Assembly: GCA_963825295.1 (NCBI GenBank)
Contig: CAWGSZ010000002.1
Span: forward strand, 31,762-95,761
Direction: 5' to 3'
Origin: Vicinamibacterales bacterium
GTDB taxonomy: Bacteria > Acidobacteriota > Vicinamibacteria > Vicinamibacterales > JAMQPK01
DNA: 64,000 nucleotides
Part shown: positions 1-64,000 of the stretch, piece by piece
Position numbering within the stretch: the first letter of the stretch is position 1
Layout of the letters: the number at the start of each line of letters is the position of its first letter
Notes under the pieces: model-generated
The model's database searches: none
Seen by the model: only the letters and a program-made list of their open reading frames with translations
Told to the model about the DNA's origin: nothing
Position numbers and translations under genes: made by a program

Positions 1-480
1 GCCATCATGGTGAACATCGGCTATCTGCCGCCCGCGGAAGAGCAGAAGCTGGTCAACTTCGATTTCAAGCAGGTGCGTCTCAACTCGCTGATGTCGAAAG
101 AGCGCATCGTGCAGCTGCGCGGCGTGATCACGCGCGAAGTCTTCCTGCACGAGAAGCTCGGCAAGTACATCCGAAGGCTCGTCGGGGCCACGCGGCCGTA
201 CAACGAGGATACCGACTGGAGGTTCCACTCTCCGTCGGAGCTGGTCGAGCAGCACGTCGACCTCGGCGCGTCGCCGCGCGCCACGATCGCGTGGGGCCGC
301 CTCGTCAAGGTGTGGACGGTGCTGGTCCGGAAGCGCGACGACGTGTATCCCGAAGACGTGCAGGATCTGGCGAAGTACATCCTGGCGCACCGGATCTGGC
401 TGGGCCCGCACGCGACCAGCCACGGCATCACGCCCGAACAGGTGATCGACGACATCATCGGAAAGGTGCCGATTCCGTGA
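1..480 (+). CDS. MoxR-family AAA+ ATPase, C-terminal fragment (start lies upstream of the window)
   Basis: The frame is open to base 1. The tail ...VDLGASPRATIAWGRL...AKYILAHRIWL resembles the MoxR lid region. Its TGA stop at 478-480 overlaps the GTG of a DUF58 gene, the usual MoxR partner. Confidence 0.8.
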   Translation, partial: AIMVNIGYLPPAEEQKLVNFDFKQVRLNSLMSKERIVQLRGVITREVFLHEKLGKYIRRLVGATRPYNEDTDWRFHSPSELVEQHVDLGASPRATIAWGRLVKVWTVLVRKRDDVYPEDVQDLAKYILAHRIWLGPHATSHGITPEQVIDDIIGKVPIP

Positions 481-1388
481 GTACCGAAGTTCCCGATCTT
501 GTTGATTTCGCCGACATCAGCGAGATCGAGCTTCGTGTGATCAAGCGGATGAAGGAATACACGCTGGGCGATCACGGCAGCGTGTTTCACGGGACCGGTG
601 TCGACTTCGTGGGACTGCGCGACTGGCAGGCGGGCGATCGGCTGTCGTCGATCGACTGGCCGCAGTCGTCGCTCACCAACTTCAATCCGCTGATCGTCCG
701 CGAGTACGAGCAGCCCGGCACCGCGCCGATTGTCGTCGTCGCCGATGCGTCGCCCTCGACACGGTGCGGCACGGGCGGCACGCCGATCGCGGCCGGCGTG
801 GCCCGGGCGATGGCAACCATCGGGCTGTCGGCGGTGTACTTCCAGGACATGTTCGGCATCATCACGTTCGACAAGGGCTTCGCCAGCATGGCGTCCATCC
901 GGCCGCGGGTCGGCCGCGGCCACGTCATCCATTGCCTCGACGCGTATCAGGGGCGCGTCGGCATGGAAGAGGTGAAGACGGGGCTCCGGCTCGCGACGAC
1001 GATCGGCGGGCATTTGCGGCGGGCGACGTTGTTGCCGGTGATCTCGGATTTCCTGTTCGAGGATGCCGCCGAGCGCATCAAGGAAATTGCCGAGCTCAAC
1101 TCGGTGCACGATGTGTTTCTCGTGATGATCGACAGCGCGTTTGCGTTCGCCCTGCCGGATGTCTCGGCGGGATGGGTGAGCGCGTTCGACGTCGAGACGG
1201 GCGAGACGCGCCTGATGTCGAGGCGCGAGCTGCGGCATCTGTCGGACCGCGTGCGCGCATGGCAGGACGATCTCGAGCGCCAGGCGCACGATCGCGGCAT
1301 CGACGTGCTGCGGCTGGGGGTCGATCAGGAGAAGAGCCTGCCCGCGCTTCTGGAATTCGTGATGGTCAGGCGGTTGAGAAAAGCATGA
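477..1388 (+). CDS. DUF58 domain protein (MoxR-associated)
   Basis: This is the 3' part of ORF 291..1388. GTG 477 overlaps the moxR stop (GTGA). The motif GVDFVGLRDWQAGDRLSSIDW is DUF58-like. The part of the ORF before 477 overlaps moxR and reads as Arg-rich out-of-frame sequence. Confidence 0.75.
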   Translation: MSTEVPDLVDFADISEIELRVIKRMKEYTLGDHGSVFHGTGVDFVGLRDWQAGDRLSSIDWPQSSLTNFNPLIVREYEQPGTAPIVVVADASPSTRCGTGGTPIAAGVARAMATIGLSAVYFQDMFGIITFDKGFASMASIRPRVGRGHVIHCLDAYQGRVGMEEVKTGLRLATTIGGHLRRATLLPVISDFLFEDAAERIKEIAELNSVHDVFLVMIDSAFAFALPDVSAGWVSAFDVETGETRLMSRRELRHLSDRVRAWQDDLERQAHDRGIDVLRLGVDQEKSLPALLEFVMVRRLRKA

Positions 1389-2763
1389 TGAGACCAGGGA
1401 TTAGGGCAGGGATTAGGGATCGGGGATTAGGGATTGGGGCAGCGACGGGTGTCACGCTGATGCTCGCCGTGTTGGCGCCGCGCTCGGTGTCCGCGCAGAC
1501 CCCCGCGAATCTGCCTTCGCCGCGCCGCGGCTCCGGTGGCGACCGACGAACCCCACGAACCCGACGAACCCCACGAACCCTACGAACCCCACAAAGTCGT
1601 CCGACGTATCTGTTCCCCCGATCGAGTGCTGGTGGAAGACCGATCGCAGCGCGGTGAGCGTCGGCGAGCACTTCCAACTGACCCTGACGTGCGCGGTGCT
1701 CGCGACCGATCGGGTGTCGGTGGTGGTGGACGAGTCGAGCCTCGAACCGTCGGCGCTGCATTTGACGCCGTTCGAGATCATCGGCGGCCAGCGGTTTCGC
1801 GAGATCCTGAACGCGCCGCGGAAGTTCTTCCAGTACCAGTACACGATGCGCGTCCTCGGCGAGGAGTTCTTCGGCAAGGAAGTTCCGCTGCCGCGTCTGC
1901 AGATTACTTACAAGGTGCAGAACTCGCTGCAGGGCGGGGCGGCGCTCCAGGGCCGCGAGGCGCAGTATTCGCTCGTGCCGGTGCCCATCCGGGTGCTGTC
2001 GCTCGTTCCTCCAGGCGCCGTGGACATCCGCGATACCCCGAGCGACACGTTCGGCGACGTCGAGACGCGCCTCTTCCGATCGAACATCTTCCTTATTGTT
2101 GCCGCCGTGGCGTTTCTCGCCGCCGGCCTGATGGTGGTGATGCTCCTGGCGCGCGCGGCCGTCAGGCGGCGTGCGTTGACGGCGGCGCGCCATCGAACGG
2201 TCTCGTCGATGACCGTGCTCGGCGCGGCCATCCGCGAGCTCGCGATCGTGCGGGCGGAGAGCTCGCGCGCCGGTTGGACGGGCGAGCTGGCCGGGCGGGC
2301 GGCAGCGGCCGTGCGGCTGGCCGGGGCCGTCGCGTTGTCGCGTCCGGTGAGTCACAAGGAAGTGGATCGTCAAACGTCGCCCAGTGAAGGTCAGGTGGTT
2401 GCACCAGCCGGGCTCGCCACCCTGCGAGGGAAAGCCACGATGCTGTCGGCGGCCGTGACGCCTGAATCCTCTGTATCGAACGGCGATCCCCGCCCCGAAG
2501 GGCGTGGCGCCGAGTTGTGGCGATCGCTCAGCCAGTCGCTGGGTGTCTTCACGGCCGCAAGGTACACGCGCCCCTCGGCCAGCTCGGGGCGCCCCGATGC
2601 TGTTGAGGGGCGTAACGGCACGCTCGATCAGGCGGCGCTCGACTCGGCGCTGGCCGAAAGCCAGGACGCCGTGAAGCGGCTGCGTGTCCGACAGGTCCTT
2701 CGATTCGGCCGCAGGAAGCCGCACGCCGAAACCGCAGGCGCCCGACCAACATGGGCACGCTGA
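1385..2763 (+). CDS. BatD-like secreted/membrane protein, apparent frameshift between signal peptide and body
   Basis: ATG 1385 (ATGA overlap with the DUF58 stop) gives the signal peptide MMRPGIRAGIRDRGLGIGAATGVTLMLAVLAPRSVSAQ in frame 2. The body (PIECWWKTDRSAVSVGEHFQLTLTC..., ORF 1654..2763, one C-terminal TM helix) is in frame 1. Frame 1 has no start codon after its last stop at 1414-1416. The shift must lie between 1417 and 1657. The BatD assignment rests on position in the operon and architecture only. Confidence 0.5.
1397..1439 (+). repeat. GGGATTA-family tandem array with seven G-tracts (G-quadruplex motif)
   Basis: Read directly: GGG atta GGG ca GGG atta GGG atc GGGG atta GGG att GGGG. 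It lies in codons 5-18 of the downstream gene. Confidence 0.9.
1544..1588 (+). repeat. 9-bp tandem array NNACGAACC, 5 copies
   Basis: Read directly: cgacgaacc ccacgaacc cgacgaacc ccacgaacc ctacgaacc. It reads PTNPTNPTNPTNPT in the frame of the protein body. The same unit family occurs at 48876-48962. Confidence 0.9.
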
Positions 2764-3848
2764 ACGCGCTCATCGAGCTCGTCGTGCAGACGCTGGGCGA
2801 GTGGCGGGACTCGGGCATCGCGGATCTCGTCTTCCCGTCGAAGAACGCGGCGCTTCTCGCGACGGTGCTGCTGGGCCTGATGGCGGCGATTCTGGTCGTC
2901 TGGCGTTCGCTGCGGGGCCGGCTGGCCGGCCGCACGGCGATCACGCTGCCGGCGGTGCTGCCGCGCATTCGACGCTCGCCGCTGGCGTTCGTGCGGCAGG
3001 CCCCGTTCCTGCTGTTTCTCGCGGGCCTTCCGTTCTTCGGCCTCGCGCTGGCCGATCCGCACTCCACCTTGTCGGCCAAGCAGGTGTCGTATCCGGGACG
3101 CCGCATCGCCGTCATCATGGACGCCTCGCTCAGCATGCTGTCGCCGTTCAGCGGCCAGCAGCTGAAGACGCAGAGCGACACGGCCTTCTCGAACACGATG
3201 GCGGCGGCGGAGTATTTCATCCGCGTCCGCATGAAGGGGCACTACCGCGATCTGATCGCGCTCGAGCAGTTCGGGAACGAGGCGTACGTCATCACGCCGT
3301 TCACGACCGACTACGACAACCTGCTCTTGAGCCTCAAGATGATCAGCGACGTCAACGAGTGGCAGCGCTTTCCCGATCAGGGGACGATCATCATGAAGGC
3401 GATCGACGAGGGGGTCGACCTCTTCAACGCCTTCAACTTTCTCGAATCGTCGGGCAACATCATGGTGATCTTCAGCGACGGCCAGGACAACAACGTGCAG
3501 ATCGGCACGATGTCGCTGGAGCAGGTGCTGAAGAAGGCAGTGGACAACAAGGTGCCCGTCTACATGATTCGCACCGCCTACGCGCGCGGGCTGTTCGACG
3601 TCGTCCCCGATCAGGTGTGGAAGAAGGCGATCGACGCCACCGGCGGGCGGTTCTACCCGGCGGCGAGCCAGGAAACCATCATGCAGGCGATCAAGGAGAT
3701 CGACGCGGCCGCGACCGGCCGCGTGAACGTGCGCGAGTACGCCGTCAAGCAGCCGCGGTACCAGAAGTTCGCGCTGGCCGCGGTGGCGCTGTGGACGCTC
3801 GCGCTGGGGCTGCAAATGAGTCTGCGGGTGTTCAGGACGTTTCCCTGA
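2751..3848 (+). CDS. VWA domain-containing membrane protein (BatA-like)
   Basis: ORF 2751..3848. It has N-terminal TM helices followed by RRIAVIMDASLSM (a VWA MIDAS-like DxSxS motif). It overlaps the upstream gene end by 13 nt. Confidence 0.8.
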   Translation: MGTLNALIELVVQTLGEWRDSGIADLVFPSKNAALLATVLLGLMAAILVVWRSLRGRLAGRTAITLPAVLPRIRRSPLAFVRQAPFLLFLAGLPFFGLALADPHSTLSAKQVSYPGRRIAVIMDASLSMLSPFSGQQLKTQSDTAFSNTMAAAEYFIRVRMKGHYRDLIALEQFGNEAYVITPFTTDYDNLLLSLKMISDVNEWQRFPDQGTIIMKAIDEGVDLFNAFNFLESSGNIMVIFSDGQDNNVQIGTMSLEQVLKKAVDNKVPVYMIRTAYARGLFDVVPDQVWKKAIDATGGRFYPAASQETIMQAIKEIDAAATGRVNVREYAVKQPRYQKFALAAVALWTLALGLQMSLRVFRTFP

Positions 3849-3871
3849 GCACGCGCGTAACAGGAGCCAAC

Positions 3872-4579
3872 ATGCGGCGCTCAATTCCAATTTTCGTCGT
3901 TGCCATCGTGTTCGCCCTGCTGGGCGGCGTCCTGCTGTCGGCGGGACTGTTCGAGCGCAGGATGGCCATTGCCCAGGAAGACATGGCGGTCCTCGACTTC
4001 ACCGATCCCGCGATTGAATACGCGAAGCTCGAGGAGGAGATTGCGGGGGTGCCCCTGGTCTCGGAAAGCGCGCTCAAGGACATTCACCGCCGGCGCGCCA
4101 CGCTTCAGTACTGGCAAAAAGACTATGCGGACCTCATCGAGGTGGCCCGCCAGGCGGCGACCACCGACGACGCCGCCTCGATCGATCCGGAGATGCGCGT
4201 GCTGGCGGCAAACGCCCTGTATCGCGTGGCGCAGCGCGGACCGCAGGATCGCGTGACGCTCCTCAGGAATCTCGACGCGGCGGTTCGCGCCTACAACGAG
4301 GCGCTGCGCGCGGGTGTCGAGCGGCAGGACGTCGCGTTCAACTACGAGCTGGCCGTGCGGATGCGCGAAGAGGTGGGCGCCGGCAAGCGGAAGGCGCTCC
4401 AGAACATGAAGGCGGAAGACGTCGAGAGCGATCCGAACATGCACGGCGATCCCGGCGAGCCGCCGAAGGATCTGAAGGTGGAGCAGTTCCAGATTCGGAT
4501 TCCGATGGATCCGAAGGAAATCAAGCAGAGCCAGGAACAGGCCGCCGGAACCGGCGCTGCCCGCCGGAAACGCGGCTGA
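3872..4579 (+). CDS. Membrane-anchored hypothetical protein in the BatC position of the operon
   Basis: ATG 3872 is preceded by AGGAG at 3862-3866. The product starts MRRSIPIFVVAIVFALLGGVLLSAG, followed by a helical acidic/basic region. This is the tail of ORF 2684..4579, whose upstream part overlaps the VWA gene out of frame. Confidence 0.6.
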   Translation: MRRSIPIFVVAIVFALLGGVLLSAGLFERRMAIAQEDMAVLDFTDPAIEYAKLEEEIAGVPLVSESALKDIHRRRATLQYWQKDYADLIEVARQAATTDDAASIDPEMRVLAANALYRVAQRGPQDRVTLLRNLDAAVRAYNEALRAGVERQDVAFNYELAVRMREEVGAGKRKALQNMKAEDVESDPNMHGDPGEPPKDLKVEQFQIRIPMDPKEIKQSQEQAAGTGAARRKRG

Positions 4580-4582
4580 TCA

Positions 4583-4612
4583 GGGATTAGGGACTGGGGA
4601 TTAGGGATTAGG
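4583..4612 (+). repeat. GGGATTA-family array (G-quadruplex motif) filling the spacer before the next start codon
   Basis: Read directly: GGG atta GGG act GGGG atta GGG atta GG. It ends 2 nt before GTG 4615. Confidence 0.9.
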
Positions 4613-4614
4613 AC

Positions 4615-5724
4615 GTGCTCGACCGATTGATTGATTTCCAGTCGTTGCGGTTCGGCGAGCCGCTCTACTTGTGGCTGCTGGCGTTCCCTGCCCTGCTGTT
4701 CGTCCTGTGGTGCTGGCACGTCATCCGCCGCAGGGGCGACGCGCGGAGGTACCGGGCGGCGCGGCTGATTCCGGTGCGCGAGCGATTCGCGCCGGTCGGC
4801 GAGCTGGCGTTCTGGCTCGCCCTCATTGCGGCGTTGTCGCTCACCATCCTCGCGATCTCGAGACCCCAGGGCATCACCGCGATCGTCCGCAGTCCCGGCG
4901 TCGACATCGTGCTCCTCCTGGACGGCTCGACGTCGATGCGCGTGCGCGACATGGGGACCGATCGCTGGCAGCGCGGGATGCAGTGGGTGCGCACGTTCAC
5001 CAAGACGCTCAGCTGGACCGGCGATCGCATGGCGCTGGCGACGTTCGCCGACATCGCGGTGCCGCAGGTGCGGCTGACGCGCGATCCCAACACGATCCTG
5101 TTCTTTCTCGATCACCTGGACGACGCCCCGACGTTCCGGCTGGAGAACGAGACGAGCTGGAACACGAACGTGGAAGACGCGATCTACTGGGGCGTCAAGC
5201 TCGTCGACACCGACATAGAGATGTACGGTCCGAGCAAGAACGCGCGCACCTTCGTCGTCATCTCCGACGGCCAGGTCTGGAGCGGCATCGTGCAGCGGGC
5301 CATCAACGAGGCCGCCAAGCGCGGCATCGCCGTGGACGTCATCGGCATCGGCACCACGAACGGCGGCATGATTCCGCTGCCGCGCGACGACAAGGGCATC
5401 GCGCTGGCGGGCTTCGAGCCGATTCGATCGACCATCGACCGGACCTCGCTGCGCGAGATCGCGCGGGCCGGCAACGGCGAGTATTTCGAGATCGGCACGG
5501 CGCCAGACGAGCAGATCGCTGCGCGCATCATCCAGAACGCGGCACGCCGCTCGGGCAACCAGCTGGTGGACGAATCGCTCGACGAGCTCTATTGGTACCT
5601 GCTCGCCGCCGCCGCCGTCTGCCTCGGGCTGGGCGTCCTCTTCGTGAAGCAGAAGCTGCAGCTCGGCTTCGGCCTCGCCGCCGCACTTCTGTTGCTCGTC
5701 CTCATCTCCGGCCTGCGGTCCTAA
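4615..5724 (+). CDS. VWA domain-containing membrane protein (BatB-like)
   Basis: ORF 4615..5724 with a GTG start. It has N-terminal TM helices, then DIVLLLDGSTSM (MIDAS motif) and a C-terminal TM helix. Confidence 0.8.
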   Translation: MLDRLIDFQSLRFGEPLYLWLLAFPALLFVLWCWHVIRRRGDARRYRAARLIPVRERFAPVGELAFWLALIAALSLTILAISRPQGITAIVRSPGVDIVLLLDGSTSMRVRDMGTDRWQRGMQWVRTFTKTLSWTGDRMALATFADIAVPQVRLTRDPNTILFFLDHLDDAPTFRLENETSWNTNVEDAIYWGVKLVDTDIEMYGPSKNARTFVVISDGQVWSGIVQRAINEAAKRGIAVDVIGIGTTNGGMIPLPRDDKGIALAGFEPIRSTIDRTSLREIARAGNGEYFEIGTAPDEQIAARIIQNAARRSGNQLVDESLDELYWYLLAAAAVCLGLGVLFVKQKLQLGFGLAAALLLLVLISGLRS

Positions 5725-5736
5725 GCCCCGTTAAAC

Positions 5737-5768
5737 AGGAGACTAGGAGATTAGGAGATAAGGATCTG
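5737..5768 (+). repeat. 8-bp tandem array AGGAGATT, 4 copies
   Basis: Read directly: aggagact aggagatt aggagata aggatctg. It lies 13 nt after the stop of the VWA gene. There are four GGA motifs in 32 nt. Confidence 0.9.
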
Positions 5769-6060
5769 TTTTCTCGACTCCTGCTCGCCGGCTTTTTGCT
5801 CGCACTTGGGCCTGCATCTGCCTTCCCATGAAGTGGAAGCGCTCTTGACACCCCTCAAGCTCACGATCGAAAAATGGCCGTCTTAACATTCGTCCGTGAG
5901 GCCGCCACGCGCCAACGCGGTGGCCGGATCCGTCTGCGTCGCGGCCGGAACTGACGCTGCACGAACACGGCCGCTTGCAGACGGATCCGTCCCCCGCATG
6001 GCGTGCGTGGAGCGGTTGTGTGTAGTTCGGCATCAGTTGCACCAGACAAGGAGTCGGCAT

Positions 6061-6314
6061 CCGGCAGTTGGGCTGGCGTTGCTGCAGCGCGAAGCCGTGC
6101 GCAGGCGGCCGACACGTTCAATGCCTGACCGCGCGAGAAGCCTGAGGGAACCGAGCGAGGATGAAAGGCGAAGTCAGTGTCCTCGCGCCACGCGGCCGCA
6201 GTCGGCCTCGCAGCGCGCGTCCGGCCCCGAAGCTTCGGATTCGGGCGGCAGTAATGCCAACCCAACTGCCGCCTGCCGAGGCTTGATCACTTCCGGCAGC
6301 CGTGTTGGCGTGGA
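6061..6314. repeat. Three copies of a ~20-nt motif CCGGCAG-N6-TGGCGT in alternating orientation (REP/BIME-like) within a non-coding region
   Basis: 6062-6080 cggcagttgggctggcgtt pairs with 6253-6271 aatgccaacccaactgccg. That gives 17 Watson-Crick pairs, 1 GU and 1 mismatch over 19 positions. A degenerate third copy lies at 6293-6314. Confidence 0.6.
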
Positions 6315-6329
6315 AGGATGTAGCTGACG

Positions 6330-7911
6330 CTACTTCAGCGCCGGCGTGGATGCGGGCGGGCGGCGGTGATGCGTGGCCTGCTCGTACCAGATACGCCAGC
6401 TTGATCAACGTCACCTCGTCCCAGGCCTTGCCGAAGAACGTGATGCCCGCCGGCAGCGTGCCATTGCGCGTGTAGCCCATCGGCACCTGGATGGCGGGGA
6501 AGCCGGTGGTGGGTGAGAACACCTGGCTATTGTCGCCGTGCGGCGTGTTCAGATCGCCGATGAGCCGCGGCGGATTGCTCCAGGTCGGATACACGAACGC
6601 ATCGAGCCGCTCGGCCTCCATCGTCTTCATGACGGCCGCACGAAACGCCTCGCGGTAGTCCGCCTCGGCCTTGCACGCCGGTGTTTCGGGGCCGTTCTCG
6701 GCGCCTTCCTGCGCGCGCTGCAGCCGCAGCTCGACAGAAGGATGAAAGCTCCGGCTCTTGATGATCTCTTCCACCGAATGCACCGGCACGCGATCGCCCT
6801 GCGCCGCCAGATAGCGATTCATGTCGTACTTGAAGCCGCCGCAGGCGGGACCGCCGGCCATGCGCTGCACGTGGGTCAGATCGACGGCGGCGGGATCGAC
6901 GATCGTCGCGCCGGCCCGCTTCATCGTCTCGATCGCCGCCATGAACACCGAGACGATTTCCGAATCGGTCGTTTCGCGCTCGTACGCCTGCCGGAGGATG
7001 CCGATGCGCGCGCCCTTCAACGCGTCACGGACGAGCGCCGCCCGGTAGTCGGGCAGCATCGCCGGACGGCCGCCGGGACGAAGCCCCGGCTGCACGTACT
7101 CGCGTGCGAGCGTCACGGGGTCGTTCGGATCTTCGCCGGCAATGACCTGGAACACGGCGACGGCATCTTCGACCGTGCGTGTGATCGGACCCGCGATGTC
7201 GGCGAGCAGGTTCAGCGGCGCCACCCCCGCCCGGCTCGTCAGCCCCATCGTCGAGCGGATGCCCACCAGGCTCTGGTGCGAGGACGGGCCGCGAATCGAG
7301 TTGCCCGTGTCGCTGCCGAGACCCACCGCGCCGAAGTTCGCCGCCACGGCAGCCGCCGTTCCGCCGCTCGAGCCCGCGGTGACGCGATCGAGGGCGTATG
7401 GATTCTTCGTGTAGCCGGGGAGGATCGAGCTGATCGTTTCGTATGGCGTAAAGGCGAACTCCGCCATGTTCGACTTCGCGAGCACGATCGCGCCGGCACG
7501 CCTGATGCGCTGCACCTGGAACGCGTCCGCGTTCGACACGAATCCCTTCAGCGACAGCGAGCCGTCGGCGCTCTGCAGCTCCATCGTCTCGAAATTGTCC
7601 TTGACGATCGCCGGCACGCAATGGAGCGGTCCAGCGGGGACGCCGGTCTTGTACCGGCGATCGAGATCGGCGGCCTGCTTGAGGGCGGCTGGATTCGAGA
7701 CGACGAGCGCGTTGAGGGCCGGTCCCTTCTTGTCGTACGCGTCGATGCGCCGCAGGTAGTGATCGACCAGCGCGTGGCAGGTAAGGCGGCCGGCCTTCAT
7801 CTCCGCGTGAATGCCGGCAATCGTGGCCTCTTCGATCGCAAATCGCTGTCCGCCCTGCGCCGCGGCCATCGCGGTTGCCAGTGCGATCAGCGGGAAGAGC
7901 AGCCTGTTCAC
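6330..7911 (-). CDS. Secreted amidase (amidase signature family), apparent frameshift near the 3' end
   Basis: ORF 6118..7911. It carries a signal peptide and the signature [33 protein letters not shown]. After ...LIKLAY (about 6385-6390) the listed frame becomes low-complexity. A 1-nt shift reads [18 protein letters not shown] and stops at 6330-6332. Confidence 0.8.
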
Positions 7912-9215
7912 ATGTGCCTGATCATGGCATCACCGAACTCCGAACACTTCACTTCCTTCGCGCCTTCCATCAGCCGCGCGAAGTCGTAGGTGACGGTCCT
8001 GGCCGCGATGGCGCCTTCCATCCCTTTGATAATGAGGTCCGCGGCTTCAGTCCAGCCCAGGTGGCGGAACATCATCTCTCCCGACAGCACGACCGAGCCC
8101 GGATTCACCTTGTCCTGGCCCGCGTACTTCGGCGCGGTGCCGTGCGTCGCTTCGAAAATGGCGTGGCCGGTCAGGGAATTGATGTTGCCGCCAGGCGCGA
8201 TGCCGATGCCGCCGACCTGCGCCGCGAGCGCGTCCGACAGGTAGTCGCCGTTCAGGTTCGGCGTGGCGATGACGTCGAACTCGTCCGGCCTCGTCAGCAC
8301 CTGCTGCAGCGTGATGTCGGCGATCGAGTCCTTGATGACGAGGCCTGCGCCGGGCCTGCCGTCCGGAATTCTGCACCAGGGTCCCGCGTCGATTTCGACG
8401 GCGCCGAAGAAGTCTTTCGCCACCTTGTAGCCCCAGTCGCGAAAGGCGCCTTCGGTGAACTTCATGATGTTGCCCTTGTGCACGAGCGTCACGTTCCTGC
8501 GCTTGTACTTGATCGCGTAGCTGATCGCGCTGTGCACCAGACGCTCGGTGCCGAGATAGCTGATCGGCTTGATGCCGACCCCCACCATCAGGCCGACGTC
8601 ACGCTTCGGCGCGCCGATCGACTCGAGCAACCCCTGCCACTCGCGGCTGGCTTCAACGGTGCCGAACCGGATCTTCTTGAACTCCTTCGGAAACTCCCGT
8701 GCGAGGAAATCGAGAATCTTCTGCGCTTCCGGCGATCCCCCGGCGTACTCGATGCCGGCGTAGATATCCTCGGTGTTCTCCCGGAAGATGACCATGTCCA
8801 CTTTTTCGGGGTGTTTCACGGGCGACGGAACCCCCGTGAACCACCGCACGGGCCGCAGGCAGACGAACAGGTCGAGCATCTGCCGCAGCGCGACGTTCAA
8901 CGAGCGGATGCCGCCGCCAACCGGTGTCGTGAGGGGCCCCTTGATGCCGACGAGGTAGGTGCGAAAGGCATCGAGCGTCTCGTCCGGCAGCCAGCTGTTC
9001 ACCTGCTTGAACGATTTCTCGCCGGCCAGGACTTCCTTCCACTGCACCTGCCGGCGCCCGCCGTACGCTTTTGACACAGCGGCGTCGAACACCCGCACGC
9101 TGGCGCGCCAGATGTCGGGGCCCGTGCCGTCGCCTTCAATGAACGGAATGACCGGATTGTCGGGAACCTGGAGTTGGAGGTTGCTGCTGATCGTAATTCG
9201 GCCGTCTTGCGTCAT
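7908..9215 (-). CDS. icd: NADP-dependent isocitrate dehydrogenase
   Basis: ORF 7908..9338, with the likely start at [11 protein letters not shown] (ATG 9215). Motifs include [45 protein letters not shown] and [12 protein letters not shown]. Its stop overlaps the amidase start. Confidence 0.9.
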
Positions 9216-9312
9216 ACGGGTGTCGTGTCCTCGTGAAGGAAACAGTCGAACGAAGCTGTTAATCCTATCACCTGAGAATTCCGCGAGATGCCGCCGCGGC
9301 TTTTTCAGGCCT

Positions 9313-9348
9313 GAAAAAGAGAAAGGGCGCCGGATCACTCCGGCGCCC
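9313..9348 (-). terminator. Intrinsic terminator downstream of actE
   Basis: The minus strand reads GGGCGCCGG agtgat CCGGCGCCC followed by TTTCTCTTTTTC. An adjacent perfect 20-bp palindrome CTTTTTCAGGCCTGAAAAAG lies at 9300-9319. Confidence 0.65.
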
Positions 9349-9382
9349 CCTCAGCCCTTAGCCCTTAGCCCTCAGCCTTTAC
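9348..9382 (-). repeat. 7-bp array CCCTTAG/CCCTCAG, 5 copies (G-tracts on the minus, sense strand)
   Basis: Read directly: ccctcag cccttag cccttag ccctcag cctttac. It starts at the actE stop codon. The minus strand reads GG ctga GGG ctaa GGG ctaa GGG ctga GGGGG. Confidence 0.9.
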
Positions 9383-9768
9383 TTCACCAGCGTCCGGGCA
9401 TAGTTCACGATGTCCGTGATCTCTTCCGGCTTCAGCCGCTTGCCGAGCGCGGGCATGTTGCCGATCTCGGTCTTCTTGCCGTTGGTGATGGATTCGTGGA
9501 TTTGCGCGTCGGTCAGTTTCGACATGACCGCCTTGTCCGAAAGGTTCGGAAGCTTGCCCTTCAGGTTCTTGGCCGCAGGACCGTCTCCCTGGCCTGTGGC
9601 GCCGTGGCACATTACGCACTGACGCTTGTAAAGAGCCGCGCCGTTGGTAATCGATTCCGGGCTGGCGGCCGCCGCGGCGGCGGGCTTCGCCTGGCCGGCG
9701 GCATATACCGCCGTCACGCAAAAAAGGGAAAGAGCTCCGGTCAAAGAAAGAAAGGATCTCATCGTCAT
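9379..9768 (-). CDS. actE: Monoheme cytochrome c (ActE-like subunit of alternative complex III)
   Basis: ORF 9379..9768. It has a signal peptide and a single CVMCH heme motif. It is the last gene of the act-like operon. Confidence 0.75.
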   Translation of the reverse strand: MTMRSFLSLTGALSLFCVTAVYAAGQAKPAAAAAASPESITNGAALYKRQCVMCHGATGQGDGPAAKNLKGKLPNLSDKAVMSKLTDAQIHESITNGKKTEIGNMPALGKRLKPEEITDIVNYARTLVK

Positions 9769-9770
9769 AG

Positions 9771-10274
9771 TTACACCCAGTTTACCTTAGTCGCCCCGGC
9801 CCCGTTGAGGGCGGTCTCCACCGTTTGACGCAAGCCGTCGGGACATGCGACGGCGAGCACGATGCCTCCGTCCACGACGCTGGGATCGTAGGGCAGGTTC
9901 TTGAAGTTGGGCAGTCCCAGTTCGACCAGCAGGCCGACCAGCGTGGCGATCACGGCGCCCAGCATCGTCGTTTCGTAGGTGATGAGGCCGACGGTCCACG
10001 GCGCGACGATAGGCATGCCGCCCTTGATCAGCGGGTAGTTCAACGCCGTGATCGTGGAGAGCGCGAAACCGCTCAGCAGCCCGATGGCGGCGCCCGAAAG
10101 CGCCCAGGTACGCAGCTTCGTGGGCTTCTTCTCCGGCACGATGCGTTCGCCATGAATCGGCTGCGACGACATGACCTCCATCGATTCGGGATCGATGCCG
10201 TCCTTGATGAGGCGCCGCACGGCGACGCGCGCCTGGGTGTGCTCGGCGAACTTGACGAGGCAGGTCTGGGCCAT
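9771..10274 (-). CDS. actD: ActD-like membrane subunit (DUF3341) of alternative complex III
   Basis: ORF 9771..10286, with the likely ATG at 10274 (MAQTCLVKFAEHTQARVAVRRLIKDG). It has two C-terminal TM helices. It lies 2 nt upstream of actE. Confidence 0.7.
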   Translation of the reverse strand: MAQTCLVKFAEHTQARVAVRRLIKDGIDPESMEVMSSQPIHGERIVPEKKPTKLRTWALSGAAIGLLSGFALSTITALNYPLIKGGMPIVAPWTVGLITYETTMLGAVIATLVGLLVELGLPNFKNLPYDPSVVDGGIVLAVACPDGLRQTVETALNGAGATKVNWV

Positions 10275-10287
10275 AGTGAATCTCAAA

Positions 10288-10357
10288 CTAGAATCTAAAA
10301 ACTAAAAACTAGAAACTACAACCGAGAACTGAAAACTGAAAACCGACGACTGAAAAC
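10288..10357. repeat. AT-rich 7-bp array (CTAGAAT/CTAAAAA/TGAAAAC), 10 units, filling the actC-actD spacer
   Basis: Read directly: ctagaat ctaaaaa ctaaaaa ctagaaa ctacaac cgagaac tgaaaac tgaaaac cgacgac tgaaaac. Confidence 0.9.
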
Positions 10358-11748
10358 TAATGAGCAGGATGCACGTCGCCCGCCACCTGCGTTCCGATGC
10401 TCGCCGGGTGATGCTCCGCCACCGTGTGTTTGGCAACCGAGTACCCCTCTTCGATCTCCCAGATGGAAATCATCGGGCTGAACTTGGCGAAGAGGAAATA
10501 CAACAGGACGAACAGGCCCAGCGTGCCCGATGCGATAGTCGCTTCAATGAGCGACGGGAAGTACGTACCGTAGTTGTACGGCAGGTACGGATGCGTGAGC
10601 GTAGGCACGATAATCAGGAACCGCTCCAGCCACATGCCGACGAGAATGCAGGTCGACGCGACGAAGATGAGCGGAATCGTCCGCAGCTTCTTGATCGCCA
10701 GAATCGGGAACGGGATCACGAAGTTGCACACGACCATCAGCCAGAAGAGCGGGGCGAAGCGGCCCGAAATCTTCGACCAGAAGACCGGCATCTCGGGCGC
10801 CTCGTTGCCGTACCACGTCACGAGGTACTCCGTGAACGTGAAGTAGAACCACAGCAGGCTCATCGCGAACAGCATTTTCGCGAGGTTGTCGAAATGGATC
10901 GGCAGCAGGTACTGCTCGAGCTTGAAGTACTTCCGGATAAGCACCATGGCGATCAGCAGCGCGGCGATACCCGAGAAGATGGCCCCGACGACGAAGTACG
11001 GTCCGAAGATGGTGCTGCGCCACATCGGCATCAGCGTCATCGCGAAGTCCCACGACACGATCGTGTGAACCGACACCGCGACCGGAATGATGATGAGCGC
11101 CATGATGGAGATGGCTTTTTCCAGCCGCACCCATTCCCGTTCCGTTCCCCGCCATCCGAGCGCGAGCATGCGGTACATCTTCTTGCGCCAGCCGGTGGCT
11201 TTATCGCGCGCGACGGCCATGTCGGGAATCATCGGCAGGTACAGGTAGGTGACGCTGCCGGTGAGGTAGGTGTTGATGGCGATGAAATCCCACATCAGCG
11301 GCGACTGGAAGTTCGGCCACAGGTACCGGTTGTTGGGCACCGGGATCATCCAGTAGAACAGCCACGCGCGTCCGAGGTGGACGATGGGAAAGAGCGAGCC
11401 GGTACAGAGGGCGAATGTGGTGATCGCTTCCGCGCACCGGGTGATCGGCCTGCGCCACTCGGCCTGCACGACCCGCAGAATGGCCGAGATGAGCGTGCCG
11501 GCGTGGCTGATGCCGATCCAGAAGACGAACGTCGTGATGTAGAGGCCCCAGAACGACGGGCGGTTCTTGCCCGCCATGCCGATGCCGTATTTCAGCTGAA
11601 AGAACCAGGCCACGAACACCATGCCCGTCACCGCGAGGAGCACGGCGAGCATGATGTAGTACTTCGGTCCGGTCTTGAAGAGCGGACCCAGCAGGTCGCG
11701 ATTGATCTGGGCTTCCGTTGGATGAAAGGGTGCCGGAGTCTGAGCCAC
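10357..11748 (-). CDS. actC: NrfD/PsrC-family integral membrane quinol-interacting subunit (ActC-like)
   Basis: ORF 10357..11748, 463 aa. It is polytopic, and its position directly after the Fe-S subunit (1-nt gap) is typical of ACIII and polysulfide-reductase-like complexes. Confidence 0.85.
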   Translation of the reverse strand: MAQTPAPFHPTEAQINRDLLGPLFKTGPKYYIMLAVLLAVTGMVFVAWFFQLKYGIGMAGKNRPSFWGLYITTFVFWIGISHAGTLISAILRVVQAEWRRPITRCAEAITTFALCTGSLFPIVHLGRAWLFYWMIPVPNNRYLWPNFQSPLMWDFIAINTYLTGSVTYLYLPMIPDMAVARDKATGWRKKMYRMLALGWRGTEREWVRLEKAISIMALIIIPVAVSVHTIVSWDFAMTLMPMWRSTIFGPYFVVGAIFSGIAALLIAMVLIRKYFKLEQYLLPIHFDNLAKMLFAMSLLWFYFTFTEYLVTWYGNEAPEMPVFWSKISGRFAPLFWLMVVCNFVIPFPILAIKKLRTIPLIFVASTCILVGMWLERFLIIVPTLTHPYLPYNYGTYFPSLIEATIASGTLGLFVLLYFLFAKFSPMISIWEIEEGYSVAKHTVAEHHPASIGTQVAGDVHPAH

Positions 11749-11749
11749 G

Positions 11750-12436
11750 TTAGGCGTCCCCTTCCTTCAAGTACACGACGCGCGGCCGGGTGCCGAGCTC
11801 TTCGAGCAGCCGGTACCCGCGGCGCGAATGCGCCAGCTTCGAGACGCGGCTCTCGGGGTCGGTCATGTCGCCGAACGTGATCACCTTCGACGGGCAGGCC
11901 TGCGCGCAGGCGGGCTGAATCTCGCCGTCACGCACGCCGCGGGTTTCGTCCTTGGCCGTGTCCTGCGCGCGACGGATGCGCTGCACGCAGAAGGTGCACT
12001 TCTCCATGATGCCGCTCGTGCGGATCGACACGTCGGGGTTGAGCTGCTCGTTCAGCGGGCTCGGCCACTCGGGGGTGAACCAGGTGAAGTAGCGCGCCGT
12101 GTACGGGCAGTTGTTCGCGCAGAAGCGCGTGCCCACGCAGCGGTTGTAGACCTGGGCGTTCAGGCCCTCGGGCGTGTGATACGTCGCGTTGACGGGGCAG
12201 ACCGGCTCGCAGGGCGCCGCATCGCACTGCTGGCACATCACCGGCATGAAGCGCGCCCGGATGTTCGGGAATTCACCCTCCCAGTAGCGTTCGACGCGAA
12301 TCCACTGATGCGTCCGGCCGTTGGCCGCCTGCTCCTCGCCGACGACCGGCAGATTGTTTTCGGCATGGCACGCCACGACGCAGGCTTCGCAGCCCGTGCA
12401 GCGATCCAGGTCGATTGTCATTCCCCACTGGGCCAT
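11750..12436 (-). CDS. actB: 4Fe-4S ferredoxin-type iron-sulfur subunit (ActB2-like)
   Basis: ORF 11750..12436. Cys clusters: CTGCEACVVACH, CQQCDAAPCEPVCP, CVGTRFCANNCP and CTFCVQR...CAQACP. Confidence 0.85.
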   Translation of the reverse strand: MAQWGMTIDLDRCTGCEACVVACHAENNLPVVGEEQAANGRTHQWIRVERYWEGEFPNIRARFMPVMCQQCDAAPCEPVCPVNATYHTPEGLNAQVYNRCVGTRFCANNCPYTARYFTWFTPEWPSPLNEQLNPDVSIRTSGIMEKCTFCVQRIRRAQDTAKDETRGVRDGEIQPACAQACPSKVITFGDMTDPESRVSKLAHSRRGYRLLEELGTRPRVVYLKEGDA

Positions 12437-12443
12437 TGGAACT

Positions 12444-12506
12444 CCGAATCTAAAATCTAGAATCTACAATCTGAAATCTTCGAACTGATAACTGAAAACT
12501 GAAACC
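12444..12506. repeat. AT-rich 7-bp array (TAGAATC/TGAAAAC family), 9 units, filling the actB1-actB2 spacer
   Basis: Read directly: ccgaatc taaaatc tagaatc tacaatc tgaaatc ttcgaac tgataac tgaaaac tgaaacc. Confidence 0.9.
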
Positions 12507-12512
12507 CGGTTC

Positions 12513-14830
12513 TTACCGATGCAACGGATGCTCGTGATGCCCGCGAGCATCGCTGGCGCCGAACCGTACCAACCTGACATTCCGTCCCGTTTTGGTGATG
12601 CCGACGCGCACGCCGGTCTGCAGCACCGCGCCAGTTGTGGTGTCGAGCGCCGACTGGCTGATGCGCAGGGGATTCTCGCCGCGATTCTGCGCGTAGCGGC
12701 CGAACTGCGTATGACCCTGACCGGCCGGAATCGCGATGACGTCCGGACGCAGGCCGGGATACAGGAATGCCGGGAGCTCGATGATGCCGTGCGCCGATCT
12801 GATCGTCAGCACGTCTCCCTCGTGGATCTCCATCTTGTGCGCCGTTTCCGGATTGATTTCGACCCACGATCCCCACATGACGGTGGTCATCGGGTCGGGC
12901 ATTTCCTGCAACCACGGCAGATGCGCGCTGCGTCCATCGGCGAACGCGGCCGACGGATAGATGTGCAGCATGTACGGCATCCCGGCGACGTCGCCCGCAA
13001 ATGGCCGTGCGGCCACCGGCTGCGCAGGCACGACGAAGTTCATGCGCCCGGAAACGGGGTCGGGAGGGGTTTTCGATCCCTTCTCCGCGAAAACCCCTCC
13101 CGACCCCGTTTGGGCCGACACCGCAGGCGCGGGATTCCACCATCCTCCCGCCGCGGTCACCTTGCGATAGAACGCCTCGAAGTCGGCCTCGACCGTCGAG
13201 CCCGCCTGCAGCGTGTGAACCGATCGGAACGATTCCTTCACCGCAGCCGCCATGTTCTCGAACGGCATGGCTTCGGCGGCCTTCCCTCCGAGTGCCTTCG
13301 CCGTTTCAATCAGGACGTCACCGGGGTCACGGGTCTCCCATCGTGGCTCGACGACAGGCTGACCGAGCGTCCGCACCGCAAATCCAACGCCCGGTTCCGG
13401 CACATCGTCGATCCATCGCTCGAGCGAGACGTGGCTCGGGAGAATCAGATCGGCCATGACGGAGGTTTCGTCGAGAAACGACGCCAGGCTCGCGATGAAC
13501 GGCACGTTCGCCAGCGCCGATCGCAGCTTGTCGGCTTCAGGCAGCGAGAAGAGAGGATTGGTGTCGAGCACGACCAGCGCCTTGATCTGGCTCTGCCCCA
13601 TCGCACCGATGAGCGCATGAATATCGGTGTGAGGTGCCGCTCCCTGCGCGGGTACGGGCCCGCTCGTGTCATCGGCCCCGAACAGGATGCCGCCCTGGCG
13701 GCCGTATGCGCCCACGAGCGCATTCAGCGCGAAGATCGCCGTCAGCGACGCGACGTCGCGGCTGTCGCCGATGGCGACGCTCGGCCGGCGCGCGGCGAAC
13801 TCGCGCGCGATGCGCTGGATTGACGCGGCAGGCACGTCGATCGCGGCGGCCACTTTCTCTGGCGCGTAGTCGCCGAGCGAGGCCGACCATGCCGCGAACC
13901 CGTTCGTCCGCTGATCCACGAAGTCGGCGTCGTAGAGCTTCTCGTTGACGATCACGTTGAGCCATCGCGAGCGCGAGCAGGCCTTCGGTGCCGGGCTTCA
14001 TCGGCAGCCACTCGTCGGCGCACGCCGCCGTCTGCGACAGCCGCGGCTCTGCGTGGACGAACTTGCCGCGTATGCCCGGGCGTCCCTGGCGGAACTCGCC
14101 GTACCGAGTACATGTAGCGCACGGGCGAGAGGAACGTCTCGAACAGGTTCGCGTTGAACGACAGCAGATAGTTCGCGCGGGCGAAGTCGACGGCTGGAAG
14201 CCGCGAGACGCCCGTGACCAGCTCCATCGCCTTGCGAATGGGCGCGGGATCGAACGGATCGTACGAGACGACATGGTTCGTGCCGAGGCCGGCGGCGAAG
14301 CGTTCGACGACGGTGCCCATGGTGCCGCGGTTGCGGCGGCCGGAGAGGAGCGCGATCGCCTGCGGCGACGCTTGCTGCTGCTGCAGCGCGGTCACGAGCT
14401 GCTGCTGCGCTTCCTTCCAGGTGATGGGTTGATACTGCCCCGTGCCGCGCGGTCCGAGGAGCTTGAGCGGCGTCTGGATGCGATCGGGGTGATAGAGCGC
14501 CTGCACGCCGGCCTGCCCGCGGGCGCAGGTGCCGCCCATGCTGATCGGATGCTCGGGGTTCCCCTCGATCTTCTTCGCCTGCACCGCCTTGACGCGTTTC
14601 TGCTGTCCGTCGATCGTGCGGATCGACTCACCCTGCATCACGCGAACGGTGATGCCGCATCCCGCGGAGCATTGCTGGCAGAGCGTTCGCACCCAGCCTT
14701 CTTCGCCCGGCACGAACCGATCTTCGGACACGAGCAGCGGAATCAACTGCTGCGGTTTGCCGCACCCGTCGAGGATGAGCCCGGCGGTGCCCGCGACGCC
14801 GCCGGTTTTGAGGAAATCGCGTCTTTTCAT
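12513..14830 (-). CDS. actB: Molybdopterin-oxidoreductase-like subunit (ActB1-like), two apparent frameshifts
   Basis: It has the Tat signal MKRRDFLKTGGVAGTAG and the motif CQQCSAGCG. Three ORF pieces join into one protein if two indels are corrected: 13952..14830, the YGEFRQGRPGIRGKFVHAEPRLSQTAACADEWLPMKPGTEGLLALAMA segment of 13669..14274, and 12513..13955. The indels are at about 14104-14105 (GG run) and 13957-13958 (AA run). With the second fix the junction reads LALAMAHVIVNEKLYDADF. Confidence 0.8.
13052..13111. repeat. Perfect 24-bp inverted repeat with a 12-nt loop (60 bp total) inside the actB1 coding sequence
   Basis: aaacggggtcgggaggggttttcg (13052-13075), atcccttctccg, cgaaaacccctcccgaccccgttt (13088-13111). 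The same arms occur at 47677-47775. Confidence 0.9.
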
Positions 14831-14834
14831 CGAG

Positions 14835-15332
14835 CTACTTGTGGCAGACGAGGCAATCGATGCTCACCTGCTTCTCCCTGTGGCAGTCGATGCACTTGCC
14901 CATCGTCCATTTGACGTTTTCCCGCATGTCCATCATTTGAGCCATGTCGCCGTGGCACGTGGAACACTCGACGCCGGCTTTCACGTGCCGCTTGTGCGTG
15001 AAGTTTACGGCGGCCGAAGGAGCGAAGCCGTAGACGCGCACCCAGGGCGGTTCTTCCCCAGCCTTGGCGAACGCGGCGAGCTTCTGAATCTCCGGGCTCT
15101 CGGGCTTGACGTTCTCGTGGCAGACCATGCACTCGGTCACGCTCGGAATGGTGGCGGCGATCGATCGGTCGGCGTTCACATGACACGTCAGGCATTCCAT
15201 CTGGTTGTCAGTCACGTGGGTCTTGTGCGGGTAGGCAACGGGCTGCGCGATGGGACCCGCGGGCCAGAAGGCGGCCGCTGCCGAGGCAATCAGCAGAGTC
15301 AGCACAACAGCGCCGAAAACGAATTTACGCAT
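14835..15332 (-). CDS. actA: Pentaheme cytochrome c (ActA-like)
   Basis: ORF 14835..15332. It has an N-terminal TM anchor and five CXXCH motifs: CLTCH, CMVCH, CSTCH, CIDCH, CLVCH. Confidence 0.8.
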   Translation of the reverse strand: MRKFVFGAVVLTLLIASAAAAFWPAGPIAQPVAYPHKTHVTDNQMECLTCHVNADRSIAATIPSVTECMVCHENVKPESPEIQKLAAFAKAGEEPPWVRVYGFAPSAAVNFTHKRHVKAGVECSTCHGDMAQMMDMRENVKWTMGKCIDCHREKQVSIDCLVCHK

Positions 15333-15406
15333 GCGTAGTCTGTGCTCAGGGAATTAGGCTAGTCGTGTCGAGGCGCGAAAGTTTATATCGCTTTGAGTAC
15401 CGAAGT

Positions 15407-17461
15407 CTAGGGACGGGAGGCCTCGAACGGCGCGTTCTGGGCGGGGATCGGCTCCGGTGTGTAGGGGAGATTTCGTACGTACTTCTCAACCCACTCCATC
15501 TCCACGTTCATCTTGTAGAGTTGGTGCGCGGGTTGCACCCAATCGTGGCCTTCGCGCGGTGCGATGTGGACCTCGCTGGCCACTCCTTGTGCCTTGATGG
15601 CGCGGCTCAGCTCCATCGCCTGCGACATCGGCACGCGGGGATCGTTCTCGCCGATGAAGAACAACGCGGGCGTGCGGACCGCCGTCACGTATTTCAAGGG
15701 AGAGTGCTCCCAGTACGTGTCGATGGGCGAGTTCTTCTGCCAGAGCGTGCCGCCGAACCACAGATCGCGATCGGAACGCGTGTCCGACACGCCATACAGC
15801 GAGATCCAGTTCGCGACACCGGCTCCCGAGGACGCCGCTTTGAATCGCGTTGTGAACGTGATCAGCTTGTTGGCGAGATGCCCGCCCGCGCTCCAGCCCA
15901 TGACCGCGACCTGACCGGCATCGGCGATGCCCATCGCGATGACGCGATCGACGCCGGCCAGCACATCGTGGTGGCTGTTCTTGAAGTAGCCGCCAATCGG
16001 CTCGCGATAGAACGCGTTGCCATACCCCGAGCTGCCACGGTAGTTGGGCCGCAGGATCGCGTAGCCGCGCGCCGCCCAGGCAGGCTGGTAATAAAAGAAG
16101 ATCGATCCCCATCCGAATCGATCGGACGCTTCCGGGCCGCCGTGCAGTTGCACGATGAGCGGATAGCGCGTGCCCGGTTTGTAGTCGATCGGATACGTGA
16201 GCACGCCTTCCACGCGCGCGCCGTCGATGCCCTTCCATTCGATCCGCTCCTGCCGCGGCAGCGCGAATTCGCGATCGAGGTAGTCGTAGATGCCGGTCAC
16301 GCGTTTCGGCGCGGCGTCGCCCGTCGTCCACGTCCAGATGTCGCCGATCCGCGTGGGCTCGTCGATCATGAACACGTGCCGCCCCGACACCGTGCTCCAC
16401 GACGTCGGCACGAGCGCGTGATCGCCTTTCGTGACGGGCTTCGGCGTGCGCGACGCGAGGTCGACCTGAAAGAGGTCCAGCCGGACGCCGGTGTTGACGA
16501 GCATCCAGATCGACTTGCTGTCGGCGGCCCAGCCCGCGCGCTGCACTTCGTACGGAAAATCCGGCATCAGCGCGCGTGCCTGGCCCCCTGCCGCGGGCAC
16601 GAGAAACAGGTTCGCGTTGTAGTACGGCTCCTGCCTGTGATTCGCTCGCGCGATGAACAGCACCTGCGAGCCATCCGGTGCGAGCTCGCCGTCTTCTTCA
16701 GGGATCGCATTCCTGGTGAGCTGCACGGGCGACGTGCCATCGGCCGCGACGTTCCACAGCTCCATCTTGTCGGTGTCGGCCGGAAGCTGCGTGGGCTTGC
16801 GGCTGAGGATGATGCGGTGGCCGTCTGCTGAAATCCTGTAGGCGAAGACGTAGTAGTCGCCGCCGGTAATGCGCGTGTCCGTTCCGTCGGCGACAGCCAT
16901 CTTCCACAGGTGCCGCTGCCGGTACTCGTCGAGCACGCGGACGTCGCCTCGAAGCTGCTGCCGCGCGCGTTCGGCATCGGTCGGCGGATCGGACGCCAGG
17001 AAATAGACCGATGTCCCGTCGGGATGCCACGAAATGTCGGCCACAGCGGCTCGCTTGGAGACCTGGCGCGGCGTACCGCCCGCGGCCGGTACGACGAAGA
17101 CGCTGCCGCGCAGGAGGAAGGCAATCGCAGAGCCGTCCGGCGACCAGCGCGGGTTGTAGGCGCCCGCTTCGTCAACGAGCTGGCGAAGGCCGGTGCCGTC
17201 GCTGTTGATGCGCCAGATGCGAGGCACGCGCTGGTTCGCCGGCCAGTCGGCGGTGGCGAGCACGAACGTCAGGCTTTTGCCGTCGGGAGAAATCTGCGGA
17301 TCGCCGACGCGCGGGATGTTCAGCAGGTCCACGAGCGTCATCGGACGCTTGGCCTGCTGGGTGGAAGCGCTTGACGTCAAGGCCAGGCAGACGGCCAGCA
17401 GGACGGCCGGGAAGCAGCATGAACGCGCTGGCATGGAGGTCAAGCGAGTATAAACTGTCAA
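15407..17461 (-). CDS. S9 family serine peptidase with an N-terminal beta-propeller
   Basis: ORF 15407..17461. It has the nucleophile motif VMGWSAGGH and TolB-like PDG/SPDG propeller repeats. An alternative start at MPARSCCF (17434) gives a cleaner signal peptide. Confidence 0.85.
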   Translation of the reverse strand: MTVYTRLTSMPARSCCFPAVLLAVCLALTSSASTQQAKRPMTLVDLLNIPRVGDPQISPDGKSLTFVLATADWPANQRVPRIWRINSDGTGLRQLVDEAGAYNPRWSPDGSAIAFLLRGSVFVVPAAGGTPRQVSKRAAVADISWHPDGTSVYFLASDPPTDAERARQQLRGDVRVLDEYRQRHLWKMAVADGTDTRITGGDYYVFAYRISADGHRIILSRKPTQLPADTDKMELWNVAADGTSPVQLTRNAIPEEDGELAPDGSQVLFIARANHRQEPYYNANLFLVPAAGGQARALMPDFPYEVQRAGWAADSKSIWMLVNTGVRLDLFQVDLASRTPKPVTKGDHALVPTSWSTVSGRHVFMIDEPTRIGDIWTWTTGDAAPKRVTGIYDYLDREFALPRQERIEWKGIDGARVEGVLTYPIDYKPGTRYPLIVQLHGGPEASDRFGWGSIFFYYQPAWAARGYAILRPNYRGSSGYGNAFYREPIGGYFKNSHHDVLAGVDRVIAMGIADAGQVAVMGWSAGGHLANKLITFTTRFKAASSGAGVANWISLYGVSDTRSDRDLWFGGTLWQKNSPIDTYWEHSPLKYVTAVRTPALFFIGENDPRVPMSQAMELSRAIKAQGVASEVHIAPREGHDWVQPAHQLYKMNVEMEWVEKYVRNLPYTPEPIPAQNAPFEASRP

Positions 17462-17484
17462 AATAGGCTTCAGGCAGCCACCCA

Positions 17485-17961
17485 GTGTCTGACCGTAAAT
17501 ATCGGCAGCGCGGCTATCAGGATTCAGGCCGCGACAAGCAGCCCCGTCAGAGCGGACCGCGTCCGCCCCAGGCGCCCAAACCGCCTGCCGACCGTATCGA
17601 GACGCGTGCCGACAAGGCCGAGCGCCGCGCGCTCGAGGGACGCGCGCCGAGCGTACCTGGTTTTACCGAGGTCATGCGCTGCGCCCGCTGCGGCAACGTG
17701 TTTGCCGACGCCATCGCGGCCGACTCGCGATGCAAGCGTTGCGGCGCCGACCTGCGAAGCTGCGCGCAGTGCGAGTCGTTCGACGCCGGCCAGCGATTCG
17801 AGTGCGTCCAGACCATTCCCGTGCGTATCTCCCCGAAGGACGTGCGGAACACGTGCGAACACTTTTCCCCGCGCGTGACGGTCGAGCGCGAAACGCGATC
17901 GCAGGCGCAGCCACAAGCGCCGAACAGCGCACGCAAAGCGTTCGATGACCTCTTCAAGTAA
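17485..17961 (+). CDS. Zinc-ribbon hypothetical protein with a basic disordered N-terminus
   Basis: ORF 17485..17961 with a GTG start. Cys pairs: CARCG...CKRCG...CAQC...C...C. Confidence 0.6.
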   Translation: MSDRKYRQRGYQDSGRDKQPRQSGPRPPQAPKPPADRIETRADKAERRALEGRAPSVPGFTEVMRCARCGNVFADAIAADSRCKRCGADLRSCAQCESFDAGQRFECVQTIPVRISPKDVRNTCEHFSPRVTVERETRSQAQPQAPNSARKAFDDLFK

Positions 17962-18541
17962 GGTTCGCCTCATCTTCTTCGAACAATCGATCGGCTGCGA
18001 GACGTGCGCGCCGACCAGGCGCGCGCTCGAGCAGATCGTCGACGAGAACGAGCACGTGGAGCTCGAAGCGCTCAATCTCGTGCTCGACAGGGAGAAAGCC
18101 GCCGAGTACGGCGTGGATCGGGTGCCCGCGGTTATCATCGAGGCGCCCGGACGCGATCGCATTCGCTACTACGGCGCGCCGCTGGGCTACGAGTTGCCCA
18201 CGCTGGCGGAAGCCGTGCACATGGCGGCGACCGGCGAAACGCGGCTCAGCGACGAGAGCCGCGCGCAGCTGAAAGCATTGACGACACCCGTGCACCTGCA
18301 GGTGTTCTACACGCCAGGCTGCGTCTATTGCCCGCGGATGATTTCGCTGGCGAATCAAGCCGCCATCGAAAGTCCGCTCGTGACCAGCGTGGCCATCGAT
18401 GCCGCGGAGTTCCCGGATCTCGTCCGCCGCTACAACGTGAACGGCGTGCCCAAGACGGTGATCAACGACTCGCTCGAGCTCATGGGAGCCGCGCCGGAAG
18501 AGGACTTCATGGCGGCTCTTGCCCAATCCACCGGGGAATAG
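17945..18541 (+). CDS. Two-domain thioredoxin-fold protein disulfide oxidoreductase (glutaredoxin-like)
   Basis: ORF 17945..18541. The CETC and CVYC motifs sit in two thioredoxin-like halves. It overlaps the upstream gene by 17 nt. Confidence 0.75.
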   Translation: MTSSSKVRLIFFEQSIGCETCAPTRRALEQIVDENEHVELEALNLVLDREKAAEYGVDRVPAVIIEAPGRDRIRYYGAPLGYELPTLAEAVHMAATGETRLSDESRAQLKALTTPVHLQVFYTPGCVYCPRMISLANQAAIESPLVTSVAIDAAEFPDLVRRYNVNGVPKTVINDSLELMGAAPEEDFMAALAQSTGE

Positions 18542-18564
18542 GGAATAGGGATTGGGGATTAGGG
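18533..18564 (+). repeat. GGGAATA/GGGATTA array with five G-tracts (G-quadruplex motif)
   Basis: Read directly: GGGG aata GGG aata GGG att GGGG atta GGG. It contains the upstream TAG stop (18539-18541) and the downstream TTG start (18552). Confidence 0.9.
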
Positions 18565-20402
18565 TCGTTCTCCTCACGCTGTGGCTCGCTGCGCCGGCGC
18601 TGGCGTTGGCGCAGACGCCGACGCAGACGCCGGTCGCCTATCGCGTCAGCTTTCCGGAAGCCGAACACCACCGCATGCAGGTCGAAGTCACGTTCCCCGA
18701 CGTGCCGGCGGGAACGCTCGAAGTGGTGATGTCGCGCACCTCTCCCGGGCGGTACGCCATCCACGAGTTCGCGAAGAACGTCTACGACGTCCAGATCGAT
18801 GACGGCGCGGGCGGGTCGCTGGCCGTGGCAAGCCCCGGTCCGTCGCAGTGGAACGTCAGCGGCCACAGCGGAACGGTGCGGGTTCGCTACAAAGTGTTCG
18901 GCGATCGGATCGACGGCACATACCTCGCGATCGACGCCACCCATGCGCATCTGAATATTCCGGCCTCGTTCATGTGGGCGCGTGGGCTCGAGCCACGACC
19001 CGCGCGCGTCACCTTTGACGCACCCGACGACTGGAAGATCGCGACCCAGTTGCGTCCGACGAGCGATCCGCGCACGTTTACGGCCGCCAACCTCCAGTAC
19101 CTGATCGACAGTCCGGCCGAGTTGAGCAGCTTCACCTTGCACACCTTCCAGGTGGATCGCGAATTCCGGATTGCCGTCCACCACGAGGGAAGTCCCGCCG
19201 ACGTCGAACGCTTTGCGGCGGGCGTGCAGAAGATCGTTCGAGAAGAGCGCGCGATCTTCGGCGAGTTCCCGGCCTACGAAGTGCCGTACACCTTCATCGC
19301 CGACTACCTGCCGGGGGCGGCAGACGACGGGATGGAGCACAGGAACAGTACGGTGGTCACGGCGCCGCACGGCATGCGGATGCCCGACGAACAACTGTCG
19401 CTCCTCAGCACCATCGCGCATGAGTTCTTTCACAGCTGGAACGTCGAGCGCATTCGTCCCGCATCGCTCGAACCGTTCCGCCTCGATGCCCCGAATCCGT
19501 CGAGCGAGCTCTGGTTCGCGGAAGGCTTTACGAGCTACTACGCCCCGCTCGCCATGCGCCGCGCCGGGTTGTGGCCGGTCGATGAATTCGCCGGCCGCCT
19601 CGGCTACCTGCTCGACGGCGTCATTCGAAGCCCGGGGCGCAAGTATCGCAGCGCCGAAGAGATGAGCCGGATGGCCCAGTTCGTCGACCAGGCCGCCTGG
19701 AGCGATGCCGCGGGTTTTCCGAACCACTTCATTTCGTATTACGACTGGGGCGCCGTCATCGCTCTTGGACTCGATCTCTCGCTGCGCGTGCGCTCCAATC
19801 ACCAGGTCACGCTCGACGATTTCATGCGGCGCGCGTGGCAGGAGTTCGGGCGGGTCCCGCCGACCTCAGATGGTGTCGTCGCCAGGCCCTACACGACTCA
19901 GAATCTGCGCGACCTCCTCGCAGAGGTCTCACGCGATCGCGCGTTTGCGGACGAGTTCTTCAACCGGTTCATCCATGGCCGCGAGGTCCCCGATATCGCC
20001 TCGCTTGCCGCGCATGCGGGGCTCGTGTTGAACAAGCGGAATCCGGGTGGCGGATGGATTGGTCCCGTGTCGCTGGAATTCGGCGCGAACATGGCTCGCG
20101 TGACCGAGCAGACGATCGAGGACACACCCGTGTATCTGGCCGGCCTCGACCGTGGCGACGACATTCTGTCGGTCGATGGCGTGGCCATGAGCAGCCGCTC
20201 GCGGCTCGACGAGATCGTCCAGCGCCATCGCCCGGGCGACGCCATCCGCATGTTGATTCGCCGCCGCGGCACGACGCGCGAGCTGACGATCACGATCGCA
20301 GAGGACCCACGGCTGCAGTTCGTCCCGGCGGAGCAGCTCGGACGTCAGTTGACGGGCGCGGAGCGGACGTTCCGCGATGCGTGGCTCTCGTCCCGGCAGT
20401 AG
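18552..20402 (+). CDS. M61 family glycyl aminopeptidase with a C-terminal PDZ domain
   Basis: ORF 18552..20402. It has the signal peptide GIRVVLLTLWLAAPALALAQ, the HExxH motif in IAHEFFHSWN, and a PDZ-like C-terminus. Confidence 0.8.
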   Translation: MGIRVVLLTLWLAAPALALAQTPTQTPVAYRVSFPEAEHHRMQVEVTFPDVPAGTLEVVMSRTSPGRYAIHEFAKNVYDVQIDDGAGGSLAVASPGPSQWNVSGHSGTVRVRYKVFGDRIDGTYLAIDATHAHLNIPASFMWARGLEPRPARVTFDAPDDWKIATQLRPTSDPRTFTAANLQYLIDSPAELSSFTLHTFQVDREFRIAVHHEGSPADVERFAAGVQKIVREERAIFGEFPAYEVPYTFIADYLPGAADDGMEHRNSTVVTAPHGMRMPDEQLSLLSTIAHEFFHSWNVERIRPASLEPFRLDAPNPSSELWFAEGFTSYYAPLAMRRAGLWPVDEFAGRLGYLLDGVIRSPGRKYRSAEEMSRMAQFVDQAAWSDAAGFPNHFISYYDWGAVIALGLDLSLRVRSNHQVTLDDFMRRAWQEFGRVPPTSDGVVARPYTTQNLRDLLAEVSRDRAFADEFFNRFIHGREVPDIASLAAHAGLVLNKRNPGGGWIGPVSLEFGANMARVTEQTIEDTPVYLAGLDRGDDILSVDGVAMSSRSRLDEIVQRHRPGDAIRMLIRRRGTTRELTITIAEDPRLQFVPAEQLGRQLTGAERTFRDAWLSSRQ

Positions 20403-20447
20403 TCGCGCACCCATCGCACCTATCGCACCTATCGCACCTATCGATAT
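20403..20447 (+). repeat. 9-bp array NATCGCACC, about 4-5 copies
   Basis: Read directly: (gtcgcgcac) ccatcgcac ctatcgcac ctatcgcac ctatcgata. It starts directly after the M61 stop. Confidence 0.9.
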
Positions 20448-20460
20448 ACTGCGGCTCTGA

Positions 20461-20571
20461 ATGTCCGACCCCTCTCCGCGCAACTGGACGCGCATCTATC
20501 TCACCGTCATGGCCGTCGAAGCGCTCGCGCTGCTTTGCCTGTTGTGGCTGCAGCGCCACTACGGGATCTGA
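20461..20571 (+). CDS. Small (36 aa) single-TM protein preceding the symporter
   Basis: Not in the ORF track because it is under 60 aa. It reads MSDPSPRNWTRIYLTVMAVEALALLCLLWLQRHYGI. It has strong G/C preference at third positions, and its stop lies 3 nt before the symporter ATG. Confidence 0.55.
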   Translation: MSDPSPRNWTRIYLTVMAVEALALLCLLWLQRHYGI

Positions 20572-20574
20572 TCC

Positions 20575-22293
20575 ATGCACCTGCTCGACTGGGGAGTGAT
20601 GGCCGCCTACATCGCGTGGCTCGTGTGGGACGGCGTCAAGCGCACCAAGCTCGAGCGCACCACCGAATCGTACTTCCTGGCGAACCGATCGATGCCGTGG
20701 TGGGCCGTCGGTCTCTCGGTGATGGCCACGCAGTTGAGCGCCATCACGCTGGTCGGCACGACGGGGCAGGGCTACAACGACGGCCTGCGGTTCGTGCAGT
20801 TCTATTACGGGCTGCCGCTCGCGATGGTGATTCTGTGCGTGACGCTCGTGCCGTTCTTCTATCGAGCCAGGGTCTACACGGCGTACCAGTACCTGGAGCG
20901 GCGCTTCGATCTCAAAACACGCACGCTGACGAGCGGGCTGTTTCTCGTATCGCGCGCGATGTCGTGCGGCGCGATCGCCGCCGCCCCGGCGGTCGTGCTG
21001 TCGGTCGTGCTCGGATGGAGCGTCACGATGACGACGCTGCTGATTCTCGTGCCGGCGGTGATTTACACGATGCTCGGCGGCGTGCAGGCGGTGACCTGGA
21101 CCGACGTCAAGACGATGAGCCTGACGGTGGTGGCGCTCGTCATCGCCGTAGTGTTCCTCGTGCGGGGACTGCCCGAAGGCGTGGGCGTGGACGATGCGCT
21201 GGCAATCGCCGGCGGCACGGGCCGGCTGCAGGCCTTCGATCTGCGCTTCACGCTGACGGAAACCTACACCTTCTGGTCGGGCATGCTGGGCGGCCTCTTC
21301 CTGATGCTGTCCTATTTCGGATGCGATCAGAGCCAGGTGCAGCGGTATCTCACGGCGAAATCCGAGGATGCCGCCAAGACGTCGTTGTTGATGAGCGCGT
21401 ACTGGAAGATTCCTCTCCAGGTGCTCGTCCTCGTCGTCGGCGTCCTCACGTTCGTGTTCTATCTGTTCAACCAGCCGCCGCTCTTGTTCAACCCGATTCA
21501 CGACCAGCGCGTGCGGACGGGCGAATCGGCGCCGGCATATGCGGCGCTGCAGCGCGAGTTCCAGACGACGTTCGACGCGCGCCGGCAGGCGGCGGTCGAG
21601 ATGGCCGCGGCCCGCCACGCGCACGATGTGCGCGAACAGGCGCGCGCGACCGACGAGTTCAGCCGGCAGGATCGGACGTTGCGATCGATCAGGACGAAGG
21701 CGGCATCGCTCGTCAAACAAACGACGGGCGACTCGAATTACAACGACGTGAACTACGTGTTTCCCACCTGGATTATGACGGCGCTTCCGATCGGCATCGT
21801 GGGGCTGTGGATCGCCGCCATCATTACGGCCGCGACAGATTCGATTGCGGCCGAGCTGAACTCGCTGTCGACCGCCTCGGTCATCGACTTCTACAAGCGG
21901 CTGGCGCAGCCTTCGGCATCGGACGCGCACTATCTGTTTGTGTCGCGGGCCACCACCGGGTTCTGGGGTGTGTTCGCCGGCTTTGTCGCCGTGTACGCGA
22001 GCAGCCTCGGGTCGCTCATCGAGGTGGTGAACCGGTTCGGGTCGTTTTTCTACGGCTCGATTCTCGGGGTGTTCATGCTGGCGATTCTCACGCGCCGCGC
22101 GACGGGTACGGGAGCCTTTGTTGGCCTCCTCACGGGCATGGTCGCGGTGGCGTCGGTTGCCTTCGGCCGGCCGGACATTTCGTTCCTGTGGCACAACGTG
22201 ATCGGCGCCGTCGTGGTCTTCAGCGTTGGTTCGCTGGTGAGCCTCTTTACAGATCACGCTCTTACAGAAGATCAGAAGATCAGAAGAAAATAA
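20575..22293 (+). CDS. Sodium:solute symporter family transporter
   Basis: ORF 20575..22293, 572 aa, polytopic. It has an SSF-like N-terminus (YFLANRSMPWWAVGLSVMATQLSAITLVGT). Confidence 0.85.
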   Translation: MHLLDWGVMAAYIAWLVWDGVKRTKLERTTESYFLANRSMPWWAVGLSVMATQLSAITLVGTTGQGYNDGLRFVQFYYGLPLAMVILCVTLVPFFYRARVYTAYQYLERRFDLKTRTLTSGLFLVSRAMSCGAIAAAPAVVLSVVLGWSVTMTTLLILVPAVIYTMLGGVQAVTWTDVKTMSLTVVALVIAVVFLVRGLPEGVGVDDALAIAGGTGRLQAFDLRFTLTETYTFWSGMLGGLFLMLSYFGCDQSQVQRYLTAKSEDAAKTSLLMSAYWKIPLQVLVLVVGVLTFVFYLFNQPPLLFNPIHDQRVRTGESAPAYAALQREFQTTFDARRQAAVEMAAARHAHDVREQARATDEFSRQDRTLRSIRTKAASLVKQTTGDSNYNDVNYVFPTWIMTALPIGIVGLWIAAIITAATDSIAAELNSLSTASVIDFYKRLAQPSASDAHYLFVSRATTGFWGVFAGFVAVYASSLGSLIEVVNRFGSFFYGSILGVFMLAILTRRATGTGAFVGLLTGMVAVASVAFGRPDISFLWHNVIGAVVVFSVGSLVSLFTDHALTEDQKIRRK

Positions 22294-22320
22294 TGGTCTT
22301 CTGACCTTTTGATCTTCTGT
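22266..22320. repeat. 8-bp array AGAAGATC, 3 copies, followed by its reverse complement TCTTCTGA, 3 copies (hairpin, terminator-like)
   Basis: agaagatc agaagatc agaagaaa, ataatgg, tcttctga ccttttga tcttctgt. The stem is about 23 bp with 3 mismatches. The left arm encodes the symporter tail EDQKIRRK. Confidence 0.85.
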
Positions 22321-22381
22321 TAAGGGGTACCGAGCAAGCTTCGGATAGATTGAAATCAGACCGCGGGTTATCGTCGTCTGT

Positions 22382-23221
22382 ATGACTACCCAGATTGAAC
22401 AGATCCAGCGCGCGTGCGCAATCATCCAGGCGAATCCGGAAGAGCGCCACACGCTGGGCGCCCTGGCGGGACAAGTGGGCCTGAGCCGGTTTCACTTCCA
22501 GCGCGCGTTCACCGAGGTCGTCGGTATCTCGCCGCGCGCGTTTGCCGAGGCGTGCCGGCTTGGCCGGGTGAAGCGCGCGCTGAAGAAGGGCGACCGTGTG
22601 ACACCCGCGATCTACGACGCGGGCTACGGATCGAGCAGCCGGTTGTACGAGCGCGCGGATGCCGCGCTCGGGATGACGCCGGCGACCTATCGAAAAGGGG
22701 CGCCTGGCGTCGAAATCGATTTCACGATCGCCGATTCACCGTTGGGACGGCTGCTCCTGGCCGCCACGGCGCGCGGCGTGTGCCGGGTCATGATTGGGGA
22801 CAGCGATCGCGCGCTCGAAAAAGATCTGCGCGCGGAATTTCCCCACGCGATCGTGAGGCCGAACGATCGCATCCTCAGCGCACAGGTACGGGCGCTGCTG
22901 GAGCACCTGCGCGGCCGATCGCCGCACGTCGATCTGCCGCTCGACGTGCGCGCCACCGCCTTCCAGTGGCGCGTCTGGCGTCAGCTCCAGGCGATTCCGT
23001 ACGGCGAAACCCGCACCTACCAGCAGGTCGCGGCCGCCATCGGCAGGCCCGCGGCCACGCGCGCGGTCGCCCGCGCGTGCGCGACCAACCCCGTCGCGCT
23101 CGTCATCCCCTGCCATCGTGTCGTGCGGACGGACGGATCGATGGGCGGGTACAGATGGGGAGTCGGACGCAAAGAAAAGTTGCTCAGACAAGAACGAACC
23201 TTGGTGCGAGGGGGGCGATAG
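22382..23221 (+). CDS. AraC-type HTH fused to methylated-DNA-protein-cysteine methyltransferase (Ada/Ogt-like)
   Basis: ORF 22382..23221. It has the HTH region LSRFHFQRAFTEVVGISPRAF and the active-site motif IPCHRVV. Confidence 0.85.
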   Translation: MTTQIEQIQRACAIIQANPEERHTLGALAGQVGLSRFHFQRAFTEVVGISPRAFAEACRLGRVKRALKKGDRVTPAIYDAGYGSSSRLYERADAALGMTPATYRKGAPGVEIDFTIADSPLGRLLLAATARGVCRVMIGDSDRALEKDLRAEFPHAIVRPNDRILSAQVRALLEHLRGRSPHVDLPLDVRATAFQWRVWRQLQAIPYGETRTYQQVAAAIGRPAATRAVARACATNPVALVIPCHRVVRTDGSMGGYRWGVGRKEKLLRQERTLVRGGR

Positions 23222-23238
23222 GTGCGCTCGGTGCGCTT
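23221..23238 (+). repeat. Two copies of GGTGCGCTN (reverse complement of the NAGCGCACC/NATCGCACC family)
   Basis: Read directly: ggtgcgctc ggtgcgctt. It is in inverted orientation relative to 20403-20447. Confidence 0.7.
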
Positions 23239-23247
23239 TTTAACCCG

Positions 23248-23317
23248 CGACTTGACGACTTTCGACCTGCGTCAGACGCCTTGCGCCCGCCGACTTTCGA
23301 CTTGCGACTTTCGACTA
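23248..23317 (+). repeat. 7-bp array NCGACTT, about 10 units (central units degenerate)
   Basis: Read directly: cgacttg acgactt tcgacct gcgtcag acgcctt gcgcccg ccgactt tcgactt gcgactt tcgacta. Confidence 0.85.
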
Positions 23318-23330
23318 GAATGGCCAGACC

Positions 23331-24557
23331 TTGGCCAAAACCCACTACGGCACCAGCTTCTGGCTGGACCGTTTTCCTTCATCCCGTCGCCCGTCCTATC
23401 CCCGTCATCGCGGCCACCTGGAGACCGACGTCGCCATCGTTGGCGGGGGTGCCATGGGTTCGGCGACGGCGTACGTGCTGGCGGCGGCCGGTGTTCGTGT
23501 CGCGCTGTTCGAAGAAGGACGGATCGCCCAGCGCCAGGCGGGCAGGGGAACCGGCATCGTCGCTCATGAGCCCGAGCCGTTTTTCCACAAGCTTGCGAAA
23601 CAGCATGGGGTGCGCGACGCGAGGTACATCTACCAGGGCGCGCGCCGCGGATCGCACGAATACCTCGCCGCGCTGAAGCGCCTTCGCATCGAGTGCGGCC
23701 TCGAGATTCGCGACGCCGTGCACTTCGGCACCACGCCTGACGGCATCCAGGAGCTTCAAAAAGAGTACGCGGCGCAGCGCGACGCGGGGCTCGAGGTGGC
23801 GTCGATCAAAGGCACGCCGCTCGTTCGCCGGGTGGGCGCGAACGGGTTCGGCCTCATCACGCATGGCAACGCCAGCGTCGATCCCTACAAGGCCACGCTC
23901 GGATTCGCCAGGGCCGCCGTCGCCCGGGGCGCGCAGGTGTTCGAGCAATCGCGCGTCACGCGCATTCGCCCCAGAAGACGGACGGTCGAGATCAAGACCG
24001 ATGGCGGCACCGTCACCGCGTCGAAGGTCGTCGTGGCCAGCGGGTATCCGACCGACGATTTCAAACCGTTGCGGCGCCGGTTCGTCCGCTCCGACAGCTA
24101 TATCGTGCTGACACCCGAGCTCCCGGCTGCGGTACGGCGCGAGATGACGCCGCCGGACCTGATCCTTCGCGACACGTCGGCGCCCGACCATTGGACGCAC
24201 TGGACCGGGAATCGCGTGCTCTTCTCGGGCGCCGATCAGTCCAGCGTGCCCGATCGCGCGCGGGAACGTGCGATCGTGCAGCGCACCGGGCAGTTGATGT
24301 ACGAGCTGTCGGTCATGCGCTCGGCGATTTCCGGCACCATGCCGGAATACTCGTGGGACTCCGAGTACTCCCGCACGATCGACGGCGTGCCGTATTACGG
24401 CCCTCACCGGAACTACCCCCATCACTATTTCGCGTTCAGCGGCGGCCCGGGCGGCCTCGGGTTTTCATTCACCGCCGCGCGCATCATCCTTCGCCACATC
24501 CAGGGCGAGCCCGACAAGGGCGACGAGCCGTTCTCGTTCGTGCGGATCCGGGAATGA
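23331..24557 (+). CDS. FAD-dependent oxidoreductase (DAO family)
   Basis: ORF 23331..24557 with a TTG start. It has the dinucleotide-binding motif DVAIVGGGAMGSATAYVLAAAG. Confidence 0.75.
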   Translation: MAKTHYGTSFWLDRFPSSRRPSYPRHRGHLETDVAIVGGGAMGSATAYVLAAAGVRVALFEEGRIAQRQAGRGTGIVAHEPEPFFHKLAKQHGVRDARYIYQGARRGSHEYLAALKRLRIECGLEIRDAVHFGTTPDGIQELQKEYAAQRDAGLEVASIKGTPLVRRVGANGFGLITHGNASVDPYKATLGFARAAVARGAQVFEQSRVTRIRPRRRTVEIKTDGGTVTASKVVVASGYPTDDFKPLRRRFVRSDSYIVLTPELPAAVRREMTPPDLILRDTSAPDHWTHWTGNRVLFSGADQSSVPDRARERAIVQRTGQLMYELSVMRSAISGTMPEYSWDSEYSRTIDGVPYYGPHRNYPHHYFAFSGGPGGLGFSFTAARIILRHIQGEPDKGDEPFSFVRIRE

Positions 24558-25249
24558 GCCAGGTCGACCTGCTCGCCTTTGGCCCGCATCCGGACGACCT
24601 GGAAATCGGGTTGGGCGGGACGCTGGCCAGGCAGGCGGCGCTGGGCCACACCGTGGGACTGTGCGACCTGACGCGCGGCGAGATGTCGAGCAATGGCACG
24701 CCCGAAGAGCGTGTGAAGGAGGCGGAAGAGGCCCGCACAGTGCTCGGAGCGGCCTGGCGCGAGAATCTGGGTTTGCCCGACCGCGCGATCGGCACCTCGG
24801 CCGATCACATCCGCACGGTCGTGGAGCTGATCCGGCGGGTGCGCCCCAAAGCCGTTGCCATCCCGTACTGGCAGGATCGCCATCCTGACCACCGGGCCGC
24901 CGCGGAGATGCTCAAGGACGCCGTCTTCAACGCGAAGCTCAAGCGGTACGCGGCCGCGGGCGAGCCGTGGCAGCCTGCGTGGGTCTGCTTTTACTTCATC
25001 AACGACGCCGCGCCGGTGTCGTTCGTCGTCGACGTGTCGGACTACTACGAGGTGAAACGCCGCGCGCTGGGGTGCTATCGGAGCCAGTTTTCCCGCGCAA
25101 CCGGCCACGCCGAAACGCGTCTAAACTCTCCGGGGTTCAATCAGCTCATCGAAAGCCGGGATGCGCAGTTCGGGGCCCTCGCTGGTGTAAGGTTTGCTGA
25201 AGGGGTCGTGGTGAACGAGCCCGTGGTCCGGGATCACTTGCTGAAGTAG
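24554..25249 (+). CDS. bshB: PIG-L/LmbE family deacetylase, BshB1-like
   Basis: This is the tail of ORF 24191..25249. Its ATG 24554 overlaps the upstream stop (ATGA). Motifs match my recollection of B. subtilis BshB1: LLAFGPHPDDLEIGLGGT, CDLTRGEMSSNGT, PYWQDRHPDH and YRSQF. Confidence 0.8.
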   Translation: MSQVDLLAFGPHPDDLEIGLGGTLARQAALGHTVGLCDLTRGEMSSNGTPEERVKEAEEARTVLGAAWRENLGLPDRAIGTSADHIRTVVELIRRVRPKAVAIPYWQDRHPDHRAAAEMLKDAVFNAKLKRYAAAGEPWQPAWVCFYFINDAAPVSFVVDVSDYYEVKRRALGCYRSQFSRATGHAETRLNSPGFNQLIESRDAQFGALAGVRFAEGVVVNEPVVRDHLLK

Positions 25250-25255
25250 GGTGGG

Positions 25256-26413
25256 ATGAACATCGGAGTGGTGTGTTACGCCTCGGTTGGCGGCAGCGGC
25301 ATCGTCGCCACCGAGCTGGCGAAGTCGCTGGCGCGCCGCAACCATCAGGTGCATCTGATCAGCACCGAGCCTCCATTCCGGCTCGGCGAGTACGAGGCCG
25401 GGCTGGCGTTTCACCGCGTTCACACGCCCACCTATCCGCTCTTCCGCGAGCCTCAATACCTGCTGTCGCTCGCCAACAAGATTGTGACGTTGTCGCGCGA
25501 GTTTTCGCTCGACATCGTGCACGCGCACTACGGCATTCCGCACGCGACCGCCGCGTACCTCGCCAAGCAGATTCTGGCCGCGACCAATGGCGGCCCCGGC
25601 GCGAAGGTGCCGAAGGTCATCACCACGCTGCACGGCACGGACATCACGCTGCTCGGCAGCGATCCCTCGTACTCGGAAACGGTCGCGTTCTCCATCGATC
25701 AGTCCGACGGAGTCACGGCGGTGTCGGAAAGCCTGCGCCGCGACACGTACGACGCGCTGCCGATCAAGCGCGACATCCGCGTCATTCCGAACTTTCTCGA
25801 GTGCGATGAGCACAAGCGCCGTGCGCTGCCGGAGCTGCGCGCGCGGCTGTGTCCGCCGTCCAAATACGACAAGCTGATCATTCACCTCTCGAACTTCAGG
25901 CCGGTGAAACGGGTGGATGCCGTCGTGGAGATCTTCCAGCGAGTGCGTCGTCAGGAAGTTCGAGCGAAGCTGATACTCGTCGGGGAAGGTCCCGAGCTCG
26001 GCCGCGCCATGCGCATGGTGCACGACTACGGTCTCGCGTGCGACGTGGAGGCCCTCGGCGAGCAGGATCAGGTCGTGCCGCTCCTCTCTGTGTCGGATTT
26101 GTTCCTGCTTCCATCGGCGCAGGAAAGCTTCGGGCTGGCCGCGCTCGAAGCCATGGCGTGCGAAGTGCCCGTGGTGGCGTCGCGGGTGGGCGGCCTGCCC
26201 GAGGTCGTCGAGGACGGCGTGTCCGGACTGCTCGCCGATCCCGAAGATATCGACGGCATGGCCAGGCACGCGACCAGCATCCTCAGCGATCCCGCACTGC
26301 ACGAGCGCTTCGCGCGCGCGGGCCTGGAGCGCGTAAGACGCCACTTCTGCGCGGGCCGCGTCGTGCCGCAGTACGAGGCGTACTACCAGGAAGTCATCCG
26401 GGACGCGACATGA
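25256..26413 (+). CDS. bshA: GT4 glycosyltransferase, N-acetyl-alpha-D-glucosaminyl L-malate synthase (BshA-like)
   Basis: ORF 25256..26413. Motifs match my recollection of B. subtilis BshA: [59 protein letters not shown] and PQYEAYY. Confidence 0.85.
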
Positions 26414-29088
26414 CGGTCTGGCGTGCGAGCCTTCTCGTCGGCGCGATGCTCGCCGTGCAGCTGAGCGCGCAGCTGCGCGTGCGGCCTATCGATCTCGAAG
26501 ACGGGTCGGTCGGTCTCGGGCTGATGCTTCGCCAGCTGGGCACCACCGCCGTGTTCATGCAGGCGACGGCGCATCCTGACGATGAGAACAACGCGCTGCA
26601 CGTATATCTGAATCGGGGCCAGGGCGTCCGTACGGTTCTCGCGACCGCGACACGCGGCGACGGCGGCCAGAACGAAATCGGACCCGAGCTCTACGATCCG
26701 CTCGCGGTGCTCCGAACCGAAGAGCTCGAGGCGATGCACCGCTTCGACTCGACCGAGCAGTACTTCACCCGTGCCATCGACTTCGGCTACTCCTTCAGCA
26801 TCGAAGAGACGCTCGAGAAGTGGGGCAGGGACGAGATCATCGGCGACTACGTCAGGCTCATCCGCATGACGCGGCCCGACGTCGTGCTGGGCATGCTTCC
26901 CACCGGCACCGCGGGTGGACTTCACCATCAGACGTCGGGCTTGCTCAGCCGCGAGGCGTTCAAGGCGGCCGGCGATGCGTCGCGCTATCCCGATCAGATG
27001 CGCGACGGCCTCATGCCGTGGCAGCCGCGCAAGTACTACTACCCGTTGGGCGGTCCTGGCGGGGGCGGGCGCGGTCAGCCGACGCCGGCCGGCGGCGCGC
27101 TGCCGCTCGGCGCGCTCAACGCGGCTTCCTTTGATATTTCCGGGTTCGATCCGCTGCTGGGCCGCACCTACGTCGAGGTCGGGACGGAAGAGCGCGGCAT
27201 GCACAAGAGCCAGGCGATGGCGGGCCTTCTCGCGCTGCCGTCGGGCCGGACGCAGCAGCGATTCCTCCTGATGGATTCGCTCGTGCCGGCCGTCTCCAGC
27301 GATGAGCCGTCGTTGTTCAACGGCATCGATACGACGATTCCTGGTCTCGCGCTGCTGGCGGGGCCGTCCGCGCCGGCGCCGCTCGTCGACGGATTGCGTG
27401 CGATCGCCAATCACGTGTCGGCGGCGCAGAAGACCTTCGATACCGGCGATCCCTTTGCGACCGCCCCGTCGATTCTTGCCGGGCTGAACGCCGTGCGAAC
27501 GCTCCGACAGCAGCTTGGCACGATGGGTCTGTCGCGAGAGGGGCAGTTCAACATCGATCAGCGGCTGAAGACCAAGGAAGACCAGCTCAACCAAGCTGCC
27601 GTGCTGGCGCATGGCCTTCGCGTCGAAGCGCTCGCCGATGATGGCGTCGTCGTTCCCGGACAGACCGTGCGCGTCTCGATCAGCATCGGCGATCGCGGCC
27701 GTCCGATCGCCGTGTCGTCGATCGCCCTGAACGGATTTTCGGTTCCCGCCACGTGCCAGTCGGGTCCGATCGAGGTGGGCTCGGTCTACCGCTGCGATGC
27801 GTCGACACAGATTCCGACGAACGCGACGGTCACGAAGCCGTACTGGAAGCCGCTGGCCAGGGCGGCACGTTACGAATTCGAGCCCGGCGCGCCGTTCGGC
27901 CTTCCGTTCCGTCCGACGCCCTTCCGTGTGTCGTTTGCGCTCTCGGCGGGCGGCACCGACGTGCGCTTCGACCGCGACGTTCAGTTCAGGTACGAAGGAC
28001 GCGAGCTCGAAGGCGAGAAGCGCATGGAGCTCGCCGTCGTGCCACGCCTGGCATTGCGGGTCAGCCCGTCGATCGCGATCGTGCCGGCGGGGCGCGGGGC
28101 CACGGCCGCCATCGATCGGGAAGTCCGCGTCACGGTCGCCAACCACGGCAAGGGGGCGGCAGCCGGTCAGGTGCGCCTGGACGTCCCGCCGGGCTGGACG
28201 ACGACGCCGGTGCAGACGGTCAACTTCACGCGCGAAGACGAGTCGCAGACCGTGCGATTCACGATCCGGCCGGGGGCAAAAACGGCGATCGGGCAGTACA
28301 TCGTCACATCGCAGGCCACCGCCGACGGGCAGAGCTTTGGCAGCGGCTTTCAGATCGTCGAGTATCCGCACGTGCGCCGCCGGCAACTGGAGATTCCCGC
28401 CGCGGTGGCGGTCAAGGTGATGGACGTGCGGCTCGCACAGAATCTCACCATCGGTTACGTCATGGGGACGGGCGATGACATTCCCGCAGCGCTTCGCGGC
28501 CTTGGCGCGACGGTTCAGCTGCTCGACGCCGACGAGCTGTCCTGGGGCGACCTCGCCCGCTACCACGCGATTTTCATCGGCGTGCGCGCGTACGACAGCC
28601 GGGACGATCTGCGCGCCAACAACAAGCGCATTCTCGACTACGCGGCGTCGGGCGGCACGGTGATCGTCCAGTACAACCGGGCCAGCACGTGGACGCAGTA
28701 CGCGCCCTTTCCACTCGGCTTCAGCAATACGCGGGTCACCGACGAGAACGGTCAGGTTCAGATTCTTTCGTCAGATGATCCCGTCTTTCATTTTCCCAAT
28801 GAGATCGGCGACGCGGTCTGGCGCAACTGGGCGCAGGAGCGCGGCACGTACTTCGTGGTGCCCGACGATCGGCGCTACACCGATCTGATCCAGATTCAGG
28901 AGCCGTTCGAGCACAACGCGGGCTGGAAGAAAGGCGCGCTCGTGACCGCCAACGTGGGCAAGGGGCGCTGGATCTTCGTCGGTCTCGGCCTCTGGAGGCA
29001 GGTGACCGCCGGCACCGATGGCGCGTATCAGCTTCTCGCCAATCTCGCCAGCCGCGGAAAACCGCCGGGCATCCGATCACAAAATTGA
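26410..29088 (+). CDS. Large secreted PIG-L/LmbE-domain protein with a class-I-amidotransferase-like (ThuA-like) C-terminal domain
   Basis: This is the tail of ORF 25849..29088. Its ATG 26410 overlaps the bshA stop (ATGA). It has the signal peptide [21 protein letters not shown] and the motif ATAHPDDENN. Confidence 0.75.
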   Translation: MTVWRASLLVGAMLAVQLSAQLRVRPIDLEDGSVGLGLMLRQLGTTAVFMQATAHPDDENNALHVYLNRGQGVRTVLATATRGDGGQNEIGPELYDPLAVLRTEELEAMHRFDSTEQYFTRAIDFGYSFSIEETLEKWGRDEIIGDYVRLIRMTRPDVVLGMLPTGTAGGLHHQTSGLLSREAFKAAGDASRYPDQMRDGLMPWQPRKYYYPLGGPGGGGRGQPTPAGGALPLGALNAASFDISGFDPLLGRTYVEVGTEERGMHKSQAMAGLLALPSGRTQQRFLLMDSLVPAVSSDEPSLFNGIDTTIPGLALLAGPSAPAPLVDGLRAIANHVSAAQKTFDTGDPFATAPSILAGLNAVRTLRQQLGTMGLSREGQFNIDQRLKTKEDQLNQAAVLAHGLRVEALADDGVVVPGQTVRVSISIGDRGRPIAVSSIALNGFSVPATCQSGPIEVGSVYRCDASTQIPTNATVTKPYWKPLARAARYEFEPGAPFGLPFRPTPFRVSFALSAGGTDVRFDRDVQFRYEGRELEGEKRMELAVVPRLALRVSPSIAIVPAGRGATAAIDREVRVTVANHGKGAAAGQVRLDVPPGWTTTPVQTVNFTREDESQTVRFTIRPGAKTAIGQYIVTSQATADGQSFGSGFQIVEYPHVRRRQLEIPAAVAVKVMDVRLAQNLTIGYVMGTGDDIPAALRGLGATVQLLDADELSWGDLARYHAIFIGVRAYDSRDDLRANNKRILDYAASGGTVIVQYNRASTWTQYAPFPLGFSNTRVTDENGQVQILSSDDPVFHFPNEIGDAVWRNWAQERGTYFVVPDDRRYTDLIQIQEPFEHNAGWKKGALVTANVGKGRWIFVGLGLWRQVTAGTDGAYQLLANLASRGKPPGIRSQN

Positions 29089-29169
29089 AATGCGTGATTG
29101 TCCGCGTGAGTGCGGCCGGCATATGAAATAATCCAGTTCCTCCCCAGCCCGGCACTCGGTACTCTTCGG

Positions 29170-30636
29170 ATGAATTCCGATCCGCGGATCCAGCATCTGC
29201 TGCGTCGCGCAGGTTTCGGCGCATCGGTCGCCGAGGCGGCGGCGTTTGCCCAGATCGGTTTCCTTCCCGCGCTTGAAGCCCTCGTCGATTACCACCGCAC
29301 TCCGGACGAGGTCGATCAGTTCATCGGCCAGGGCGGCTACGCCGGCGTCACCCCCTCGTCTGGAGGGATGGAGCCGTTTTCTCCTGCGACGATCGTCAAT
29401 GATGCGCGGCAGCGGTGGCTTTTCCGCATGCTGCATACCCGCCGGCCGTTGCAGGAAAAGATGGTCCTCTTCTGGCACCAGCATTTCGCGACGGCTTACA
29501 GCAAGATTGCGAACGCCGTCGGCGGGGTGCTGGCCACGCAGATGATGGCGGCAAGACGATCCGAACATCCTGCGGGGCTGCCGGGTCAGATCGAGCTCTT
29601 TCGCGAACTGGCCCTGCCGAATTTCCGCGATCTGCTGTTCGAAGTCGCCCGTGATCCCGCGATGCTGTTCTGGCTCGATGGCCGCCTCAATACGCGAGTG
29701 CGCCCGCAGGAAAACTTCGCTCGCGAGGTGATGGAGCTGTTCACGATCGGCGTCGGACAGTTCACCGAGAGCGACGTCTACGCGGGCGCGCGGGTCTTCA
29801 CGGGCTGGAACCTTCAGCGGGTTGGCGAGCCACGCGATCCGGGCACCTTCTATCAGTTCGTCTACAACGGCGCGCAGCATGACACCGGCGCGAAGACGTT
29901 CAGTTTTCCGATCTACACGAACGGCATCAAAACGATTCCCGCCCGCGCCGAGTCTGGTGGCATGGAGGACGGGCGCGACCTGATTGCGGCGCTCGCCCGG
30001 CATCCTGAGACGGGCCGGCGCCTGGCGCGGAAGCTGTGGGGCTTCTTCATCAGCGAGATTCAGCCGCCGAGCGAGGCGTTCGTGGCCCGTATCGCGACGG
30101 TGTACACACAGAGCGACTGTCACATGGCGCCGGTCGTGCGCGCCGTGCTGTCGTCGCCCGAATTCGACTCGCCCTCGAGCTATTTCAGCAGGTTTTCGTG
30201 GCCCGTGGAGTACGTCGCGCGTGCGCTCAAGGAGCTCGGATACAGCGGCTTCACGCTCAACCGGGCATTGAACCCGCTGTCGAACATGGGGCAGCAATTG
30301 TTCGAGCCGCCCGACGTCAACGGGTGGGAACGGGGCGCGGCGTGGATCACGACCGCGGCGATGCTCGCGCGCATGAACTTCGCGGCCACGCTGACATCGA
30401 GCCAGCGCGGCGATATTGCCGCGTCCGCCGGCGGTCAGGGCCCGACGCCAGAAGCGTTGTTGTCGTTCTTTCTCGACAGGGTGACTCCGTCGCGGTTCGA
30501 GCCGAACGCCTACGACACGTTGCTCGAGTATCTCCGAAGCGGAGGCGCCTGGACCGGGGGTGCATCGCAGCTGCGTGTCAAGGCGCCCGGACTGCTGCAC
30601 CTGATCGTCGGATCCTCGGAGTATCAGTTCGTATGA
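29170..30636 (+). CDS. DUF1800 domain protein
   Basis: ORF 29110..30636, with the likely start at MNSDPRIQHLLRRAGFGA (29170), a typical DUF1800 N-terminus. Confidence 0.75.
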   Translation: MNSDPRIQHLLRRAGFGASVAEAAAFAQIGFLPALEALVDYHRTPDEVDQFIGQGGYAGVTPSSGGMEPFSPATIVNDARQRWLFRMLHTRRPLQEKMVLFWHQHFATAYSKIANAVGGVLATQMMAARRSEHPAGLPGQIELFRELALPNFRDLLFEVARDPAMLFWLDGRLNTRVRPQENFAREVMELFTIGVGQFTESDVYAGARVFTGWNLQRVGEPRDPGTFYQFVYNGAQHDTGAKTFSFPIYTNGIKTIPARAESGGMEDGRDLIAALARHPETGRRLARKLWGFFISEIQPPSEAFVARIATVYTQSDCHMAPVVRAVLSSPEFDSPSSYFSRFSWPVEYVARALKELGYSGFTLNRALNPLSNMGQQLFEPPDVNGWERGAAWITTAAMLARMNFAATLTSSQRGDIAASAGGQGPTPEALLSFFLDRVTPSRFEPNAYDTLLEYLRSGGAWTGGASQLRVKAPGLLHLIVGSSEYQFV

Positions 30637-30655
30637 GGTTGCGGAGGGTGACGCC

Positions 30656-31906
30656 ATGACGCTCAGCCGGCGCGATTTCGTGCGCGGCGGCATCGCGGCA
30701 TTCAGTCTCGGATTCGAGGCTCCGCGATTTCTCTGCGACATCGCTCTGGCGCAGGGCGCCTCGTTCAGAAGCCTTGTCGTCGTGTACCTCGCCGGCGGCA
30801 ACGACTCTCTCAGCATGCTCGTGCCGTATCGCGATCCGTTGCTGCAAAGCCGGCGGCCGACACTGGCGGTTCCGGCCGGGCAGGTGCTCCAGATCGGCCG
30901 GGACACGGCGGGCAACGAGCTCGGGCTTCACCCGCGGCTCACCGGTCTCAGAGCGATGTTCAACGAAGGCCGGCTGGCGCTCATCCAGCGTACGGGCTAT
31001 GCCAACTCGAGCCGGTCGCATTTCGAAGGGACCGACATCTGGTCGACGGCCAATCCTCTATCCCCGCAGGGCCCCGGCTGGCTCGGGCGCTATTTCGATA
31101 CCATTCCGCCGCCGCTCGATCCGCTCTTCGGCTGGAACACCGCGTCCGAAACGCCGCACGCGTTGCTGTCTCGCCTGGTCGCCGTGCCATCGATAACCAA
31201 TCCGGCGGCGTATGCCTTCGGCAGCCCGAACGGCGCTGCCGAAGCCGAGCTCGAGCGTGCGGCGGCTGTGCGCATGTCGTCGCATCTGCCGATCCACCGT
31301 CCGCATCTCGCGTTCGTAAATGCCAGCATGCAGTCTGCGCTCGCGACGCTCGATCGGGTCGCGACGGTCGGCACGTACGCGCCCGCCGTCACCTACCCGA
31401 ACAACGGGTTCGCGCTGGCCCTTCGCGCGGTAGCCGGCGCGCTCGTCTCACAGATAGGCACGCGGATTTTCTGGGTCCAGACGGGTGGGTACGACACTCA
31501 TGCGTCACAGGCCGGGACGTACCCGAATTTGATGGGGACCTTGAATGACGGGCTCACCGCGTTCTATCAGGATCTCGGCAGCCACGGTCTGCTGAACGAC
31601 ACGCTCATCCTGCAGTTCTCGGAGTTCGGCCGCCGCATCAATGAGAACGGCAGCGGCGGCACCGATCACGGCGCCGCCAGCGTGATGATGGCCATCGGCG
31701 GACAAGTGCGGGGCGGGATCTACGGCACCGCGCCATCGCTGGCCCCCGACCCGGCCAACCCTACGCTCGAGAACAACGGCACCGACATGCGGTACGAAAC
31801 CGATTTCCGCTCGGTCTACGCGCGCGTCATCGATCGCTGGCTCGGCGCAGATTCGGCTTCGATCCTTGGAGGAGACTTCCGAAATGGTTCGCCGGAGTTC
31901 CTGTAG
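30656..31906 (+). CDS. DUF1501 domain protein (sulfatase-like, Tat-exported)
   Basis: ORF 30656..31906. It has the Tat signal MTLSRRDFVRGG and the motifs GGYDTH and TDHG. Confidence 0.8.
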   Translation: MTLSRRDFVRGGIAAFSLGFEAPRFLCDIALAQGASFRSLVVVYLAGGNDSLSMLVPYRDPLLQSRRPTLAVPAGQVLQIGRDTAGNELGLHPRLTGLRAMFNEGRLALIQRTGYANSSRSHFEGTDIWSTANPLSPQGPGWLGRYFDTIPPPLDPLFGWNTASETPHALLSRLVAVPSITNPAAYAFGSPNGAAEAELERAAAVRMSSHLPIHRPHLAFVNASMQSALATLDRVATVGTYAPAVTYPNNGFALALRAVAGALVSQIGTRIFWVQTGGYDTHASQAGTYPNLMGTLNDGLTAFYQDLGSHGLLNDTLILQFSEFGRRINENGSGGTDHGAASVMMAIGGQVRGGIYGTAPSLAPDPANPTLENNGTDMRYETDFRSVYARVIDRWLGADSASILGGDFRNGSPEFL

Positions 31907-31917
31907 ACTGCGATCGC

Positions 31918-33249
31918 GTGCCGGCGACGATCAGCGTCAGCTCGATTCTTTCGGCGCTCTCCTACGCGCTCGACCTCACTGAGGGGCATCCTCGCGGTCA
32001 TTCAGCCCGGACGTGTCTCATCGGCATGGAGCTGGCGCGCATCATCGGACTCCCGGAAGCCCACCAGCAGCACCTCTTTTACGCCCTGCTCTTGAAAGAC
32101 GCGGGCTGCTCCGCGAACGCGGAGCGCATGTTTCAGGTGTTCGGCGGCGACGATCAGGCCGCCAAGCGCGGCGCCTGGGAGCGCGACTGGCGGACGCTCC
32201 GTGGCAAGGCGTCGTACGCGTTGAAATTCGCGGAGCCTGGCGGCACCCTGGGTGCCCGGATCAGGCGTTTTCTCTCGCTTGCACGCGGCGGACGCGAGAT
32301 TGGCCGGTCGATCTATCAGATCCGTTGCGACCGTGGCGCGGAGATCGCGCAGGGCCTTGGATTTTCGGCGATGACCGCCGAAGCCATCCGGTCGATGGAC
32401 GAGCACTGGGACGGCGGCGGCTACCCCGAGGGGTTGAAAGGCCGGCACATCCCGCTGCTCGCGCGCATCGTCGGACTGGCGCAGGTGGCCGAGATTTTCG
32501 CCGACCAGGAAGGGCCGCATGCCGCGCTCGCCGTCGTGCGCGCCCGTCGCGGCCGATGGTTCGATCCCGGTCTCGTGACGGCGTTTGCCTGCGTGGCCGC
32601 GGACGCGTCGGTCTGGCGCCGGGTGACCTCGAACGAGCTCGACAGGGAAGTGTCGGCGGTCGAGCCGCAGGTGCTGCCGTTTGCCGTGGACGAGCACAGG
32701 CTCGATCAGATTGCGGCGGCGTTTGCCTGGGTCGTCGACGCGAAGTCTCCCTTCACGTTCCACCATTCAGAGCGCGTGGCGGAATTCGCCACGTCGATGG
32801 GCGGGCAGATGGGCCTCTCGACGGCGGAATGCGTGCGGTTGAAGCGCGCGGCGCTCCTGCACGACATCGGCAAGCTCGCCGTGCCGAACCGCATTCTCGA
32901 CAAGCCGGGACCGTTGACCGAAGACGAGTGGGGAATCATGCGGCTTCACCCCTACTACACGTTTCAGATTCTCGAACGCGTGCCGGTCTTCGGCGAGTTC
33001 GCGTTCGATGCGAGCGCGCATCACGAACGGATGGACGGGCGCGGCTACTACCGCAATCTGCGGGGCGATCAGCTGTCGCTCAGCGCGCGGATCCTCGCCA
33101 CGGCCGACAAGTTCGACGCCCTCTCCGCCGATCGGCCCTATCGCCAGGGCCTGCCGCGCGAACGTGTCTGTGACGTGCTGACCGCGGATGCCGGCTTCGA
33201 CCTCTGTCACGATTGCGTGGCCGCGATGAAAGGTGTCGCGGGTGTGTAA
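31918..33249 (+). CDS. Tandem HD-GYP-type phosphohydrolase domain protein
   Basis: ORF 31918..33249. The C-terminal domain has HSERV...LLHDIGKLAVP...HHERMDGRGYYRNL. The N-terminal domain is degenerate: HSART...LLKDAGCS...EHWDGGGYPEGL. Confidence 0.8.
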   Translation: MPATISVSSILSALSYALDLTEGHPRGHSARTCLIGMELARIIGLPEAHQQHLFYALLLKDAGCSANAERMFQVFGGDDQAAKRGAWERDWRTLRGKASYALKFAEPGGTLGARIRRFLSLARGGREIGRSIYQIRCDRGAEIAQGLGFSAMTAEAIRSMDEHWDGGGYPEGLKGRHIPLLARIVGLAQVAEIFADQEGPHAALAVVRARRGRWFDPGLVTAFACVAADASVWRRVTSNELDREVSAVEPQVLPFAVDEHRLDQIAAAFAWVVDAKSPFTFHHSERVAEFATSMGGQMGLSTAECVRLKRAALLHDIGKLAVPNRILDKPGPLTEDEWGIMRLHPYYTFQILERVPVFGEFAFDASAHHERMDGRGYYRNLRGDQLSLSARILATADKFDALSADRPYRQGLPRERVCDVLTADAGFDLCHDCVAAMKGVAGV

Positions 33250-33264
33250 TACTTCTCAGTTCAC

Positions 33265-34530
33265 ATGCGCCAGCCAGTTGCGGTTCTGACAGCCGCTCTC
33301 CTGGGATGTTCAGGATTGCTCTCGCTCGCCTCCGCCCAGGAGCGCGCGGCGGATCTGGGCCCCACCCTCCTGCAGCAGCCGGCGGTGAAAGCGGCGGTCG
33401 AGTTTGCGCGCGCCAGCGAGATGCAGACGATCGACGATCAGATCCGGCTGTGCGAGGTCGAAGCCCCGCCGTTTCAGGAAGCGAAGCGCGCCGAGCTGTA
33501 CGCCGCGATGTTCCGCGAGGCCGGGCTGAAGAACGTCCGCATCGACGCCGAGGGCAATGTCATCGGCGAGCGCCCCGGTGCGAGCCCGCGCCCGCACCTC
33601 GTCATGAGCGCCCACCTCGACACCGTCTTTCCGAGCGGCACCGACGTCAAGGTGCGCCGTCAGGGATACGTCCTGCGCGGAGCCGGCATCGGCGACGACT
33701 GCCGCGGGCTTGCCGATCTGCTCGCGGTGGCGCGGGCGCTGAACAAGGCGTCTGTTTCGACGCCGGGCACGATCACGTTCGTCGGCACCGTCGGTGAGGA
33801 AGGCCTCGGCGATCTGCGCGGCGTGAAGCGCCTCTTCAACGACACGCTGAAGGGCCGGATCGATCGCTTCGTGTCGATCGATGGCGAGGGGCTCGGGATT
33901 ACCCACGTGGCCATCGGCAGCACGCGGTACCGCGTCACCTTCAAGGGACCCGGCGGGCACAGCTTCGGATCGTTCGGCACGGTGAATCCCGTTCACGCGC
34001 TCGGCCGGGCGATCGCGCGCATCGGCGACTTTCAGGTGCCGGGCTCGCCGCGCACGACATTCAACGTCGGGCGGATTGGCGGCGGGACGTCCGTGAACGC
34101 GATTGCGAGCGAGGCCTGGATGGAGGTGGATCTCCGGTCTGCTGAAGCCGCGTCGCTGCGTGCGCTCGAGAAGCAGTTCCGTCAGGCGGTCCAGGACGCG
34201 GTGACGCAGGAAAACGCGCGCTGGAGCAGCCAGGCGCTGACGGTCTCGATCGAGACGGTCGGATCGCGTCCCGCGGGCCGCGTGGCGTCGGGCTCGCCGA
34301 TCGTCCAGGCCGCGATCTCGGTGTCGCGTGCGCTCAATCTGCCGATCTCGTTCGCCGAAGGGTCGACCGATTCGAACCTTCCCCTCAGCCTCGGGATTCC
34401 CGCGGTCACGATCGACACGGGCGGCCGCGGTTCGGGCGCCCACACCGACCACGAAATGTTCGATGCAACCGACGCATGGAAGGGGACGCAACGCGCCGTG
34501 CTGCTGGCGGTGGTCCTCGCCCAACCCTGA
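33265..34530 (+). CDS. M20 family metallopeptidase, secreted
   Basis: ORF 33265..34530. It has a signal peptide and the motifs SAHLDTVFP, GAGIGDDCRG and GEEGLGDLRG. Confidence 0.8.
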   Translation: MRQPVAVLTAALLGCSGLLSLASAQERAADLGPTLLQQPAVKAAVEFARASEMQTIDDQIRLCEVEAPPFQEAKRAELYAAMFREAGLKNVRIDAEGNVIGERPGASPRPHLVMSAHLDTVFPSGTDVKVRRQGYVLRGAGIGDDCRGLADLLAVARALNKASVSTPGTITFVGTVGEEGLGDLRGVKRLFNDTLKGRIDRFVSIDGEGLGITHVAIGSTRYRVTFKGPGGHSFGSFGTVNPVHALGRAIARIGDFQVPGSPRTTFNVGRIGGGTSVNAIASEAWMEVDLRSAEAASLRALEKQFRQAVQDAVTQENARWSSQALTVSIETVGSRPAGRVASGSPIVQAAISVSRALNLPISFAEGSTDSNLPLSLGIPAVTIDTGGRGSGAHTDHEMFDATDAWKGTQRAVLLAVVLAQP

Positions 34531-34555
34531 TTCGTTGGTTTACACTTCTAATTCG

Positions 34556-35557
34556 ATGGCTCCAGCGAAGGCGATGCCCCCGATCAAGCGGACGAAATTC
34601 AAGCTCAGCAACGATGAGCTGCTCGAGATCTACTACTGGCTGAAGTTCATCCGGGCGTTCGACGAACGTCTCAGCCTGGGCGTGCGCCAGGGCAAGGTGC
34701 GCAGCGGCGTGTACACGGGGATCGGCCAGGAAGCGATCGTCGTCGGTTGCTGTTTCGGCTTGCGGCCCGATGACTGGATTTTTCCCCTGCACCGCGACCT
34801 GGGCACGCTGTTGATGAAGGGTGTGAGCGCGCGCCAGATGATGGCGCAGATGTTCGGCAAGGCGACCGGTCTGTCGAAAGGACGCGACTCGGCGCTGCAC
34901 AGCGGCGTCAACGAGCTCGGCATCTTCGGCAACACCAGCATGCTGGGCGCCAACCTGCCCGTCGCGGCCGGCGTCGCGCTGACGATGAAGATGGAAGGCA
35001 CGGACAGCGTGTGCGTGGCGTTTTTCGGCGAAGGCGCGAGCAACACCGGCGACTTCCACGAAGCTATGAACTTCGCCGGCGTCAACAAGCTGCCCATCGT
35101 GTTCATCTGCGAGAACAACCTGTACGCGTATTCGGTGCCGATCGAGAAGAGCATGGCGATCGAGGACGTCGCGGTCCGGGCCGAAGGCTACGGTTTCGAC
35201 GGGGTCGCCATCAACGGCAACGACGTGCTCGCCGTGTTTCAGGCGATGAAGGGCGCCAGACGCCGCGCCCGCGCCGGTGAGGGCCCGACGCTCATCGAGT
35301 GCAAGACCTACCGATGGCACGGCCACTCGGAGCACGACAAGGCGTTCTACCGCACGAAGGAAGAGCTCGCGATGTGGAAGAGCCGCGATCCGCTTCCGAC
35401 CTTCACGACCTATCTCGAGCACATGAGCGTGCTGACCGAAGAAAAGGAACAGGAAATCGATCGGCGCATCAAGGACACGCTCGACGATGCCGTGCGGTTT
35501 GCCGAGGACAGCCCGGATCCGGCGCCGGAAGAAGCCGTCACCGACCTGTACGCATAG
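34556..35557 (+). CDS. Thiamine-diphosphate-dependent 2-oxoacid dehydrogenase E1 alpha subunit
   Basis: This is the tail of ORF 34328..35557, starting at ATG 34556 (MAPAKAMPP). Motifs: FFGEGASNTGDFHEAMNFAGVNKLPIVFICENNLYA and YRWHGHSEHD. Confidence 0.85.
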   Translation: MAPAKAMPPIKRTKFKLSNDELLEIYYWLKFIRAFDERLSLGVRQGKVRSGVYTGIGQEAIVVGCCFGLRPDDWIFPLHRDLGTLLMKGVSARQMMAQMFGKATGLSKGRDSALHSGVNELGIFGNTSMLGANLPVAAGVALTMKMEGTDSVCVAFFGEGASNTGDFHEAMNFAGVNKLPIVFICENNLYAYSVPIEKSMAIEDVAVRAEGYGFDGVAINGNDVLAVFQAMKGARRRARAGEGPTLIECKTYRWHGHSEHDKAFYRTKEELAMWKSRDPLPTFTTYLEHMSVLTEEKEQEIDRRIKDTLDDAVRFAEDSPDPAPEEAVTDLYA

Positions 35558-35568
35558 TTCTCTGAATC

Positions 35569-36553
35569 ATGGCCAAGGAACTCTCCTACCTCGAAGCCAT
35601 TCGCGAGGCGCTGTTCGAAGAGATGCGCCGCGACCCGAAAGTATTCGTCCTCGGCGAGGACGTCGGGCCGTACGGCGGGGCGTTCGGCGTGACCGCCGGC
35701 ATCGCGGATGAGTTCGGCGAGTCACGCTGCCTCGACACCCCCATCTCCGAATCGGCCATCGTCGGCGTGAGCATTGGCGCGTCGCAGCGCGGCTATCGCC
35801 CGGTCGCCGAGATGCAGTTCGCGGATTTCATCACCTGCGGGTTCGATCAGATCGTGAACCAGGCCGCGACGCTGCGGTACCGCACCGGCGGCCGCGTCCA
35901 CGTGCCCCATCGTCGTGCGTGCGCCGGGGGGCGGGAATGTGGGCGGCGGGCTGTATCACTCGCAGAATCCCGAAGCGTGGTTCGTCCATCGCGCGGGTCT
36001 GAAGGTCGTCGCGCCCTCGACACCGTGGGACGCGAAGGGCCTGCTGAAGGCGGCGATCCGCGACGACAACCCCGTCATCTATTTCGAGCACAAATATCTC
36101 TACCGCCGGGCGAAGGGGCCCGTGTCCGAGAACGACGAGATCGTCCCCATCGGCGTCGCCGCCGTGCGGCGCCCCGGCAGCGATGCCACGCTCGTGACCT
36201 ATGGCGCGATGGTGCAGCCCTCGCTCGAAGCCGCCGATCGGCTGGCTAAGGAAGGTGTCGAGGTCGAGGTGATCGATCTGCGGTCGCTGATGCCGTACGA
36301 CAAGGCCGCGATTTTTGCGTCGGTCGAGAAAACCAGCCGCCTGCTCATCGTGCACGAGGACGTGAAGACGCTGGGTATCGGCGCCGAGCTGGCGGCGGTC
36401 GTCGTGGAGGAGCGGTTCGAGGCGCTCGACGCGCCCGTGATGCGGGTGACCTATCCCGATACGCACCCGCCCTTCTCGCAGGTGCTCGAGCACTACAACC
36501 TGCCGAACGCCGACAAGATCACCGACGCGCTCCGGCAGCTCGCCGGCTACTGA
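35569..36553 (+). CDS. 2-oxoacid dehydrogenase E1 beta subunit, apparent 1-nt insertion in a C run
   Basis: ORFs 35569..36249 and 35915..36553 join if one C is removed from CCCC at 35905-35908. The junction then reads [36 protein letters not shown]. Confidence 0.85.
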
Positions 36554-36586
36554 TCGCGGCGACGTCGCGCGATGTCAGGGCCTAGT

Positions 36587-36655
36587 GATGGCAATGGCGG
36601 ATGGCAGATGGCAACGACAACCATCTGCCATCTGCCATGTGCCATCTGCCATGAC
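36587..36655. repeat. Dyad-symmetric 7-bp array: GATGGCA, 4 copies, then CCATCTG, 5 copies (long hairpin between convergent genes)
   Basis: gatggca atggcg gatggca gatggca, acgacaa, ccatctg ccatctg ccatgtg ccatctg ccatgac. Confidence 0.9.
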
Positions 36656-36661
36656 GAAGCG

Positions 36662-37744
36662 TTACTTGTTCTCCTTAAGCCCCGCCGGCATCGCGACATC
36701 CGCGGCCGTGACGTTGGTCGCAATCTTCAGCACTTCGTTGTTGATGGTCATGAACGTCGTGCGTGACGGGTCAGCAGTCGCCGCTGGTGCGGAACCAGAC
36801 TTCTGTTCGGCCTGTTGCTGCTGTTGACGCTTCCGCATGAAGCCGCCGAGGGCGCCGCCGATCGACGTGGGAGGAGGCGCCGATTCGGTGGATGACGCCG
36901 TCGTATTCGACGTCGACTTTTTCGCGGCTTCCTCTTTGACCTGCGCGGCGCTCTTCACCGCGTCGACCGTCGTGATCGACTGAATCGCCGTGCCGCCAAG
37001 GTCTTCCTTGCTCAAGCGCGCGAAGGCATCCTTGAGGCCGGGGTACATCACCAGCGCGGTCGCCATCTGCTGAGCATCGGCGGCGACCTGCGGGCCGGCC
37101 AGCTTCTCGAAATACCGGCGCTCGAAATCGCCGATTTCCTTCAGGTCGACCTGCTTGGTGAGCCAGTTGTCGACGGTCATGACGAGGCCGCCGCTGTCTT
37201 CGATCTTCTTCCCCTTCTCACGGACGGTGATCGTGGCGACGACCTGGCGCGTGTCGAAGCCGTTGATGGTTTTCGTCTGTCCCGTATTCTTAATGTCGAA
37301 ATCGACTTCGACTTCGGCTTCTTTCTCGTTGCCCTGCTGCGGCTTGTCCTGCGGTTTCGCAGTGGCATCCGCGGTCTTTTCCTTGGCGGCGGCCTCGCGG
37401 GCCTTCGCCTCGGCCTCGCGCATCTGCTGGCGCAGCTCTTCGAACGTCGTCACCTTGTAGGTCTTGCGGCGCAGGTCGATGTCGTAAATCTTCTCTTCCC
37501 GCAAGTCGACAATCTGCGCGGTCTCGTCGCCCTTGATCGTCATTTTGCGATCGCCCGACACGGCCACCGTCGAGACGGTGCCTTCCCGCGCGGCTTTGCC
37601 GCCGAAGAAGTTGACCAAACCGCCGAGCATGCCCGCGAACGACACCTGATTGCGTTCTTCCTTCTTGATATCCGCGCTTGCGGGCTCGGCTGCGAGCACC
37701 ACGGCGAGCGCGAGCGCCCAAACCGCGAATTGGCGTTTATGCAT
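36662..37744 (-). CDS. Secreted Lys/Glu-rich hypothetical protein
   Basis: This is the C-terminal 360 aa of ORF 36662..38734. Its ATG 37744 is preceded by AAGGAG. It has the signal peptide MHKRQFAVWALALAVVLAAEPASA. I recognised no catalytic motif. Confidence 0.6.
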   Translation of the reverse strand: MHKRQFAVWALALAVVLAAEPASADIKKEERNQVSFAGMLGGLVNFFGGKAAREGTVSTVAVSGDRKMTIKGDETAQIVDLREEKIYDIDLRRKTYKVTTFEELRQQMREAEAKAREAAAKEKTADATAKPQDKPQQGNEKEAEVEVDFDIKNTGQTKTINGFDTRQVVATITVREKGKKIEDSGGLVMTVDNWLTKQVDLKEIGDFERRYFEKLAGPQVAADAQQMATALVMYPGLKDAFARLSKEDLGGTAIQSITTVDAVKSAAQVKEEAAKKSTSNTTASSTESAPPPTSIGGALGGFMRKRQQQQQAEQKSGSAPAATADPSRTTFMTINNEVLKIATNVTAADVAMPAGLKENK

Positions 37745-37845
37745 AAGTGCAGTCTCCTTGGTCACAGGGGGAACCACTGATATTTTAGGACAGGACATTC
37801 GACAACGCGCCGTCGATTTTGGAGTATCGGAAAGAAAAGCCGAGA

Positions 37846-38698
37846 TCAGTAGCGCGCGCCGGGCAGCGCGCGCTGTCCGCCCAGAAGCAGCGCGTCGGCC
37901 ATTTCGCCCAGCGCGAGGCGCAGCGCGAAGGCGGGCGCCGGCAGCAGGCTGGGGCGGTGCAATGCGCGTCCGAGCGCCTTCGAGAATTCCGCATTCGTCA
38001 CCGGTGCGGGACTGGTGGCGTTCAGCGCTCCGCGCGCGCCTTCGTGCGTCATCGCCCATGTCACAAGCCGTACCCAGTCCTCCTTGTGGATCCACGGCAT
38101 GTACTGACGTCCCGATCCCAGCGGGCCGCCGACGAACAATTGAAAGGGCGGCAGCATTTTCGGCGAGCGCGCCTCCGTTGCGATCGAGCACGATGCCGGT
38201 CCGTACGAGCGCCACGCGCGTCAGATCGGCCACCTGATCCGCCGCGGCCTCCCAGGCTTCGGCGACGCCGGCCAGAAAATCCTTTCCGGGTGCAGACGAT
38301 TCGGTAATCGTTTCGTCGCCGCGATCGCCGTAGTAACCGACGGCCGATCCGCTGACGAGGACCTTTGGCGTACGGGCCACCTGGCGGATGGCGGCCGTCA
38401 GGCTTGCGGTCGCGCGCAGCCGGCTCTCACGGATTTCCTGTTTCTGCCGATCGGACCAGCGCCTGGCGGCAATGGACTCGCCCGCGAGATTGACCACGGC
38501 GTCGGCGCCATCGAGGGCCGCGGCCCACGCGCCGCTGGTGCCGTCGGGCGTCCAGGCGACATGGGTCACACGCGGCTGTGGGGGCACGGACGCGGGGTTC
38601 TGGCGAGTGAGCACCGCGACGTCGTGGCCGTCGCGCGTGAGGGCCTGTGTGAGGGCGGTGCCGAGGAAGCCGGATCCGCCGGCAAGAGTGATCTTCAT
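37846..38698 (-). CDS. NAD-dependent epimerase-like protein (YfcH/TIGR01777-like, DUF1731 C-terminus), apparent frameshift
   Basis: The N-terminus is MKITLAGGSGFLGTALTQAL (ATG 38698). The C-terminus lies in ORF 37846..38157 (MLPPFQLFVGGPLGSGRQYMPWIHKEDW). The two join at about 38160-38165 if one base is removed. The read-through frame fuses artificially to the next gene. Confidence 0.75.
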
Positions 38699-38716
38699 AG
38701 GCCAAGGATAGGCCGC

Positions 38717-38759
38717 TTGACAGGCGGGGAGCACCTGAGTTAACTAAATGGTCAGTTAA
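38717..38759 (+). promoter_or_regulatory. Candidate sigma-70 promoter (TTGACA, 17 nt, TTAACT) with an overlapping inverted repeat TTAACT-N8-AGTTAA (possible TetR operator)
   Basis: TTGACA lies at 38717-38722, followed by a 17-nt spacer and TTAACT at 38740-38745. AGTTAA lies at 38754-38759. The ATG of the TetR gene is at 38763, with no Shine-Dalgarno sequence. Confidence 0.45.
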
Positions 38760-38762
38760 TTA

Positions 38763-39537
38763 ATGGCCCGGCCCAAAGCCCCCACCTCCGACACCCGGCA
38801 CCGCATCCTCGCCGCCGCCGCCGCCGAGTTCGGCGACCACGGCTTCGCCGCGACCACCATCGACCGCATCGCCAGGCGCGCACGCGTCAACAAGGCGATG
38901 ATTTACTACCACTTTCCCAACAAGCGCGCCCTCTACACCTCCATCATTCGCGACGTCTTCCGGCCCATCACCGAACGCACCCGGGCCGTCATCGCCGACG
39001 ATCTCCCCGCCGATCGCAAGCTCGACCGCGTGATCGAAACCATCGTCGCCTCGCTCGACGAATCGGCGCATTTCCTCCCGATCTTCCTGCGCGAAATCGC
39101 CGACGGCGGCGCGCATCTGGGACCCGACGAGCTGGCCCTCATCGCCGGCATGTTTGCCGCGGTCAGCGGCGTCATCGCCGAGGGCGGCAGGCAGAAGGTC
39201 TTTCAGCCCGTCCATCCCGCGCTGGCGCACTTCACGATCATCGCGCCGCTCGTGATGTTCCGTGCGGCCGCACCCGTCCGCGCGCGGATCAGAAGCCGTA
39301 CGGCACGTCGATATTCCCGAAGCCGACTCGGCCACGCTCGTCCGGCATCTGCAAATGGTGGCAAGGCGCATGCTGAGTCCGGAGCGTGAGAGTCCGGAGA
39401 GTCTCGAGAGTCGGAAGAGTCTCGAGAGTCAAAAGAGTCCCGAGAGTCAGAAGAGTCTTGGGAGTCCGAAGAGTCCCGAGAGTCCTGAGAGTCACAAGAG
39501 TCCAAGTGTCAGAGAGTCGGCGAAGAGAGGCTTATGA
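38763..39537 (+). CDS. TetR family transcriptional regulator, apparent frameshift, with a repeat-encoded C-terminal tail
   Basis: It has the HTH region ILAAAAAEFGDHGFAATTIDRIARRARVNKAMIYYHF. After about 39270-39300 the listed frame becomes Arg-rich with A/T third positions. The +1 frame (ORF 39262..39537) reads AVRHVDIPEADSATLVRHLQMVARRML with G/C third positions. That frame runs through the 9-bp array to a stop overlapping the next ATG. Confidence 0.7.
39388..39504 (+). repeat. 9-bp tandem array RAGAGTCNN, 13 copies
   Basis: gagagtccg gagagtctc gagagtcgg aagagtctc gagagtcaa aagagtccc gagagtcag aagagtctt gggagtccg aagagtccc gagagtcct gagagtcac aagagtcca. Degenerate units flank it on both sides. 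Confidence 0.95.
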
Positions 39538-40541
39538 AAGCGATCACTGTGTTGGTCATGATGACGGCGGCCTTGCTGTGCGGTGCGTGTCAGGAGCAGG
39601 CGCCCGCGACCGCCGCGCGCGTGTCGGGGCAGGCGGATGCGACCGAAGTGCAGGTGGCTCCGGAAGTGGGCGGGCGCATCCTCGAACTCGCGATTCAGGA
39701 AGGCGATCGCGTCTCGCGGGGCGCCCTCATCGCGCGCCTCGATTCTCGTGATGCCGACCTGGCGCTGAAGCGCGCCGAAGCCGAACGCGCGCAGGCCGAC
39801 GCGCAGCTTCGGCTGTTGCAGGCGGGCTCGCGCCCCGAGGACATCAGGCAGGCCGAGGCGCAGGCGGCCGCCGCGGCGGCCGATGTGGCCGCGGCCCAGG
39901 CCGACCTGTCCGCGGCCGAAACGGATCTCCAGCGATTCGAGCGTCTGCTGCAGTCCAACTCGGGGTCGCAAAAGCAGCGTGACGACGCGGCTACGCACAG
40001 GAACGTGGCCAGAGATCGCCTTGCCGCCGTGCGAGCGCGCGAGGCCGCGGCCGGCGCCACCGTGGCACGTTTGAAGGCCGGCTCGCGCCGCGAGGAAATC
40101 GACGCGGCCCGTGCGCGCGTGGCGGCCGTGGACGCCCAGATTGCGACGCTCGAAAAATCCAAGGCCGACGCCACCGTGACCGCTCCCATCGACGGCATCG
40201 TCACCGAGCGGTTGCTCGAGCTGGGCGAGATGGCGGCGCCGCGTGCGCCGATTGTGGTCGTCACCGATCTCGATCATGCCTGGGCGGAAGTGTTCGTCGA
40301 CGAGCCGATGATTCCCCGCATCAAGCTGGGACAGGCGGCCACCGTGTTCACCGACGCCGGTGGGCCGGGCCTTCCGGGAAAGGTGAGCTACATGGCGTCG
40401 AAGGCGGAGTTCACGCCGCGCAACGTGCAGACGGCGGACGACCGGTCGAAGCTCGTGTTCCGCGTCCGCATCGCGGTGGACAACAAGCAGGGGATTCTGA
40501 AGCCGGGCATGCCGGTGGAGGCGGAGATTCCGTTTCAGTAA
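39534..40541 (+). CDS. HlyD-family membrane fusion (periplasmic adaptor) protein
   Basis: ORF 39534..40541. It has a lipoprotein-like N-terminus, a coiled-coil-rich middle, and the C-terminal motif GMPVEAEI. Confidence 0.85.
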   Translation: MKAITVLVMMTAALLCGACQEQAPATAARVSGQADATEVQVAPEVGGRILELAIQEGDRVSRGALIARLDSRDADLALKRAEAERAQADAQLRLLQAGSRPEDIRQAEAQAAAAAADVAAAQADLSAAETDLQRFERLLQSNSGSQKQRDDAATHRNVARDRLAAVRAREAAAGATVARLKAGSRREEIDAARARVAAVDAQIATLEKSKADATVTAPIDGIVTERLLELGEMAAPRAPIVVVTDLDHAWAEVFVDEPMIPRIKLGQAATVFTDAGGPGLPGKVSYMASKAEFTPRNVQTADDRSKLVFRVRIAVDNKQGILKPGMPVEAEIPFQ

Positions 40542-40542
40542 G

Positions 40543-40598
40543 TGGAGTAAAAAGTCAAAAGTGAAAAGTGAAAAGTGAAAAGTTGAAGGTGAACGAGA
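40543..40598 (+). repeat. 7-bp array AAAAGTG, about 8 units, filling the hlyD-ABC spacer
   Basis: (gtggagt) aaaagtc aaaagtg aaaagtg aaaagtg aaaagtt gaaggtg aacgaga. It ends 1 nt before ATG 40600. Confidence 0.9.
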
Positions 40599-40599
40599 C

Positions 40600-41535
40600 A
40601 TGAAAGCGCTCGAGCTGGATCGCGTGACGAAGAAGTACGGCACGGTCGTGGCGGTGCGCGATCTGTCGTTTTCGGTCGAGCGCGGCGAGATGTTCGGGCT
40701 CATCGGGCCGGATGGTGCGGGCAAGACGACGACGATTCGGCTGATGTGCGGGTTGCTGAAGCCCGACAACGGGGCGGTTCGGGTGCTCGGCAACGATCCG
40801 GTGAAGGCGCACAGGACCGTGACGAGCGATCTGGGCTATCTCTCGCAGCGCTTCAGCCTGTATGGCGATCTGTCCATCGACGAAAACATCGCGTTCTTCG
40901 CCGAGATTCACGGCCTCCGCATGGGCGATCCGGCCATCCGCGAGCGGCGCGAGCGGCTGCTCGAGCTGACGCAGCTCACCCGGTTCCGCTCGCGTCTCGC
41001 CGACGCGTTGTCCGGCGGCATGAAACAGAAGCTCGCGCTCGCCTGCACGCTCGTGCACGAGCCGCGCATCATCCTGCTCGACGAACCGACGACGGGTGTC
41101 GATCCGGTGTCACGCCGCGAGTTCTGGAAGCTCCTCTCAGAGTTTCTCGCGCAGGGCATCACGATTCTCATGGCCACGCCGTATCTCGACGAAGCCGAGC
41201 GATGTTCACGCGTCGCGCTGATGCACGAAGGACAACTGCTCGCGCTCGATACGCCGAATCACCTGCGAACGACGCTTCCAGGCACCGTCGTCGAAGTGAT
41301 TGCACCCGACCGCGATCGCGCGATGGGCGTCCTGGAACGCCTGAGCGGCGTGGCCGATGTGCAGTTGTTTGGCGAGCGGGCGCACGTCAGGTTCGAGCCC
41401 GGGGCCGAGCTGAGCGATCCAGACCGCCTGCGGGCTGCGCTTCAGGCCGCGGCTGTGAACGTGGACGGCGTGCGGCGGGTGCCGGCGTCGCTGGAGGATG
41501 TGTTCATTGCGCGTGTAGCCAAGGAAACAACATGA
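40600..41535 (+). CDS. ABC transporter ATP-binding protein
   Basis: Walker A GPDGAGKTT, signature LSGGMKQKL and Walker B ILLDEPT. Confidence 0.9.
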   Translation: MKALELDRVTKKYGTVVAVRDLSFSVERGEMFGLIGPDGAGKTTTIRLMCGLLKPDNGAVRVLGNDPVKAHRTVTSDLGYLSQRFSLYGDLSIDENIAFFAEIHGLRMGDPAIRERRERLLELTQLTRFRSRLADALSGGMKQKLALACTLVHEPRIILLDEPTTGVDPVSRREFWKLLSEFLAQGITILMATPYLDEAERCSRVALMHEGQLLALDTPNHLRTTLPGTVVEVIAPDRDRAMGVLERLSGVADVQLFGERAHVRFEPGAELSDPDRLRAALQAAAVNVDGVRRVPASLEDVFIARVAKETT

Positions 41536-42884
41536 AACGCCGATTGCTCGTCGCTCTCAGTTTTTCTCTTATGGCCGCGGCCGATGCCGCGTTTGCCCAG
41601 ACCGGATCCGTTCGCCTGACGCTCGACGAAGCCGTGACGCGAGGCCTGGCAGCCAGCGATCGTCTCGACGAGCTGAGCGCCCGTCAGGAGGGCGCGCGCG
41701 CCGTGGCGGATCAGCGAAAGTCCGCGGGCCGTCCGCAGCTTGCCGCGCGCGGCAGCTACATCCGCACGAACCACGTTGAAGAGTTCAGCCTGCCGAGTGC
41801 CGTTCCCGGTGTCCGGCTGCTCATCTATCCCGATCTTCCCAACAACGTGCAGACGGGTGTGGATCTGCAGTGGCCGATCTACACGGCGGGCCGCATATCG
41901 GGACTGACGCGCGCGGCCGGCGCCGAGGTCGAGGCCGCCGGGCACGATCGCGACGCCGCGCGGGCCGATCTGAAGCTCGAAATCACGCGATCGTTCTGGG
42001 CGGTCATTACCGCGCGGGCCGCGGCTGATGTCGTGCGGCAGGCCCTCGACCGGACGAACGCCCACCTCATCGACGTGCGCAATCAGTTGGACGTCGGGCT
42101 CGTTCCGCCGAGCGATGTCCTCACGATCGAAGCGCAGCTGGCGCATCAAAGGACGCTGAGCATCGAGGCGGACAACATTGTGGAGTCGACGTCGGCCGAG
42201 TTCCGGCGCCTGGCCGGCCTTGATCCGGAAGCGCCGTTCGACCTGGCGGCCGTTCTCGGCCCTGAGGGTCCGGGCGCTCCTATGCCGCCGCCGCAGACGT
42301 CCGTTCCAGCGTCTGGCGCGGCATTCGATCTCGCAAGAGCCAATCGGGCCGAGCGCAAGGCGCTCCAATTCCGCATCAATGCAGCCTCCGAGCGCGCCAG
42401 TGCCGCATCAGCTGGAGGCCTGCCGACGGTCTCTGCGCTGGGCGGGTACGACTTCGCCCGGCCGAACCGCAAGATTTTTCCGGTGCGCGAGGCGTGGCAG
42501 TCGACGTGGGAACTCGGTGTCCATGTCCGCTGGTCGTTCTTTGATGGTGGTCGGGTGCACGCCGAAACCGCTGAGGCGGTTGCCGCCCGGCGTGGCCTGG
42601 AAGCGCGCTTGAGGGAGTTCGACGGTCTCGTGCAGGTGGAGATCCGCCAACGGATGGCCGATCTGGACTCGTCGCGGGCGTCGATCGAGGCAGCGCGGTC
42701 CGGCGTGCGCTCGGCAACCGAGGCGCGACGCGTGCTGGCCGAACGATTCAGCGCGGGGGTCGCGACCAACACCGACGTGCTGAACGCCCAGGTCGCGCTG
42801 CTGCAGGCCGAGCTCGACTTGACCCGCGCGCTGGCCAACGCCGAACTCAACGCGGCACGGCTCGACCGCGCACTGGGACGATGA
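41532..42884 (+). CDS. TolC-family outer membrane efflux protein
   Basis: This is the tail of ORF 40746..42884. Its ATG 41532 overlaps the upstream stop (ATGA). It has the signal peptide MKRRLLVALSFSLMAAADAAFAQ and two TolC-like repeats. Confidence 0.85.
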   Translation: MKRRLLVALSFSLMAAADAAFAQTGSVRLTLDEAVTRGLAASDRLDELSARQEGARAVADQRKSAGRPQLAARGSYIRTNHVEEFSLPSAVPGVRLLIYPDLPNNVQTGVDLQWPIYTAGRISGLTRAAGAEVEAAGHDRDAARADLKLEITRSFWAVITARAAADVVRQALDRTNAHLIDVRNQLDVGLVPPSDVLTIEAQLAHQRTLSIEADNIVESTSAEFRRLAGLDPEAPFDLAAVLGPEGPGAPMPPPQTSVPASGAAFDLARANRAERKALQFRINAASERASAASAGGLPTVSALGGYDFARPNRKIFPVREAWQSTWELGVHVRWSFFDGGRVHAETAEAVAARRGLEARLREFDGLVQVEIRQRMADLDSSRASIEAARSGVRSATEARRVLAERFSAGVATNTDVLNAQVALLQAELDLTRALANAELNAARLDRALGR

Positions 42885-43810
42885 CCGGACAAGACGCGAT
42901 TGTCGTTCGCGATCTCACGCGGAAGTTCGGCGCGTTTACCGCCGTCGATCGCATCAGCTTCGAGGTGTCGCGCGGCGAGATCTTCGGCTTCCTGGGCGCC
43001 AACGGCGCCGGCAAGTCGACGACGATCCGGATGATGTGCGGCTTGCTGAAGCCGACATCCGGAACGGCCGTGGTCGATGGCGTCGACGTCACGCGCGAGC
43101 CGGAAGAGGTGAAGCGGCGCATCGGCTACATGTCGCAGAAGTTCTCTCTCTACGAATCGCTGACCGTCGAGCAGAACATCCGGTTCTTCGGCGCACTCTA
43201 CGGCCTCTCGGACGCCAGGACCGCCGAACGCATGAAGTTCGTCGTGTCGATGGCCGGTCTTGCGGGCCGCGAAGGGACGAAGGCCCGCGACCTGGCTGGC
43301 GGCTGGCGCCAGCGGCTGGCGCTCGGCTGCGCCATCCTCCACCAGCCGCGCATCGTGTTTCTCGACGAGCCAACGGGAGGCGTCGACCCCGTCTCGCGCC
43401 GGCAGTTCTGGCGCCTCATCGAGGACATGTCGCGCGACGGCGTGACGATCCTCGTCACCACGCACTACCTGGATGAGGCGGAGCATTGCCATCGCATTGC
43501 GATCGTCAACGCCGGCAAGCTGGCGGCCATGGGCACGTCGCGTGAATTGAAGGAGGTGTTCGCGAGGCGTCCGATCCTCGAGATTCACTCCGCCCGTCCC
43601 GTGGACGTGATGCGCGTGCTCGAAGAGATGCCGGAGATCGAGAAGACGTCGGTCTTTGGAACCGCCGTCCACGCCGTATTGAAGTCGCCCGAGGTCGATC
43701 TGCCGGGCTTGACGAGACAACTGAACGCGCGCGGCCTCGAGATTGGCGGCATCGATCGCGTGATGCCTTCGCTCGAGGACGTGTTTCTCGACGTGGTGGA
43801 GCATGCGTAA
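42881..43810 (+). CDS. ABC transporter ATP-binding protein
   Basis: Walker A GANGAGKST, signature LAGGWRQRL and Walker B VFLDEPT. It has an ATGA overlap with tolC. Confidence 0.9.
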   Translation: MTGQDAIVVRDLTRKFGAFTAVDRISFEVSRGEIFGFLGANGAGKSTTIRMMCGLLKPTSGTAVVDGVDVTREPEEVKRRIGYMSQKFSLYESLTVEQNIRFFGALYGLSDARTAERMKFVVSMAGLAGREGTKARDLAGGWRQRLALGCAILHQPRIVFLDEPTGGVDPVSRRQFWRLIEDMSRDGVTILVTTHYLDEAEHCHRIAIVNAGKLAAMGTSRELKEVFARRPILEIHSARPVDVMRVLEEMPEIEKTSVFGTAVHAVLKSPEVDLPGLTRQLNARGLEIGGIDRVMPSLEDVFLDVVEHA

Positions 43811-44921
43811 GGCGCTCGCGGTGGGCCGCAAGGAGTTTCACCAGATCGCGCGCGATCGCCGGTCGCTGATGGTCCTGCTGTTCGTGCCGGCGTTCTTTCT
43901 GCTGCTCTACGGCTACGCGCTGAACTTCGACGTGTCGAACATCCGGCTCGCCGTCGAGGACAACGATCGGACGCCGGCGAGCCGCGAGCTCGTGAACGCG
44001 TTCGTCCAGTCCGGCTACTTCGATCTGGCCGCGAGCGTGTCGAGCAGCCGGGAGTACGAAAGCCTCATCGACAGCGGGGACGTGCGGGTGGCGCTCGTCA
44101 TTCCGCCGGGCTACCAGGAAGATCTCCTGACAGGCCGGCGGGTTCCGGTGCAGGTGATCATCAACGGAGACAACTCGAACACGGCGACGACCGTCATGGG
44201 ATATGTCCTCCGTGTTCTGCAATCGGCGTCGGCCCCGTATCAAGTGCGCACGTCGGGGCCACAGCCGGCGGCCCTGCCGATTTCCGTCGAATCACGCGTC
44301 TGGTACAACCCCCAGCTGCGCAGCGCGCTCTTCCTGATCCCGGGCCTCATCGCCTACATCGGCATGATCTCCGCGGTGATTTCGACCACGCTGTCGGTGG
44401 TTCGCGAGAAGGAGCGCGGCACGATGGAGCAGATTCGCATGGCGCCGATCGGCACGGGCGCCTACATCGTCGGCAAGACGCTGCCGTATTTTGCCATCTC
44501 GCTCGCCACGTCGGTCTTCGTCGTGCTGGCGTCGATGGTGCTGTTCGATCTTCCCATGAACGGCTCGTGGCTGGTGCTGCTGCTGACCCTGTCGCTGTAC
44601 CTGGCTGGTGCGCTCGGGATGGGGCTGATGATTTCAACGCTCGCCGAATCGCAGCAGGTGGCGTTTCAGCTCGCCGTGCTCGCGTCGTTTCTGCCGACGA
44701 TGATGCTGTCGGGGTTCGTGTTTCCGATCGCGAGCATGCCGGCCGCGATTCAGGCCATCACGTACATCGTGCCGGCGCGCTACTTCATCGTCGCGCTGCG
44801 TGCCATCGTGCTGAAGGGCGCCGCGCTCGCGACATTCTGGACCCAGCTCGCGGCGCTGGCCATTTTCGCCGCCGTCACGCTGACGCTCGCATCGGCGCGC
44901 CTGAGGCGTCAATGGCTGTAA
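43803..44921 (+). CDS. ABC-2 type transporter permease
   Basis: ORF 43803..44921. It has one N-terminal TM helix, a large loop, and a 5-TM C-terminal block typical of YbhS/YbhR-like permeases. Confidence 0.85.
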   Translation: MRKALAVGRKEFHQIARDRRSLMVLLFVPAFFLLLYGYALNFDVSNIRLAVEDNDRTPASRELVNAFVQSGYFDLAASVSSSREYESLIDSGDVRVALVIPPGYQEDLLTGRRVPVQVIINGDNSNTATTVMGYVLRVLQSASAPYQVRTSGPQPAALPISVESRVWYNPQLRSALFLIPGLIAYIGMISAVISTTLSVVREKERGTMEQIRMAPIGTGAYIVGKTLPYFAISLATSVFVVLASMVLFDLPMNGSWLVLLLTLSLYLAGALGMGLMISTLAESQQVAFQLAVLASFLPTMMLSGFVFPIASMPAAIQAITYIVPARYFIVALRAIVLKGAALATFWTQLAALAIFAAVTLTLASARLRRQWL

Positions 44922-46054
44922 GGCGCATTCTCTTCGTGATGTGGAAGGAGGTCCTCGAGCTGCGCCAGGACCCGCGCATCTTCGGCATCATTTTCGTGGC
45001 GCCGGTGGTTCAGCTCGCGGTGCTCGGGTACGCCGCCACGACCGACGTGCGCAACGTCCCCATTGTTGTCGTCGACATGGATCGCAGCCGCGGCAGCCGC
45101 GAGCTGGTCAGCCAGTTCACGGGATCCGGTATTTTCGAGATCGTCGACGTCGTCTCGCACGCCGGGGACGTCGATCGCTACCTCGAATCCGGTCGTGCCT
45201 GGATGGCGTTGTCGATACCAGCGCGTTACGGCGAGCGCGTCGCGACCGGACAACCGGCCACGCTGCAGGTGGTGGCGGACGGATCTGACGCGAGCTCGAC
45301 GAACATCGCGATGGGATACGCGACCAATCTCATCGCCGGGTACACCCAGGATCTGGTGGCGCGGCGGGTGCGGGCCGGAGGCGCGTCGCTGCAGGAGGCG
45401 GGCGGATCGGGCATCGAGCCGCGCGTGCGCGTGTGGTTCAACCCGACGCTCGAGAGCCGGTATTTCATGCTGCCCGGCATCTTCGCGCTCCTGCTGCTCG
45501 CCGTGACCTCGAACCTGTCGTCGATGGCGATCGTCCGCGAGCGCGAGATCGGCACGCTCGAACAACTGAATGTGACGCCGCTCGGAAGGTCCGAGCTGAT
45601 TATCGGCAAGCTTCTGCCCTACGGCGCGATCGGGCTGATCGACGTGATCATCGTGCTGATGGTCATCGTGTTCTGGTTCGAGGTGCCCCTGCGCGGCAGC
45701 TTCTGGCTGCTGGTCGCGATGAGCGCGATCTACCTGCTGACCACCCTCGGGCTGGGCCTGTTCGTCTCGACGATCTCGAAGACGCAGCAGCAGGCGATGA
45801 TGACGTCGACCTTTTTCTTCCTGATTCCGATGATGTATCTCTCGGGCTTCGTGTTTCCGATCGAGAACATGCCCGATCTCATTCAGCCGATCACGTACCT
45901 GATTCCACTTCGCTATTTCGTCATCATCCTCCGCGGCATCTTCCTCAAAGGCGTCGGTCTCGAGACGTTGTGGCCCCAGGCGCTGGCGCTGTTTGCGTGG
46001 GGAGTGGCGATTCTGTCGCTGGCGGTCATGCGATCGAGCAAGCGGCTGGCGTGA
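44912..46054 (+). CDS. ABC-2 type transporter permease (paralog)
   Basis: This is the tail of ORF 44567..46054, starting at ATG 44912 (MAVRRILFVMWKEVLELRQDPR). It has the same architecture as the preceding gene. Confidence 0.85.
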   Translation: MAVRRILFVMWKEVLELRQDPRIFGIIFVAPVVQLAVLGYAATTDVRNVPIVVVDMDRSRGSRELVSQFTGSGIFEIVDVVSHAGDVDRYLESGRAWMALSIPARYGERVATGQPATLQVVADGSDASSTNIAMGYATNLIAGYTQDLVARRVRAGGASLQEAGGSGIEPRVRVWFNPTLESRYFMLPGIFALLLLAVTSNLSSMAIVREREIGTLEQLNVTPLGRSELIIGKLLPYGAIGLIDVIIVLMVIVFWFEVPLRGSFWLLVAMSAIYLLTTLGLGLFVSTISKTQQQAMMTSTFFFLIPMMYLSGFVFPIENMPDLIQPITYLIPLRYFVIILRGIFLKGVGLETLWPQALALFAWGVAILSLAVMRSSKRLA

Positions 46055-46073
46055 AGGCGAGCCAAAGCCAAAC

Positions 46074-46148
46074 AAGAGATTAAGAGATTAGAAGAATAGA
46101 ATCTGTTCAGAAAAGACTCGTCGTCTTCTGATTCTTCTGACCTTCTGT
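46074..46148. repeat. 8-bp array AAGAGATT/AGAAGAAT, 4 copies, then TCTTCTGA-type units, 3 copies (same family as 22266-22320)
   Basis: aagagatt aagagatt agaagaat agaatctg, ttcagaaaagactcgtcg, tcttctga ttcttctga ccttctgt. It is preceded by gccaaa gccaaa. Confidence 0.85.
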
Positions 46149-46172
46149 TTAACCGGTGATACGCTCTTCGGG

Positions 46173-47675
46173 ATGTCTGAGACCGCCATCCTCGAACGGC
46201 TTCGACTGGCGACGGAATTTCTGAACGCGGTTGCCGACGACCGATCGGTGCTGAACGGCGTAGACCGGGAAGAGCGGCATCGTTTTCTACGGGCGGTGGC
46301 GCGCGTCTACAGTCCCGAGCGCGCGGAGCGCCGGCTGATGAAACGCGCGGCGGCGCGCGATCGCAGGGCGGCGCGTAACAAGGCCGAACAGGCCAAACGA
46401 TCCGAGACCGGCATCCAGGCGCTTCGGCGCAAGCCAATCTTTCACTCGCCGAACGTGTTCCCCCCCCCGCGCTTTCAGCAGCAGGATGTCGAGGACGAAG
46501 TGGCCCCTGAAGAATCGGCTGCGCCCGGTGTCGCCAGGACCATCGAGCCTCGCCACTGCTACGTCTGCAAGCAGGCGTACGACGAGATTCACCATTTCTA
46601 CGATCAGATGTGTCCAGCGTGCGCCGAGCTGAACTTCGCGAAGCGCACCGAGCTGGCCGATCTCGGCGGCCGTGTCGCCCTGCTCACCGGAGGGCGCGTG
46701 AAGATCGGCTATCAGGCCGGGCTCAAGCTGCTCCGGTCGGGCGCGCATTTGATCGTCACCACCCGTTTTCCGCGCGATTCCGCGGCGCGCTATTCGCGCG
46801 AGCCCGACTTTGGCGAGTGGGGCCACCGGCTGGAGATCTTCGGTCTCGACCTCCGGCACACACCCAGCGTCGAAGCGTTCTGCCGCGAGATGTTGCGGAC
46901 TCACCGGCGGCTCGACTTCATCGTCAACAACGCGTGCCAGACCGTGCGGCGGCCGCCCGCGTTCTACGCGCACATGATGGAAGGGGAGCGCGCGGCGCTC
47001 ACAGGCCTGCCCGAACACTCGCTGAAGCTCGTCGGCGAGTACGAACGTCCGGCCGCGGCCGTTCCGGGAGTCGCGCATGCCCCGAGCCTGTCGCAGGTGC
47101 CCCTGCTCGTCGAAGAGCTCGTTTCACAAAACGAGCTGTTCCCGGCGGGCCAGCTCGATCAGGATCTGCAGCAGGTCGATCTGCGCGGACGCAACTCGTG
47201 GCGGCTTCTGCTGCATGAGGTGCCGACCGTCGAGCTGCTCGAAGTGCAGCTCGTCAACGCCATCGCGCCGTTCATCCTGAACGCCCGGCTGAAGCCGCTG
47301 ATGACCCTGACGCCGGATCGCGATAAACACATCGTCAACGTGTCGGCGATAGAGGGCCAGTTCTATCGCCGGTTCAAGACCACGCGTCATCCGCACACGA
47401 ACATGGCGAAGGCGGCGCTCAACATGATGACGCGTACATCGGCCACCGACTATCACCACGACGGGATCCACATGAACAGCGTGGACACCGGCTGGGTAAC
47501 CGACGAGGATCCGGTGGAGATCGCCGCCCGAAAAGAGATCGAGCAGCGCTTCAGCCCGCCCCTCGACAGCGTCGACGGCGGCGCCCGCATCGTCGATCCG
47601 ATTATTTCCGGGTTCAACACCGGAAAGCACGTGTGGGGACTGTTTCTGAAGAACTACCAGCCGACCGACTGGTGA
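46173..47675 (+). CDS. SDR family oxidoreductase with a ~150-aa N-terminal extension containing a CxxC...CxxC zinc-ribbon-like motif
   Basis: ORF 46173..47675. The SDR core has the Rossmann motif VALLTGGRVKIGYQAG and the NNAC motif. The N-terminus has a basic coiled-coil-like stretch and CYVCKQAYDEIHHFYDQMCPAC. Confidence 0.75.
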   Translation: MSETAILERLRLATEFLNAVADDRSVLNGVDREERHRFLRAVARVYSPERAERRLMKRAAARDRRAARNKAEQAKRSETGIQALRRKPIFHSPNVFPPPRFQQQDVEDEVAPEESAAPGVARTIEPRHCYVCKQAYDEIHHFYDQMCPACAELNFAKRTELADLGGRVALLTGGRVKIGYQAGLKLLRSGAHLIVTTRFPRDSAARYSREPDFGEWGHRLEIFGLDLRHTPSVEAFCREMLRTHRRLDFIVNNACQTVRRPPAFYAHMMEGERAALTGLPEHSLKLVGEYERPAAAVPGVAHAPSLSQVPLLVEELVSQNELFPAGQLDQDLQQVDLRGRNSWRLLLHEVPTVELLEVQLVNAIAPFILNARLKPLMTLTPDRDKHIVNVSAIEGQFYRRFKTTRHPHTNMAKAALNMMTRTSATDYHHDGIHMNSVDTGWVTDEDPVEIAARKEIEQRFSPPLDSVDGGARIVDPIISGFNTGKHVWGLFLKNYQPTDW

Positions 47676-47676
47676 G

Positions 47677-47775
47677 AAACGGGGTGGGGAGGGGTTTTTT
47701 TGCTGACAGGGATGGCAATGTGCGGTGGCGCAGCCCTTCAGGGCTGTCCCGGGAAAACCCCTCCCGACCCCGTCG
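47677..47775. repeat. Palindromic element: the same ~22-bp arms as 13052-13111, here with a ~55-nt interior
   Basis: The left arm is aaacggggtggggaggggtttt and the right arm is aaaacccctcccgaccccgt (one mismatch). The interior contains the hairpin cagccc ttca gggctg and the 10-mer gatggcaatg, which is shared with the 36587 array. It begins 2 nt after the SDR stop. Confidence 0.85.
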
Positions 47776-47802
47776 TCGCCGTTTTCAGTACACTTGCCTC
47801 AC

Positions 47803-48414
47803 GTGAAACAGCCTGCTCTCATCAAGATTTCGGCCGGCGTCGTCCTGCTGGGCCTGTTCATCTTTCTGTTCGTGCGTTCGCTTCACGACACGCGAACCGC
47901 GCCGTACACGGTGCCGCCGCAGCATCTGCGAACCTGGACGCTGGCGCTCGAGCGCGCGTCCAATCCCAACGATCCGGTTCTTGTCCTGCGGCCTGCCGCC
48001 GAGCTTGCGAGCGGGCTCTTCAAGCAGATATTCGCGCGGTCGATGGAATCGCTGAACACGCCAACGGCGCCGGCCCTGTCGGTCGTATTGAAGAGTGAGT
48101 TCGATCGCGACGTCGGGGATCAGATGCCCGAGGACGCGCTGGTCGCGGCGGCACGCGCCGCCGGGGTCGAGTCGGCTCCGACGCCGCGCTGTCTCGTCCA
48201 CCGTCGCGTCAGCGAGCCCGGCCGTACCCGTCAGGTCTATTTCGTCTCGTTCGACGCGCCTGCCATCGTGCAGTTCCGGCGGCAGCTCGGCCTCGATTCG
48301 GAAGCGCTGTCGCCAATCGTGTTCGTGGCGGGCGCCGACGCCGACTTCAACTCGTGGCTTCCGCAGCGGGTCAGCGAGACCGACTGCCTCGCGCCCATCG
48401 ACATTGGCGACTGA
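47803..48414 (+). CDS. Membrane-anchored hypothetical protein
   Basis: ORF 47725..48414. I prefer GTG 47803 (VKQPALIKISAGVVLLGLFIFLF) because the upstream part lies inside the palindromic element. Confidence 0.5.
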   Translation: MKQPALIKISAGVVLLGLFIFLFVRSLHDTRTAPYTVPPQHLRTWTLALERASNPNDPVLVLRPAAELASGLFKQIFARSMESLNTPTAPALSVVLKSEFDRDVGDQMPEDALVAAARAAGVESAPTPRCLVHRRVSEPGRTRQVYFVSFDAPAIVQFRRQLGLDSEALSPIVFVAGADADFNSWLPQRVSETDCLAPIDIGD

Positions 48415-48986
48415 TGAGCCTGTACGAGATCCCGTTGACGACAATCGACGGCCAGACGGTCACGCTCGATCGCTACCGTGGGAAGAGGCTCCTCATCGTG
48501 AACGTGGCGAGCCGGTGCGGGTTCACCCCTCAATACAAGGGACTGGAAGAGCTCTACCGGCGGCGCAAGGACGATCTCGTCGTCCTCGGGTTCCCCTGCA
48601 ATCAATTCGGCCGTCAGGAGCCTGGCAGCAACGAGGAGATACGCCAGTTCTGCGACGACTATTGCAGCGTGACGTTTCCGCTGTTCGCCAGAATCGAGGT
48701 CAACGGCGCGAACGCGCACCCGCTGTTTCGCTTTCTGAAAGCGGAGAAAAGAGGATTTCTGGGACGCGAAGCGATTGCGTGGAACTTCACGAAGTTCCTC
48801 GTTGGACCCGGCGGCGACGTGCTGAAGCGCTACGGGTCGCGCGTGAAGCCGGAAGCCATCGAGAAGGAGCTGTACGGGTTCGTCAGGTTCGTGAGGTTCG
48901 TGGGTTCGTCAGGTTCGACGAACTTACGAACCGACGAACTTGACGAACCCGACGAACCGACAAGGTATTCTCATGACAGACGATGA
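48414..48986 (+). CDS. gpx: Glutathione peroxidase (Cys type) with a repeat-encoded C-terminal extension
   Basis: This is the tail of ORF 48354..48986, starting at ATG 48414 (TGATG overlap). Motifs: NVASRCGFTPQY, LGFPCNQFGRQEPG and WNFTKFLV. The last ~35 aa (GFVRFVRFVGSSGSTNLRTDELDEPDEPTR...) are translated from the 9-bp array. Confidence 0.85.
   Translation: MSLYEIPLTTIDGQTVTLDRYRGKRLLIVNVASRCGFTPQYKGLEELYRRRKDDLVVLGFPCNQFGRQEPGSNEEIRQFCDDYCSVTFPLFARIEVNGANAHPLFRFLKAEKRGFLGREAIAWNFTKFLVGPGGDVLKRYGSRVKPEAIEKELYGFVRFVRFVGSSGSTNLRTDELDEPDEPTRYSHDRR
48876..48962. repeat. Dyad-symmetric 9-bp array: GGTTCGTNN, 5 copies, then NNACGAACC-type units, 5 copies
   Basis: gggttcgtc aggttcgtg aggttcgtg ggttcgtc aggttcgac, then gaacttac gaaccgac gaacttgac gaacccgac gaaccgaca. 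The arms can pair over about 40 nt. Confidence 0.9.
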
Positions 48987-49566
48987 GACGTTCCACCGCA
49001 TCCTGGTGCTCATCTCGCTGGTGATTTTTCCGATCGCGATCTTCCATCGCATCAAGTCACAGGCGACCGGTGAAAGCCTCGACCGCTGGCAGGAAGGCCC
49101 CTTCATTCTTTTCACGCTGAGAGCGATCGGCGGCGCCACCATGATCGGATTCATCGCGTATCTCGTGAATCCAGCACGGATGGCATGGTCGTCGATGCCG
49201 CTCCCTGTGTGGTTGCGCTGGGTCGGTATCGGACTCGACGTGCTCGCAGGATTGTTGCTCGTCTGGACTTTCCACTGCCTTGGAAAGAACCTCACCGATA
49301 CCGTCGTGACCCGCCGTGAACACACGCTCGTGACCAGGGGACCGTATCGTTGGGTCCGTCATCCGTTCTACGATGCCGTGGCGCTGTTACTGACGGCCAA
49401 TGCCCTCGCGGCGGCCAACTGGTTCTTGTTCGTCGGCGGTGCGCTCGCGCTTGCGCTGATCGTGCTGCGCACGAAAAAGGAAGAGGATCGTCTGGTCGCG
49501 CGGTTCGGCGATTCTTATCGTGATTACATGAATCGCACCGGACGATTCCTCCCGAAGCTGGGATGA
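48973..49566 (+). CDS. Isoprenylcysteine carboxyl methyltransferase (ICMT/PEMT-like) family membrane protein
   Basis: ORF 48940..49566, with the likely ATG at 48973 (MTDDETFHRILVLISL). It has the motif RGPYRWVRHPFY. Confidence 0.75.
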   Translation: MTDDETFHRILVLISLVIFPIAIFHRIKSQATGESLDRWQEGPFILFTLRAIGGATMIGFIAYLVNPARMAWSSMPLPVWLRWVGIGLDVLAGLLLVWTFHCLGKNLTDTVVTRREHTLVTRGPYRWVRHPFYDAVALLLTANALAAANWFLFVGGALALALIVLRTKKEEDRLVARFGDSYRDYMNRTGRFLPKLG

Positions 49567-49570
49567 GATC

Positions 49571-50185
49571 GTGATTAGAGAGACGATCGTAGCGGCGTTG
49601 ATGGCTGCGCAGGCCGGTGCGGCGTGGTCTCACTCGTCGGCCACTCTCCCCGTATCCGCGTCTGTGATGGCGACGGGCATTTACGAGCGCAATACTGCCG
49701 GCGAGACACGGTTGCAGCTCCTCGTGTTGTGGCGTGGGACTCCCGGGTGGTTTCTCAAGGAGAACGGCGGAGGCGGAGGGTCAGGATTTACGTCGGGCGG
49801 TTCCGTGCCATCAGGACGCGGCGTGACGAGCCAGGTGATGGTCGTGCAGGTTCATCAGGGCGGAGTGGCGTTGGAGTTGAAATTCGATGCCGGGCAGGGC
49901 AAGGCCTGGATTCACTCACGTGAAGTGTTACTTGCCGGTGGCAACGTCATCATGGTCGATGCGGTCGATCGACCTGATGGCCCGCTCGTCGGCCGCGTCG
50001 TGCACGTCGAACCGGCAGGAGACAGCAGAGGCGGTGATCGAACGGATGTCGTGCGGCCGCAGACGTTCATCCGGCGCTCTCCTGAGCTTGTGGCCTATCT
50101 GCAATGTGATCGTCAGTTCGACGACCCGCGGCCGTACGTGCAGCAGATGTTGAAAGCGATGTGCGACGCGGTCATGCTGCCGTGA
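49571..50185 (+). CDS. Hypothetical secreted protein
   Basis: ORF 49571..50185 with a GTG start. It has G/C-rich third positions and a signal-like N-terminus. I recognised no motif. Confidence 0.5.
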   Translation: MIRETIVAALMAAQAGAAWSHSSATLPVSASVMATGIYERNTAGETRLQLLVLWRGTPGWFLKENGGGGGSGFTSGGSVPSGRGVTSQVMVVQVHQGGVALELKFDAGQGKAWIHSREVLLAGGNVIMVDAVDRPDGPLVGRVVHVEPAGDSRGGDRTDVVRPQTFIRRSPELVAYLQCDRQFDDPRPYVQQMLKAMCDAVMLP

Positions 50186-50197
50186 CGAACACGCCTG

Positions 50198-51106
50198 ATG
50201 TCCTCATCTGAACAACGAAAAGGTGCCTGGTACGTCGGGCTGGCGTACACGCTCTGGGGCTTCTTTCCGATTTACTGGAAGGTCCTGGCCGGCATCTCGT
50301 CGCTCCAGCTCATCTGCCACCGGATAGTCTGGTCGCTCCTCGTGCTCGCCGTGCTGATCGCGCGATCGAAGGATTGGGGAGAGTTGTGGCAGTCTGTTCG
50401 GACCCCTCGCGTCATCGTCGTCTACACGGTGGCGGCGCTGGCGATTGCCTTCAACTGGCTGGTCTTCGTCTGGGCCGTCAGCGTCAACCAGATCGTGCAG
50501 ATCAGCCTCGGGTACTTCATCAATCCCCTGCTGAGCGTCGTGCTGGGCACGCTGCTCTTCCACGAGCGGCTGCGAAAACTGCAGTGGATATCCGTGGCGC
50601 TGGCGGCCGCCGGCGTGCTGTATCTCACGATCGCCCTGCACGCGCTGCCCTGGATCGCGTTGTCGCTGGCCGCGTCGTTCGGCACGTACGGTCTCATGAA
50701 GAAAATCGCGCCGCTGAGCGCCGTGCATGGGCTGGCGCTCGAGACAGGCATCCTCTTTGTGCCGGCGGCCCTCTACCTGCTGGTCGAGGCGCAGGCAGGA
50801 CGCGGTGCGTTCCCGCATTCAGGACCGCTGCGCGACAGCTTGATGCTCTTGGCGGGTCCGACGACCACGCTGCCGCTGCTGCTGTTTGCGGCGGGAGTCC
50901 GCCGGATTCCGCTGACGCTGGTCGGCATGCTCCAGTACATCAATCCGACGATGCAGATTTCCATCGGCGTGCTGCTCTACAACGAACCATTCACCCGTAT
51001 TCAGCTCATCGGGTTCGGCCTCGTGTGGTTCGCGCTCGCGCTGTTCGCGATCGAAGGATACGCGACGCGACGCTGGCCTCAGCTCGGCGTCACCGACGTG
51101 TCATGA
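50198..51106 (+). CDS. rarD: EamA-family transporter RarD
   Basis: ORF 50198..51106. It has 10 TM segments and the RarD-like N-terminus GLAYTLWGFFPIYWK. Confidence 0.8.
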   Translation: MSSSEQRKGAWYVGLAYTLWGFFPIYWKVLAGISSLQLICHRIVWSLLVLAVLIARSKDWGELWQSVRTPRVIVVYTVAALAIAFNWLVFVWAVSVNQIVQISLGYFINPLLSVVLGTLLFHERLRKLQWISVALAAAGVLYLTIALHALPWIALSLAASFGTYGLMKKIAPLSAVHGLALETGILFVPAALYLLVEAQAGRGAFPHSGPLRDSLMLLAGPTTTLPLLLFAAGVRRIPLTLVGMLQYINPTMQISIGVLLYNEPFTRIQLIGFGLVWFALALFAIEGYATRRWPQLGVTDVS

Positions 51107-51114
51107 ACCGGCGA

Positions 51115-51966
51115 TCACTTTCGCGCGCGAATCGTCAACTGTTTGTCGCGGGCGTTGAACGACACGCTGTCGAACACATGCAACGGCAGCAACCCATCTC
51201 CCTCGAGCCGGTTGCCGGAATCGCGCGAGACGAGCGCCACCGGCTGATCCTTCATCGTCATGTCGCCAAGCTTCAACTCGCGAAGAATCATCGCGCGCGC
51301 ATCTTGTCTGCCGGACAAGCTGTGCACCGACAGGACCGCTGACGCGGGTTCGAGCGGGAGTGCCGTGCGCCCGTCGCGCGCATACAGGACAAAGCCGTTC
51401 GAGCCCGAGTCGGGAACCAGCAGGACCGGAAGACTGCCGTTCGACCCGAGGCGTACGAGATAGCGTCCCTGCTCGGCGACGAGCGGGAGTCGCGTGGCGC
51501 CGTCGCGCGCATCGTCGTCGGTCCATGACAGACGGCGACGGCGGTAATCGAGGGTATAGTTGAAGGCAAACAGGAAGTCCTGGCCGATAATGCCTTCGAT
51601 GTTCTGCCGAATCGCCGCCAGCTGTGCCGAATCTGCAACCGACACAAGAAGGCCGTCAAACCGTACGGTCCCGATGGCCGTCTGATCCAGTTTGACGACC
51701 GGCCGCATCTCACGGCCCGTGGTTGTCGTCACCGGCGTCCTGGCGATGAATTCCAGGTTGAGCCCGTCGGCGAGCGATCGGCTCATCACCGAGTGACTCG
51801 ACCCGGTATCGAGCAGAAACCGAAACGGACCGCGGCCGTTGATGTGCACGGGAACCACGATGGCGCCCGATGCGTCGATCGAAAGCGGCACCCACGACGA
51901 ATCGGCGGTCGCGATCGAGCTCGACACGATGATGAGAAACGCGCTGATGAACGATTTGACGGGCAC
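51115..51966 (-). CDS. Secreted retropepsin-like (clan AA) aspartic protease with two lobes
   Basis: ORF 51115..51996. I prefer GTG 51966 because it is preceded by AAGGAG. It has LLDTGSS in the first lobe and a second DSG motif (LLVPDSGSNG) in the second. Confidence 0.65.
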   Translation of the reverse strand: MPVKSFISAFLIIVSSSIATADSSWVPLSIDASGAIVVPVHINGRGPFRFLLDTGSSHSVMSRSLADGLNLEFIARTPVTTTTGREMRPVVKLDQTAIGTVRFDGLLVSVADSAQLAAIRQNIEGIIGQDFLFAFNYTLDYRRRRLSWTDDDARDGATRLPLVAEQGRYLVRLGSNGSLPVLLVPDSGSNGFVLYARDGRTALPLEPASAVLSVHSLSGRQDARAMILRELKLGDMTMKDQPVALVSRDSGNRLEGDGLLPLHVFDSVSFNARDKQLTIRARK

Positions 51967-52086
51967 AGGCGGCTCCTTTGCTCTTCCAGGAGCCACGATG
52001 CGCTGCGAAGACGGGCCAGGTCGTGAGGCTCAGATGATGATTCGCCGGAGACGTGTGATGTTTCCCCCGGGAGTTATGAGGAAGTT

Positions 52087-54238
52087 GTGATGGCGCCGGA
52101 AGTCCTTGAATTCGGTGACGTTAGGGTCGACCTGCGGCGGCTCTCGGTGTCGCGGGCGGGGCAGCCCGTGTCGCTCGAGCCGAAGACCTTCGACGTGCTC
52201 CGCTACCTCCTCGAACATCGCGATCGGCTGGTGACCAAGGACGAGCTGCTCGACGTGGTCTGGAAGGACACGTTTGTCACGCCCAACGTCCTGACCCGCG
52301 CGATCGCGCAAATGCGCAAGGCGCTGGGAGACGACGCGTTCGAAGCCAGGTACGTCGAAACGGTCGCCAAACGCGGCTACCGGTTTATCGCTCCAGTGGA
52401 GACCGGCCACGCGCCATCGGCCCCATCGTCTGTATCCGCGGCCGAACCCGTTGTCGGAGGGATTTCCTTACCCCAGACCGCCGCCGGGTCGCGGCGTCCA
52501 AGCCTTGCGGCGTTTGCGATAACCGCACTGCTCCTTACCGACGGCATCGGCGTCTACGCCTTCCGGGGCCGTGGTTCAACTGCGGCCGTCGATCAAACGA
52601 CCACGCTGTCTCTTTCACCACGCCGGTTCACGACCGGGAGTCATTCCTACGCGTTTCCGTCGATCTCGCAGGACGGACGGACCGTTGCCTATTCGTCCGA
52701 TCAGACCGGCTCGATGGAGATCTACACCGCGGGGTTTAGCGCGGGCAGCAAAGAGACGGCGCTGACGAGCGACGGCGGGCAAAACATGGATGCGGAATGG
52801 TCGCCCGACGGCCAGTGGATTGCCTACCACTCCCGGAAGAAGGGCGGCATCTGGGTCGTGCCATCCGGCGGTGGCAGCCCGCGCCAGGTCGTCGATTTCG
52901 GTTCGCAGCCTGCCTGGACGCCCGACGGACAGCACATCGTCTTTACGTCGGGCGCGGGAGGCATGGCGGCGCAGTCAGTGCTGTGGAGTGTTGACCGCGA
53001 AGGACGACAACGCCGGCAGATAACTAAGCTGGGCGCGCCGAAAGGCGGCCATGCGGCTCCCGCGGTGTCGCCGGGCGGGCGGTTGGTGGCATTTACTGTT
53101 TCGCGCGGTGTCATCGGTACCGAAATCTGGGTGGCGTCGATGGACGGGGGCGACCTGACGATGCTGGGGGTTGGTAAATCCCCGTGCTTCTCGCCGCAGG
53201 GCGGCGCAGCCTATTGGATAGGATCGACCAAGGGAGCGGACAGCGACGCGTTGATGCGAATGCGCATCAGCGAGCGAAGTGTGACTGTTGGCGAGCCCGA
53301 GATGATTCAGTCATTCACTGGAAACGTCGTGGGCGGATTGTCGATCGCGCGCGATGGCAGCGCTGTCGTGTCGCTGCACCAGACCTCCGCGAACCTCTGG
53401 TCCGTTGATGTTCCGGCGTCAGGAACCGCTCCCGCGTCCTCGAAAGCGCTCACTCAGGATGATGTTTTCAACTCCTATCCGACGCACTCGAGCGACGGAC
53501 GTGTGGCGTACCATCAGTTGGCCGCGGGGCAGACGCCAACCTCGTGGAGCATCAACGAGGATGGCAGTCAGCGCGAGCTGTTGACGGTAGGCTTGAAGGT
53601 TGGGGTCTGGGCACCTCAATGGACGCCCGACAACAAGCGTCTCTTCGTGATGACGGCCTCGCCTGACACCAAGCCCGACTTCGCCTGGCTCGATGTGGCC
53701 ACACGCCAACTCTCTCCGATCATGCCTGCCGATGGAGGGCTCAACCCGCAGCTCTCGCCAGACGGCAAACAGATCGCCTTCCATGTCATCGACGAAGGTG
53801 GGGTTCTCAACGTCTGGACGCAGGTGCTTGGCAGCGGATCGAGAAAGCAGGTGACCTTCGACGCCGAGGCGATGTCGTATCCAGCGTGGTCTCCAGACGG
53901 AAGAACCCTGGCGGTCGAGATCAAGCGCGGCGATCACACCCACATCGGCGTCGTACCGAAAGACGGCGGTCCGGTCGAAATGCTCGTCACCGCGCAGGGC
54001 CAGAGCTGGCCGCACTCGTGGGCGCCCGACAACGATCGTATTGCATTTGCGGGGGAGCGCGACGGTGTCTGGAACATTTACACCGTTTCGCGGTCGACGA
54101 AGGAAGTCCGTCAGATCACCAACTTCACGTCGGTCAACGGCTACGTGAGATATCCGAGCTGGTCTCCGGACGCGTTCGATGATTGTCTTCGTGCGCGCCG
54201 AACACCGCGGCATCCTCTGGACACTAAAACTCCCATGA
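52087..54238 (+). CDS. Membrane-bound winged-helix (OmpR/CadC-type) DNA-binding protein with a periplasmic TolB-like beta-propeller, apparent frameshift near the 3' end
   Basis: It has the N-terminal wHTH ([30 protein letters not shown]...[10 protein letters not shown]), one TM helix, and many SPDG propeller repeats. After WSPD (about 54169-54175) a 1-nt shift reads [21 protein letters not shown] and stops at 54236-54238. The listed ORF 52087..55221 is an artificial fusion to the next gene. Confidence 0.75.
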
Positions 54239-55221
54239 TGTACCGGCAACTCGGTAGAAGCGGCTTGAGGGTATCGGCGATTGGCCTGGGGTGCATGGGC
54301 ATGTCGCAGAGCTACGGGACGCCCGACGCCGACGAATCCATTCGCACGATCCATCGCGCCCTCGACCTCGGCGTCACGCTCGTGGATACGGCGAACGTGT
54401 ACGGCAAGGGAGAGAACGAGGAGCTCGTGGGCCGCGCCATTCGCGACCGGCGGAAAGAGGTGGTGCTGGCGACGAAGTTCGGCCTCAGCATGGGTGCCAG
54501 CGCGATGTCGGCGGGCGTTGACGCCAGGGCCGAGCTCGTCGGGCCGTCGTGCGACGCGAGCCTCGCCCGTCTCGGGGTGGACGTCATCGATCTCTACTAC
54601 CTCCACCGCGTCGATCCCGGGGTGCCCATCGAAGAGACGGTTGGGGCGATGGCGGATCTCGTTCGCGCAGGGAAAGTGCGCTTTCTCGGGCTGTCGGAAG
54701 CGGGTCCAGACACATTGCGCCGCGCGGCGAAGATTCATTCCATCGCCGCGCTTCAGTCGGAGTTCTCGCTCTGGTCGAGAGATCCGGAGCGGGGCGTGCT
54801 CTCAGCGTGCCGCGAGCTTGGCATCGGCTTCGTGCCATTCAGCCCGCTCGGCCGCGGGTTCCTGACCGGCACGGTGAAGGACACCGGCGGTCTCGTGGAG
54901 AACGACGTCCGCCGGCATCTGCCGCGCTTTCAGCAGGAGAACATTTCCCGGAACGTGCGTCTTGTCGAAGGTCTCGAGGGCATGGCGCGCTCGAAGGGCT
55001 GCTCGGCGGCGCAGCTCGCGCTCGCGTGGCTGCTGCACAAGGGCGACGACATCGTGCCCATTCCCGGCACGAAGCGCCTCCGGTACCTGGAAGAGAACGT
55101 CGAAGCCGTGAACATCACGCTGACGCCTCGAGAAATGAGCGAGCTCGATGACTCGTTTCAGGCCGGCGCCGTCGCGGGCGAGCGTTACGGACCTGAGAGC
55201 CTGAAGTTGGTGGAAAACTAG
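54235..55221 (+). CDS. Aldo/keto reductase
   Basis: It starts [24 protein letters not shown], with the ATG overlapping the corrected upstream stop (ATGA). Other motifs are LVDTANVYG and LGLSEAG. Confidence 0.85.
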
Positions 55222-55270
55222 AATCTAAAATCTAGAATCTAGAACTAAAATCTAGAATCTGAATAGAATC
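55219..55270 (+). repeat. AT-rich 7-bp array TAGAATC/TAAAATC, about 7 units; the first unit contains the AKR stop codon
   Basis: Read directly: tagaatc taaaatc tagaatc tagaac taaaatc tagaatc tgaatag aatcttc. Confidence 0.9.
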
Positions 55271-55278
55271 TTCGAGCA

Positions 55279-55572
55279 ATGCACTACCTGCTTTTTTACG
55301 AAGCCGGGGCGGATTATGCGGAACGGCGGCAGCCGTTCCGGGTGGCACATCTCCAGCACGCGCGCAATGCGGTCGCACGCGGCGAGCTCGTGCTCGGCGG
55401 CGCGCTGGCCAATCCGATCGATGGAGCCGTGCTGCTGTTCCGCGGCGATTCGTCAGCCGCCGCGGAGCAGTTTGCGAAAACCGATCCCTACGTGACGAAC
55501 GGCGTCATTCAGCGATGGCACGTGCGCGAATGGACGACGGTTGTGGGTAACGATGCTGAAACTAAAATCTAA
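55279..55572 (+). CDS. YciI family protein
   Basis: ORF 55279..55572. It reads MHYLLFYEAGADYAERRQPFRVAHLQHARNAVARGELVLGGAL. The last codons (AETKI) come from the next array. Confidence 0.8.
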   Translation: MHYLLFYEAGADYAERRQPFRVAHLQHARNAVARGELVLGGALANPIDGAVLLFRGDSSAAAEQFAKTDPYVTNGVIQRWHVREWTTVVGNDAETKI

Positions 55573-55610
55573 AAACTAGAATCTAGAATCTGGAATCTGA
55601 AACCTTAAGA
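55556..55610 (+). repeat. AT-rich 7-bp array CTAAAAT/CTAGAAT, about 8 units
   Basis: Read directly: ctgaaa ctaaaat ctaaaaa ctagaat ctagaat ctggaat ctgaaac cttaaga. Confidence 0.9.
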
Positions 55611-55737
55611 GTCTCTAGCAACATCCCGACCGGCACGCTTCATCCCTCGGAGGTTGCCCAGGGCCGATAGGTAAACAGTAGGCGACTGATCGTTACTTAT
55701 CTCGGCTGGGGTCGAGAGTGCGTGACGTACGTCGCTA

Positions 55738-58431
55738 TCACTTCGTCGGCACGAGACGCCTCAGCTCGCCGAACCAGTTTTGCACGACGTTGATCGACGG
55801 AGCCACGTCGGTCTCTCTCGCTTCCTCCTTCATCATCAGGAACCGCTGCCCATCCGCGCTGACATCGTACTGGCGCACGGTCGTCCCCCCGACACCTCGA
55901 GAGTAACGTCCCTCGATCAGTCGCGTCGGCGCGCCGGCCGACTCGGGCAATCCCCTCCACTGGACTGCCATCAACGCGCCATCAGGCGCCACGTAGAACA
56001 GCTCGCGCCCGTTTCGCGCCCAGAGCGGCTGGACGCCTCCGGCGGTGGACACCTGCCACCGACCGGCGTCCACGGTCGGAAAGGGTTGGACCCAGACTTC
56101 GTACGCACCCGATCTATCGGACTCGTACGCGAGCCAGCGTCCGTCCGGCGAGACGACTCCGCCGCGCTCGTTGGCACCCGTCGCGACAAGCGGTTTCACT
56201 TGCGGCGTCGGGGTCATCGTCAGCAGGCTGATGTCTCCAAGCTGCGTCGGTGTTATTTCGTTGAAGACTATCTGAGCGCCGTCCGCTGTGGTGCCGGTCG
56301 GGTTGTGCTGGTTCGGACTGTCGCTCAGCCGCGTGGCGGTCCCGGTCCCGTCGGCCGCCTGCACGTAGAGATTCGCGCCACCACCACCGCGGAACGAGCT
56401 GAAGATCAGACGTGCGCTGTCGGGCGTCCAGACCAAAACAGTGCCACTGTCGAGCGGTCCTCGAGTCAGCCTCGAGCGCACAAGATCCCAGATCCAGATG
56501 TTCGCCCTTTCGTTGACGGCCACGCGCGTGCCGTCGGGCGAGAGCCGAGGGTGGACGTACGGGCGGGCCTGCATCCCGAGCGACGTCTCACCTCCCTGCC
56601 GATCGACCCAGACCGGCGTGTGTAGAAACGGCGACGTAATGATCGTCGGGAGGTACACGAGCGTGCCATCGGCGGCCACGTCGTACTCATACGAACCCTG
56701 CGGCCCCTGGACAGCGGCGATCGGGGAGACGACCGGTACGGGCTGCCCGGCCACCGTCAGCCGTTCGAGGTCGAACGCCACAGCGCGAAGCGTGTTCTCC
56801 GTCCCAAACACGAGGTGGCCGGATGGCAGGTACCGCGCGCGAAGCCCGCTGAGCAACACGGTCGTGACGCCGGTTTCCAGATTCAGCACGGCGATCTCGG
56901 GCCCTCGAACCGCGTAAGAGATTGTGAAGAGCAGGGCCCGGCCGCCGGGCAGAAACGACGGCCAGGAGTGCCTCACCTCGCCCCGCTCGCGGTCGGGCGT
57001 CGTCAGCGTCTCCGCCTCGCCGCCGCTAGCGGCTGCGACTCTTTTCAATCCAGCACCGATCGAGCCCGCATACACGATCGTTCCGTCTGTACCCCAGGTG
57101 GCGCCCCCTGGTCCGGTGTTGGGGTTCTGGTCTTTGAAGACCGTCACGGCCGGCCCGCCGCCGATCGCCACTTTCTTGAGGATCAGCCCGTCGAAGAATC
57201 CGATCCACTGCCCGTCGGGCGAGATGAACGGCTGCATCGGCGAGCCCAGGCCGGTGAGCGCCTCCGCGTCGAATCGATCCAACCGACGCACGACAAGCTG
57301 ACTGGCCGCGGTGTAGACCAGCCGTGAGCCGTCAGGGGTAATGGCGAGGGCGCCCGATGCACGCGAGTTGGTCGTAAGAGCCGTCGCGCCGGATGTCTGG
57401 ATCACCGTCCGCGTCACCCGAGCCGGCGCGGGGCGGATTGCGGTCCAGACAGCGCCGCCCGCCGCGACCCCACCGACTGCAAGAGTGGCCGCAGCGATCA
57501 GCGCGCCTCGACGCCATCCAGCCTGCGAACCAGGCGCAGGCGCCGCCGAGGTTTCGAACATCGGCGTGGTCAACGCCTCCTCGATTTCCAGCCGCGCATC
57601 GGCGGCATCCGCGAGCCGGCGCTTACGATCCTTTTCGAGACAGCGTCGCAGCAATCGTCGAATCGACGCGGGCGTCTCTGTCGGCAACACGCGCCAATCG
57701 GGTTCACCGCGCAGCACCGCGGCCAGCGTATCGCTGACGTCGTCGCCGGCAAAGGCGCGCGCGCCGATCAGCATCTCGTAGAGCACGCAACCGAACGCCC
57801 AGAGGTCGCTGCGCTTGTCCACGGGCCGTCCCCTGGCCTGTTCGGGGCTCATATACGCCGCCGTGCCCAGAATCATCCCAACCCTGGTCATCATTGCCGG
57901 CGAGGTGATGGTCGGCGATGTCGCTGCGGCTGTGCTTCCGGCGGACACCGGTTCGAGGGCCTTCGCCAATCCGAAGTCCAGCACCTTCACAATGCCATCG
58001 GGCCGCACCTTCACGTTGGCGGGTTTCAGATCGCGATGAATGATGCCCTGCTCGTGAGCCGCTTCCAGTGCTTCCGCGATTTGCTTGGCGATTGGGAGTG
58101 CCTCGTCGAGCGGGATCGCGCCGCGCGCGATGCGCTGCGATAGGTCCTCCCCCGGCACCAGTTCCATCACAAGGGCGTGGACACCGTCCGCCTGTTCCAG
58201 ACCGTGAATGATCGCGATGTTCGGATGGCTCAGCGACGCGAGGACTTTCGCTTCACGCTGGAAGCGGGCGACTCGTTCCGCGTCTGCCGCGAACGCCTCG
58301 GGCAGGATCTTGATGGCGACATCGCGATCGAGCTGCGTGTCGCGGGCTCGGTACACCTGGCCCATGCCCCCTTCGCCGATTTGCGCAGTGATTTCGTAAA
58401 CGCCGAGGCGTGTGCCGGGGGTGAGGGCCAC
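55738..58431 (-). CDS. Serine/threonine protein kinase with a TM helix and a C-terminal TolB-like beta-propeller
   Basis: ORF 55738..58431 with a GTG start. It has the kinase motifs HRDLKPANV, DFGLAK and YMSPEQ, followed by repeated SPDG/PDG propeller blades. Confidence 0.85.
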   Translation of the reverse strand: MALTPGTRLGVYEITAQIGEGGMGQVYRARDTQLDRDVAIKILPEAFAADAERVARFQREAKVLASLSHPNIAIIHGLEQADGVHALVMELVPGEDLSQRIARGAIPLDEALPIAKQIAEALEAAHEQGIIHRDLKPANVKVRPDGIVKVLDFGLAKALEPVSAGSTAAATSPTITSPAMMTRVGMILGTAAYMSPEQARGRPVDKRSDLWAFGCVLYEMLIGARAFAGDDVSDTLAAVLRGEPDWRVLPTETPASIRRLLRRCLEKDRKRRLADAADARLEIEEALTTPMFETSAAPAPGSQAGWRRGALIAAATLAVGGVAAGGAVWTAIRPAPARVTRTVIQTSGATALTTNSRASGALAITPDGSRLVYTAASQLVVRRLDRFDAEALTGLGSPMQPFISPDGQWIGFFDGLILKKVAIGGGPAVTVFKDQNPNTGPGGATWGTDGTIVYAGSIGAGLKRVAAASGGEAETLTTPDRERGEVRHSWPSFLPGGRALLFTISYAVRGPEIAVLNLETGVTTVLLSGLRARYLPSGHLVFGTENTLRAVAFDLERLTVAGQPVPVVSPIAAVQGPQGSYEYDVAADGTLVYLPTIITSPFLHTPVWVDRQGGETSLGMQARPYVHPRLSPDGTRVAVNERANIWIWDLVRSRLTRGPLDSGTVLVWTPDSARLIFSSFRGGGGANLYVQAADGTGTATRLSDSPNQHNPTGTTADGAQIVFNEITPTQLGDISLLTMTPTPQVKPLVATGANERGGVVSPDGRWLAYESDRSGAYEVWVQPFPTVDAGRWQVSTAGGVQPLWARNGRELFYVAPDGALMAVQWRGLPESAGAPTRLIEGRYSRGVGGTTVRQYDVSADGQRFLMMKEEARETDVAPSINVVQNWFGELRRLVPTK

Positions 58432-58550
58432 GGTTTGCGTGATTATACGGGCGGGGCGGCCGCGCGGACCGTATTACTCTAGACTGACGCCGGAGTGTAG
58501 ACCGATTCGTGGGCTGCGCGCACAAGCCCACAGGAGCTGCGGGCGGACGC

Positions 58551-58620
58551 GATCTAGAAACCAGGAACTGAGATCCAGAGATTTCAGATTCTAGTTTGTA
58601 GATTTTAGTTTCTAGATTCA
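58551..58620. repeat. Dyad arrangement of the CTAGAAA-family 7-mers: 4 forward units then 6 reverse-complement units
   Basis: ctagaaa ccaggaa ctgagat ccagag, then agatttc agattct agtttgt agatttt agtttct agattca. tctagaaac (58553) pairs with gtttctaga (58608). It abuts the stop of the YVTN gene. Confidence 0.85.
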
Positions 58621-59733
58621 GCGAATAGCCACGCCCCACGGACTCCGGCCGCCGGGCACCGTCGCGATGACCGCCATCGTCTCGGCGTCGATGACGGAGA
58701 TGTCGTTCGACGGGCCGTTGGCGGTGTAGAGGCGCTTGCCGTCGGGCGAAATGCCTACACCCCACGGCCGCTGGCCCGCCTTCACGGATCCCACCACCTC
58801 GTCCTTGGCCGTATCGATGGCAAGGAGCATCGTGCCCCGGCCGGTGGTGACGTACACGCGCTTGCCGTCGGGCGCGGCGATGACGCCCATCGGTCTCGCG
58901 AGCTCGCCGGTGATCTTGAGCGTCTTGGTCACCGAGTGATTTTTCGTGTTGATGACGTGCACGGTGCCGCCGTTCTCGGCCGTGATGTACGCCTTCGAGC
59001 TGTCTGGTAGAAATTCCGACGATCGGGGGCGCGCGCCGACCTCGAACTGCTTGATCGCCTTGTTGGTGGCGGTGTCGATGACCGTAATCTGATTGTCCTC
59101 TTCCGACGTGACGTACACCCACTGACCGTTCGGGCTCGTCGTGACGCCCTCCGGCTCGCCGCCGACCTTCACTTCCCCGATCACCTTGTTGCTGGCGACG
59201 TCGAGGATGCTCGCGACGCCCGCGTCCTCGTTCGACACGTAGACCTTCGAGCCGTCCGCGCTCAGCGAAATTTGCTCGGGGTCCGATCCGCTGGTGAGCA
59301 CGGTCGTGACTTTCCGCGCCGCGATGTCGACCACGCCTATGCCGTCGGCAGTCCGGTCGGGGGGCGGTAGCTTGCTCTCATCCGTTCCCGGTGGCGCCAT
59401 CGGCGACCCGCTGAGCGCGACGAACAGCTTCGTCCCGTCCGGGCTCACCTTGATGCCCCTCGGTCGCTTGCCGAGCGGGATCGTCGTGACGACCTGATTC
59501 GTGCCGCCATCGATGACAGTCAGATCGCCGCCGATTTCATTCGTGACATAGACGTAATACGGCGCTTTCGGCGGCTCCGGCGCGGGTGCCGCCGGCGGAG
59601 GAGCGGCAGCCTGTTCAGGCTGCGGCTGACCACCGCCGCACCCGGAAATCGCGGCCAGCAAGATCAGCGAAGAAAGCGTGACGCGCGCGTTCAGAGCTAA
59701 TCCCCAATCCCTAATCCCTAATCCCTTGCTCAT
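58618..59733 (-). CDS. YVTN-family beta-propeller repeat lipoprotein
   Basis: ORF 58618..59733. It has the lipobox LLAAISGC and repeats YVTNE, YVSNED, YVTSEED, YITAENG and YVTTGRG. A GGAGAG ribosome-binding site lies 6 nt upstream of the ATG. Confidence 0.8.
   Translation of the reverse strand: MSKGLGIRDWGLALNARVTLSSLILLAAISGCGGGQPQPEQAAAPPPAAPAPEPPKAPYYVYVTNEIGGDLTVIDGGTNQVVTTIPLGKRPRGIKVSPDGTKLFVALSGSPMAPPGTDESKLPPPDRTADGIGVVDIAARKVTTVLTSGSDPEQISLSADGSKVYVSNEDAGVASILDVASNKVIGEVKVGGEPEGVTTSPNGQWVYVTSEEDNQITVIDTATNKAIKQFEVGARPRSSEFLPDSSKAYITAENGGTVHVINTKNHSVTKTLKITGELARPMGVIAAPDGKRVYVTTGRGTMLLAIDTAKDEVVGSVKAGQRPWGVGISPDGKRLYTANGPSNDISVIDAETMAVIATVPGGRSPWGVAIR
59702..59725 (-). repeat. GGGATTA array (four G-tracts on the minus, sense strand) in codons 4-11 of the YVTN gene
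   Basis: The plus strand reads cccc aat ccc taat ccc taat ccc. The minus strand reads GGG atta GGG atta GGG att GGGG. Confidence 0.9.
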
Positions 59734-59743
59734 TTGAACTCTC

Positions 59744-60905
59744 CTAGAAACCGGATGGTTTGATCCAGAAGCTTTCCTGCCACGTGCCGCCCGGCTTGAT
59801 GGACTGAAGCTCTTTATAAACGCCCTTGTGCGCGAGATTCAATGCGTTGGTGATGCCGGCCATCGGCTCGAAGCAGATGAAGTTCGGCGTCGCGAGTGGA
59901 TTTGCCTGAGGCGCGCCACCACGTCCGCGACCGGGCGCCGGCGTCGCCGGCCTGTGCATTGGGATTCGGCGGCGGAATCTGGCTGCCAAGTCCGGTGTTC
60001 AGGGGATTCGGAGAGTAGATAACCAACGATCGGTAATTCGGTCCCTGACTGATTTCGAGTTGCTGCTTGCGTCCTTTCAACACGACCGTCGCACGCCCCT
60101 GCGAATCTCTGATGAGGTCGCCGAACACGTCGTCCAGGTTGTAGTCCTTCAACGTGCCGCGGTTGTCCGGAAAGAACTTTGCGGTTGATTCGGTGGCGCC
60201 GGTCGGCACTTTGCGATAGTCGAGCAGCCAGCGGGCGCGCGCCGGAATCGTCACCGTCCACTCTTCGCGCGGCGAGTCCGTCAACTGATAGTACGGATGC
60301 CATCCGAGCGAGACGGGCATCGGATCGGGCGCGTTGTTGGTGATCTTCGTGATGACTTCCAGCGTTCCGTCCTGCAGCCGATAGGTCACGTCCATCGTGT
60401 GCGCGAACGGCCACTGCTTCATCCAGTCGGCCTGCTTGCTCGTGTCGAGCCGGCTCGTCACCCATGCGGCCTTGCCGTCGGCCTTCACGTCGACGACCTG
60501 CCACTGATCGGTACGGCTCATGAAGCCGTGAATCGGAATGGCACCGGTCACGTTTCCGAGGCTCATGTCGAACGCATAGCGCTTGCCGTTGGCGTAGAAC
60601 GCCTGCTCGTCGAGGCGATTCGCCCACGGCGCGAGCAGCGGGATGCCGTGCAGGCCCGTCGGTTTCACCTTGAACTCGTCGATCGACTTGAACGGGAAAC
60701 GAAGCACGTTCTGGCCCTTTATCTTCATCTCGTAGGCCATCATCCCGACCGACGTGACGATCGACACGACCGTCTCGTTCTTCTTGTCTTCGAGCTGCAC
60801 GACATCGCCGTTGCGCCGCGCGTCGTACTGCTGGGCCGAGAGCGGCGCAGAGACGACGAGCGACCACAGCATCACGCCGAGGATGGCCGTGTTTTTCACG
60901 CGCAT
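59744..60905 (-). CDS. Aldose 1-epimerase family protein, secreted, apparent frameshift near the 3' end
   Basis: ORF 59814..60905 carries the signal peptide and the body (GIPLLAPWANRL, GWHPYY). The C-terminus (NFICFEPMAGITNALNLAHKG...KPSGF) lies in ORF 59744..59989. The frame change is somewhere in 59905-59990. Confidence 0.75.
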
Positions 60906-60909
60906 GACG

Positions 60910-63382
60910 CTACTCCTGTAAAGCGAAGCTGAACACCACGTTGCCGGCCGCGAGCGCGACGTACTGCCGGCCGTCGATCGCGTAGCTCAGCGGCGACGCC
61001 GCATGATTGCCGCCCGTCTGGAAGTGCCACAGATATTTCCCGGTCTTCGTGTCGAGCGCGAGGATGTTCCCGTCGCGCGCAGAGACGAACAGGACGTTGC
61101 CACCGGTGGCGAGCACGCCGTTGTTGAGCGAACCCTGAAACAGCGGGTACGACCACATGGTCTTGCCGGTTTCCGGGTCGATCGCTTTGATGCCCGCGTT
61201 GGGAGCCGGCTGATTGGGACCGCGCGCCGGCGGCGGTCCGGCCGCGCGACCCCGCCCGAGGTACTGTTGCCCCCGGGTAATGGGCTGCGGGGCGCTGGTA
61301 TACACCTGTCCGCCTTCCGAAAACGCAAGATAGAACCATCCGGTCAGCGGGCTGTACGACGGCGCCTGGAAGTTCGTCGCGCCTCCCAGAGTCGGATAAA
61401 CCAGCACGCTGCCTTTCGGGCTGGAGTTCGTTCCGGGAATCGGCTGCGGCCGTCCGTTCGCATCGAATCCCGCATTCCAGTTCTGATAGACGAACGGCGT
61501 GCCGGACAGAAACTTGCCGTTGGTTCTGTCGAGCACGTAGAAATGGCCGTTGCGGTCGGCGTGCATCAGCAGCTTCCGCTTCTCACCGCGCCAGACGCGA
61601 TCGACGAGCACCATGTTCTGCACCGAATCCCAGTCGTGCCCGTCGTCCGGCGTGAATTGATAGTGCCATTTCATCTTGCCGGTGTCGGGATCGAGCGCGA
61701 TCACGGAGTTGCTGAAGAGGTTGTCCATCTCGCCGCGCGCGACGCGATCGAATTCGGGCGCCGGGTTGCCGATGGGCCAGAACACGAGGTTGAGCTCGGG
61801 ATCGTAACGTGCCGGTCAGCCAGGTCGGTGCGCCGCCGGTCTTCCAGCTCTCGCCTTTCCACGTGTCGTTGCCGAACTCGCCGGGCGCGGGAACCGTGTA
61901 CATGCGCCACCGGCGCTTCCCGGTCGCGGCGTCGTAGGCGTCGAGGTGTCCTCGCGTCGCGTACTCGCCGCCGGTCATGCCCGTGATCACCATGTCTTTC
62001 AGGACGAGAGGCGGGCTCGTGATGCTCGATCCCTCCATCGTGTCGACGACCTCGACTTCCCACAGCGGCTGGCCGGTCCGGGCGTCAAGGGCGAAGAGCC
62101 AGCCGTCGAGCGTGCCGACGAACAGCCGGTTGCCGAGCATGGCAACGCCCCGCGCGAACGGATTGATCTCGTAGGGATTGACGGTTTTCTGCTGACGAGT
62201 CCAGCGCCAGATCTGCCGGCCCGTGCGCGCATCAATGGCCGTCACGGTCGCAGGATTGCCGCTGCCCGTCGTGTACATCACGCCGTCGACGACAATCGGC
62301 GTGGCCTGGAGCACGGAAGTCCCGCCGAGGATCGGAAAGCTCCATGCCGGCTTCAACTGACGTGCGTTCGTCGCGGTGATTTGGGTCAGCGGGGAATAGT
62401 GCGTGCCCTGGTAGCTGCCCCAGTACATCGGCCAGTTGTGCGGCTCTGCGCTCGCATTGACGAGGCGCTGATACGGAATGCCGCCGGTGATTTGCTGCGC
62501 GACGGTCTTGCTGAAGTCGCGCGATTGCTGCATCCGGAGGAAGCCCACGAGGTTGGTAATGTCGTCGGGCGACAACCGCTTCGCGTAGTCGCCCGGCATG
62601 AGCGACTGATTTTCGACGGTCACCGGCGTCCGGCTCTTGTCGATCAGATGGAGACGGCCCGATGTGTCGACGATTTGAGCGGAGAACGTGTCTTCGTTCC
62701 TTCGCACGCCGCGAACGTCGCGTCCGTCGGCTCCCTTGAAGACGAGGGTCACTGGAGGTGGACCGCCGCGCCCGCCGCCACCGCCGCGCGCGCCCGGCAC
62801 GGGCGGCAGCGGTTCGTTCGGCGACATGATTTTCTGACGAATGGTGGCAGCCGCCAGACGGCCCGCGTTCGACAGATCGGGACCGGTGACGCCGCCGCGC
62901 GCGTTGATTTCGTGGCAACTCGCGCATCCGGCACGGCCGTAGAACAGCGACTCGCCCGCCGCCACGTCGCCTTCCGGCATAATGGCGCCGCGCGAAGGAC
63001 CCGAAGACGCCGCCGTGTTCTGCAGGCTGCGGATGTAGCTGACGAGCTGCCACACCTGCTCGTCGCGCAGGCCTTTGTAGGGCGGCATCTGCGTGCCCTG
63101 GACGCCCTGGCGGATCGTGCGGAAGAGGTCGGCATCGCTGTCGCCCTGCTTCAATCCCGTGGTGTTCAGCGCGGGACCGCCGCGCCCGGGATCGCCGACA
63201 CCGGCGCCGCCGTGGCACGTCTGGCAGGTGCCGTCATACGTCCGCTGGCCCTCCGCGGCGGCGGTCAGACTGGCCGCCAGTGGATTGGTCACCGTATCAG
63301 CCGCCGGTGGTTGCTGCGCGAACAGCGCACCGGTGGCCACAGCCGCAATTGTGCATGCGACGAGTTTGATTCGGTTGTTCAT
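60910..63382 (-). CDS. PQQ-type beta-propeller dehydrogenase homolog with two N-terminal cytochrome c domains, apparent 1-nt insertion
   Basis: The start is MNNRIKLVACTIAAVATGALFAQ (63382). The heme motifs are CQTCH and CASCH. ORFs 61583..63493 and 60910..61785 join if one A/T is removed at 61806-61807. The junction then reads WLTGTYDPELNLVFWPIGNPAPE. Confidence 0.8.
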
Positions 63383-63402
63383 AGTGTCAGAAACTATACC
63401 CC

Positions 63403-63957
63403 ATGGCCCGAACACCTTCGTCCATGAAAGAGCTGGGAACCGACGCTCCCGACTTCTCCCTTCCGGACGTCGTGACCGGCAAGCAGGTGTCACGACAATC
63501 CGTCGCAGGTCCGAAGGGCATGCTGGCGATGTTCATCTGCCGGCATTGTCCGTTTGTGAAGCACGTGCAGGACGAGCTCGCCCGCATCGGCCGCGATTAT
63601 GCCGGTCGTGGCATGGGCATGGTCGCCATCAGCGCGAACGACGTCACATCGCATCCTGAGGACAGCCCTACGAAGCTGGCATATCAGGCGAAGGAGCTCG
63701 ACTTCACCTTCCCATATCTCTTCGACGAAATGCAGCAGGTGGCTCGCGCGTACGACGCGCAGTGCACGCCCGACTTCTTTCTTTACGACGGCCAGGGCAA
63801 GCTCGTCTACCGCGGCCAGCTCGACGACAGCCGTCCGGGGAGCGACGTCCCCGTCACCGGTAAGGATCTGCGCGCCGCGCTCGACGCCGTCATCGCGGGC
63901 CGGGCCGTTTCTTCCGAGCAACGTCCGAGCATCGGCTGCAACATCAAATGGAGATGA
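63403..63957 (+). CDS. Thioredoxin-fold (redoxin/TlpA-like) protein
   Basis: ORF 63403..63957. It has an APDFSLPD motif and a CRHC redox motif in a thioredoxin-like context. Confidence 0.8.
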   Translation: MARTPSSMKELGTDAPDFSLPDVVTGKQVSRQSVAGPKGMLAMFICRHCPFVKHVQDELARIGRDYAGRGMGMVAISANDVTSHPEDSPTKLAYQAKELDFTFPYLFDEMQQVARAYDAQCTPDFFLYDGQGKLVYRGQLDDSRPGSDVPVTGKDLRAALDAVIAGRAVSSEQRPSIGCNIKWR

Positions 63958-64000
63958 ACGCGGGAGCGACGATCAGGGTCGTTCAGTTGCAACAGGGTTC

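Follow-up and report, generated by a model that had tools for sequence, protein, structure and literature searches.

RESULTS

A perfect hairpin lies in frame in the linker of ActB1

The window analyzed here, a 64,000-nucleotide stretch of DNA from a Vicinamibacterales bacterium, contains on its minus strand an operon that resembles, in gene order and domains, that of alternative complex III (ACIII). Its genes, and the elements discussed below, are located as follows.

9379–15332, minus strand: alternative-complex-III-like operon (gene order and domains)
14835–15332, minus strand: actA, multihaem c7
12513–14830, minus strand: actB1, molybdopterin-oxidoreductase-like subunit with a TAT signal (Pfam, homologues)
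11750–12436, minus strand: actB2, 4Fe-4S
10357–11748, minus strand: actC, NrfD
9771–10286, minus strand: actD, PF11821
9379–9768, minus strand: actE, cytochrome c
13041–13136, minus strand: hypervariable inter-domain linker of ActB1, NPAPAVSAQ...SGRM (alignment of 120 homologues, Pfam)
13052–13111, no strand assigned: hairpin element in actB1 (arms 13052–13075 and 13088–13111, loop 13076–13087)
13056–13073 and 13090–13107: 18-nt cores of the actB1 hairpin, invariant across the family
47677–47775, no strand assigned: intergenic second copy of the same family (arms 47679–47698 and 47754–47773, spacer of 55 nt)

ActB1 was recognized as the ACIII subunit by its TAT signal and molybdopterin-like domains and by the neighboring genes for ActA, ActB2, ActC, ActD, and ActE, while its matches to the ACIII ActB chains 8k9e_B, 6lod_B, 6f0k_B, and 6btm_B were weak. 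The actB1 frame is broken upstream of the hairpin by two single-base insertions, near 14105–14107 and 13957–13959, and the minus-strand ORF that bears the hairpin (12513–13955) consists of only the C-terminal 480 codons of the gene. When both inserted bases were dropped, a 771-aa ActB1 was obtained, with a dN/dS of 0.126 relative to its counterpart in locus L001, and the two 1-nt frameshifts are probably errors of long-read assembly.

A sequence-only reading of the window had described at 13052–13111 an inverted repeat, perfect over 24 bp, with a loop of 12 nt and a total length of 60 bp. Both the coordinates and the sequence proved exact: the 24-nt arms are 100% complementary and are separated by 12 nt. 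The peptide that had been given for the minus strand, QTGSGGVFAEKGSKTPPDPVSG, was also found in frame in the ORF, in the local protein context ...SAQTGSGGVFAEKGSKTPPDPVSGRMNF.... The predicted folding energy of the element was –62 kcal/mol (z = –5.5) for RNA and –39 kcal/mol (z = –6.6) for DNA. When the 24-mer arm was searched with up to three mismatches, four matches were found in the window versus none in 100 dinucleotide-preserving shuffles, and the 12-mer core of the arm gave the same four matches versus 0.11 expected. No match in the window attained the gathering score of an Rfam family, and the sub-threshold matches on the hairpins were only chance, miRNA-like ones.

The intergenic copy previously placed at 47677–47775 is real, and it starts 2 nt past the TGA stop of an SDR-like gene (46173–47675). 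Its 20-nt arms are 95% complementary, and its 55-nt spacer contains a small hairpin of its own. The claim that it differs from the actB1 arm by one mismatch holds for the 18–20-nt core; over the full 24-mer there are three.

The actB1 hairpin makes up 20 of the about 30 codons of the ActB1 linker, which is bounded by a conserved AAGGWW motif and by NFV(V/M)P, and lies just ahead of the C-terminal Molydop_binding domain. In PDB sequence and profile searches ArrA, PsrA, Nap, and ACIII ActB aligned only on the two sides of the linker. The insert could not be placed on a solved structure, because the query was unaligned from about residue 530 to 615. An AlphaFold2 model of P0001, for which 66 aligned sequences were used, was too poor (mean pLDDT 51, pTM 0.45) to judge surface exposure.

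The actB1 copy is shared by close relatives and decays in a more distant lineage

The sequence-only reading had suggested that the 20 residues were an insertion into, or tolerated within, a respiratory protein. This was borne out by an alignment of 120 ActB1 homologues, in which the segment was limited to two sister proteins at 96% identity. A related peptide occupies the linker of P0025 and P0026 (81% identity), and the DNA of P0025, the one of the two examined at this level, contains a decayed, still recognizable copy of the hairpin. In the ActB1 group at 87% protein identity the element is absent, and a poly-Ala stretch stands at the site. None of the 120 homologues was found to have the peptide without the palindromic DNA.

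The actB1 element is present in the sister genomes (95% DNA identity). In L001 it is identical, with no changes in 60 nt at a dS of 0.123 (about 7 being expected at the synonymous rate), and the L002 copy differs by a single substitution in the loop and a deletion of 21 bp in the flank. As judged from these alignments, the copy would already have been present in the common ancestor of the window organism and its 95%-identical sisters, and it was probably also ancestral to the 81% lineage, where it appears to be decaying.

In the filled alleles of both ActB1 and ClpA, 7–9 linker codons are replaced, and neither a target-site duplication nor a clean boundary was found when filled and empty ClpA alleles, or the ActB1 sites, were compared. 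Because the site is a hypervariable linker, the filled actB1 allele swaps out linker codons and is not a clean 60-nt addition.

The hairpin belongs to a dispersed family with invariant arms and variable loops

When species-representative genomes were scanned with the exact arm pattern, at least 106 stretches were matched, at both genic and intergenic sites, which settled in the affirmative whether the arm has further copies in the genomes of this group. The family has an 18-bp arm that is invariant, GGGGTCGGGAGGGGTTTT, and a spacer that varies in sequence and is constrained in length. Matches were found in at least seven Vicinamibacterales MAGs, and the four best-sampled Vicinamibacterales MAGs contained at least 5 to 18 loci each; in three related Vicinamibacterales MAGs there were at least 18, 14, and 13 loci. 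These copy numbers are lower bounds and refer to sister MAGs, the window's own genome lying outside the scan. Among the matches listed, the identical 18-nt arm was also present in four Pirellulaceae MAGs. A Bifidobacteriaceae-labeled MAG, considered as a host from a third phylum, was rejected as such, since its DNA is Vicinamibacterales-like (82% identity to MFD05747, 64% GC). A phage origin was likewise rejected, as a scan of viral contigs found only three single arms.

Among the matches listed, both arms were exact in 43 of the 55 Vicinamibacterales-type copies, the spacer was 15–17 nt long in 47 of them, and nearly all occurrences of the family were paired with the constrained spacer, single arms being rare. 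The family consensus is GAAAA(A/C)-arm-CG...CG-arm-(T/G)TTTC. The single arm was not found to be self-complementary, and the GTAG tag of classical REPs is absent from the flank consensus. The Pirellulaceae copies were also considered for a consistent G·U strand, an idea that was rejected, as both G-to-A and C-to-T mismatches occur in either arm.

The loops of copies at non-orthologous sites are near random, with a mean best identity of 0.41 versus 0.34 for shuffled loops. At eight independent orthologous sites, where the flanks are 71%–97% identical, the arms had 6 mismatches in 288 nt versus 38 expected (Poisson P about 1e-10), and the loops there were 73% identical.

Most copies lie just past stop codons, others in frame within genes

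Genic and intergenic copies were separated with a crude, GC3-based ORF filter, and 11 genic sites were checked with Pfam. According to these gene calls, about 20 of 30 intergenic copies among the matches listed lie within 25 nt after a stop codon. Of the gene pairs around intergenic copies, 9 are convergent, 17 co-directional, and only 1–2 divergent. In-frame genic copies account for at least 22% of the family and non-genic ones, mostly just past stop codons, for about 78%. In one orthologous intergenic slot, around which the genomes are 96%–97% identical, an unrelated hairpin of 127 nt stands in place of the element.

Pfam domains were found on the sides of the insert, or across it, in ClpA, PrmA, an Lhr helicase, the UreA|UreB linker, CheA, a MacB/FtsX permease, HupE/UreJ, enolase, and a HisA/F-like protein. 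In a spermidine-synthase-like protein the Pfam match is only downstream, and the support comes from a continuous 1081-aa ORF and from the same insert in an orthologue. In-frame insertion was found at ten Pfam-supported genic sites and at one supported by ORF and orthology, in addition to actB1. Compared with PDB entry 4rop, the copy in enolase adds 23 aa. For ClpA both filled and empty alleles exist, and in the L117 ClpA copy the complementarity of the arms was lost via in-frame 3-nt deletions. Both arms are free of stop codons in all six reading frames, and the peptides encoded by the arms (GSGGVF, GREGF, GVGRGF, KTPPDP, KPLPTP, and NPSRP) are rich in Gly, Ser, and Pro.

The arms are linked to a gene for a Y1 transposase

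In five loci (L071, L119, L120, L121, and L122) a PF01797 (Y1, RAYT-like) gene lies between purN and purM. The C-rich arm of the element overlaps the stop codon of this gene, and the last codons of the transposase (ENPSRPLF, or the variant ENCTRPL) are encoded by the arm. On the far side of purN from the RAYT gene there is a G-rich arm or a full hairpin. This left arm is parted from the transposase gene by purN and could be coincidental. The protein P0267, which matches PF01797, contains the motif MPNHFHLIL. Many transposase homologues have C-terminal tails that correspond to arm-encoded peptides (NPSRPLF, KTPPDPF, NCTRPLF, KDSRPLF, and KAPDPF), and variant arms change in step with variant transposases. 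When six-frame translations were searched for the transposase motif, neither the window nor 31 Pirellulaceae loci gave a match.

DISCUSSION

Comparison with known repeat systems

The family can be compared with REPINs, which have invariant ends, a less conserved spacer and a hairpin fold (Bertels and Rainey 2011; PMC3116915). In both there are two invariant inverted end segments (16 bp in REPINs, 18 bp here) that enclose a less conserved spacer, of which the length and the closure of the hairpin are what is kept. Both also share many, mostly extragenic copies, persistence at orthologous sites, and a vertically inherited Y1/HUH transposase gene, which here is syntenic and flanked by the repeat. 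On the other hand, the GTAG tetranucleotide at one end of a REP is absent, and the single arm is not a small palindrome as each REP is. The unit is about 60 nt long versus about 90–130, hardly any relationship is seen between the loops of different copies, intragenic copies make up at least 22%, and the hosts are Acidobacteriota and Planctomycetota, not Proteobacteria.

A second comparison is with TIR repeats and TIRtrons with TIRYT transposases, for which Di Nocera et al. (2013; PMC3733652) give cases that include Acidobacteria (Koribacter) and Rhodopirellula baltica, and a TIR consensus of GGGGWSAS. The start of the arm, GGGGTCGG, is of the GGGG type and matches this consensus in seven of eight positions, with G for A at position 7. 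As in the TIRtrons of that paper, a RAYT-like tyrosine-transposase gene is bracketed by long inverted repeats and not by GTAG REPs, the repeat may overlap the 3′ end of the gene, and the same repeats form a moderately abundant dispersed family arranged as dimers. Neither the present arm sequence nor its host clades were found in the available text of PMC3733652, and compared with the cases described there, purN stands here between the left arm and the transposase gene and in-frame genic copies are much more prominent.

The sequence-only reading had taken the hairpin for a REP/MITE-like dispersed element. Dispersal and the REP side of this proposal stand, in the form of a resemblance to REPINs or TIR dimers with a RAYT-like link; the classical MITE is the poorer fit. 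Classical bacterial MITEs (Correia/NEMIS, ERIC, RUP) come from DDE insertion sequences, measure 70–300 bp, and have a conserved interior and target-site duplications. The present family is like them in being short and non-coding, with terminal inverted repeats, often adjacent to genes, co-transcribed and occasionally intragenic, but its interiors are unrelated between copies, and no direct repeat was found beside the ClpA or ActB1 copies. The likeness to a REPIN or TIR dimer tied to a Y1 transposase of RAYT-like type is closer than that to a classical MITE.

In their behavior, the genic copies recall Rickettsia palindromic elements (RPEs; Ogata et al. 2000, cited through PMC3733652), which reportedly lie in frame inside genes for functional proteins, and intragenic REPs: in each case palindromic repeats contribute 20–30 residues in frame, at permissive positions of functional, conserved proteins. 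The likeness to RPEs is one of behavior only, as the sequences are unrelated. RPEs are mostly 100–150 bp long and CGTC-tagged, and are not known outside Rickettsia or to have a dedicated transposase, while the present element is 60 nt long, differs in sequence and tag, and occurs in free-living soil Vicinamibacterales and in Pirellulaceae. In-frame palindromic insertion is already known from RPEs and intragenic REPs, and the actB1 case is a new example of it.

Origin and maintenance of the actB1 hairpin

We consider it likely that the actB1 hairpin is a copy of a dispersed non-coding hairpin repeat that is linked to, and probably spread by, a Y1 transposase. The elements would be spread by a host-encoded Y1 (HUH) tyrosine transposase of the RAYT/TIRYT type, which appears single-copy as judged from one contig per protein, and we infer that this enzyme acts on the element in the form of a hairpin of single-stranded DNA, to mobilize or maintain it. 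The usual home of the elements would be the first few nucleotides past a stop codon. A copy with a length that is a multiple of three, once it had landed in or been recruited to a protein linker tolerant of length changes, would do little harm and persist, because the arms are free of stop codons in six frames and encode Gly/Ser/Pro-rich peptides. In ActB1 it would supply about 20 linker residues without demonstrated function for the enzyme, and it is presumably neutral there. Counting against this explanation, near-invariant arms beside near-random loops are unlike simple copy-and-paste of a whole element, and some sequence-specific maintenance would be needed. It is also weakened by the missing target-site duplication, clean boundary and GTAG tag, and by the negative search for a transposase in the window and the 31 Pirellulaceae loci.

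Two functional readings of the same data, and one that denies the family, have to be weighed against the transposase-linked repeat. The family could mainly be a host-useful 3′-end module, either a bidirectional intrinsic terminator or a stabilizer of mRNA 3′ ends, in which case the actB1 copy would be a stray or would act at the RNA level in the act operon, in pausing, processing or segmental mRNA stability. The position of about two thirds of the intergenic copies within 25 nt past a stop codon, the near absence of divergent gene pairs, and the GC-rich stem between an A-tract on one flank and a T-tract on the other are consistent with such a role, and the unrelated 127-nt hairpin swapped into an orthologous slot suggests that the presence of a hairpin matters. 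The conservation of the arms far beyond that of the flanks, also within genes, points the same way, but a need for structure alone would permit compensatory drift, and the arm sequence is the same everywhere. Moreover, a consensus terminator scan (loop of 3–8 nt, at least 5 T within 8 nt after a GC-rich stem) called neither window copy: their loops are 12 or 55 nt, their T-runs are shorter than 5 T, and the tail of the family consensus is only TTTT(C). No Rfam family matched, the actB1 copy is missing from the 87% group and decays in the lineage at 81%, and the L117 ClpA copy exists without arm complementarity. We therefore regard this role as a rather doubtful main explanation, though one compatible with a transposase-linked origin of the copies.

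The arm could also be a DNA-uptake-type (DUS/USS-like) or protein-binding signal kept by molecular drive, in which case it would commonly stand in inverted pairs at the ends of genes and now and then be written into coding sequence. A short motif that is invariant amid variable surroundings, stands in inverted pairs past stop codons and in frame in many genes, and is common to related species would fit this. However, single arms are rare and almost all occurrences are pairs of constrained spacing, the genic copies add residues and do not recode existing ones, a Y1 transposase gene lies in physical linkage with the motif, with cognate variant arms in the homologues of that gene, and the 18-nt motif is identical across two phyla, all of which makes such a signal very improbable. 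Finally, the palindrome might have arisen by accident at this one place, for example when template switching produced an inverted duplication, or it might be a long-read assembly artefact, in either case outside any repeat family. The source does resemble a long-read metagenome assembly with indel noise, as actB1 has two singleton 1-nt insertions and L001 has 23 of them in 22 kb. Yet the 60-bp element stands at the same position in two independent assemblies from other samples, and dozens of other copies exist, some in short-read SPAdes and MEGAHIT assemblies, so that an accident or artefact is effectively refuted.

The transposase-linked repeat might further be extended to a single RAYT/TIRYT-hairpin system that has the same 18-nt arm in Acidobacteriota and Planctomycetota and serves as a recurrent donor of protein linkers in free-living soil bacteria, because its arm is open in six frames and encodes flexible Gly/Ser/Pro peptides, the arms being kept identical over long periods, within genes too, by ongoing transposase-dependent conversion or by a host function. 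We offer this extension tentatively, as a possibility that is less likely than not to hold in full; if true, it would amount to RPE-like behavior on a wider scale and with an enzyme that can be identified.

The data extend in-frame palindromic repeats in conserved proteins beyond Rickettsia and a few REP-rich Proteobacteria, and they show that such copies are frequent, core enzymes included, in soil Acidobacteria of an abundant and uncultured group. For annotators, low-complexity segments such as GSGGVF...KTPPDP or RGREGFS...ENPSRPL in proteins of these clades are repeat-derived, and should be taken neither for functional motifs nor for signs of misassembly. With its 18-nt arm and syntenic Y1 transposase, the family offers a compact system for the question of how arms are kept identical while spacers randomize, and for the question of whether REPIN-type elements are parasites or useful 3′-end modules.

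The hairpin in actB1 and its copy elsewhere in the window

The hairpin is located in a gene cluster on the minus strand, which is an alternative-complex-III-like operon:

14835-15332, minus, actA, multihaem c7-type cytochrome
12513-14830, minus, actB1, the gene holding the hairpin
11750-12436, minus, actB2, 4Fe-4S protein
10357-11748, minus, actC, NrfD-type membrane protein
9771-10286, minus, actD, ActD (PF11821)
9379-9768, minus, actE, cytochrome c

The sequence-only reading had described a perfect hairpin in frame within actB1, and a complementarity check on the window sequence showed that its coordinates, arms and gap were exact: two 24-nt arms (13052-13075 and 13088-13111), 100% complementary, are separated by 12 nt. 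A search with the 24-mer, allowing up to three mismatches, gave four matches in the window, two arms at 13052-13111 and two at 47677-47775, and none across 100 dinucleotide-preserving shuffles; the 12-nt core of the arm gave the same four matches versus 0.11 expected. Folding of the 100-nt region around the actB1 hairpin gave -62 kcal/mol for RNA (z = -5.5) and -39 kcal/mol for DNA (z = -6.6). The second copy starts 2 nt past the stop codon of an SDR-like gene; a 55-nt spacer separates its 20-nt arms (47679-47698 and 47754-47773), which are 95% complementary.

The minus-strand reading of the element, ...SAQTGSGGVFAEKGSKTPPDPVSGRMNF..., lies within ORF 12513-13955, which corresponds to the C-terminal portion of a molybdopterin-oxidoreductase-like protein (Molybdopterin and Molydop_binding domains), while the neighbouring ORF 13952-14830 contains the TAT signal, the Fe4S4 domain and the beginning of the Molybdopterin domain. 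Homologues carry the taxon label Vicinamibacterales, and the closest relatives, the loci L001 (MAG MFD02809.bin.1.263) and L002 (MAG MFD05747.bin.1.108), both with about 95% DNA identity, encode intact ActB1 proteins of 770 and 764 aa. Compared with both, the window gene is spread over three frames by two singleton insertions of 1 nt each, near 14105-14107 and 13957-13959. It is possible that these mark a very recent pseudogene. However, removal of both insertions restored a 771-aa ORF with a dN/dS of 0.126 relative to L001, and the L001 assembly itself contains 23 singleton 1-nt insertions in 22 kb and a fragmented actC. Hence, the frameshifts are most simply explained by long-read indel errors, and are probably such noise rather than a sign of a pseudogene.

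The ActB1 linker

The alignment of 120 homologues showed that the element occupies a hypervariable stretch between the conserved AAGGWW and (R)VNFV(M/V)P motifs, directly before the C-terminal domain. The same peptide was present only in the homologues P0001 and P0002 (96% identity), and in none of the aligned proteins was it encoded by non-palindromic DNA, so the first refuting condition of the sequence-only reading did not apply. A large group with 87% identity has AAAAAAAATPAKAS in its place, while P0025 and P0026 (81% identity) have SGGGVVTGAKAPPDP. The P0025 DNA at this site reads GTCGGGAGGGGGTGTCG...AAAGCCCCTCCCGACCCC, which is a degraded version of the actB1 element in matching frame and place. 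Either the element predates the split of the 81% lineage and was lost from the 87% group, or it arrived at this site on two occasions. In other Vicinamibacterales lineages (L114, encoding P0038, and L115, encoding P0032) the linker contains in-frame heptanucleotide tandem repeats, (GGGCAGA)n translated as GQRAEGRGQ and (GGCTKAR)n translated as GLGLKAEGLGLKAEG, so that repeat DNA of several kinds from this clade accumulates in the linker. Its length ranges from about 14 to 40 residues across homologues, so the window version is ordinary in length. Alignments to PDB entries (ArrA, PsrA, Nap and the ACIII chain 8k9e_B) break at query position ~527 and restart at ~617, and the AlphaFold2 model of ActB1 (pLDDT 51) was too poor for use.

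A dispersed family with conserved arms

The scan of one genome per species with the pattern GGGGTSGGGAGGGGTTTT matched at least 106 stretches, nearly all of them inverted pairs. Among the matches listed, these were concentrated in seven Vicinamibacterales MAGs, four of which had at least 18, 14, 13 and 5 loci, and the arm was also carried by four Pirellulaceae MAGs from different studies. The consensus of 55 Vicinamibacterales-type copies is GAAAA(A/C)-GGGGTCGGGAGGGGTTTT-CG-[11-13 variable nt]-CG-AAAACCCCTCCCGACCCC-(T/G)TTTC. Of these copies, 43 have two exact arms and 12 have 1-2 mismatches in one arm, and 47 have a spacer of 15-17 nt. Bases directly flanking the arms are complementary well above chance, yet they vary between copies, and the loops of copies at non-orthologous sites are almost without relation to one another (mean best identity 0.41 versus 0.34 when shuffled). 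Pirellulaceae copies have the same 18-nt arm with CGCGG/CCGCG closers, and spacers of 39-43 nt or 7 nt; as a rule, one arm has 1-3 transitions. Long-spacer versions also occur.

The same hairpin family was observed in contigs with 63-65% GC (L061, L077, L078 and L092) of GenBank CAYHHH01, labelled "uncultured Bifidobacteriaceae bacterium ERP119702_co1_17". Bifidobacteriaceae was rejected as a host, because L077 shares 82% identity with DNA of Vicinamibacterales MFD05747 and the contigs have 64% GC, and so the MAG label is almost certainly wrong.

The arms are better conserved than their surroundings. In eight independent orthologous pairs with flanks 71-97% identical, the arms had 6 mismatches in 288 nt versus 38 expected at the flank rate (Poisson P ~1e-10), while the loops were only 73% identical. 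The actB1 element is identical between the window and L001 at 60 of 60 nt, where about 7 changes are predicted at the synonymous rate (dS 0.123). Decay of genic copies was also seen, as the left arm in P0025 is degraded, and in-frame 3-nt deletions break arm pairing in the ClpA copy of L117. At the intergenic slot of the L023 hairpin, L089 (96-97% identical there) has an unrelated 127-nt hairpin of heptamer repeats.

Genomic sites of the copies

Sites were classified with gene calls from a crude GC3-based filter, which correctly recovered the act operon. Of 30 Vicinamibacterales-type copies that are clearly intergenic, about 20 have a stop codon no more than 25 nt away, and the surrounding gene pairs are convergent (9) or co-directional (17), with only 1-2 divergent. 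In-frame positions within genes account for at least 12 of the 55 copies (22%). In-frame copies, Pfam-supported unless stated, include:

L103, also L117: ClpA, D1-D2 linker
L073: PrmA
L072: Lhr-type helicase
L066: urease gamma/beta module linker
L092: CheA
L034: MacB/FtsX permease
L007: HupE/UreJ
L046 and L107: spermidine-synthase-like membrane protein (Pfam matches downstream only)
L060: enolase (Pirellulaceae)
L027 and L100: HisA/F-like protein (Pirellulaceae)

In enolase, the copy inserts 23 aa compared with PDB entry 4rop, and ClpA relatives with 88-91% identity have a short linker empty of the element. In L066 (4631-5374, minus) urease gamma and beta form a single 247-aa ORF with the hairpin as linker. 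Genic copies use all three reading frames of the arms, which contain no stop codon in any of six frames, and the arm peptides are GSGGVF, GREGF or GVGRGF on one side and KTPPDP, KPLPTP or NPSRP on the other.

Linkage to a Y1 transposase gene

The motif search of all retrieved DNA revealed one RAYT-like ORF (Y1 tyrosine transposase), in L071, directly beside a single arm. Its homologues match PF01797 (Y1_Tnp), as does P0267, which has the motif MPNHFHLIL, and the JGI label of some of them is "REP-associated tyrosine transposase". Five loci that come from different samples (L071, L119, L120, L121 and L122) have the gene placed between purN and purM, with one C-rich arm encoding its last codons, ENPSRPLF or the variant ENCTRPL. 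On the far side of purN, L119, L120 and L121 have either a G-rich arm or a complete hairpin, in the variant that matches; the sequences of L071 and L122 stop short of this side. The repeats flanking the RAYT-like gene of MFD05747 in L119 (2267-2313 and 3671-3688) are the same compensated variant, GGGGTCGGGTGCTATTTT / AAAATAGCACCCGACCCC, versus AAAATTGCACCCGACCCC at the gene's end. Among 120 RAYT-like homologues, many C-terminal tails are translated ...CCCGACCCCTTT arms (NPSRPLF, KTPPDPF, NCTRPLF, KDSRPLF, KAPDPF and RLPTPF). Arm-encoded tails and an arm near the gene are the arrangement to be expected of a transposase with its cognate repeat.

In L121 (4200-5622), as in L119, L120 and L071, the left arm is separated from the RAYT-like gene by purN, and the inverted arms therefore bracket both genes. 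In these loci purM is convergent to the transposase gene and shares about 15-27 nt with its 3′ end. The compensated variant of the arm also adjoins a canonical copy in L029 (4927-4944), which suggests hairpin sub-families.

Other repeats in the window and its relatives

Short tandem repeats of heptanucleotides (AGGGATT, GATTAGG, CCCTTAG, AAACTAA, AATCTAA, AGTGAAA, CTAGAAT and others) are frequent in the intergenic regions and recall cyanobacterial STRR repeats; the gap between actB1 and actB2 contains one array. Other hairpins have arms of inverted runs of the same 7-9-mer, for example GATGGCA x4 versus CCATCTG x4.6. A second dispersed palindromic MITE-like family, ~215-226 bp long, has 77-92% identity among copies, one of which is nested within the loop of a GGGGTC hairpin.

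Heptamer arrays, window: 1396-1439, 4578-4612, 9348-9381, 10285-10343, 12447-12479, 18534-18564, 23291-23316, 40546-40583, 55218-55271, 55562-55602, 58582-58619, 59697-59726
Hairpins of 7-9-mer runs: window 36587-36652, 22264-22320, 48875-48961; L089 ~5522-5650
215-226-bp family: window 6054-6279; L001 18648-18863; L107, L089, L074, L028; L080 7569-7780 (nested copy)

Comparison with known repeats

REPINs consist of two invariant inverted 16-mers with a less conserved spacer, whose length and hairpin-closing capacity matter, and are found near RAYT genes (Bertels and Rainey, PMC3116915). Di Nocera et al. (PMC3733652) describe RAYT-like TIRYT genes flanked by long TIRs, sometimes over the gene's 3′ end. 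These TIRs often begin with GGGGWSAS and form moderately abundant dimer families with variable spacers of similar length, with Acidobacteria and R. baltica among the hosts; REPs and RPEs in frame in known proteins, adding 20-30 residues, are also described there. The hairpin element fits the REPIN/RAYT and TIRYT systems in architecture, context and transposase linkage. In contrast to classical REPs, it has neither the GTAG tag nor a small self-palindromic REP unit, and it differs from RPEs in sequence. The window copies do not match a simple intrinsic-terminator consensus in a terminator scan. Nor is it a classical MITE, as it has neither a target-site duplication, judged from the ClpA and ActB1 copies, nor a conserved interior. 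The element is most likely of the REPIN/TIR-dimer type, tied to a Y1 transposase.

The hairpin is real, and the family scan and the homologue alignment support the sequence-only reading, in which actB1 tolerates an in-frame palindromic element of a dispersed kind. It would survive in the ActB1 linker because it encodes a stop-free, flexible peptide at a site free in length and sequence. Intergenic copies could plausibly serve as 3′-end hairpins, which is compatible with the transposase-tied reading. The phenomenon is already known, while the GGGGTC hairpin family and its hosts appear to be new.

Follow-up and report, generated by a model that had tools for sequence, protein, structure and literature searches.

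Within the window, i.e., the whole 64,000-nt stretch of DNA of a Vicinamibacterales bacterium analyzed here, a gene of a TetR-family regulator meets the hlyD gene of an efflux system at an array of short tandem repeats. The question is what this array belongs to: the regulator, whose reading frame seems to break shortly before it, the spacer between the two genes, or a switch acting on the efflux genes. In a preliminary description the array was placed at 39388-39504, with 13 RAGAGTCNN units in strict 9-bp phase; our recount and TRF give the same coordinates, count and phase. The ORF 39262-39537 also translates exactly as quoted there, its TGA (39535-39537) overlapping the hlyD ATG (39534-39536). 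The features of the junction are as follows.

38763-39375, forward strand: tetR core (HTH and helical ligand/dimerisation domain), to ...RRML, with a 1-bp insertion inside; Pfam, homology, AF2.
39296, forward strand: extra C, AGAAG[C]CGTACGG, window-specific, after which the frame stops at 39387-39389; absent from L001, L002, L003, L005, L200 and L204.
39376-39537, forward strand: C-terminal tail of TetR in the corrected frame, SPERESPESLESRKSLESQKSPESQKSLGSPKSPESPESHKSPSVRESAKRGL and stop, 53 aa; translation, homologous tails in P0001, P0002, P0003, P0004 and P0123.
39388-39504, forward strand: array, 13 x 9 bp RAGAGTCNN; TRF, shuffles, and indels relative to L204 of exactly 9 and 45 bp.
39522-39530, forward strand: purine-rich Shine-Dalgarno-like GAAGAGAGG, putative RBS of hlyD, which also encodes the conserved ...AKRG of the tail; conservation.
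39534-39537, forward strand: ATGA, the hlyD start codon and, in the corrected frame, the tetR stop codon; same overlap in 12 of 25 orthologous loci.

At period 9, TRF reports 12.9 copies with 70% matches (score 92). A partial 18-bp super-period, GAGAGTCNN-AAGAGTCNN, extends over 39388-39518 with 7.4 copies and 80% matches, and its score of 143 is the window maximum. The three-unit pattern has 11 matches, compared to 0.00 expected from 100 dinucleotide-preserving shuffles. With these match levels the 13-unit array is not a long tract of identical units: the spacer dinucleotide varies across most units, and unit 9 is GGGAGTC. Degenerate units are seen on both sides, CTGAGTCCG at 39371 upstream, and AGTGTCAGA and GAGTCGGCG at 39505-39522 downstream.

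The conserved putative promoter and palindrome upstream of tetR, together with the gene order, indicate an autoregulated efflux operon, predicted from sequence, with tetR followed by genes of the membrane-fusion, ATPase, outer-membrane and permease components.

38717-38762, forward strand: putative tetR promoter and operator, TTGACA at 38717-38722, 17-nt spacer, TTAACT at 38740-38745; conservation.
39534-40541, forward strand: hlyD, HlyD/YbhG-like membrane-fusion protein; Pfam HlyD_D23 7.1e-20, HlyD_3 1.4e-18.
40546-40583, forward strand: neighboring junction array, AGTGAAA x 5.4, in the spacer from the hlyD stop to the ABC ATG (40600); TRF.
40600-41535, forward strand: ABC ATPase; Pfam.
About 41547-42884, forward strand: outer-membrane efflux protein (OEP); Pfam.
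42881-43810, forward strand: second ABC ATPase; Pfam.
43803-44921, forward strand: ABC-2 permease; Pfam.

The inverted repeat TTAACT-N8-AGTTAA (38740-38759) overlaps the second hexamer, with the tetR ATG 3 nt later, and TTGACA followed by the TTAACTAAAyGgTCAGTTAA palindrome occupies the same position in all 17 of the 17 loci inspected. The putative promoter was missed by the consensus scan because of its non-canonical -10; in the array, the scan found neither promoter- nor terminator-like sites. The array was also considered as the TetR operator and discarded, as its repeats are direct ones and it lies at the gene's 3' end, and the conserved palindrome upstream of tetR is a better candidate.

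As deposited, the tetR frame covers 38763-39389 (208 aa), and its stop codon at 39387-39389 lies on the first bases of the array. The N-terminal HTH is recognized by TetR_N (PF00440, E=1.4e-17, 63.6 bits vs. the cut-off of 24, residues 15-59). The C-terminal all-helical domain is incomplete in the ORF as given and intact without the extra C. The deposited ORF leaves the conserved frame at 39296, losing ...VRHVDIPEADSATLVRHLQMVARRML, which forms helix 189-204 when the orthologue P0001 is modeled with AF2 (10 helices, core pLDDT 73-97); this helix falls within a block modeled at pLDDT of ~91 and is conserved in the best 120 of 1449 orthologues. These 1449 relatives were found with the spliced query, and the best 120 are TetR proteins of 204-278 aa from Vicinamibacterales (Acidobacteriota), in which ...ARIRxVRHVDIPEADSxTLVRHLQMVARRML is read uninterrupted in one frame. 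The preliminary description had suspected a frameshift at about 39270-39300 and advised comparison with orthologous TetR genes; alignment to relatives locates it at 39296, inside this bracket, and in the best 120 of 1449 orthologues it is the other frame that continues the regulator.

The comparators at this position were four related genomes (L001, L002, L003, L005), aligned to the window with flanks 93-97% identical, and two Illumina metagenome contigs (L200 and L204). The tetR core is 97-99% identical to those of P0001, P0123 and L001-L003. Over 1051 nt, L204 and the window agree at 98.0% identity, their 204-aa TetR cores are identical, and only three indels separate them, namely the 1-bp C and gaps of 9 and 45 bp in the array (7 units in L204 instead of 13). 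Three further 1-bp insertions are found only in the window, at 35897, 37861 and 38162, making four singletons within 8.6 kb, and those at 37861 and 38162 split the neighboring YfcH-like epimerase gene into three frames. No comparator shares the C at 39296, which is accompanied by these singletons, two of them breaking the epimerase gene; it is therefore probably a long-read assembly error. Programmed frameshifting at this position was ruled out, since every orthologue is in frame there. Exact-product look-ups of the window TetR and HlyD retrieved no record.

Alternatively, the frameshift could be genuine, in which case tetR would be truncated or a pseudogene, the array would be an untranslated intercistronic spacer like the AGTGAAA array, and the efflux operon would be derepressed. 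The sequence as given does stop at 39387-39389, and the same product of 208 aa seems to be annotated in the public record (P0121); moreover, the array at this junction is untranslated in L013 and partly so in L015. Codon statistics also lend the truncation some support: the third-position argument, by which the G/C-rich frame was followed through the array, holds for 39300-39375 only, and within the array third-position G/C is ~0.5-0.6 in all frames. We nevertheless regard a genuine frameshift as unlikely, given that none of the six comparators, one of them 98% identical, has the insertion, that it lengthens a single C to CC, that three more singleton insertions occur in the same 8.6 kb, two of them breaking the next gene, and that singleton indels are likewise abundant in related long-read MAGs. 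A 1-bp long-read error probably accounts for the 208 aa of the deposited TetR, the adjacent epimerase looks broken in the same way, and caution is due with repeat-bearing junctions in such long-read MAGs, the apparent TetR-HlyD fusions of L001 and L002 among them.

With the extra C removed, TetR has 257 aa, comprised of the 204-aa core and the 53-aa tail. The proposal that the regulator reads on through the array to a TGA overlapping the hlyD ATG is borne out in orthologues and in Illumina contigs, which stay in frame to the ATGA in L200 (7 units), in L201 and L202 (two independent samples, ~10 units) and in L204 (7 units). In all four, tetR ends in GAAGAGAGGCTTATGA, and gene calls on L200, L201 and L202 start hlyD 4 bp into tetR. 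Translation of the tail in intact alleles is supported by these comparisons, from which we infer that it also occurs in vivo. The tail is hydrophilic, variable in length and probably disordered. In P0001 it is modeled by AF2 at pLDDT 50-57, that is, with low confidence. Tails of Vicinamibacterales orthologues range from 0 to 74 aa; R, S, E, A, G, K and P are abundant in them overall, and hydrophobic residues are almost absent; in 22 of the best 120 of 1449 orthologues the tail does not exceed 3 aa.

The overlap itself does not depend on the array. It is present in L200, L201, L202 and L204, and also in the array-free L008 and L016, where ...RRML-HV-TGA runs directly onto the hlyD ATG. Since the array-free relatives end in this way, the ATGA overlap looks ancestral, and the array would be an insertion upstream of it. 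The GAAGAGAG-N4-5-ATGA arrangement is conserved in L001-L010 and L026, which accounts for the ...KR[DGH][LI] C-termini that recur in 48 of the best 120 of 1449 orthologues. In the corrected frame the stop and start codons overlap as in translationally coupled pairs; on these data the coupling itself is putative.

Strict conservation of the tail frame was considered as well and is not upheld, as alleles with early stops and out-of-phase alleles exist. Eight of 25 orthologous loci stop early, the array of L013 being wholly untranslated, and five long-read MAGs are out of phase. In one cluster, four Illumina-era alleles end in ESRRK and a stop; judged by the junction DNA of L007, this stop would fall ~14 nt upstream of the ATG.

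The next question is whether the peptide or the DNA is repeated. The array had been read as an (E/K)S(P/L/Q) tripeptide repeat, and such a repeat is not conserved in relatives. The GAGTC units have 9-bp spacing in the window's clade, 8-bp spacing in L009, L010 and L026, and 7-bp spacing, with a 21-bp super-period, in L203, and GAGTC at these spacings encodes quite different peptides. A second clade has AGAGCAR heptamers at the same junction. Moreover, the rarest Ser codon, AGT, accounts for 15 of the 16 Ser codons of the tail, compared to 2% of Ser codons in 21 window genes, and the tail ends in TTA, which constitutes 0.3% of Leu codons. Given the several spacings of GAGTC and tail codons that are not adapted, the propagated entity, judging from sequence comparison, is the DNA motif GAGTC and not the peptide.

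In 703 kb of related DNA, GAGTC arrays are found at the tetR-hlyD junction only, plus one antisense case. GAGTC arrays in true intergenic spacers, ending at the next ATG, are seen in three Acidobacteria-like soil contigs (L159, L094, L166). A metagenome scan with GAGTC-N4 x 4 retrieved mostly generic 9-bp coding repeats of many organisms, and tetR/hlyD was found in none of the 120 matches listed, so that the scan was of no use in tracing the array. A restriction-modification or methylation reading of GAGTC, as a GANTC-type site, was examined and rejected. Outside the array GAGTC seems three-fold depleted under the first-order Markov model (26 and 33 observed vs. ~91 expected), and this depletion vanishes under the maximal-order model, with O/E of 0.85-0.89 and ranks 172-338 of 1024 pentamers in three sequence sets. 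Hence, no genome-wide avoidance of GAGTC is seen once tetranucleotide composition is accounted for.

The number of units varies between close strains. Among genomes whose TetR cores share at least 96.5% identity with that of the window, it is about 2, 2, 7, 9, 10-12 and 13, and in L001-L005 it ranges from 2 to ~12, with ~2 in each of L003 and L005. Among proteins clustered at 90% identity or more, we observe lengths of 228 aa (array present) vs. 208 aa (array absent), and of 233 vs. 225 aa, a difference of 24 bp or three 8-bp units. A change of copy number that leaves the frame unbroken, as foreseen in the preliminary description, is seen between relatives: 13 units in the window, ~10 in L201, 7 in L204, and ~2 in L003 and L005.

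The same description went further and considered the array a possible contingency locus. One half of this suggestion stands: length polymorphism between close strains, as in phase-variable SSRs, is observed (13 vs. 7 units at 98% nucleotide identity). The other half, an on/off switch, does not, as steps of 9 bp cannot shift the frame; the unit is 9 bp, the observed indels are 9 and 45 bp, the units are imperfect, and the scan gave no promoter-like site within the array or behind it.

A graded effect may be considered instead of a switch. The locus would then act as a "rheostat," where the number of units tunes TetR through the length of its tail, or tunes hlyD coupling or re-initiation through distance, a stretch of rare AGT codons or the SD-like units GGAG/GAGAG, so that sub-populations differ in efflux expression. 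Near-identical strains indeed differ in copy number, 15 nt separate the end of the array from the hlyD ATG, with the array merging into the putative purine-rich RBS, and 15 rare AGT codons stand just upstream of the coupled start. In addition, depletion of stop triplets at the junction (see below) suggests that ribosome transit matters, and for TAACTGA heptamer arrays an action on translation initiation has been proposed (PMC4679880). Still, we find such tuning improbable: 9-base steps make no on/off switch, units that are ~70% alike imply lower slippage rates, similar arrays are present at housekeeping junctions throughout the window, and the array is dispensable, being absent in 22 of the best 120 of 1449 orthologues or preceded by a stop.

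A structural role of the array has also been assessed. The near-palindromic GAGUCUCGAGAGUC units could form intercistronic hairpins that stabilize or process the mRNA, or gate hlyD initiation. Folding is stronger than in shuffled sequences, with z of -4.3 for 39360-39560 and -5.1 for the array alone, and yields two 32-nt hairpins, in one of which CCCGAG/CUUGGG pairing accommodates the odd GGGAGTC unit; a similar hairpin is kept in L200, and arrays with inverted arms exist elsewhere in the window. However, GANTC is intrinsically near-palindromic, and hence any such tandem array folds; relatives fold more weakly or differently (z of -1.5 and -1.9 for L009 and L201, respectively), and translating ribosomes would melt the hairpins. 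A search of 38000-41000 against Rfam gave no match at E<=1. We consider an RNA or DNA structural element very unlikely.

Stop triplets were counted on the sense strand in any frame, with the expectation taken from shuffles.

19 tetR-hlyD junctions: 20 stop triplets observed, 59 expected; median 1.2 per 100 nt.
15 hlyD-ABC spacers: 62 stop triplets observed, 43 expected; median 7.7 per 100 nt.

The difference between junctions and spacers is significant at p=3e-4 (Mann-Whitney), to be read with the loci being related and non-independent, and with two motif families only. The poverty in stop triplets fits ribosomes crossing the array in order to reach the overlapping stop and start codons; as the early-stop alleles demonstrate, the rule is not absolute.

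The tetR-hlyD array has many counterparts in the window, and their abundance at gene junctions had been missed by the preliminary description. At least 17 other low-GC arrays with 7-9-bp units are found in the 64 kb, nearly all outside the crude ORF set, and 9 of 20 crude spacers (15-300 bp) carry an array. Their AT content exceeds that of the genome, several of them stop 0-16 nt short of a start codon, and three have inverted arms (36587-36652, 22265-22310 and 48877-48961). At least eight motif families are represented: GGGATTA, CTAGAAT/CTAAAAT, AACTGAA, ACGAACC, CAGAAGAT, GATGGCA, AGTGAAA and GAGAGTC; CGCACCTAT is another motif of this type in the window. In relatives the hlyD-ABC spacer contains GGGATTA, GGGCTGA x 11, AACTGAA, AAGTAAA, or no array, so the motifs of a single spacer turn over. 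As comparable arrays fill junctions across the window, the tetR-hlyD array is one instance of a lineage-wide phenomenon at the DNA level.

A broader functional reading would make these Vicinamibacterales junction arrays a general, evolvable layer of post-transcriptional control, in which each array, placed immediately ahead of a start codon, sets the strength of initiation or coupling by its unit number and motif; the means may be SD-like GGAG/GAGAG units, rare-codon runs, or sites of RNA-binding proteins. In such a case the tetR-hlyD array would be a special case working inside an ORF, which would explain the stop-free motifs there, and strain-level changes in unit number would tune expression of the efflux pump. 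We consider this quite unlikely.

The explanation that we favor, and hold to be reasonably probable, is that the array is a translated, slippage-generated junction repeat located between the TetR core and the RBS and start of hlyD, and belonging to a known class of repeats. The proposed course of events is as follows. In this lineage the efflux operon begins with tetR, and the tetR stop codon lies over the start of hlyD in ATGA. Because of this overlap, translation of any insert upstream of ATGA would lengthen TetR at its C-terminus, except where the insert contains a stop codon. The repeat would propagate as DNA with the GAGTC core, and indels of its units would alter the tail length between close strains. 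The arrays seen at this junction are those that leave the ORF passable to ribosomes; they are stop-poor in all frames, and they mostly change in steps of 9, 18, 21 or 24 bp. Apart from tolerating the repeat, the tail itself would have hardly any specific function, or none.

The locus may then be seen as the outcome of a slippage-prone repeat landing between two overlapping genes, with the tail length drifting between near-identical strains, and, among the motif families sampled here, only motifs without stop triplets being met at the tetR-hlyD junction. The lineage-wide arrays may matter more than the tail. Vicinamibacterales are an abundant, poorly studied soil lineage, and many hypervariable 7-9-bp arrays are located at their operon junctions, some sharing heptamer types with cyanobacteria, Beggiatoaceae and Xanthomonas. 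We found no description of heptamer-type repeats in Vicinamibacterales (Acidobacteriota) in the literature. This would be a second, phylogenetically remote repeat-rich lineage, and the many long-read genomes available would make comparative tests possible.

Several known systems resemble parts of this locus. In the Escherichia coli cecR(ybiH)-ybhGFSR operon, the TetR-family gene also comes first and is co-oriented with the genes of a YbhG-type membrane-fusion protein, ABC ATPase(s) and ABC-2 permeases that follow. The likeness to the window operon is in gene order, that is, in architecture only: the CecR model scores 29 bits vs. the cut-off of 365, and PRK03598 (NCBIfam, HlyD/YbhG) 196.6 vs. 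393, so both proteins are far from equivalog level, and the window operon has an inserted gene of an outer-membrane factor. To our knowledge, no repeat tail has been described on CecR.

With the contingency loci of Haemophilus and Neisseria the locus shares a tandem repeat in or near a gene, the unit number of which differs between close strains. Unlike in those loci, the array unit is a multiple of three, excluding frame switching, the units are imperfect, and the gene product regulates an efflux operon and is not a surface structure. Coupled overlapping genes of the ATGA type have the upstream TGA over the downstream ATG, as do both array-free and array-bearing relatives of the window, whereas here the last ~50 upstream codons are a variable repeat and not conserved protein sequence.

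The closest match is the class of intergenic heptamer-type repeats of bacteria, which comprises cyanobacterial STRR, the TAACTGA repeats known from Beggiatoaceae, cyanobacteria and Bacteroidetes (MacGregor, 2015, PMC4679880), and the GGGNATC repeats found in Xanthomonas and Nostoc (Rehm et al., 2015, PMC4692102). Units of ~7 (6-9) nt in two to tens of copies are typical of the class, and the array has 13 units of 9 nt, with 7- and 8-nt units in relatives. Many arrays per genome, variable copy number, and a location in short spacers of co-oriented genes, near ORF starts and stops, a few nucleotides before the next start or over the stop codon, are also shared, and GGGATTA-type and AACTGA-type arrays are present in the window itself. 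In contrast to a single dominant motif, we observe at least eight families and motif turnover at one spacer. The host, Vicinamibacterales, and the GAGTC-based motif are different too, and the array lies within a reading frame, as the flanking genes overlap; a position at the protein periphery is nevertheless shared with those heptamer repeats that fall inside ORFs (PMC4679880). Finally, forward TAACTGA repeats carry stops in all frames, while the motif families that occupy the tetR-hlyD junction are poor in stop triplets.

The TetR regulator gene, tetR, is directly preceded by a conserved element:

38717-38762, TTGACA-N17-TTAACT plus the palindrome TTAACTAAAyGgTCAGTTAA, directly 5' of the tetR ATG

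It is kept in 17 of 17 loci inspected and is likely to comprise a putative promoter and TetR operator, with a very short leader or none.

Compared with four related genomes, 1-bp insertions are present only in the window at 35897, 37861, 38162 and 39296. With those at 37861 and 38162, the coding sequence of a YfcH-like epimerase (Epimerase + DUF1731) is spread over three frames. This window-only pattern suggests uncorrected long-read indels. In the related locus L005, an independent 1-bp deletion is observed at ~4526 (window ~39290 when aligned), adjoining GATC and a few bases from the insertion in the window, and the two nearby indels may reflect a systematic basecalling problem at that sequence. 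P0121, an NCBI/ENA record from the cluster of the TetR orthologue P0001 (208 aa, 794-kb contig), is identical to the frameshifted TetR ORF of the window; therefore, the public record apparently annotates the shortened TetR product.

In five long-read MAG loci (L001 at 4612-4700, L002 at 4612-4740, L010, L019 and L021) the array length sets tetR in frame with the downstream membrane-fusion gene hlyD, or out of phase, and TetR-HlyD fusion ORFs are predicted from these lengths, the 565-aa protein P0122 being one such call. We consider the out-of-phase or fused arrangements to be, probably, indel errors within repeats, because the Illumina counterparts of L002 (L201 and L202) are in phase.

GAGTC-based arrays with 8-9-bp units are also found in other soil metagenome contigs:

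L159 ~3230-3330, minus strand, true intergenic spacer ending at the next ATG
L094 ~1960-2115, true intergenic spacer ending at the next ATG
L166 1296-1363, minus strand, true intergenic spacer ending at the next ATG
L174 1338-1500, minus strand, with an inverted GACTC partner array downstream

When the spacer between hlyD and the ABC ATPase gene (window 40546-40583) was compared with those of L001-L026, nearly every relative had a different heptamer array, the motifs being AGTGAAA, AAGTAAA, GGGATTA, GGGCTGA x 11, AACTGAA and AAGTCGN, while some spacers had no array and the genes overlapped. Judged from this comparison, array motifs are replaced over time at one orthologous position.

Four heptamer-to-nonamer tandem arrays are built as two inverted arms:

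22265-22310
36587-36652
46074-46150
48877-48961

Examples are GATGGCA x 4 followed by CCATCTG x 4.6, and GGTTCGTCA x 4.7 followed by ACGAACC units. They would form long predicted hairpins between convergent or consecutive genes, and hence could be terminator-like or stabiliser-like.

Arrays of approximately 4-6 GGGATTA/GGGAATA heptamers are located at gene boundaries, and AT-rich heptamer arrays, in operon spacers:

1396-1439, GGGATTA/GGGAATA
4578-4612, GGGATTA/GGGAATA
18534-18564, GGGATTA/GGGAATA
59697-59726, minus strand, GGGATTA/GGGAATA
10285-10360, AT-rich
12447-12504, AT-rich
55218-55271, AT-rich
55559-55602, AT-rich
58582-58619, AT-rich

At 59697-59733(-), an ATG with a good GGAGAG Shine-Dalgarno sequence (MSKGLGIRDWGLAL...) is immediately followed by GGATTAG x 4. 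Either this array, too, may be translated at a protein terminus, in this case the N-terminus, or translation may in fact begin farther downstream. The five AT-rich arrays (motifs AAACTAA, AATCTAA, CTAGAAT, CTAAAAT and AACTGAA) have GC content of 0.24-0.38, compared to 65% for the window.

The GGGATTA/GGGAATA arrays resemble the GGGNATC and GGGGAYT repeats of Xanthomonas and Nostoc, which are G-quadruplex-forming (PMC4692102), and the AACTGA units at 12483-12504 and 10313-10360 are similar to the TAACTGA repeats known from Beggiatoaceae and cyanobacteria (PMC4679880).

Follow-up and report, generated by a model that had tools for sequence, protein, structure and literature searches.

The array of short tandem units lying between the genes encoding glutathione peroxidase (gpx) and an ICMT/PEMT-family methyltransferase, in the 64,000 nucleotides of DNA analysed here (the window), is probably a non-coding inverted pair, one of the arrays of 7-9-nt units that occur at gene junctions throughout this lineage; it is likely to have grown by slippage and to play its part as RNA. 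Judged by comparison with homologues and related strains, the overlap between this array and the gpx reading frame arises incidentally, from a non-coding element situated against the end of the gene. The features on which this reading is based are collected in Table 1.

Table 1. Features of the window and of the corresponding gpx-ICMT junctions in related contigs
Feature	Position	Strand	Evidence or remark
Direct ACGAACCNN x 5.2 array	1544..1592	+	TRF; reads (PTN)5 in the 'BatD-like' body frame
Inverted pair CAGAAGAT x 3 / ATCTTCTG	22265..22320	+	5' arm directly ahead of the solute-symporter stop (TAA)
Inverted pair GATGGCA x 4 / CCATCTG x 4.6	36587..36652	.	Between convergent genes
Looser inverted pair AAGAGATT... 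/ TCTTCTGA...	46074..46147	+	Spacer before the adh_short gene; position conserved in L204
Glutathione peroxidase (gpx) ORF, 190 aa	48414..48986	+	Pfam GSHPx (PF00255), E = 2.7e-41, residues 3-109
End of the conserved gpx body, Gly codon (...IEKELYG)	48876..48878	+	Alignment of C-termini
gpx tail, array-derived and read-through (35 residues)	Residues 156-190	+	Homologue lengths, alignment
5' arm, GGTTCGTNN x ~4.7, core spacing 9, 9, 8, 9 nt	48877..48917	+	TRF, exact core matches
3' arm, NNACGAAC(C/T) x ~5, core spacing 8, 8, 9, 9 nt	48917..48961 (TRF 48915-48961)	+	TRF, core matches
Predicted RNA hairpin, 18 + 16 bp stem (34 bp), 2/1 internal bulge, 6-nt loop 48911-48916, 3 G.U	48875..48951	+	Fold
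87-nt (29-codon) block missing from array-less L002, between TACGG and GGTATTCTCATG	48878..48964	+	DNA alignment; boundaries ambiguous by 1-2 nt
Probable ribosome-binding region (AAGG) and ICMT ATG 48973	48962..48975	+	Directly 3' of the hairpin
ICMT/PEMT-family methyltransferase gene	48973..49566	+	Pfam ICMT/PEMT; 14-nt overlap with the extended gpx ORF
Junction in L204-L210 (one strain, at least 7 samples)			Array homologous to that of the window, same position (TACGG / ... / GACAAGGTATTCTCATG)
Junction in L211-L213			No array; 60-nt spacer with an ordinary 9-bp GC hairpin, -27.6 kcal/mol
Junction in L002 and L003			No spacer; gpx and ICMT overlap

The inverted array and the end of gpx

The whole array (48877-48961) consists of about five GGTTCGTNN units followed by about five NNACGAACC units, and the dyad symmetry that an earlier note on this DNA had claimed for it is present. 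TRF gave GGTTCGTCA x 4.7 as the unit of the 5' arm and the complementary unit, repeated about five times, in the 3' arm, with a 17-nt double-unit periodicity in both. The unit can be described as a 7-nt core (GGTTCGT) and a variable spacer of 1-3 nt. Four exact GGTTCGT cores start at 48877, 48886, 48895 and 48903, with a truncated fifth (GGTTCG) at 48912, and the ACGAACC/ACGAACT cores of the other arm start at 48917, 48926, 48934, 48943 and 48952; the core spacings of the two arms are nearly mirror images of each other. The window contains 24 copies of ACGAACC, against 10.3 +/- 3.1 in shuffles, and half of them (12/24) fall within this array and the one at 1544-1592.

When the + strand of 48860-48975 was folded, a minimum of -68.4 kcal/mol was obtained (z = -8.56; 0/200 shuffles as stable). 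The reverse complement reaches only -57.3 kcal/mol, about 11 kcal/mol less than the sense strand, because the three G.U pairs of the stem turn into C.A mismatches, and the array alone (48874-48964) gives -61.2 kcal/mol in sense and -50.7 in antisense. An intrinsic (Rho-independent) terminator was considered and rejected: the stem is present, no U-tract was found 3' of it (the downstream sequence is ACGAACCGACAAGG) and a terminator scan returned no site at the array. Rfam gave no match in the window at gathering thresholds, and locally only sub-threshold matches to generic hairpins (miRNA precursors). A tRNA-derived origin of the GGTTCGA motif was also ruled out, the window being without tRNA.

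The gpx reading frame does run through the array and past the ICMT start, as had been described, the first stop being the TGA at 48984-48986, 14 nt beyond the ATG of the ICMT-like gene. Since the array stands directly after ...ELYG and gpx has no stop there, the ORF continues, and as the 87-nt block is a multiple of three and free of stops in the frame used, translation would reach the TGA that overlaps the ICMT start. The AAGG upstream of the ICMT ATG probably has a Shine-Dalgarno role, and the same ATG is also called as the start in the relatives L204-L209.

The GSHPx domain is present in this ORF, and the C-terminus is common to the family only up to the ...ELYG end of the body. Among the matches listed, all 120 Gpx homologues are 154-184 aa long (about 82% query coverage, 71-96% identity), and most of those aligned end in ...IEKELYG. 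The 35-residue tail was found in none of these 120. The 90%-identity cluster to which the window Gpx belongs has 44 members; most of the members listed have 159 aa and end in ELYGFVGS, and two have 155 aa and end in ELFG. These forms are accounted for by the DNA found at the gpx-ICMT junction (Table 1). Nor was any counterpart found elsewhere for the peptide sequence of the tail. The alignment of homologues that had been proposed as a test of insertion thus leaves the tail absent from Gpx homologues, and no repeat-free orthologue sharing it, which had been named as evidence to the contrary, appeared among the 120 listed. A missed stop codon before the array, the other objection that had been foreseen, is unlikely because a second, independently assembled 1.7-kb Logan contig (ERR11630401) carries the identical 190-aa ORF with the same 14-nt overlap. 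The identical 190-aa protein is also present in NCBI/ENA (794-kb contig). The tryptic peptides of the tail are FVGSSGSTNLR and TDELDEPDEPTR.

The frame through the array drifts (FVR FVR FVG SSG...) because the units are 9, 9, 8 and 9 nt long. The GGTTCGT/ACGAACC core has no stop in any frame and stops occur only in the spacers; through 20 arrays of this family 74 of the 120 frames (62%) are free of stops, and read-through is therefore expected by chance. The open frame, which had been regarded as a special property of the element, is what a stop-poor unit gives by chance. Taken with the homologue comparison, this argues that the tail is a variable by-product and not a conserved protein segment.

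The same junction and other arrays in related strains

A homologous array is found at the same site in the sister strain represented by L204-L210. Its left-arm spacing is 8, 9, 8, 9, its right arm has only three units, and a TAG lies in frame in the second unit, so that Gpx ends after 4 residues past the conserved end; this follows from a one-base difference, the first unit being of 8 nt instead of 9. The right arm of L204 has one 17-nt double unit fewer than that of the window and its hairpin reaches -38 kcal/mol; with arms of 5 and 3 units, full-length pairing is evidently not strictly maintained. In the array-less L002 the same TGA overlaps the ICMT start; the 87 nt that the window has in addition keep the reading frame and contain no stop. 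At the nucleotide level L204 is 93.5% (gpx) and 92% (ICMT gene) identical to the window, L002, which is a noisy contig, 92% and 98.2%, and L211 94.6% and 80%, from which it follows that the array-bearing strains are not mutually closest in the downstream gene. L002 is the closest relative by the ICMT gene (98%) and yet has no array, in a contig with several indels. The ancestral state of the junction is accordingly uncertain: L002 may have lost the palindrome, its assembly may have collapsed it, or recombination may have occurred at the junction. When genome contigs were searched with Gpx the result was swamped by distant homologues of 54-66% identity (the best from one Vicinamibacterales MAG, 66%, which makes for a weak taxon assignment), and no orthologous gpx-ICMT junction was obtained from this search.

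Between the window and L204 the arrays at four other junctions also occupy the same places and have much the same sequence, apart from indels the size of a unit. At these four and at the gpx junction, position and type are conserved and copy number is variable.

Tandem arrays of period 6-10 number 28 in the window, against 2.8 (maximum 8) in Markov-1 random sequences. Seven of them are GC-rich coding repeats. The other 21 have a GC of 0.64 or less. ORF cores account for 82% of the window, and 19 of these 21 arrays are found outside them; the two that do fall in ORFs are both of the GGTTCGT/ACGAACC family with its stop-free core. The units include GGGATTA, CTAGAAT, AAACTAA, AACTGAA, AGTGAAA, CAGAAGAT, GATGGCA, CGCACCTAT, GAGAGTCNN x 13 and GGTTCGTNN. 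The arrays often occupy an entire intergenic spacer, some hold a stop codon within the first unit, and the GGGATTAG arrays at gene starts are in sense orientation. The period-9 element able to enter coding sequence that the earlier note had proposed is thus reduced to one family among many 7-9-nt intergenic arrays, with units of 9, 9, 8 and 9 nt. The density is the same in related soil contigs (GC 0.62-0.66), with 4-6 arrays per 10 kb, and falls to 0.8 per 10 kb at the locus of a Vicinamibacterales MAG that is more distant.

The recurrence of the unit, which the earlier note had seen at 1544-1588, extends to other contigs. A metagenome scan with (ACGAACCNN)x3 recovered the same unit family as inverted pairs in L101, L112, L119, L124, L144, L154, L121, L147 and L135, and direct arrays of it occur in L090, L108, L134, L148 and L156. 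Many further matches were unrelated acidic DEP/EP coding repeats or came from other taxa and were set aside. A family with the C-rich arm first (CACGAACCA ... GTTCGTGTG; L104, L107 and L123, contigs of GC 0.71) was also put aside as a different element; L163 has an upstream motif in common with it.

The inverted pairs are located between co-directional or convergent genes, and reading frames are found to end in them. The 5' arm of the pair at 22265 supplies the last ~7 codons of the symporter (tail ..EDQKIRRK, then stop). On L135 a DNA-alkylation-repair ORF ends within an array (tail ..GVRRVR, then stop), a 23S-rRNA-IVP ORF likewise ends in an array, and one inverted pair surrounds the 23S-rRNA-IVP gene. 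Set beside these cases, the gpx tail appears as the long end of a common pattern of ORFs ending inside arrays.

The order of the arms is regular. The G- or purine-rich arm comes first in all ten pairs scored for strand skew (window 36587 and 48877; L101, L112, L121 with two pairs, L135, L141, L147 and L154), among which the second pair of L121 and that of L141 have other units than GGTTCGT/ACGAACC. By eye, the pairs at window 22265 and 46074 and those in L119, L124, L137 and L144 follow the same order, and no pair with the C-rich arm first was seen among those of this lineage examined. Since a palindrome would fold just as well with its C-rich arm in front, the regularity is real, and folding leaves it unexplained. 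The folding advantage of sense over antisense is 10.5 kcal/mol for the window array and 5.2 for that of the sister strain, and ranges from -11 to +10 in other pairs; G.U strand asymmetry was dropped as general evidence of selection on RNA, since it fails across these other inverted pairs.

The second array of the family in an ORF had been reported at 1544, with a PTN reading in a BatD-like protein. The array is real and PTN is the right reading for the frame of the protein body, but that frame is cut off from the start codon and the 'BatD-like' label found no support in Pfam or NCBIfam. In the window the frame of ATG 1385, which holds the start codon and signal peptide, is not that of the PTN segment and body, and the body frame has no start codon before 1654; the gene is thus frame-broken at the 5' edge of the array, through either a real array-associated indel or a sequence error. 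The orthologue L090 has one intact frame with a signal peptide, (PTN)x11 and the conserved body, and comparison of its 11 units with the five of the window shows that copy number varies between strains. In distant homologues only a few residues separate the signal peptide from the conserved ...PIECWWKTDR, and the closest of these homologues retains only a decayed TNRTNPTNATNAP. The proposed alignment test therefore points to an insertion here too, and the PTN segment is, as seen in L090, a lineage-specific in-frame insertion. The downstream neighbour of the gene is VWA/BatA-like. That such arrays enter coding sequence without breaking the frame could not be upheld, given the TAG after 4 residues in the sister strain and the broken frame of the BatD-like gene.

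Possible role and origin of the arrays

Replication slippage would lengthen or shorten the arrays by one or two units at a time, which fits the 17-nt difference in the right arm between the window and L204. The mirrored unit lengths of the arms could be kept by selection for pairing, or else by template switching or inverted duplication. Template switching in quasipalindromes is an established mutational mechanism. At the gpx junction the element would act as RNA, as a long stable stem standing immediately upstream of the ICMT ribosome-binding site in a transcript shared by gpx and ICMT, and this stem may be a barrier to 3'-exonucleases, a substrate for a double-strand-specific RNase or an attenuator lacking a U-tract, in the manner of REP/BIME sequences. 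In the window, ribosomes reaching the old overlapping TGA would melt the stem, which would restore translational coupling from gpx to ICMT; in the sister strain the early TAG would leave the stem intact. By analogy the array probably functions as an intercistronic RNA hairpin, a model based on its site 5' of the ICMT ribosome-binding region, on the hairpin of L211-L213, on the better folding of the sense strand and on the position of all inverted pairs behind gene ends. The four natural variants of the gpx-ICMT junction (read-through array, array with stop, ordinary hairpin and no spacer) can be used for testing the effects of the hairpin on operon expression.

The strongest alternative, less probable but still substantial, is that the arrays are a neutral mutational by-product: replication or repair in this lineage would both generate 7-9-nt arrays and tolerate them under weak selection, as at gene junctions, and hairpin and tail would be functionless as RNA, DNA or protein. 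Many unrelated unit sequences coexist in one genome, the arrays reach stop and start codons as if bounded only by coding constraint, the arms are unbalanced in the sister strain, and presence or absence varies among near relatives, all as such an origin would predict; analogous repeats in Xanthomonas and Nostoc are likewise without a function found (PMC4692102). Nevertheless the arrays are kept in position, and largely in sequence, across strains 6-8% divergent in coding DNA, and a small number of unit families is met again at many loci. The strict polarity of the pairs and the sense GGGATTAG arrays at gene starts are moreover hard to obtain from undirected slippage, and another relative has an ordinary hairpin at the same junction.

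The fixed polarity can also be read as the mark of a directed system, in which a lineage-specific factor adds or recognises 7-nt cores with fixed polarity as a kind of genome-wide operon 'punctuation'. Such a system, which we consider unlikely, might take the form of templated 3'-end addition followed by joining, or of an RNA-binding or processing protein. It would explain the order of the arms, their conservation in place and the 23S-rRNA-IVP gene found inside a pair, and would make the gpx tail a visible side effect.

Insertion of a small mobile element (MITE-, REP- or foldback-like) in the end of gpx, mobilised in trans by a transposase, is less probable still. The clean presence or absence of 87 nt between TACGG and GGTATTC in the comparison with L002 is what such an insertion would leave, the GGTTCGT/ACGAACC unit family is present at many unrelated loci, and a pair enclosing the 23S-rRNA-IVP gene could be taken in the same sense. 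The element lacks, however, a fixed length (it varies between strains), a unique sequence in its interior and a clear target-site duplication. Unit number and spacer differ at every locus, the same unit is also found in arrays of a single orientation, inheritance of orthologous arrays is stable, and an unsystematic look beside the copies revealed no transposase.

It is very improbable that the 35-residue tail, together with the PTN linker, has been exapted as a selected disordered extension that modifies the function or localisation of Gpx. The ORF is open and in frame, shares its terminal TGA with the array-less relative and recurs exactly in a second assembly, and in the intact orthologue L090 the (PTN)n linker is part of the translated frame; in other systems tandem repeats make disordered regions, as reported for Borg elements. 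The tail is nonetheless absent from all listed homologues, its peptide is without counterpart elsewhere, the sister strain stops after 4 residues, and the frame drifts inside an array of a kind in which most frames are open by chance. An assembly artefact (a palindromic chimera or collapsed repeats) could be suspected from contigs L001 and L210, which end inside the array, and from L002, array-less and with indels, but it is practically dismissed by the identical 190-aa ORF on the independent Logan contig, by the homologous array being identical in 7 contigs from different samples and by the occurrence of the same family in many unrelated metagenomes.

For annotation it matters that ORFs of this lineage are extended by intergenic arrays, as in the tails of gpx and the symporter, or broken by them, as in the BatD-like gene. 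Where an array has been read into an N- or C-terminus, evidence is needed before that terminus is accepted as a real feature of the protein.

Comparison with known repeat systems

In enterobacteria, REP/BIME sequences are abundant intergenic or intercistronic palindromes, transcribed as part of operons, that stabilise the upstream mRNA and can attenuate downstream expression. REPs are palindromes of 20-40 nt with a conserved sequence and are mobilised by RAYT transposases. Assignment of the gpx array to REP/BIME was rejected because its stem, unlike that of REPs, is made of tandem 7-9-nt units which differ between loci and not of a fixed-consensus palindrome; REP/BIME is a working analogy for function.

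Long simple sequence repeats with units of 5-11 nt (Mrazek et al. 2007, via PMC4679880) are, as summarised there, sporadic among phyla with heptamers dominant. According to the same summary, the units found in coding regions are those with a length divisible by three, since growth of such an array leaves the protein untruncated, and polymerase slippage has been proposed as the source of these repeats. The class is a statistical one and not a mechanism, and inverted pairs and the capture of stop codons lie outside its definition (PMC4679880). The direct repeats of the heptamer TAACTGA in marine Beggiatoaceae, cyanobacteria and Bacteroidetes (MacGregor 2015, PMC4679880) are, like the present arrays, intergenic and stand directly before start codons or overlap the ends of upstream ORFs. 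One inverted example near an ORF end is described and almost all others are direct (PMC4679880). The unit differs from ours, and the TAACTGA repeats have been proposed for translational regulation at 5' ends (PMC4679880). The window itself has arrays of the AACTGAA/TAACTGA type, at 10313-10360 and 12483-12504.

The nearest counterparts are the GGGAATC heptamer arrays of Xanthomonas and the related GGGGA(C/T)T arrays of Nostoc (Rehm et al. 2015, PMC4692102). Xanthomonas has 70-75 inverted GGGAATC pairs per genome, always convergent, and the arrays of both genera are mostly transcribed and have no function found (PMC4692102). They have in common with the arrays described here that tandem short units are spread over the genome with a strong bias to non-coding DNA near ORF ends, that many arrays on opposite strands form close pairs with the G-rich arm first, and that position and single or inverted type are preserved between related genomes as lengths vary (PMC4692102). 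In our lineage tandem 5-11-nt units beyond chance, non-coding bias, convergent pairs and conserved position with variable copy number were likewise found. The present unit differs in having a 7-nt core and a spacer of 1-3 nt (period 8-9). It was also excluded from the G-quadruplex GGGNATC class, defined by at least 4 G-tracts of at least 3 G per array: GGTTCGTNN has only GG, and no G-quadruplex is therefore expected, unlike in the GGGNATC repeats. The GGGATTAG-type arrays of the window would satisfy the G-quadruplex criterion. Further differences from the Xanthomonas type are that the arms at the gpx junction directly adjoin, forming one 34-bp stem, that the array replaces a stop codon and is formally translated, and that the host belongs to an uncultured soil lineage, probably of the Acidobacteriota (order Vicinamibacterales).

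Literature searches brought up no account of arrays of this kind from Acidobacteria or Vicinamibacterales. The gpx array adds to a known and poorly understood class of repeats, its tail being a by-product relevant for annotation and not a new protein feature, and the range of 5-11-nt intergenic repeats with convergent pairs is widened from Xanthomonas and cyanobacteria to an uncultured, probably acidobacterial, soil lineage.

Possible recombination, and assembly breaks, at the gpx-ICMT junction

The relatives that carry an ordinary hairpin between the gpx and ICMT genes (L211-L213) share 94.6% identity with gpx in the window but only 80% with the adjacent ICMT gene (comparison over 48414-49566). 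The opposite pattern was found in L002, a relative without the array, in which gpx is 92% and the ICMT gene 98% identical. These opposing identities suggest that a recombination boundary falls between gpx and the ICMT gene, where the hairpin or array is located. Moreover two short-read contigs (L001 and L210) end within the gpx array, so that arrays of this kind are assembly break points and the junctions bearing them are probably under-represented in metagenome assemblies.

Arrays at gene boundaries and within genes

The 'BatD-like' gene is broken in frame in the window (1385-1660), its start codon and signal peptide (MMRPGIRAGIRDRGLGIGAATGVTLMLAVLAPRSVSAQ...) being in a different frame from the (PTN)5 array and the conserved body. 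The frame changes at the 5' boundary of the ACGAACC array. The frame of the orthologue in contig L090 is unbroken. The break can be explained either by an array-associated indel, leaving a pseudogene or a phase-variation-like state, or by a sequence error.

Further arrays were found at gene boundaries in the window (Table). All five GGGATTAG-type heptamer arrays have the sense orientation and are placed where the downstream gene begins, at its 5' end or just within it, and two of them encode its N-terminal region (GIRAGIRDRGLGIG and MSKGLGIRDWGL). The AT-rich heptamer arrays, among which are AACTGAA/TAACTGA units, occupy entire spacers with minus-strand genes on either side. The largest array of the window has a double-unit period of 18 nt; its first bases fall within the TGA that ends the upstream gene, and it takes up nearly the whole 145-nt spacer. 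The TAG stop of a 1044-aa ORF (55219-55221) belongs to the first unit of a CTAGAAT/CTAAAAT array. In the sister strain L204, two of these three arrays (55562 and 58582) are positionally conserved.

Table. Repeat arrays at gene boundaries in the window
Array	Position	Strand	Remark
GGGATTAG-type heptamer	1396-1439		
GGGATTAG-type heptamer	4578-4612		
GGGATTAG-type heptamer	9348-9381	(-)	
GGGATTAG-type heptamer	18534-18564		
GGGATTAG-type heptamer	59697-59726	(-)	
AT-rich heptamer	10285-10360		
AT-rich heptamer	12447-12504		
GAGAGTCNN / AAGAGTCNN	39388-39518		about 13 copies; largest array
CTAGAAT/CTAAAAT	55218-55271		gene junction
CTAGAAT/CTAAAAT	55562-55602		gene junction
CTAGAAT/CTAAAAT	58582-58619		gene junction

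Arrays in other contigs and likeness to known systems

Four contigs with a GC content of 0.71 (L104, L107, L123 and L163) contain an element unlike the arrays of the window, TTGACCACGAACCACACGAACCACACGAACC, followed about 40 nt downstream by an inverted GTTCGTGTG array in L104, L107 and L123. Its C-rich arm leads, and the motif, which is highly conserved across contigs, may serve a different taxon as a regulatory site.

In contig L135 (9500-10222) inverted GGTTCGT and ACGAACC arrays are 530 bp apart and have between them a gene on the minus strand that belongs to the 23S rRNA intervening-sequence protein (IVP) family (PF05635, E = 6e-17), the whole being flanked by convergent RidA-like and DNA-alkylation-repair genes. 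Both minus-strand ORFs have tails extending into the arrays. IVP genes reside in rRNA stem-loops, and this arrangement suggests that the L135 gene similarly occupies the loop of a hairpin formed by the arrays.

The GGGATTAG-type arrays resemble the GGGGA(C/T)T repeats of Nostoc, which are of G-quadruplex type, and the AACTGAA/TAACTGA units are the same heptamer as the TAACTGA-type direct repeats abundant in marine Beggiatoaceae and cyanobacteria (PMC4679880).
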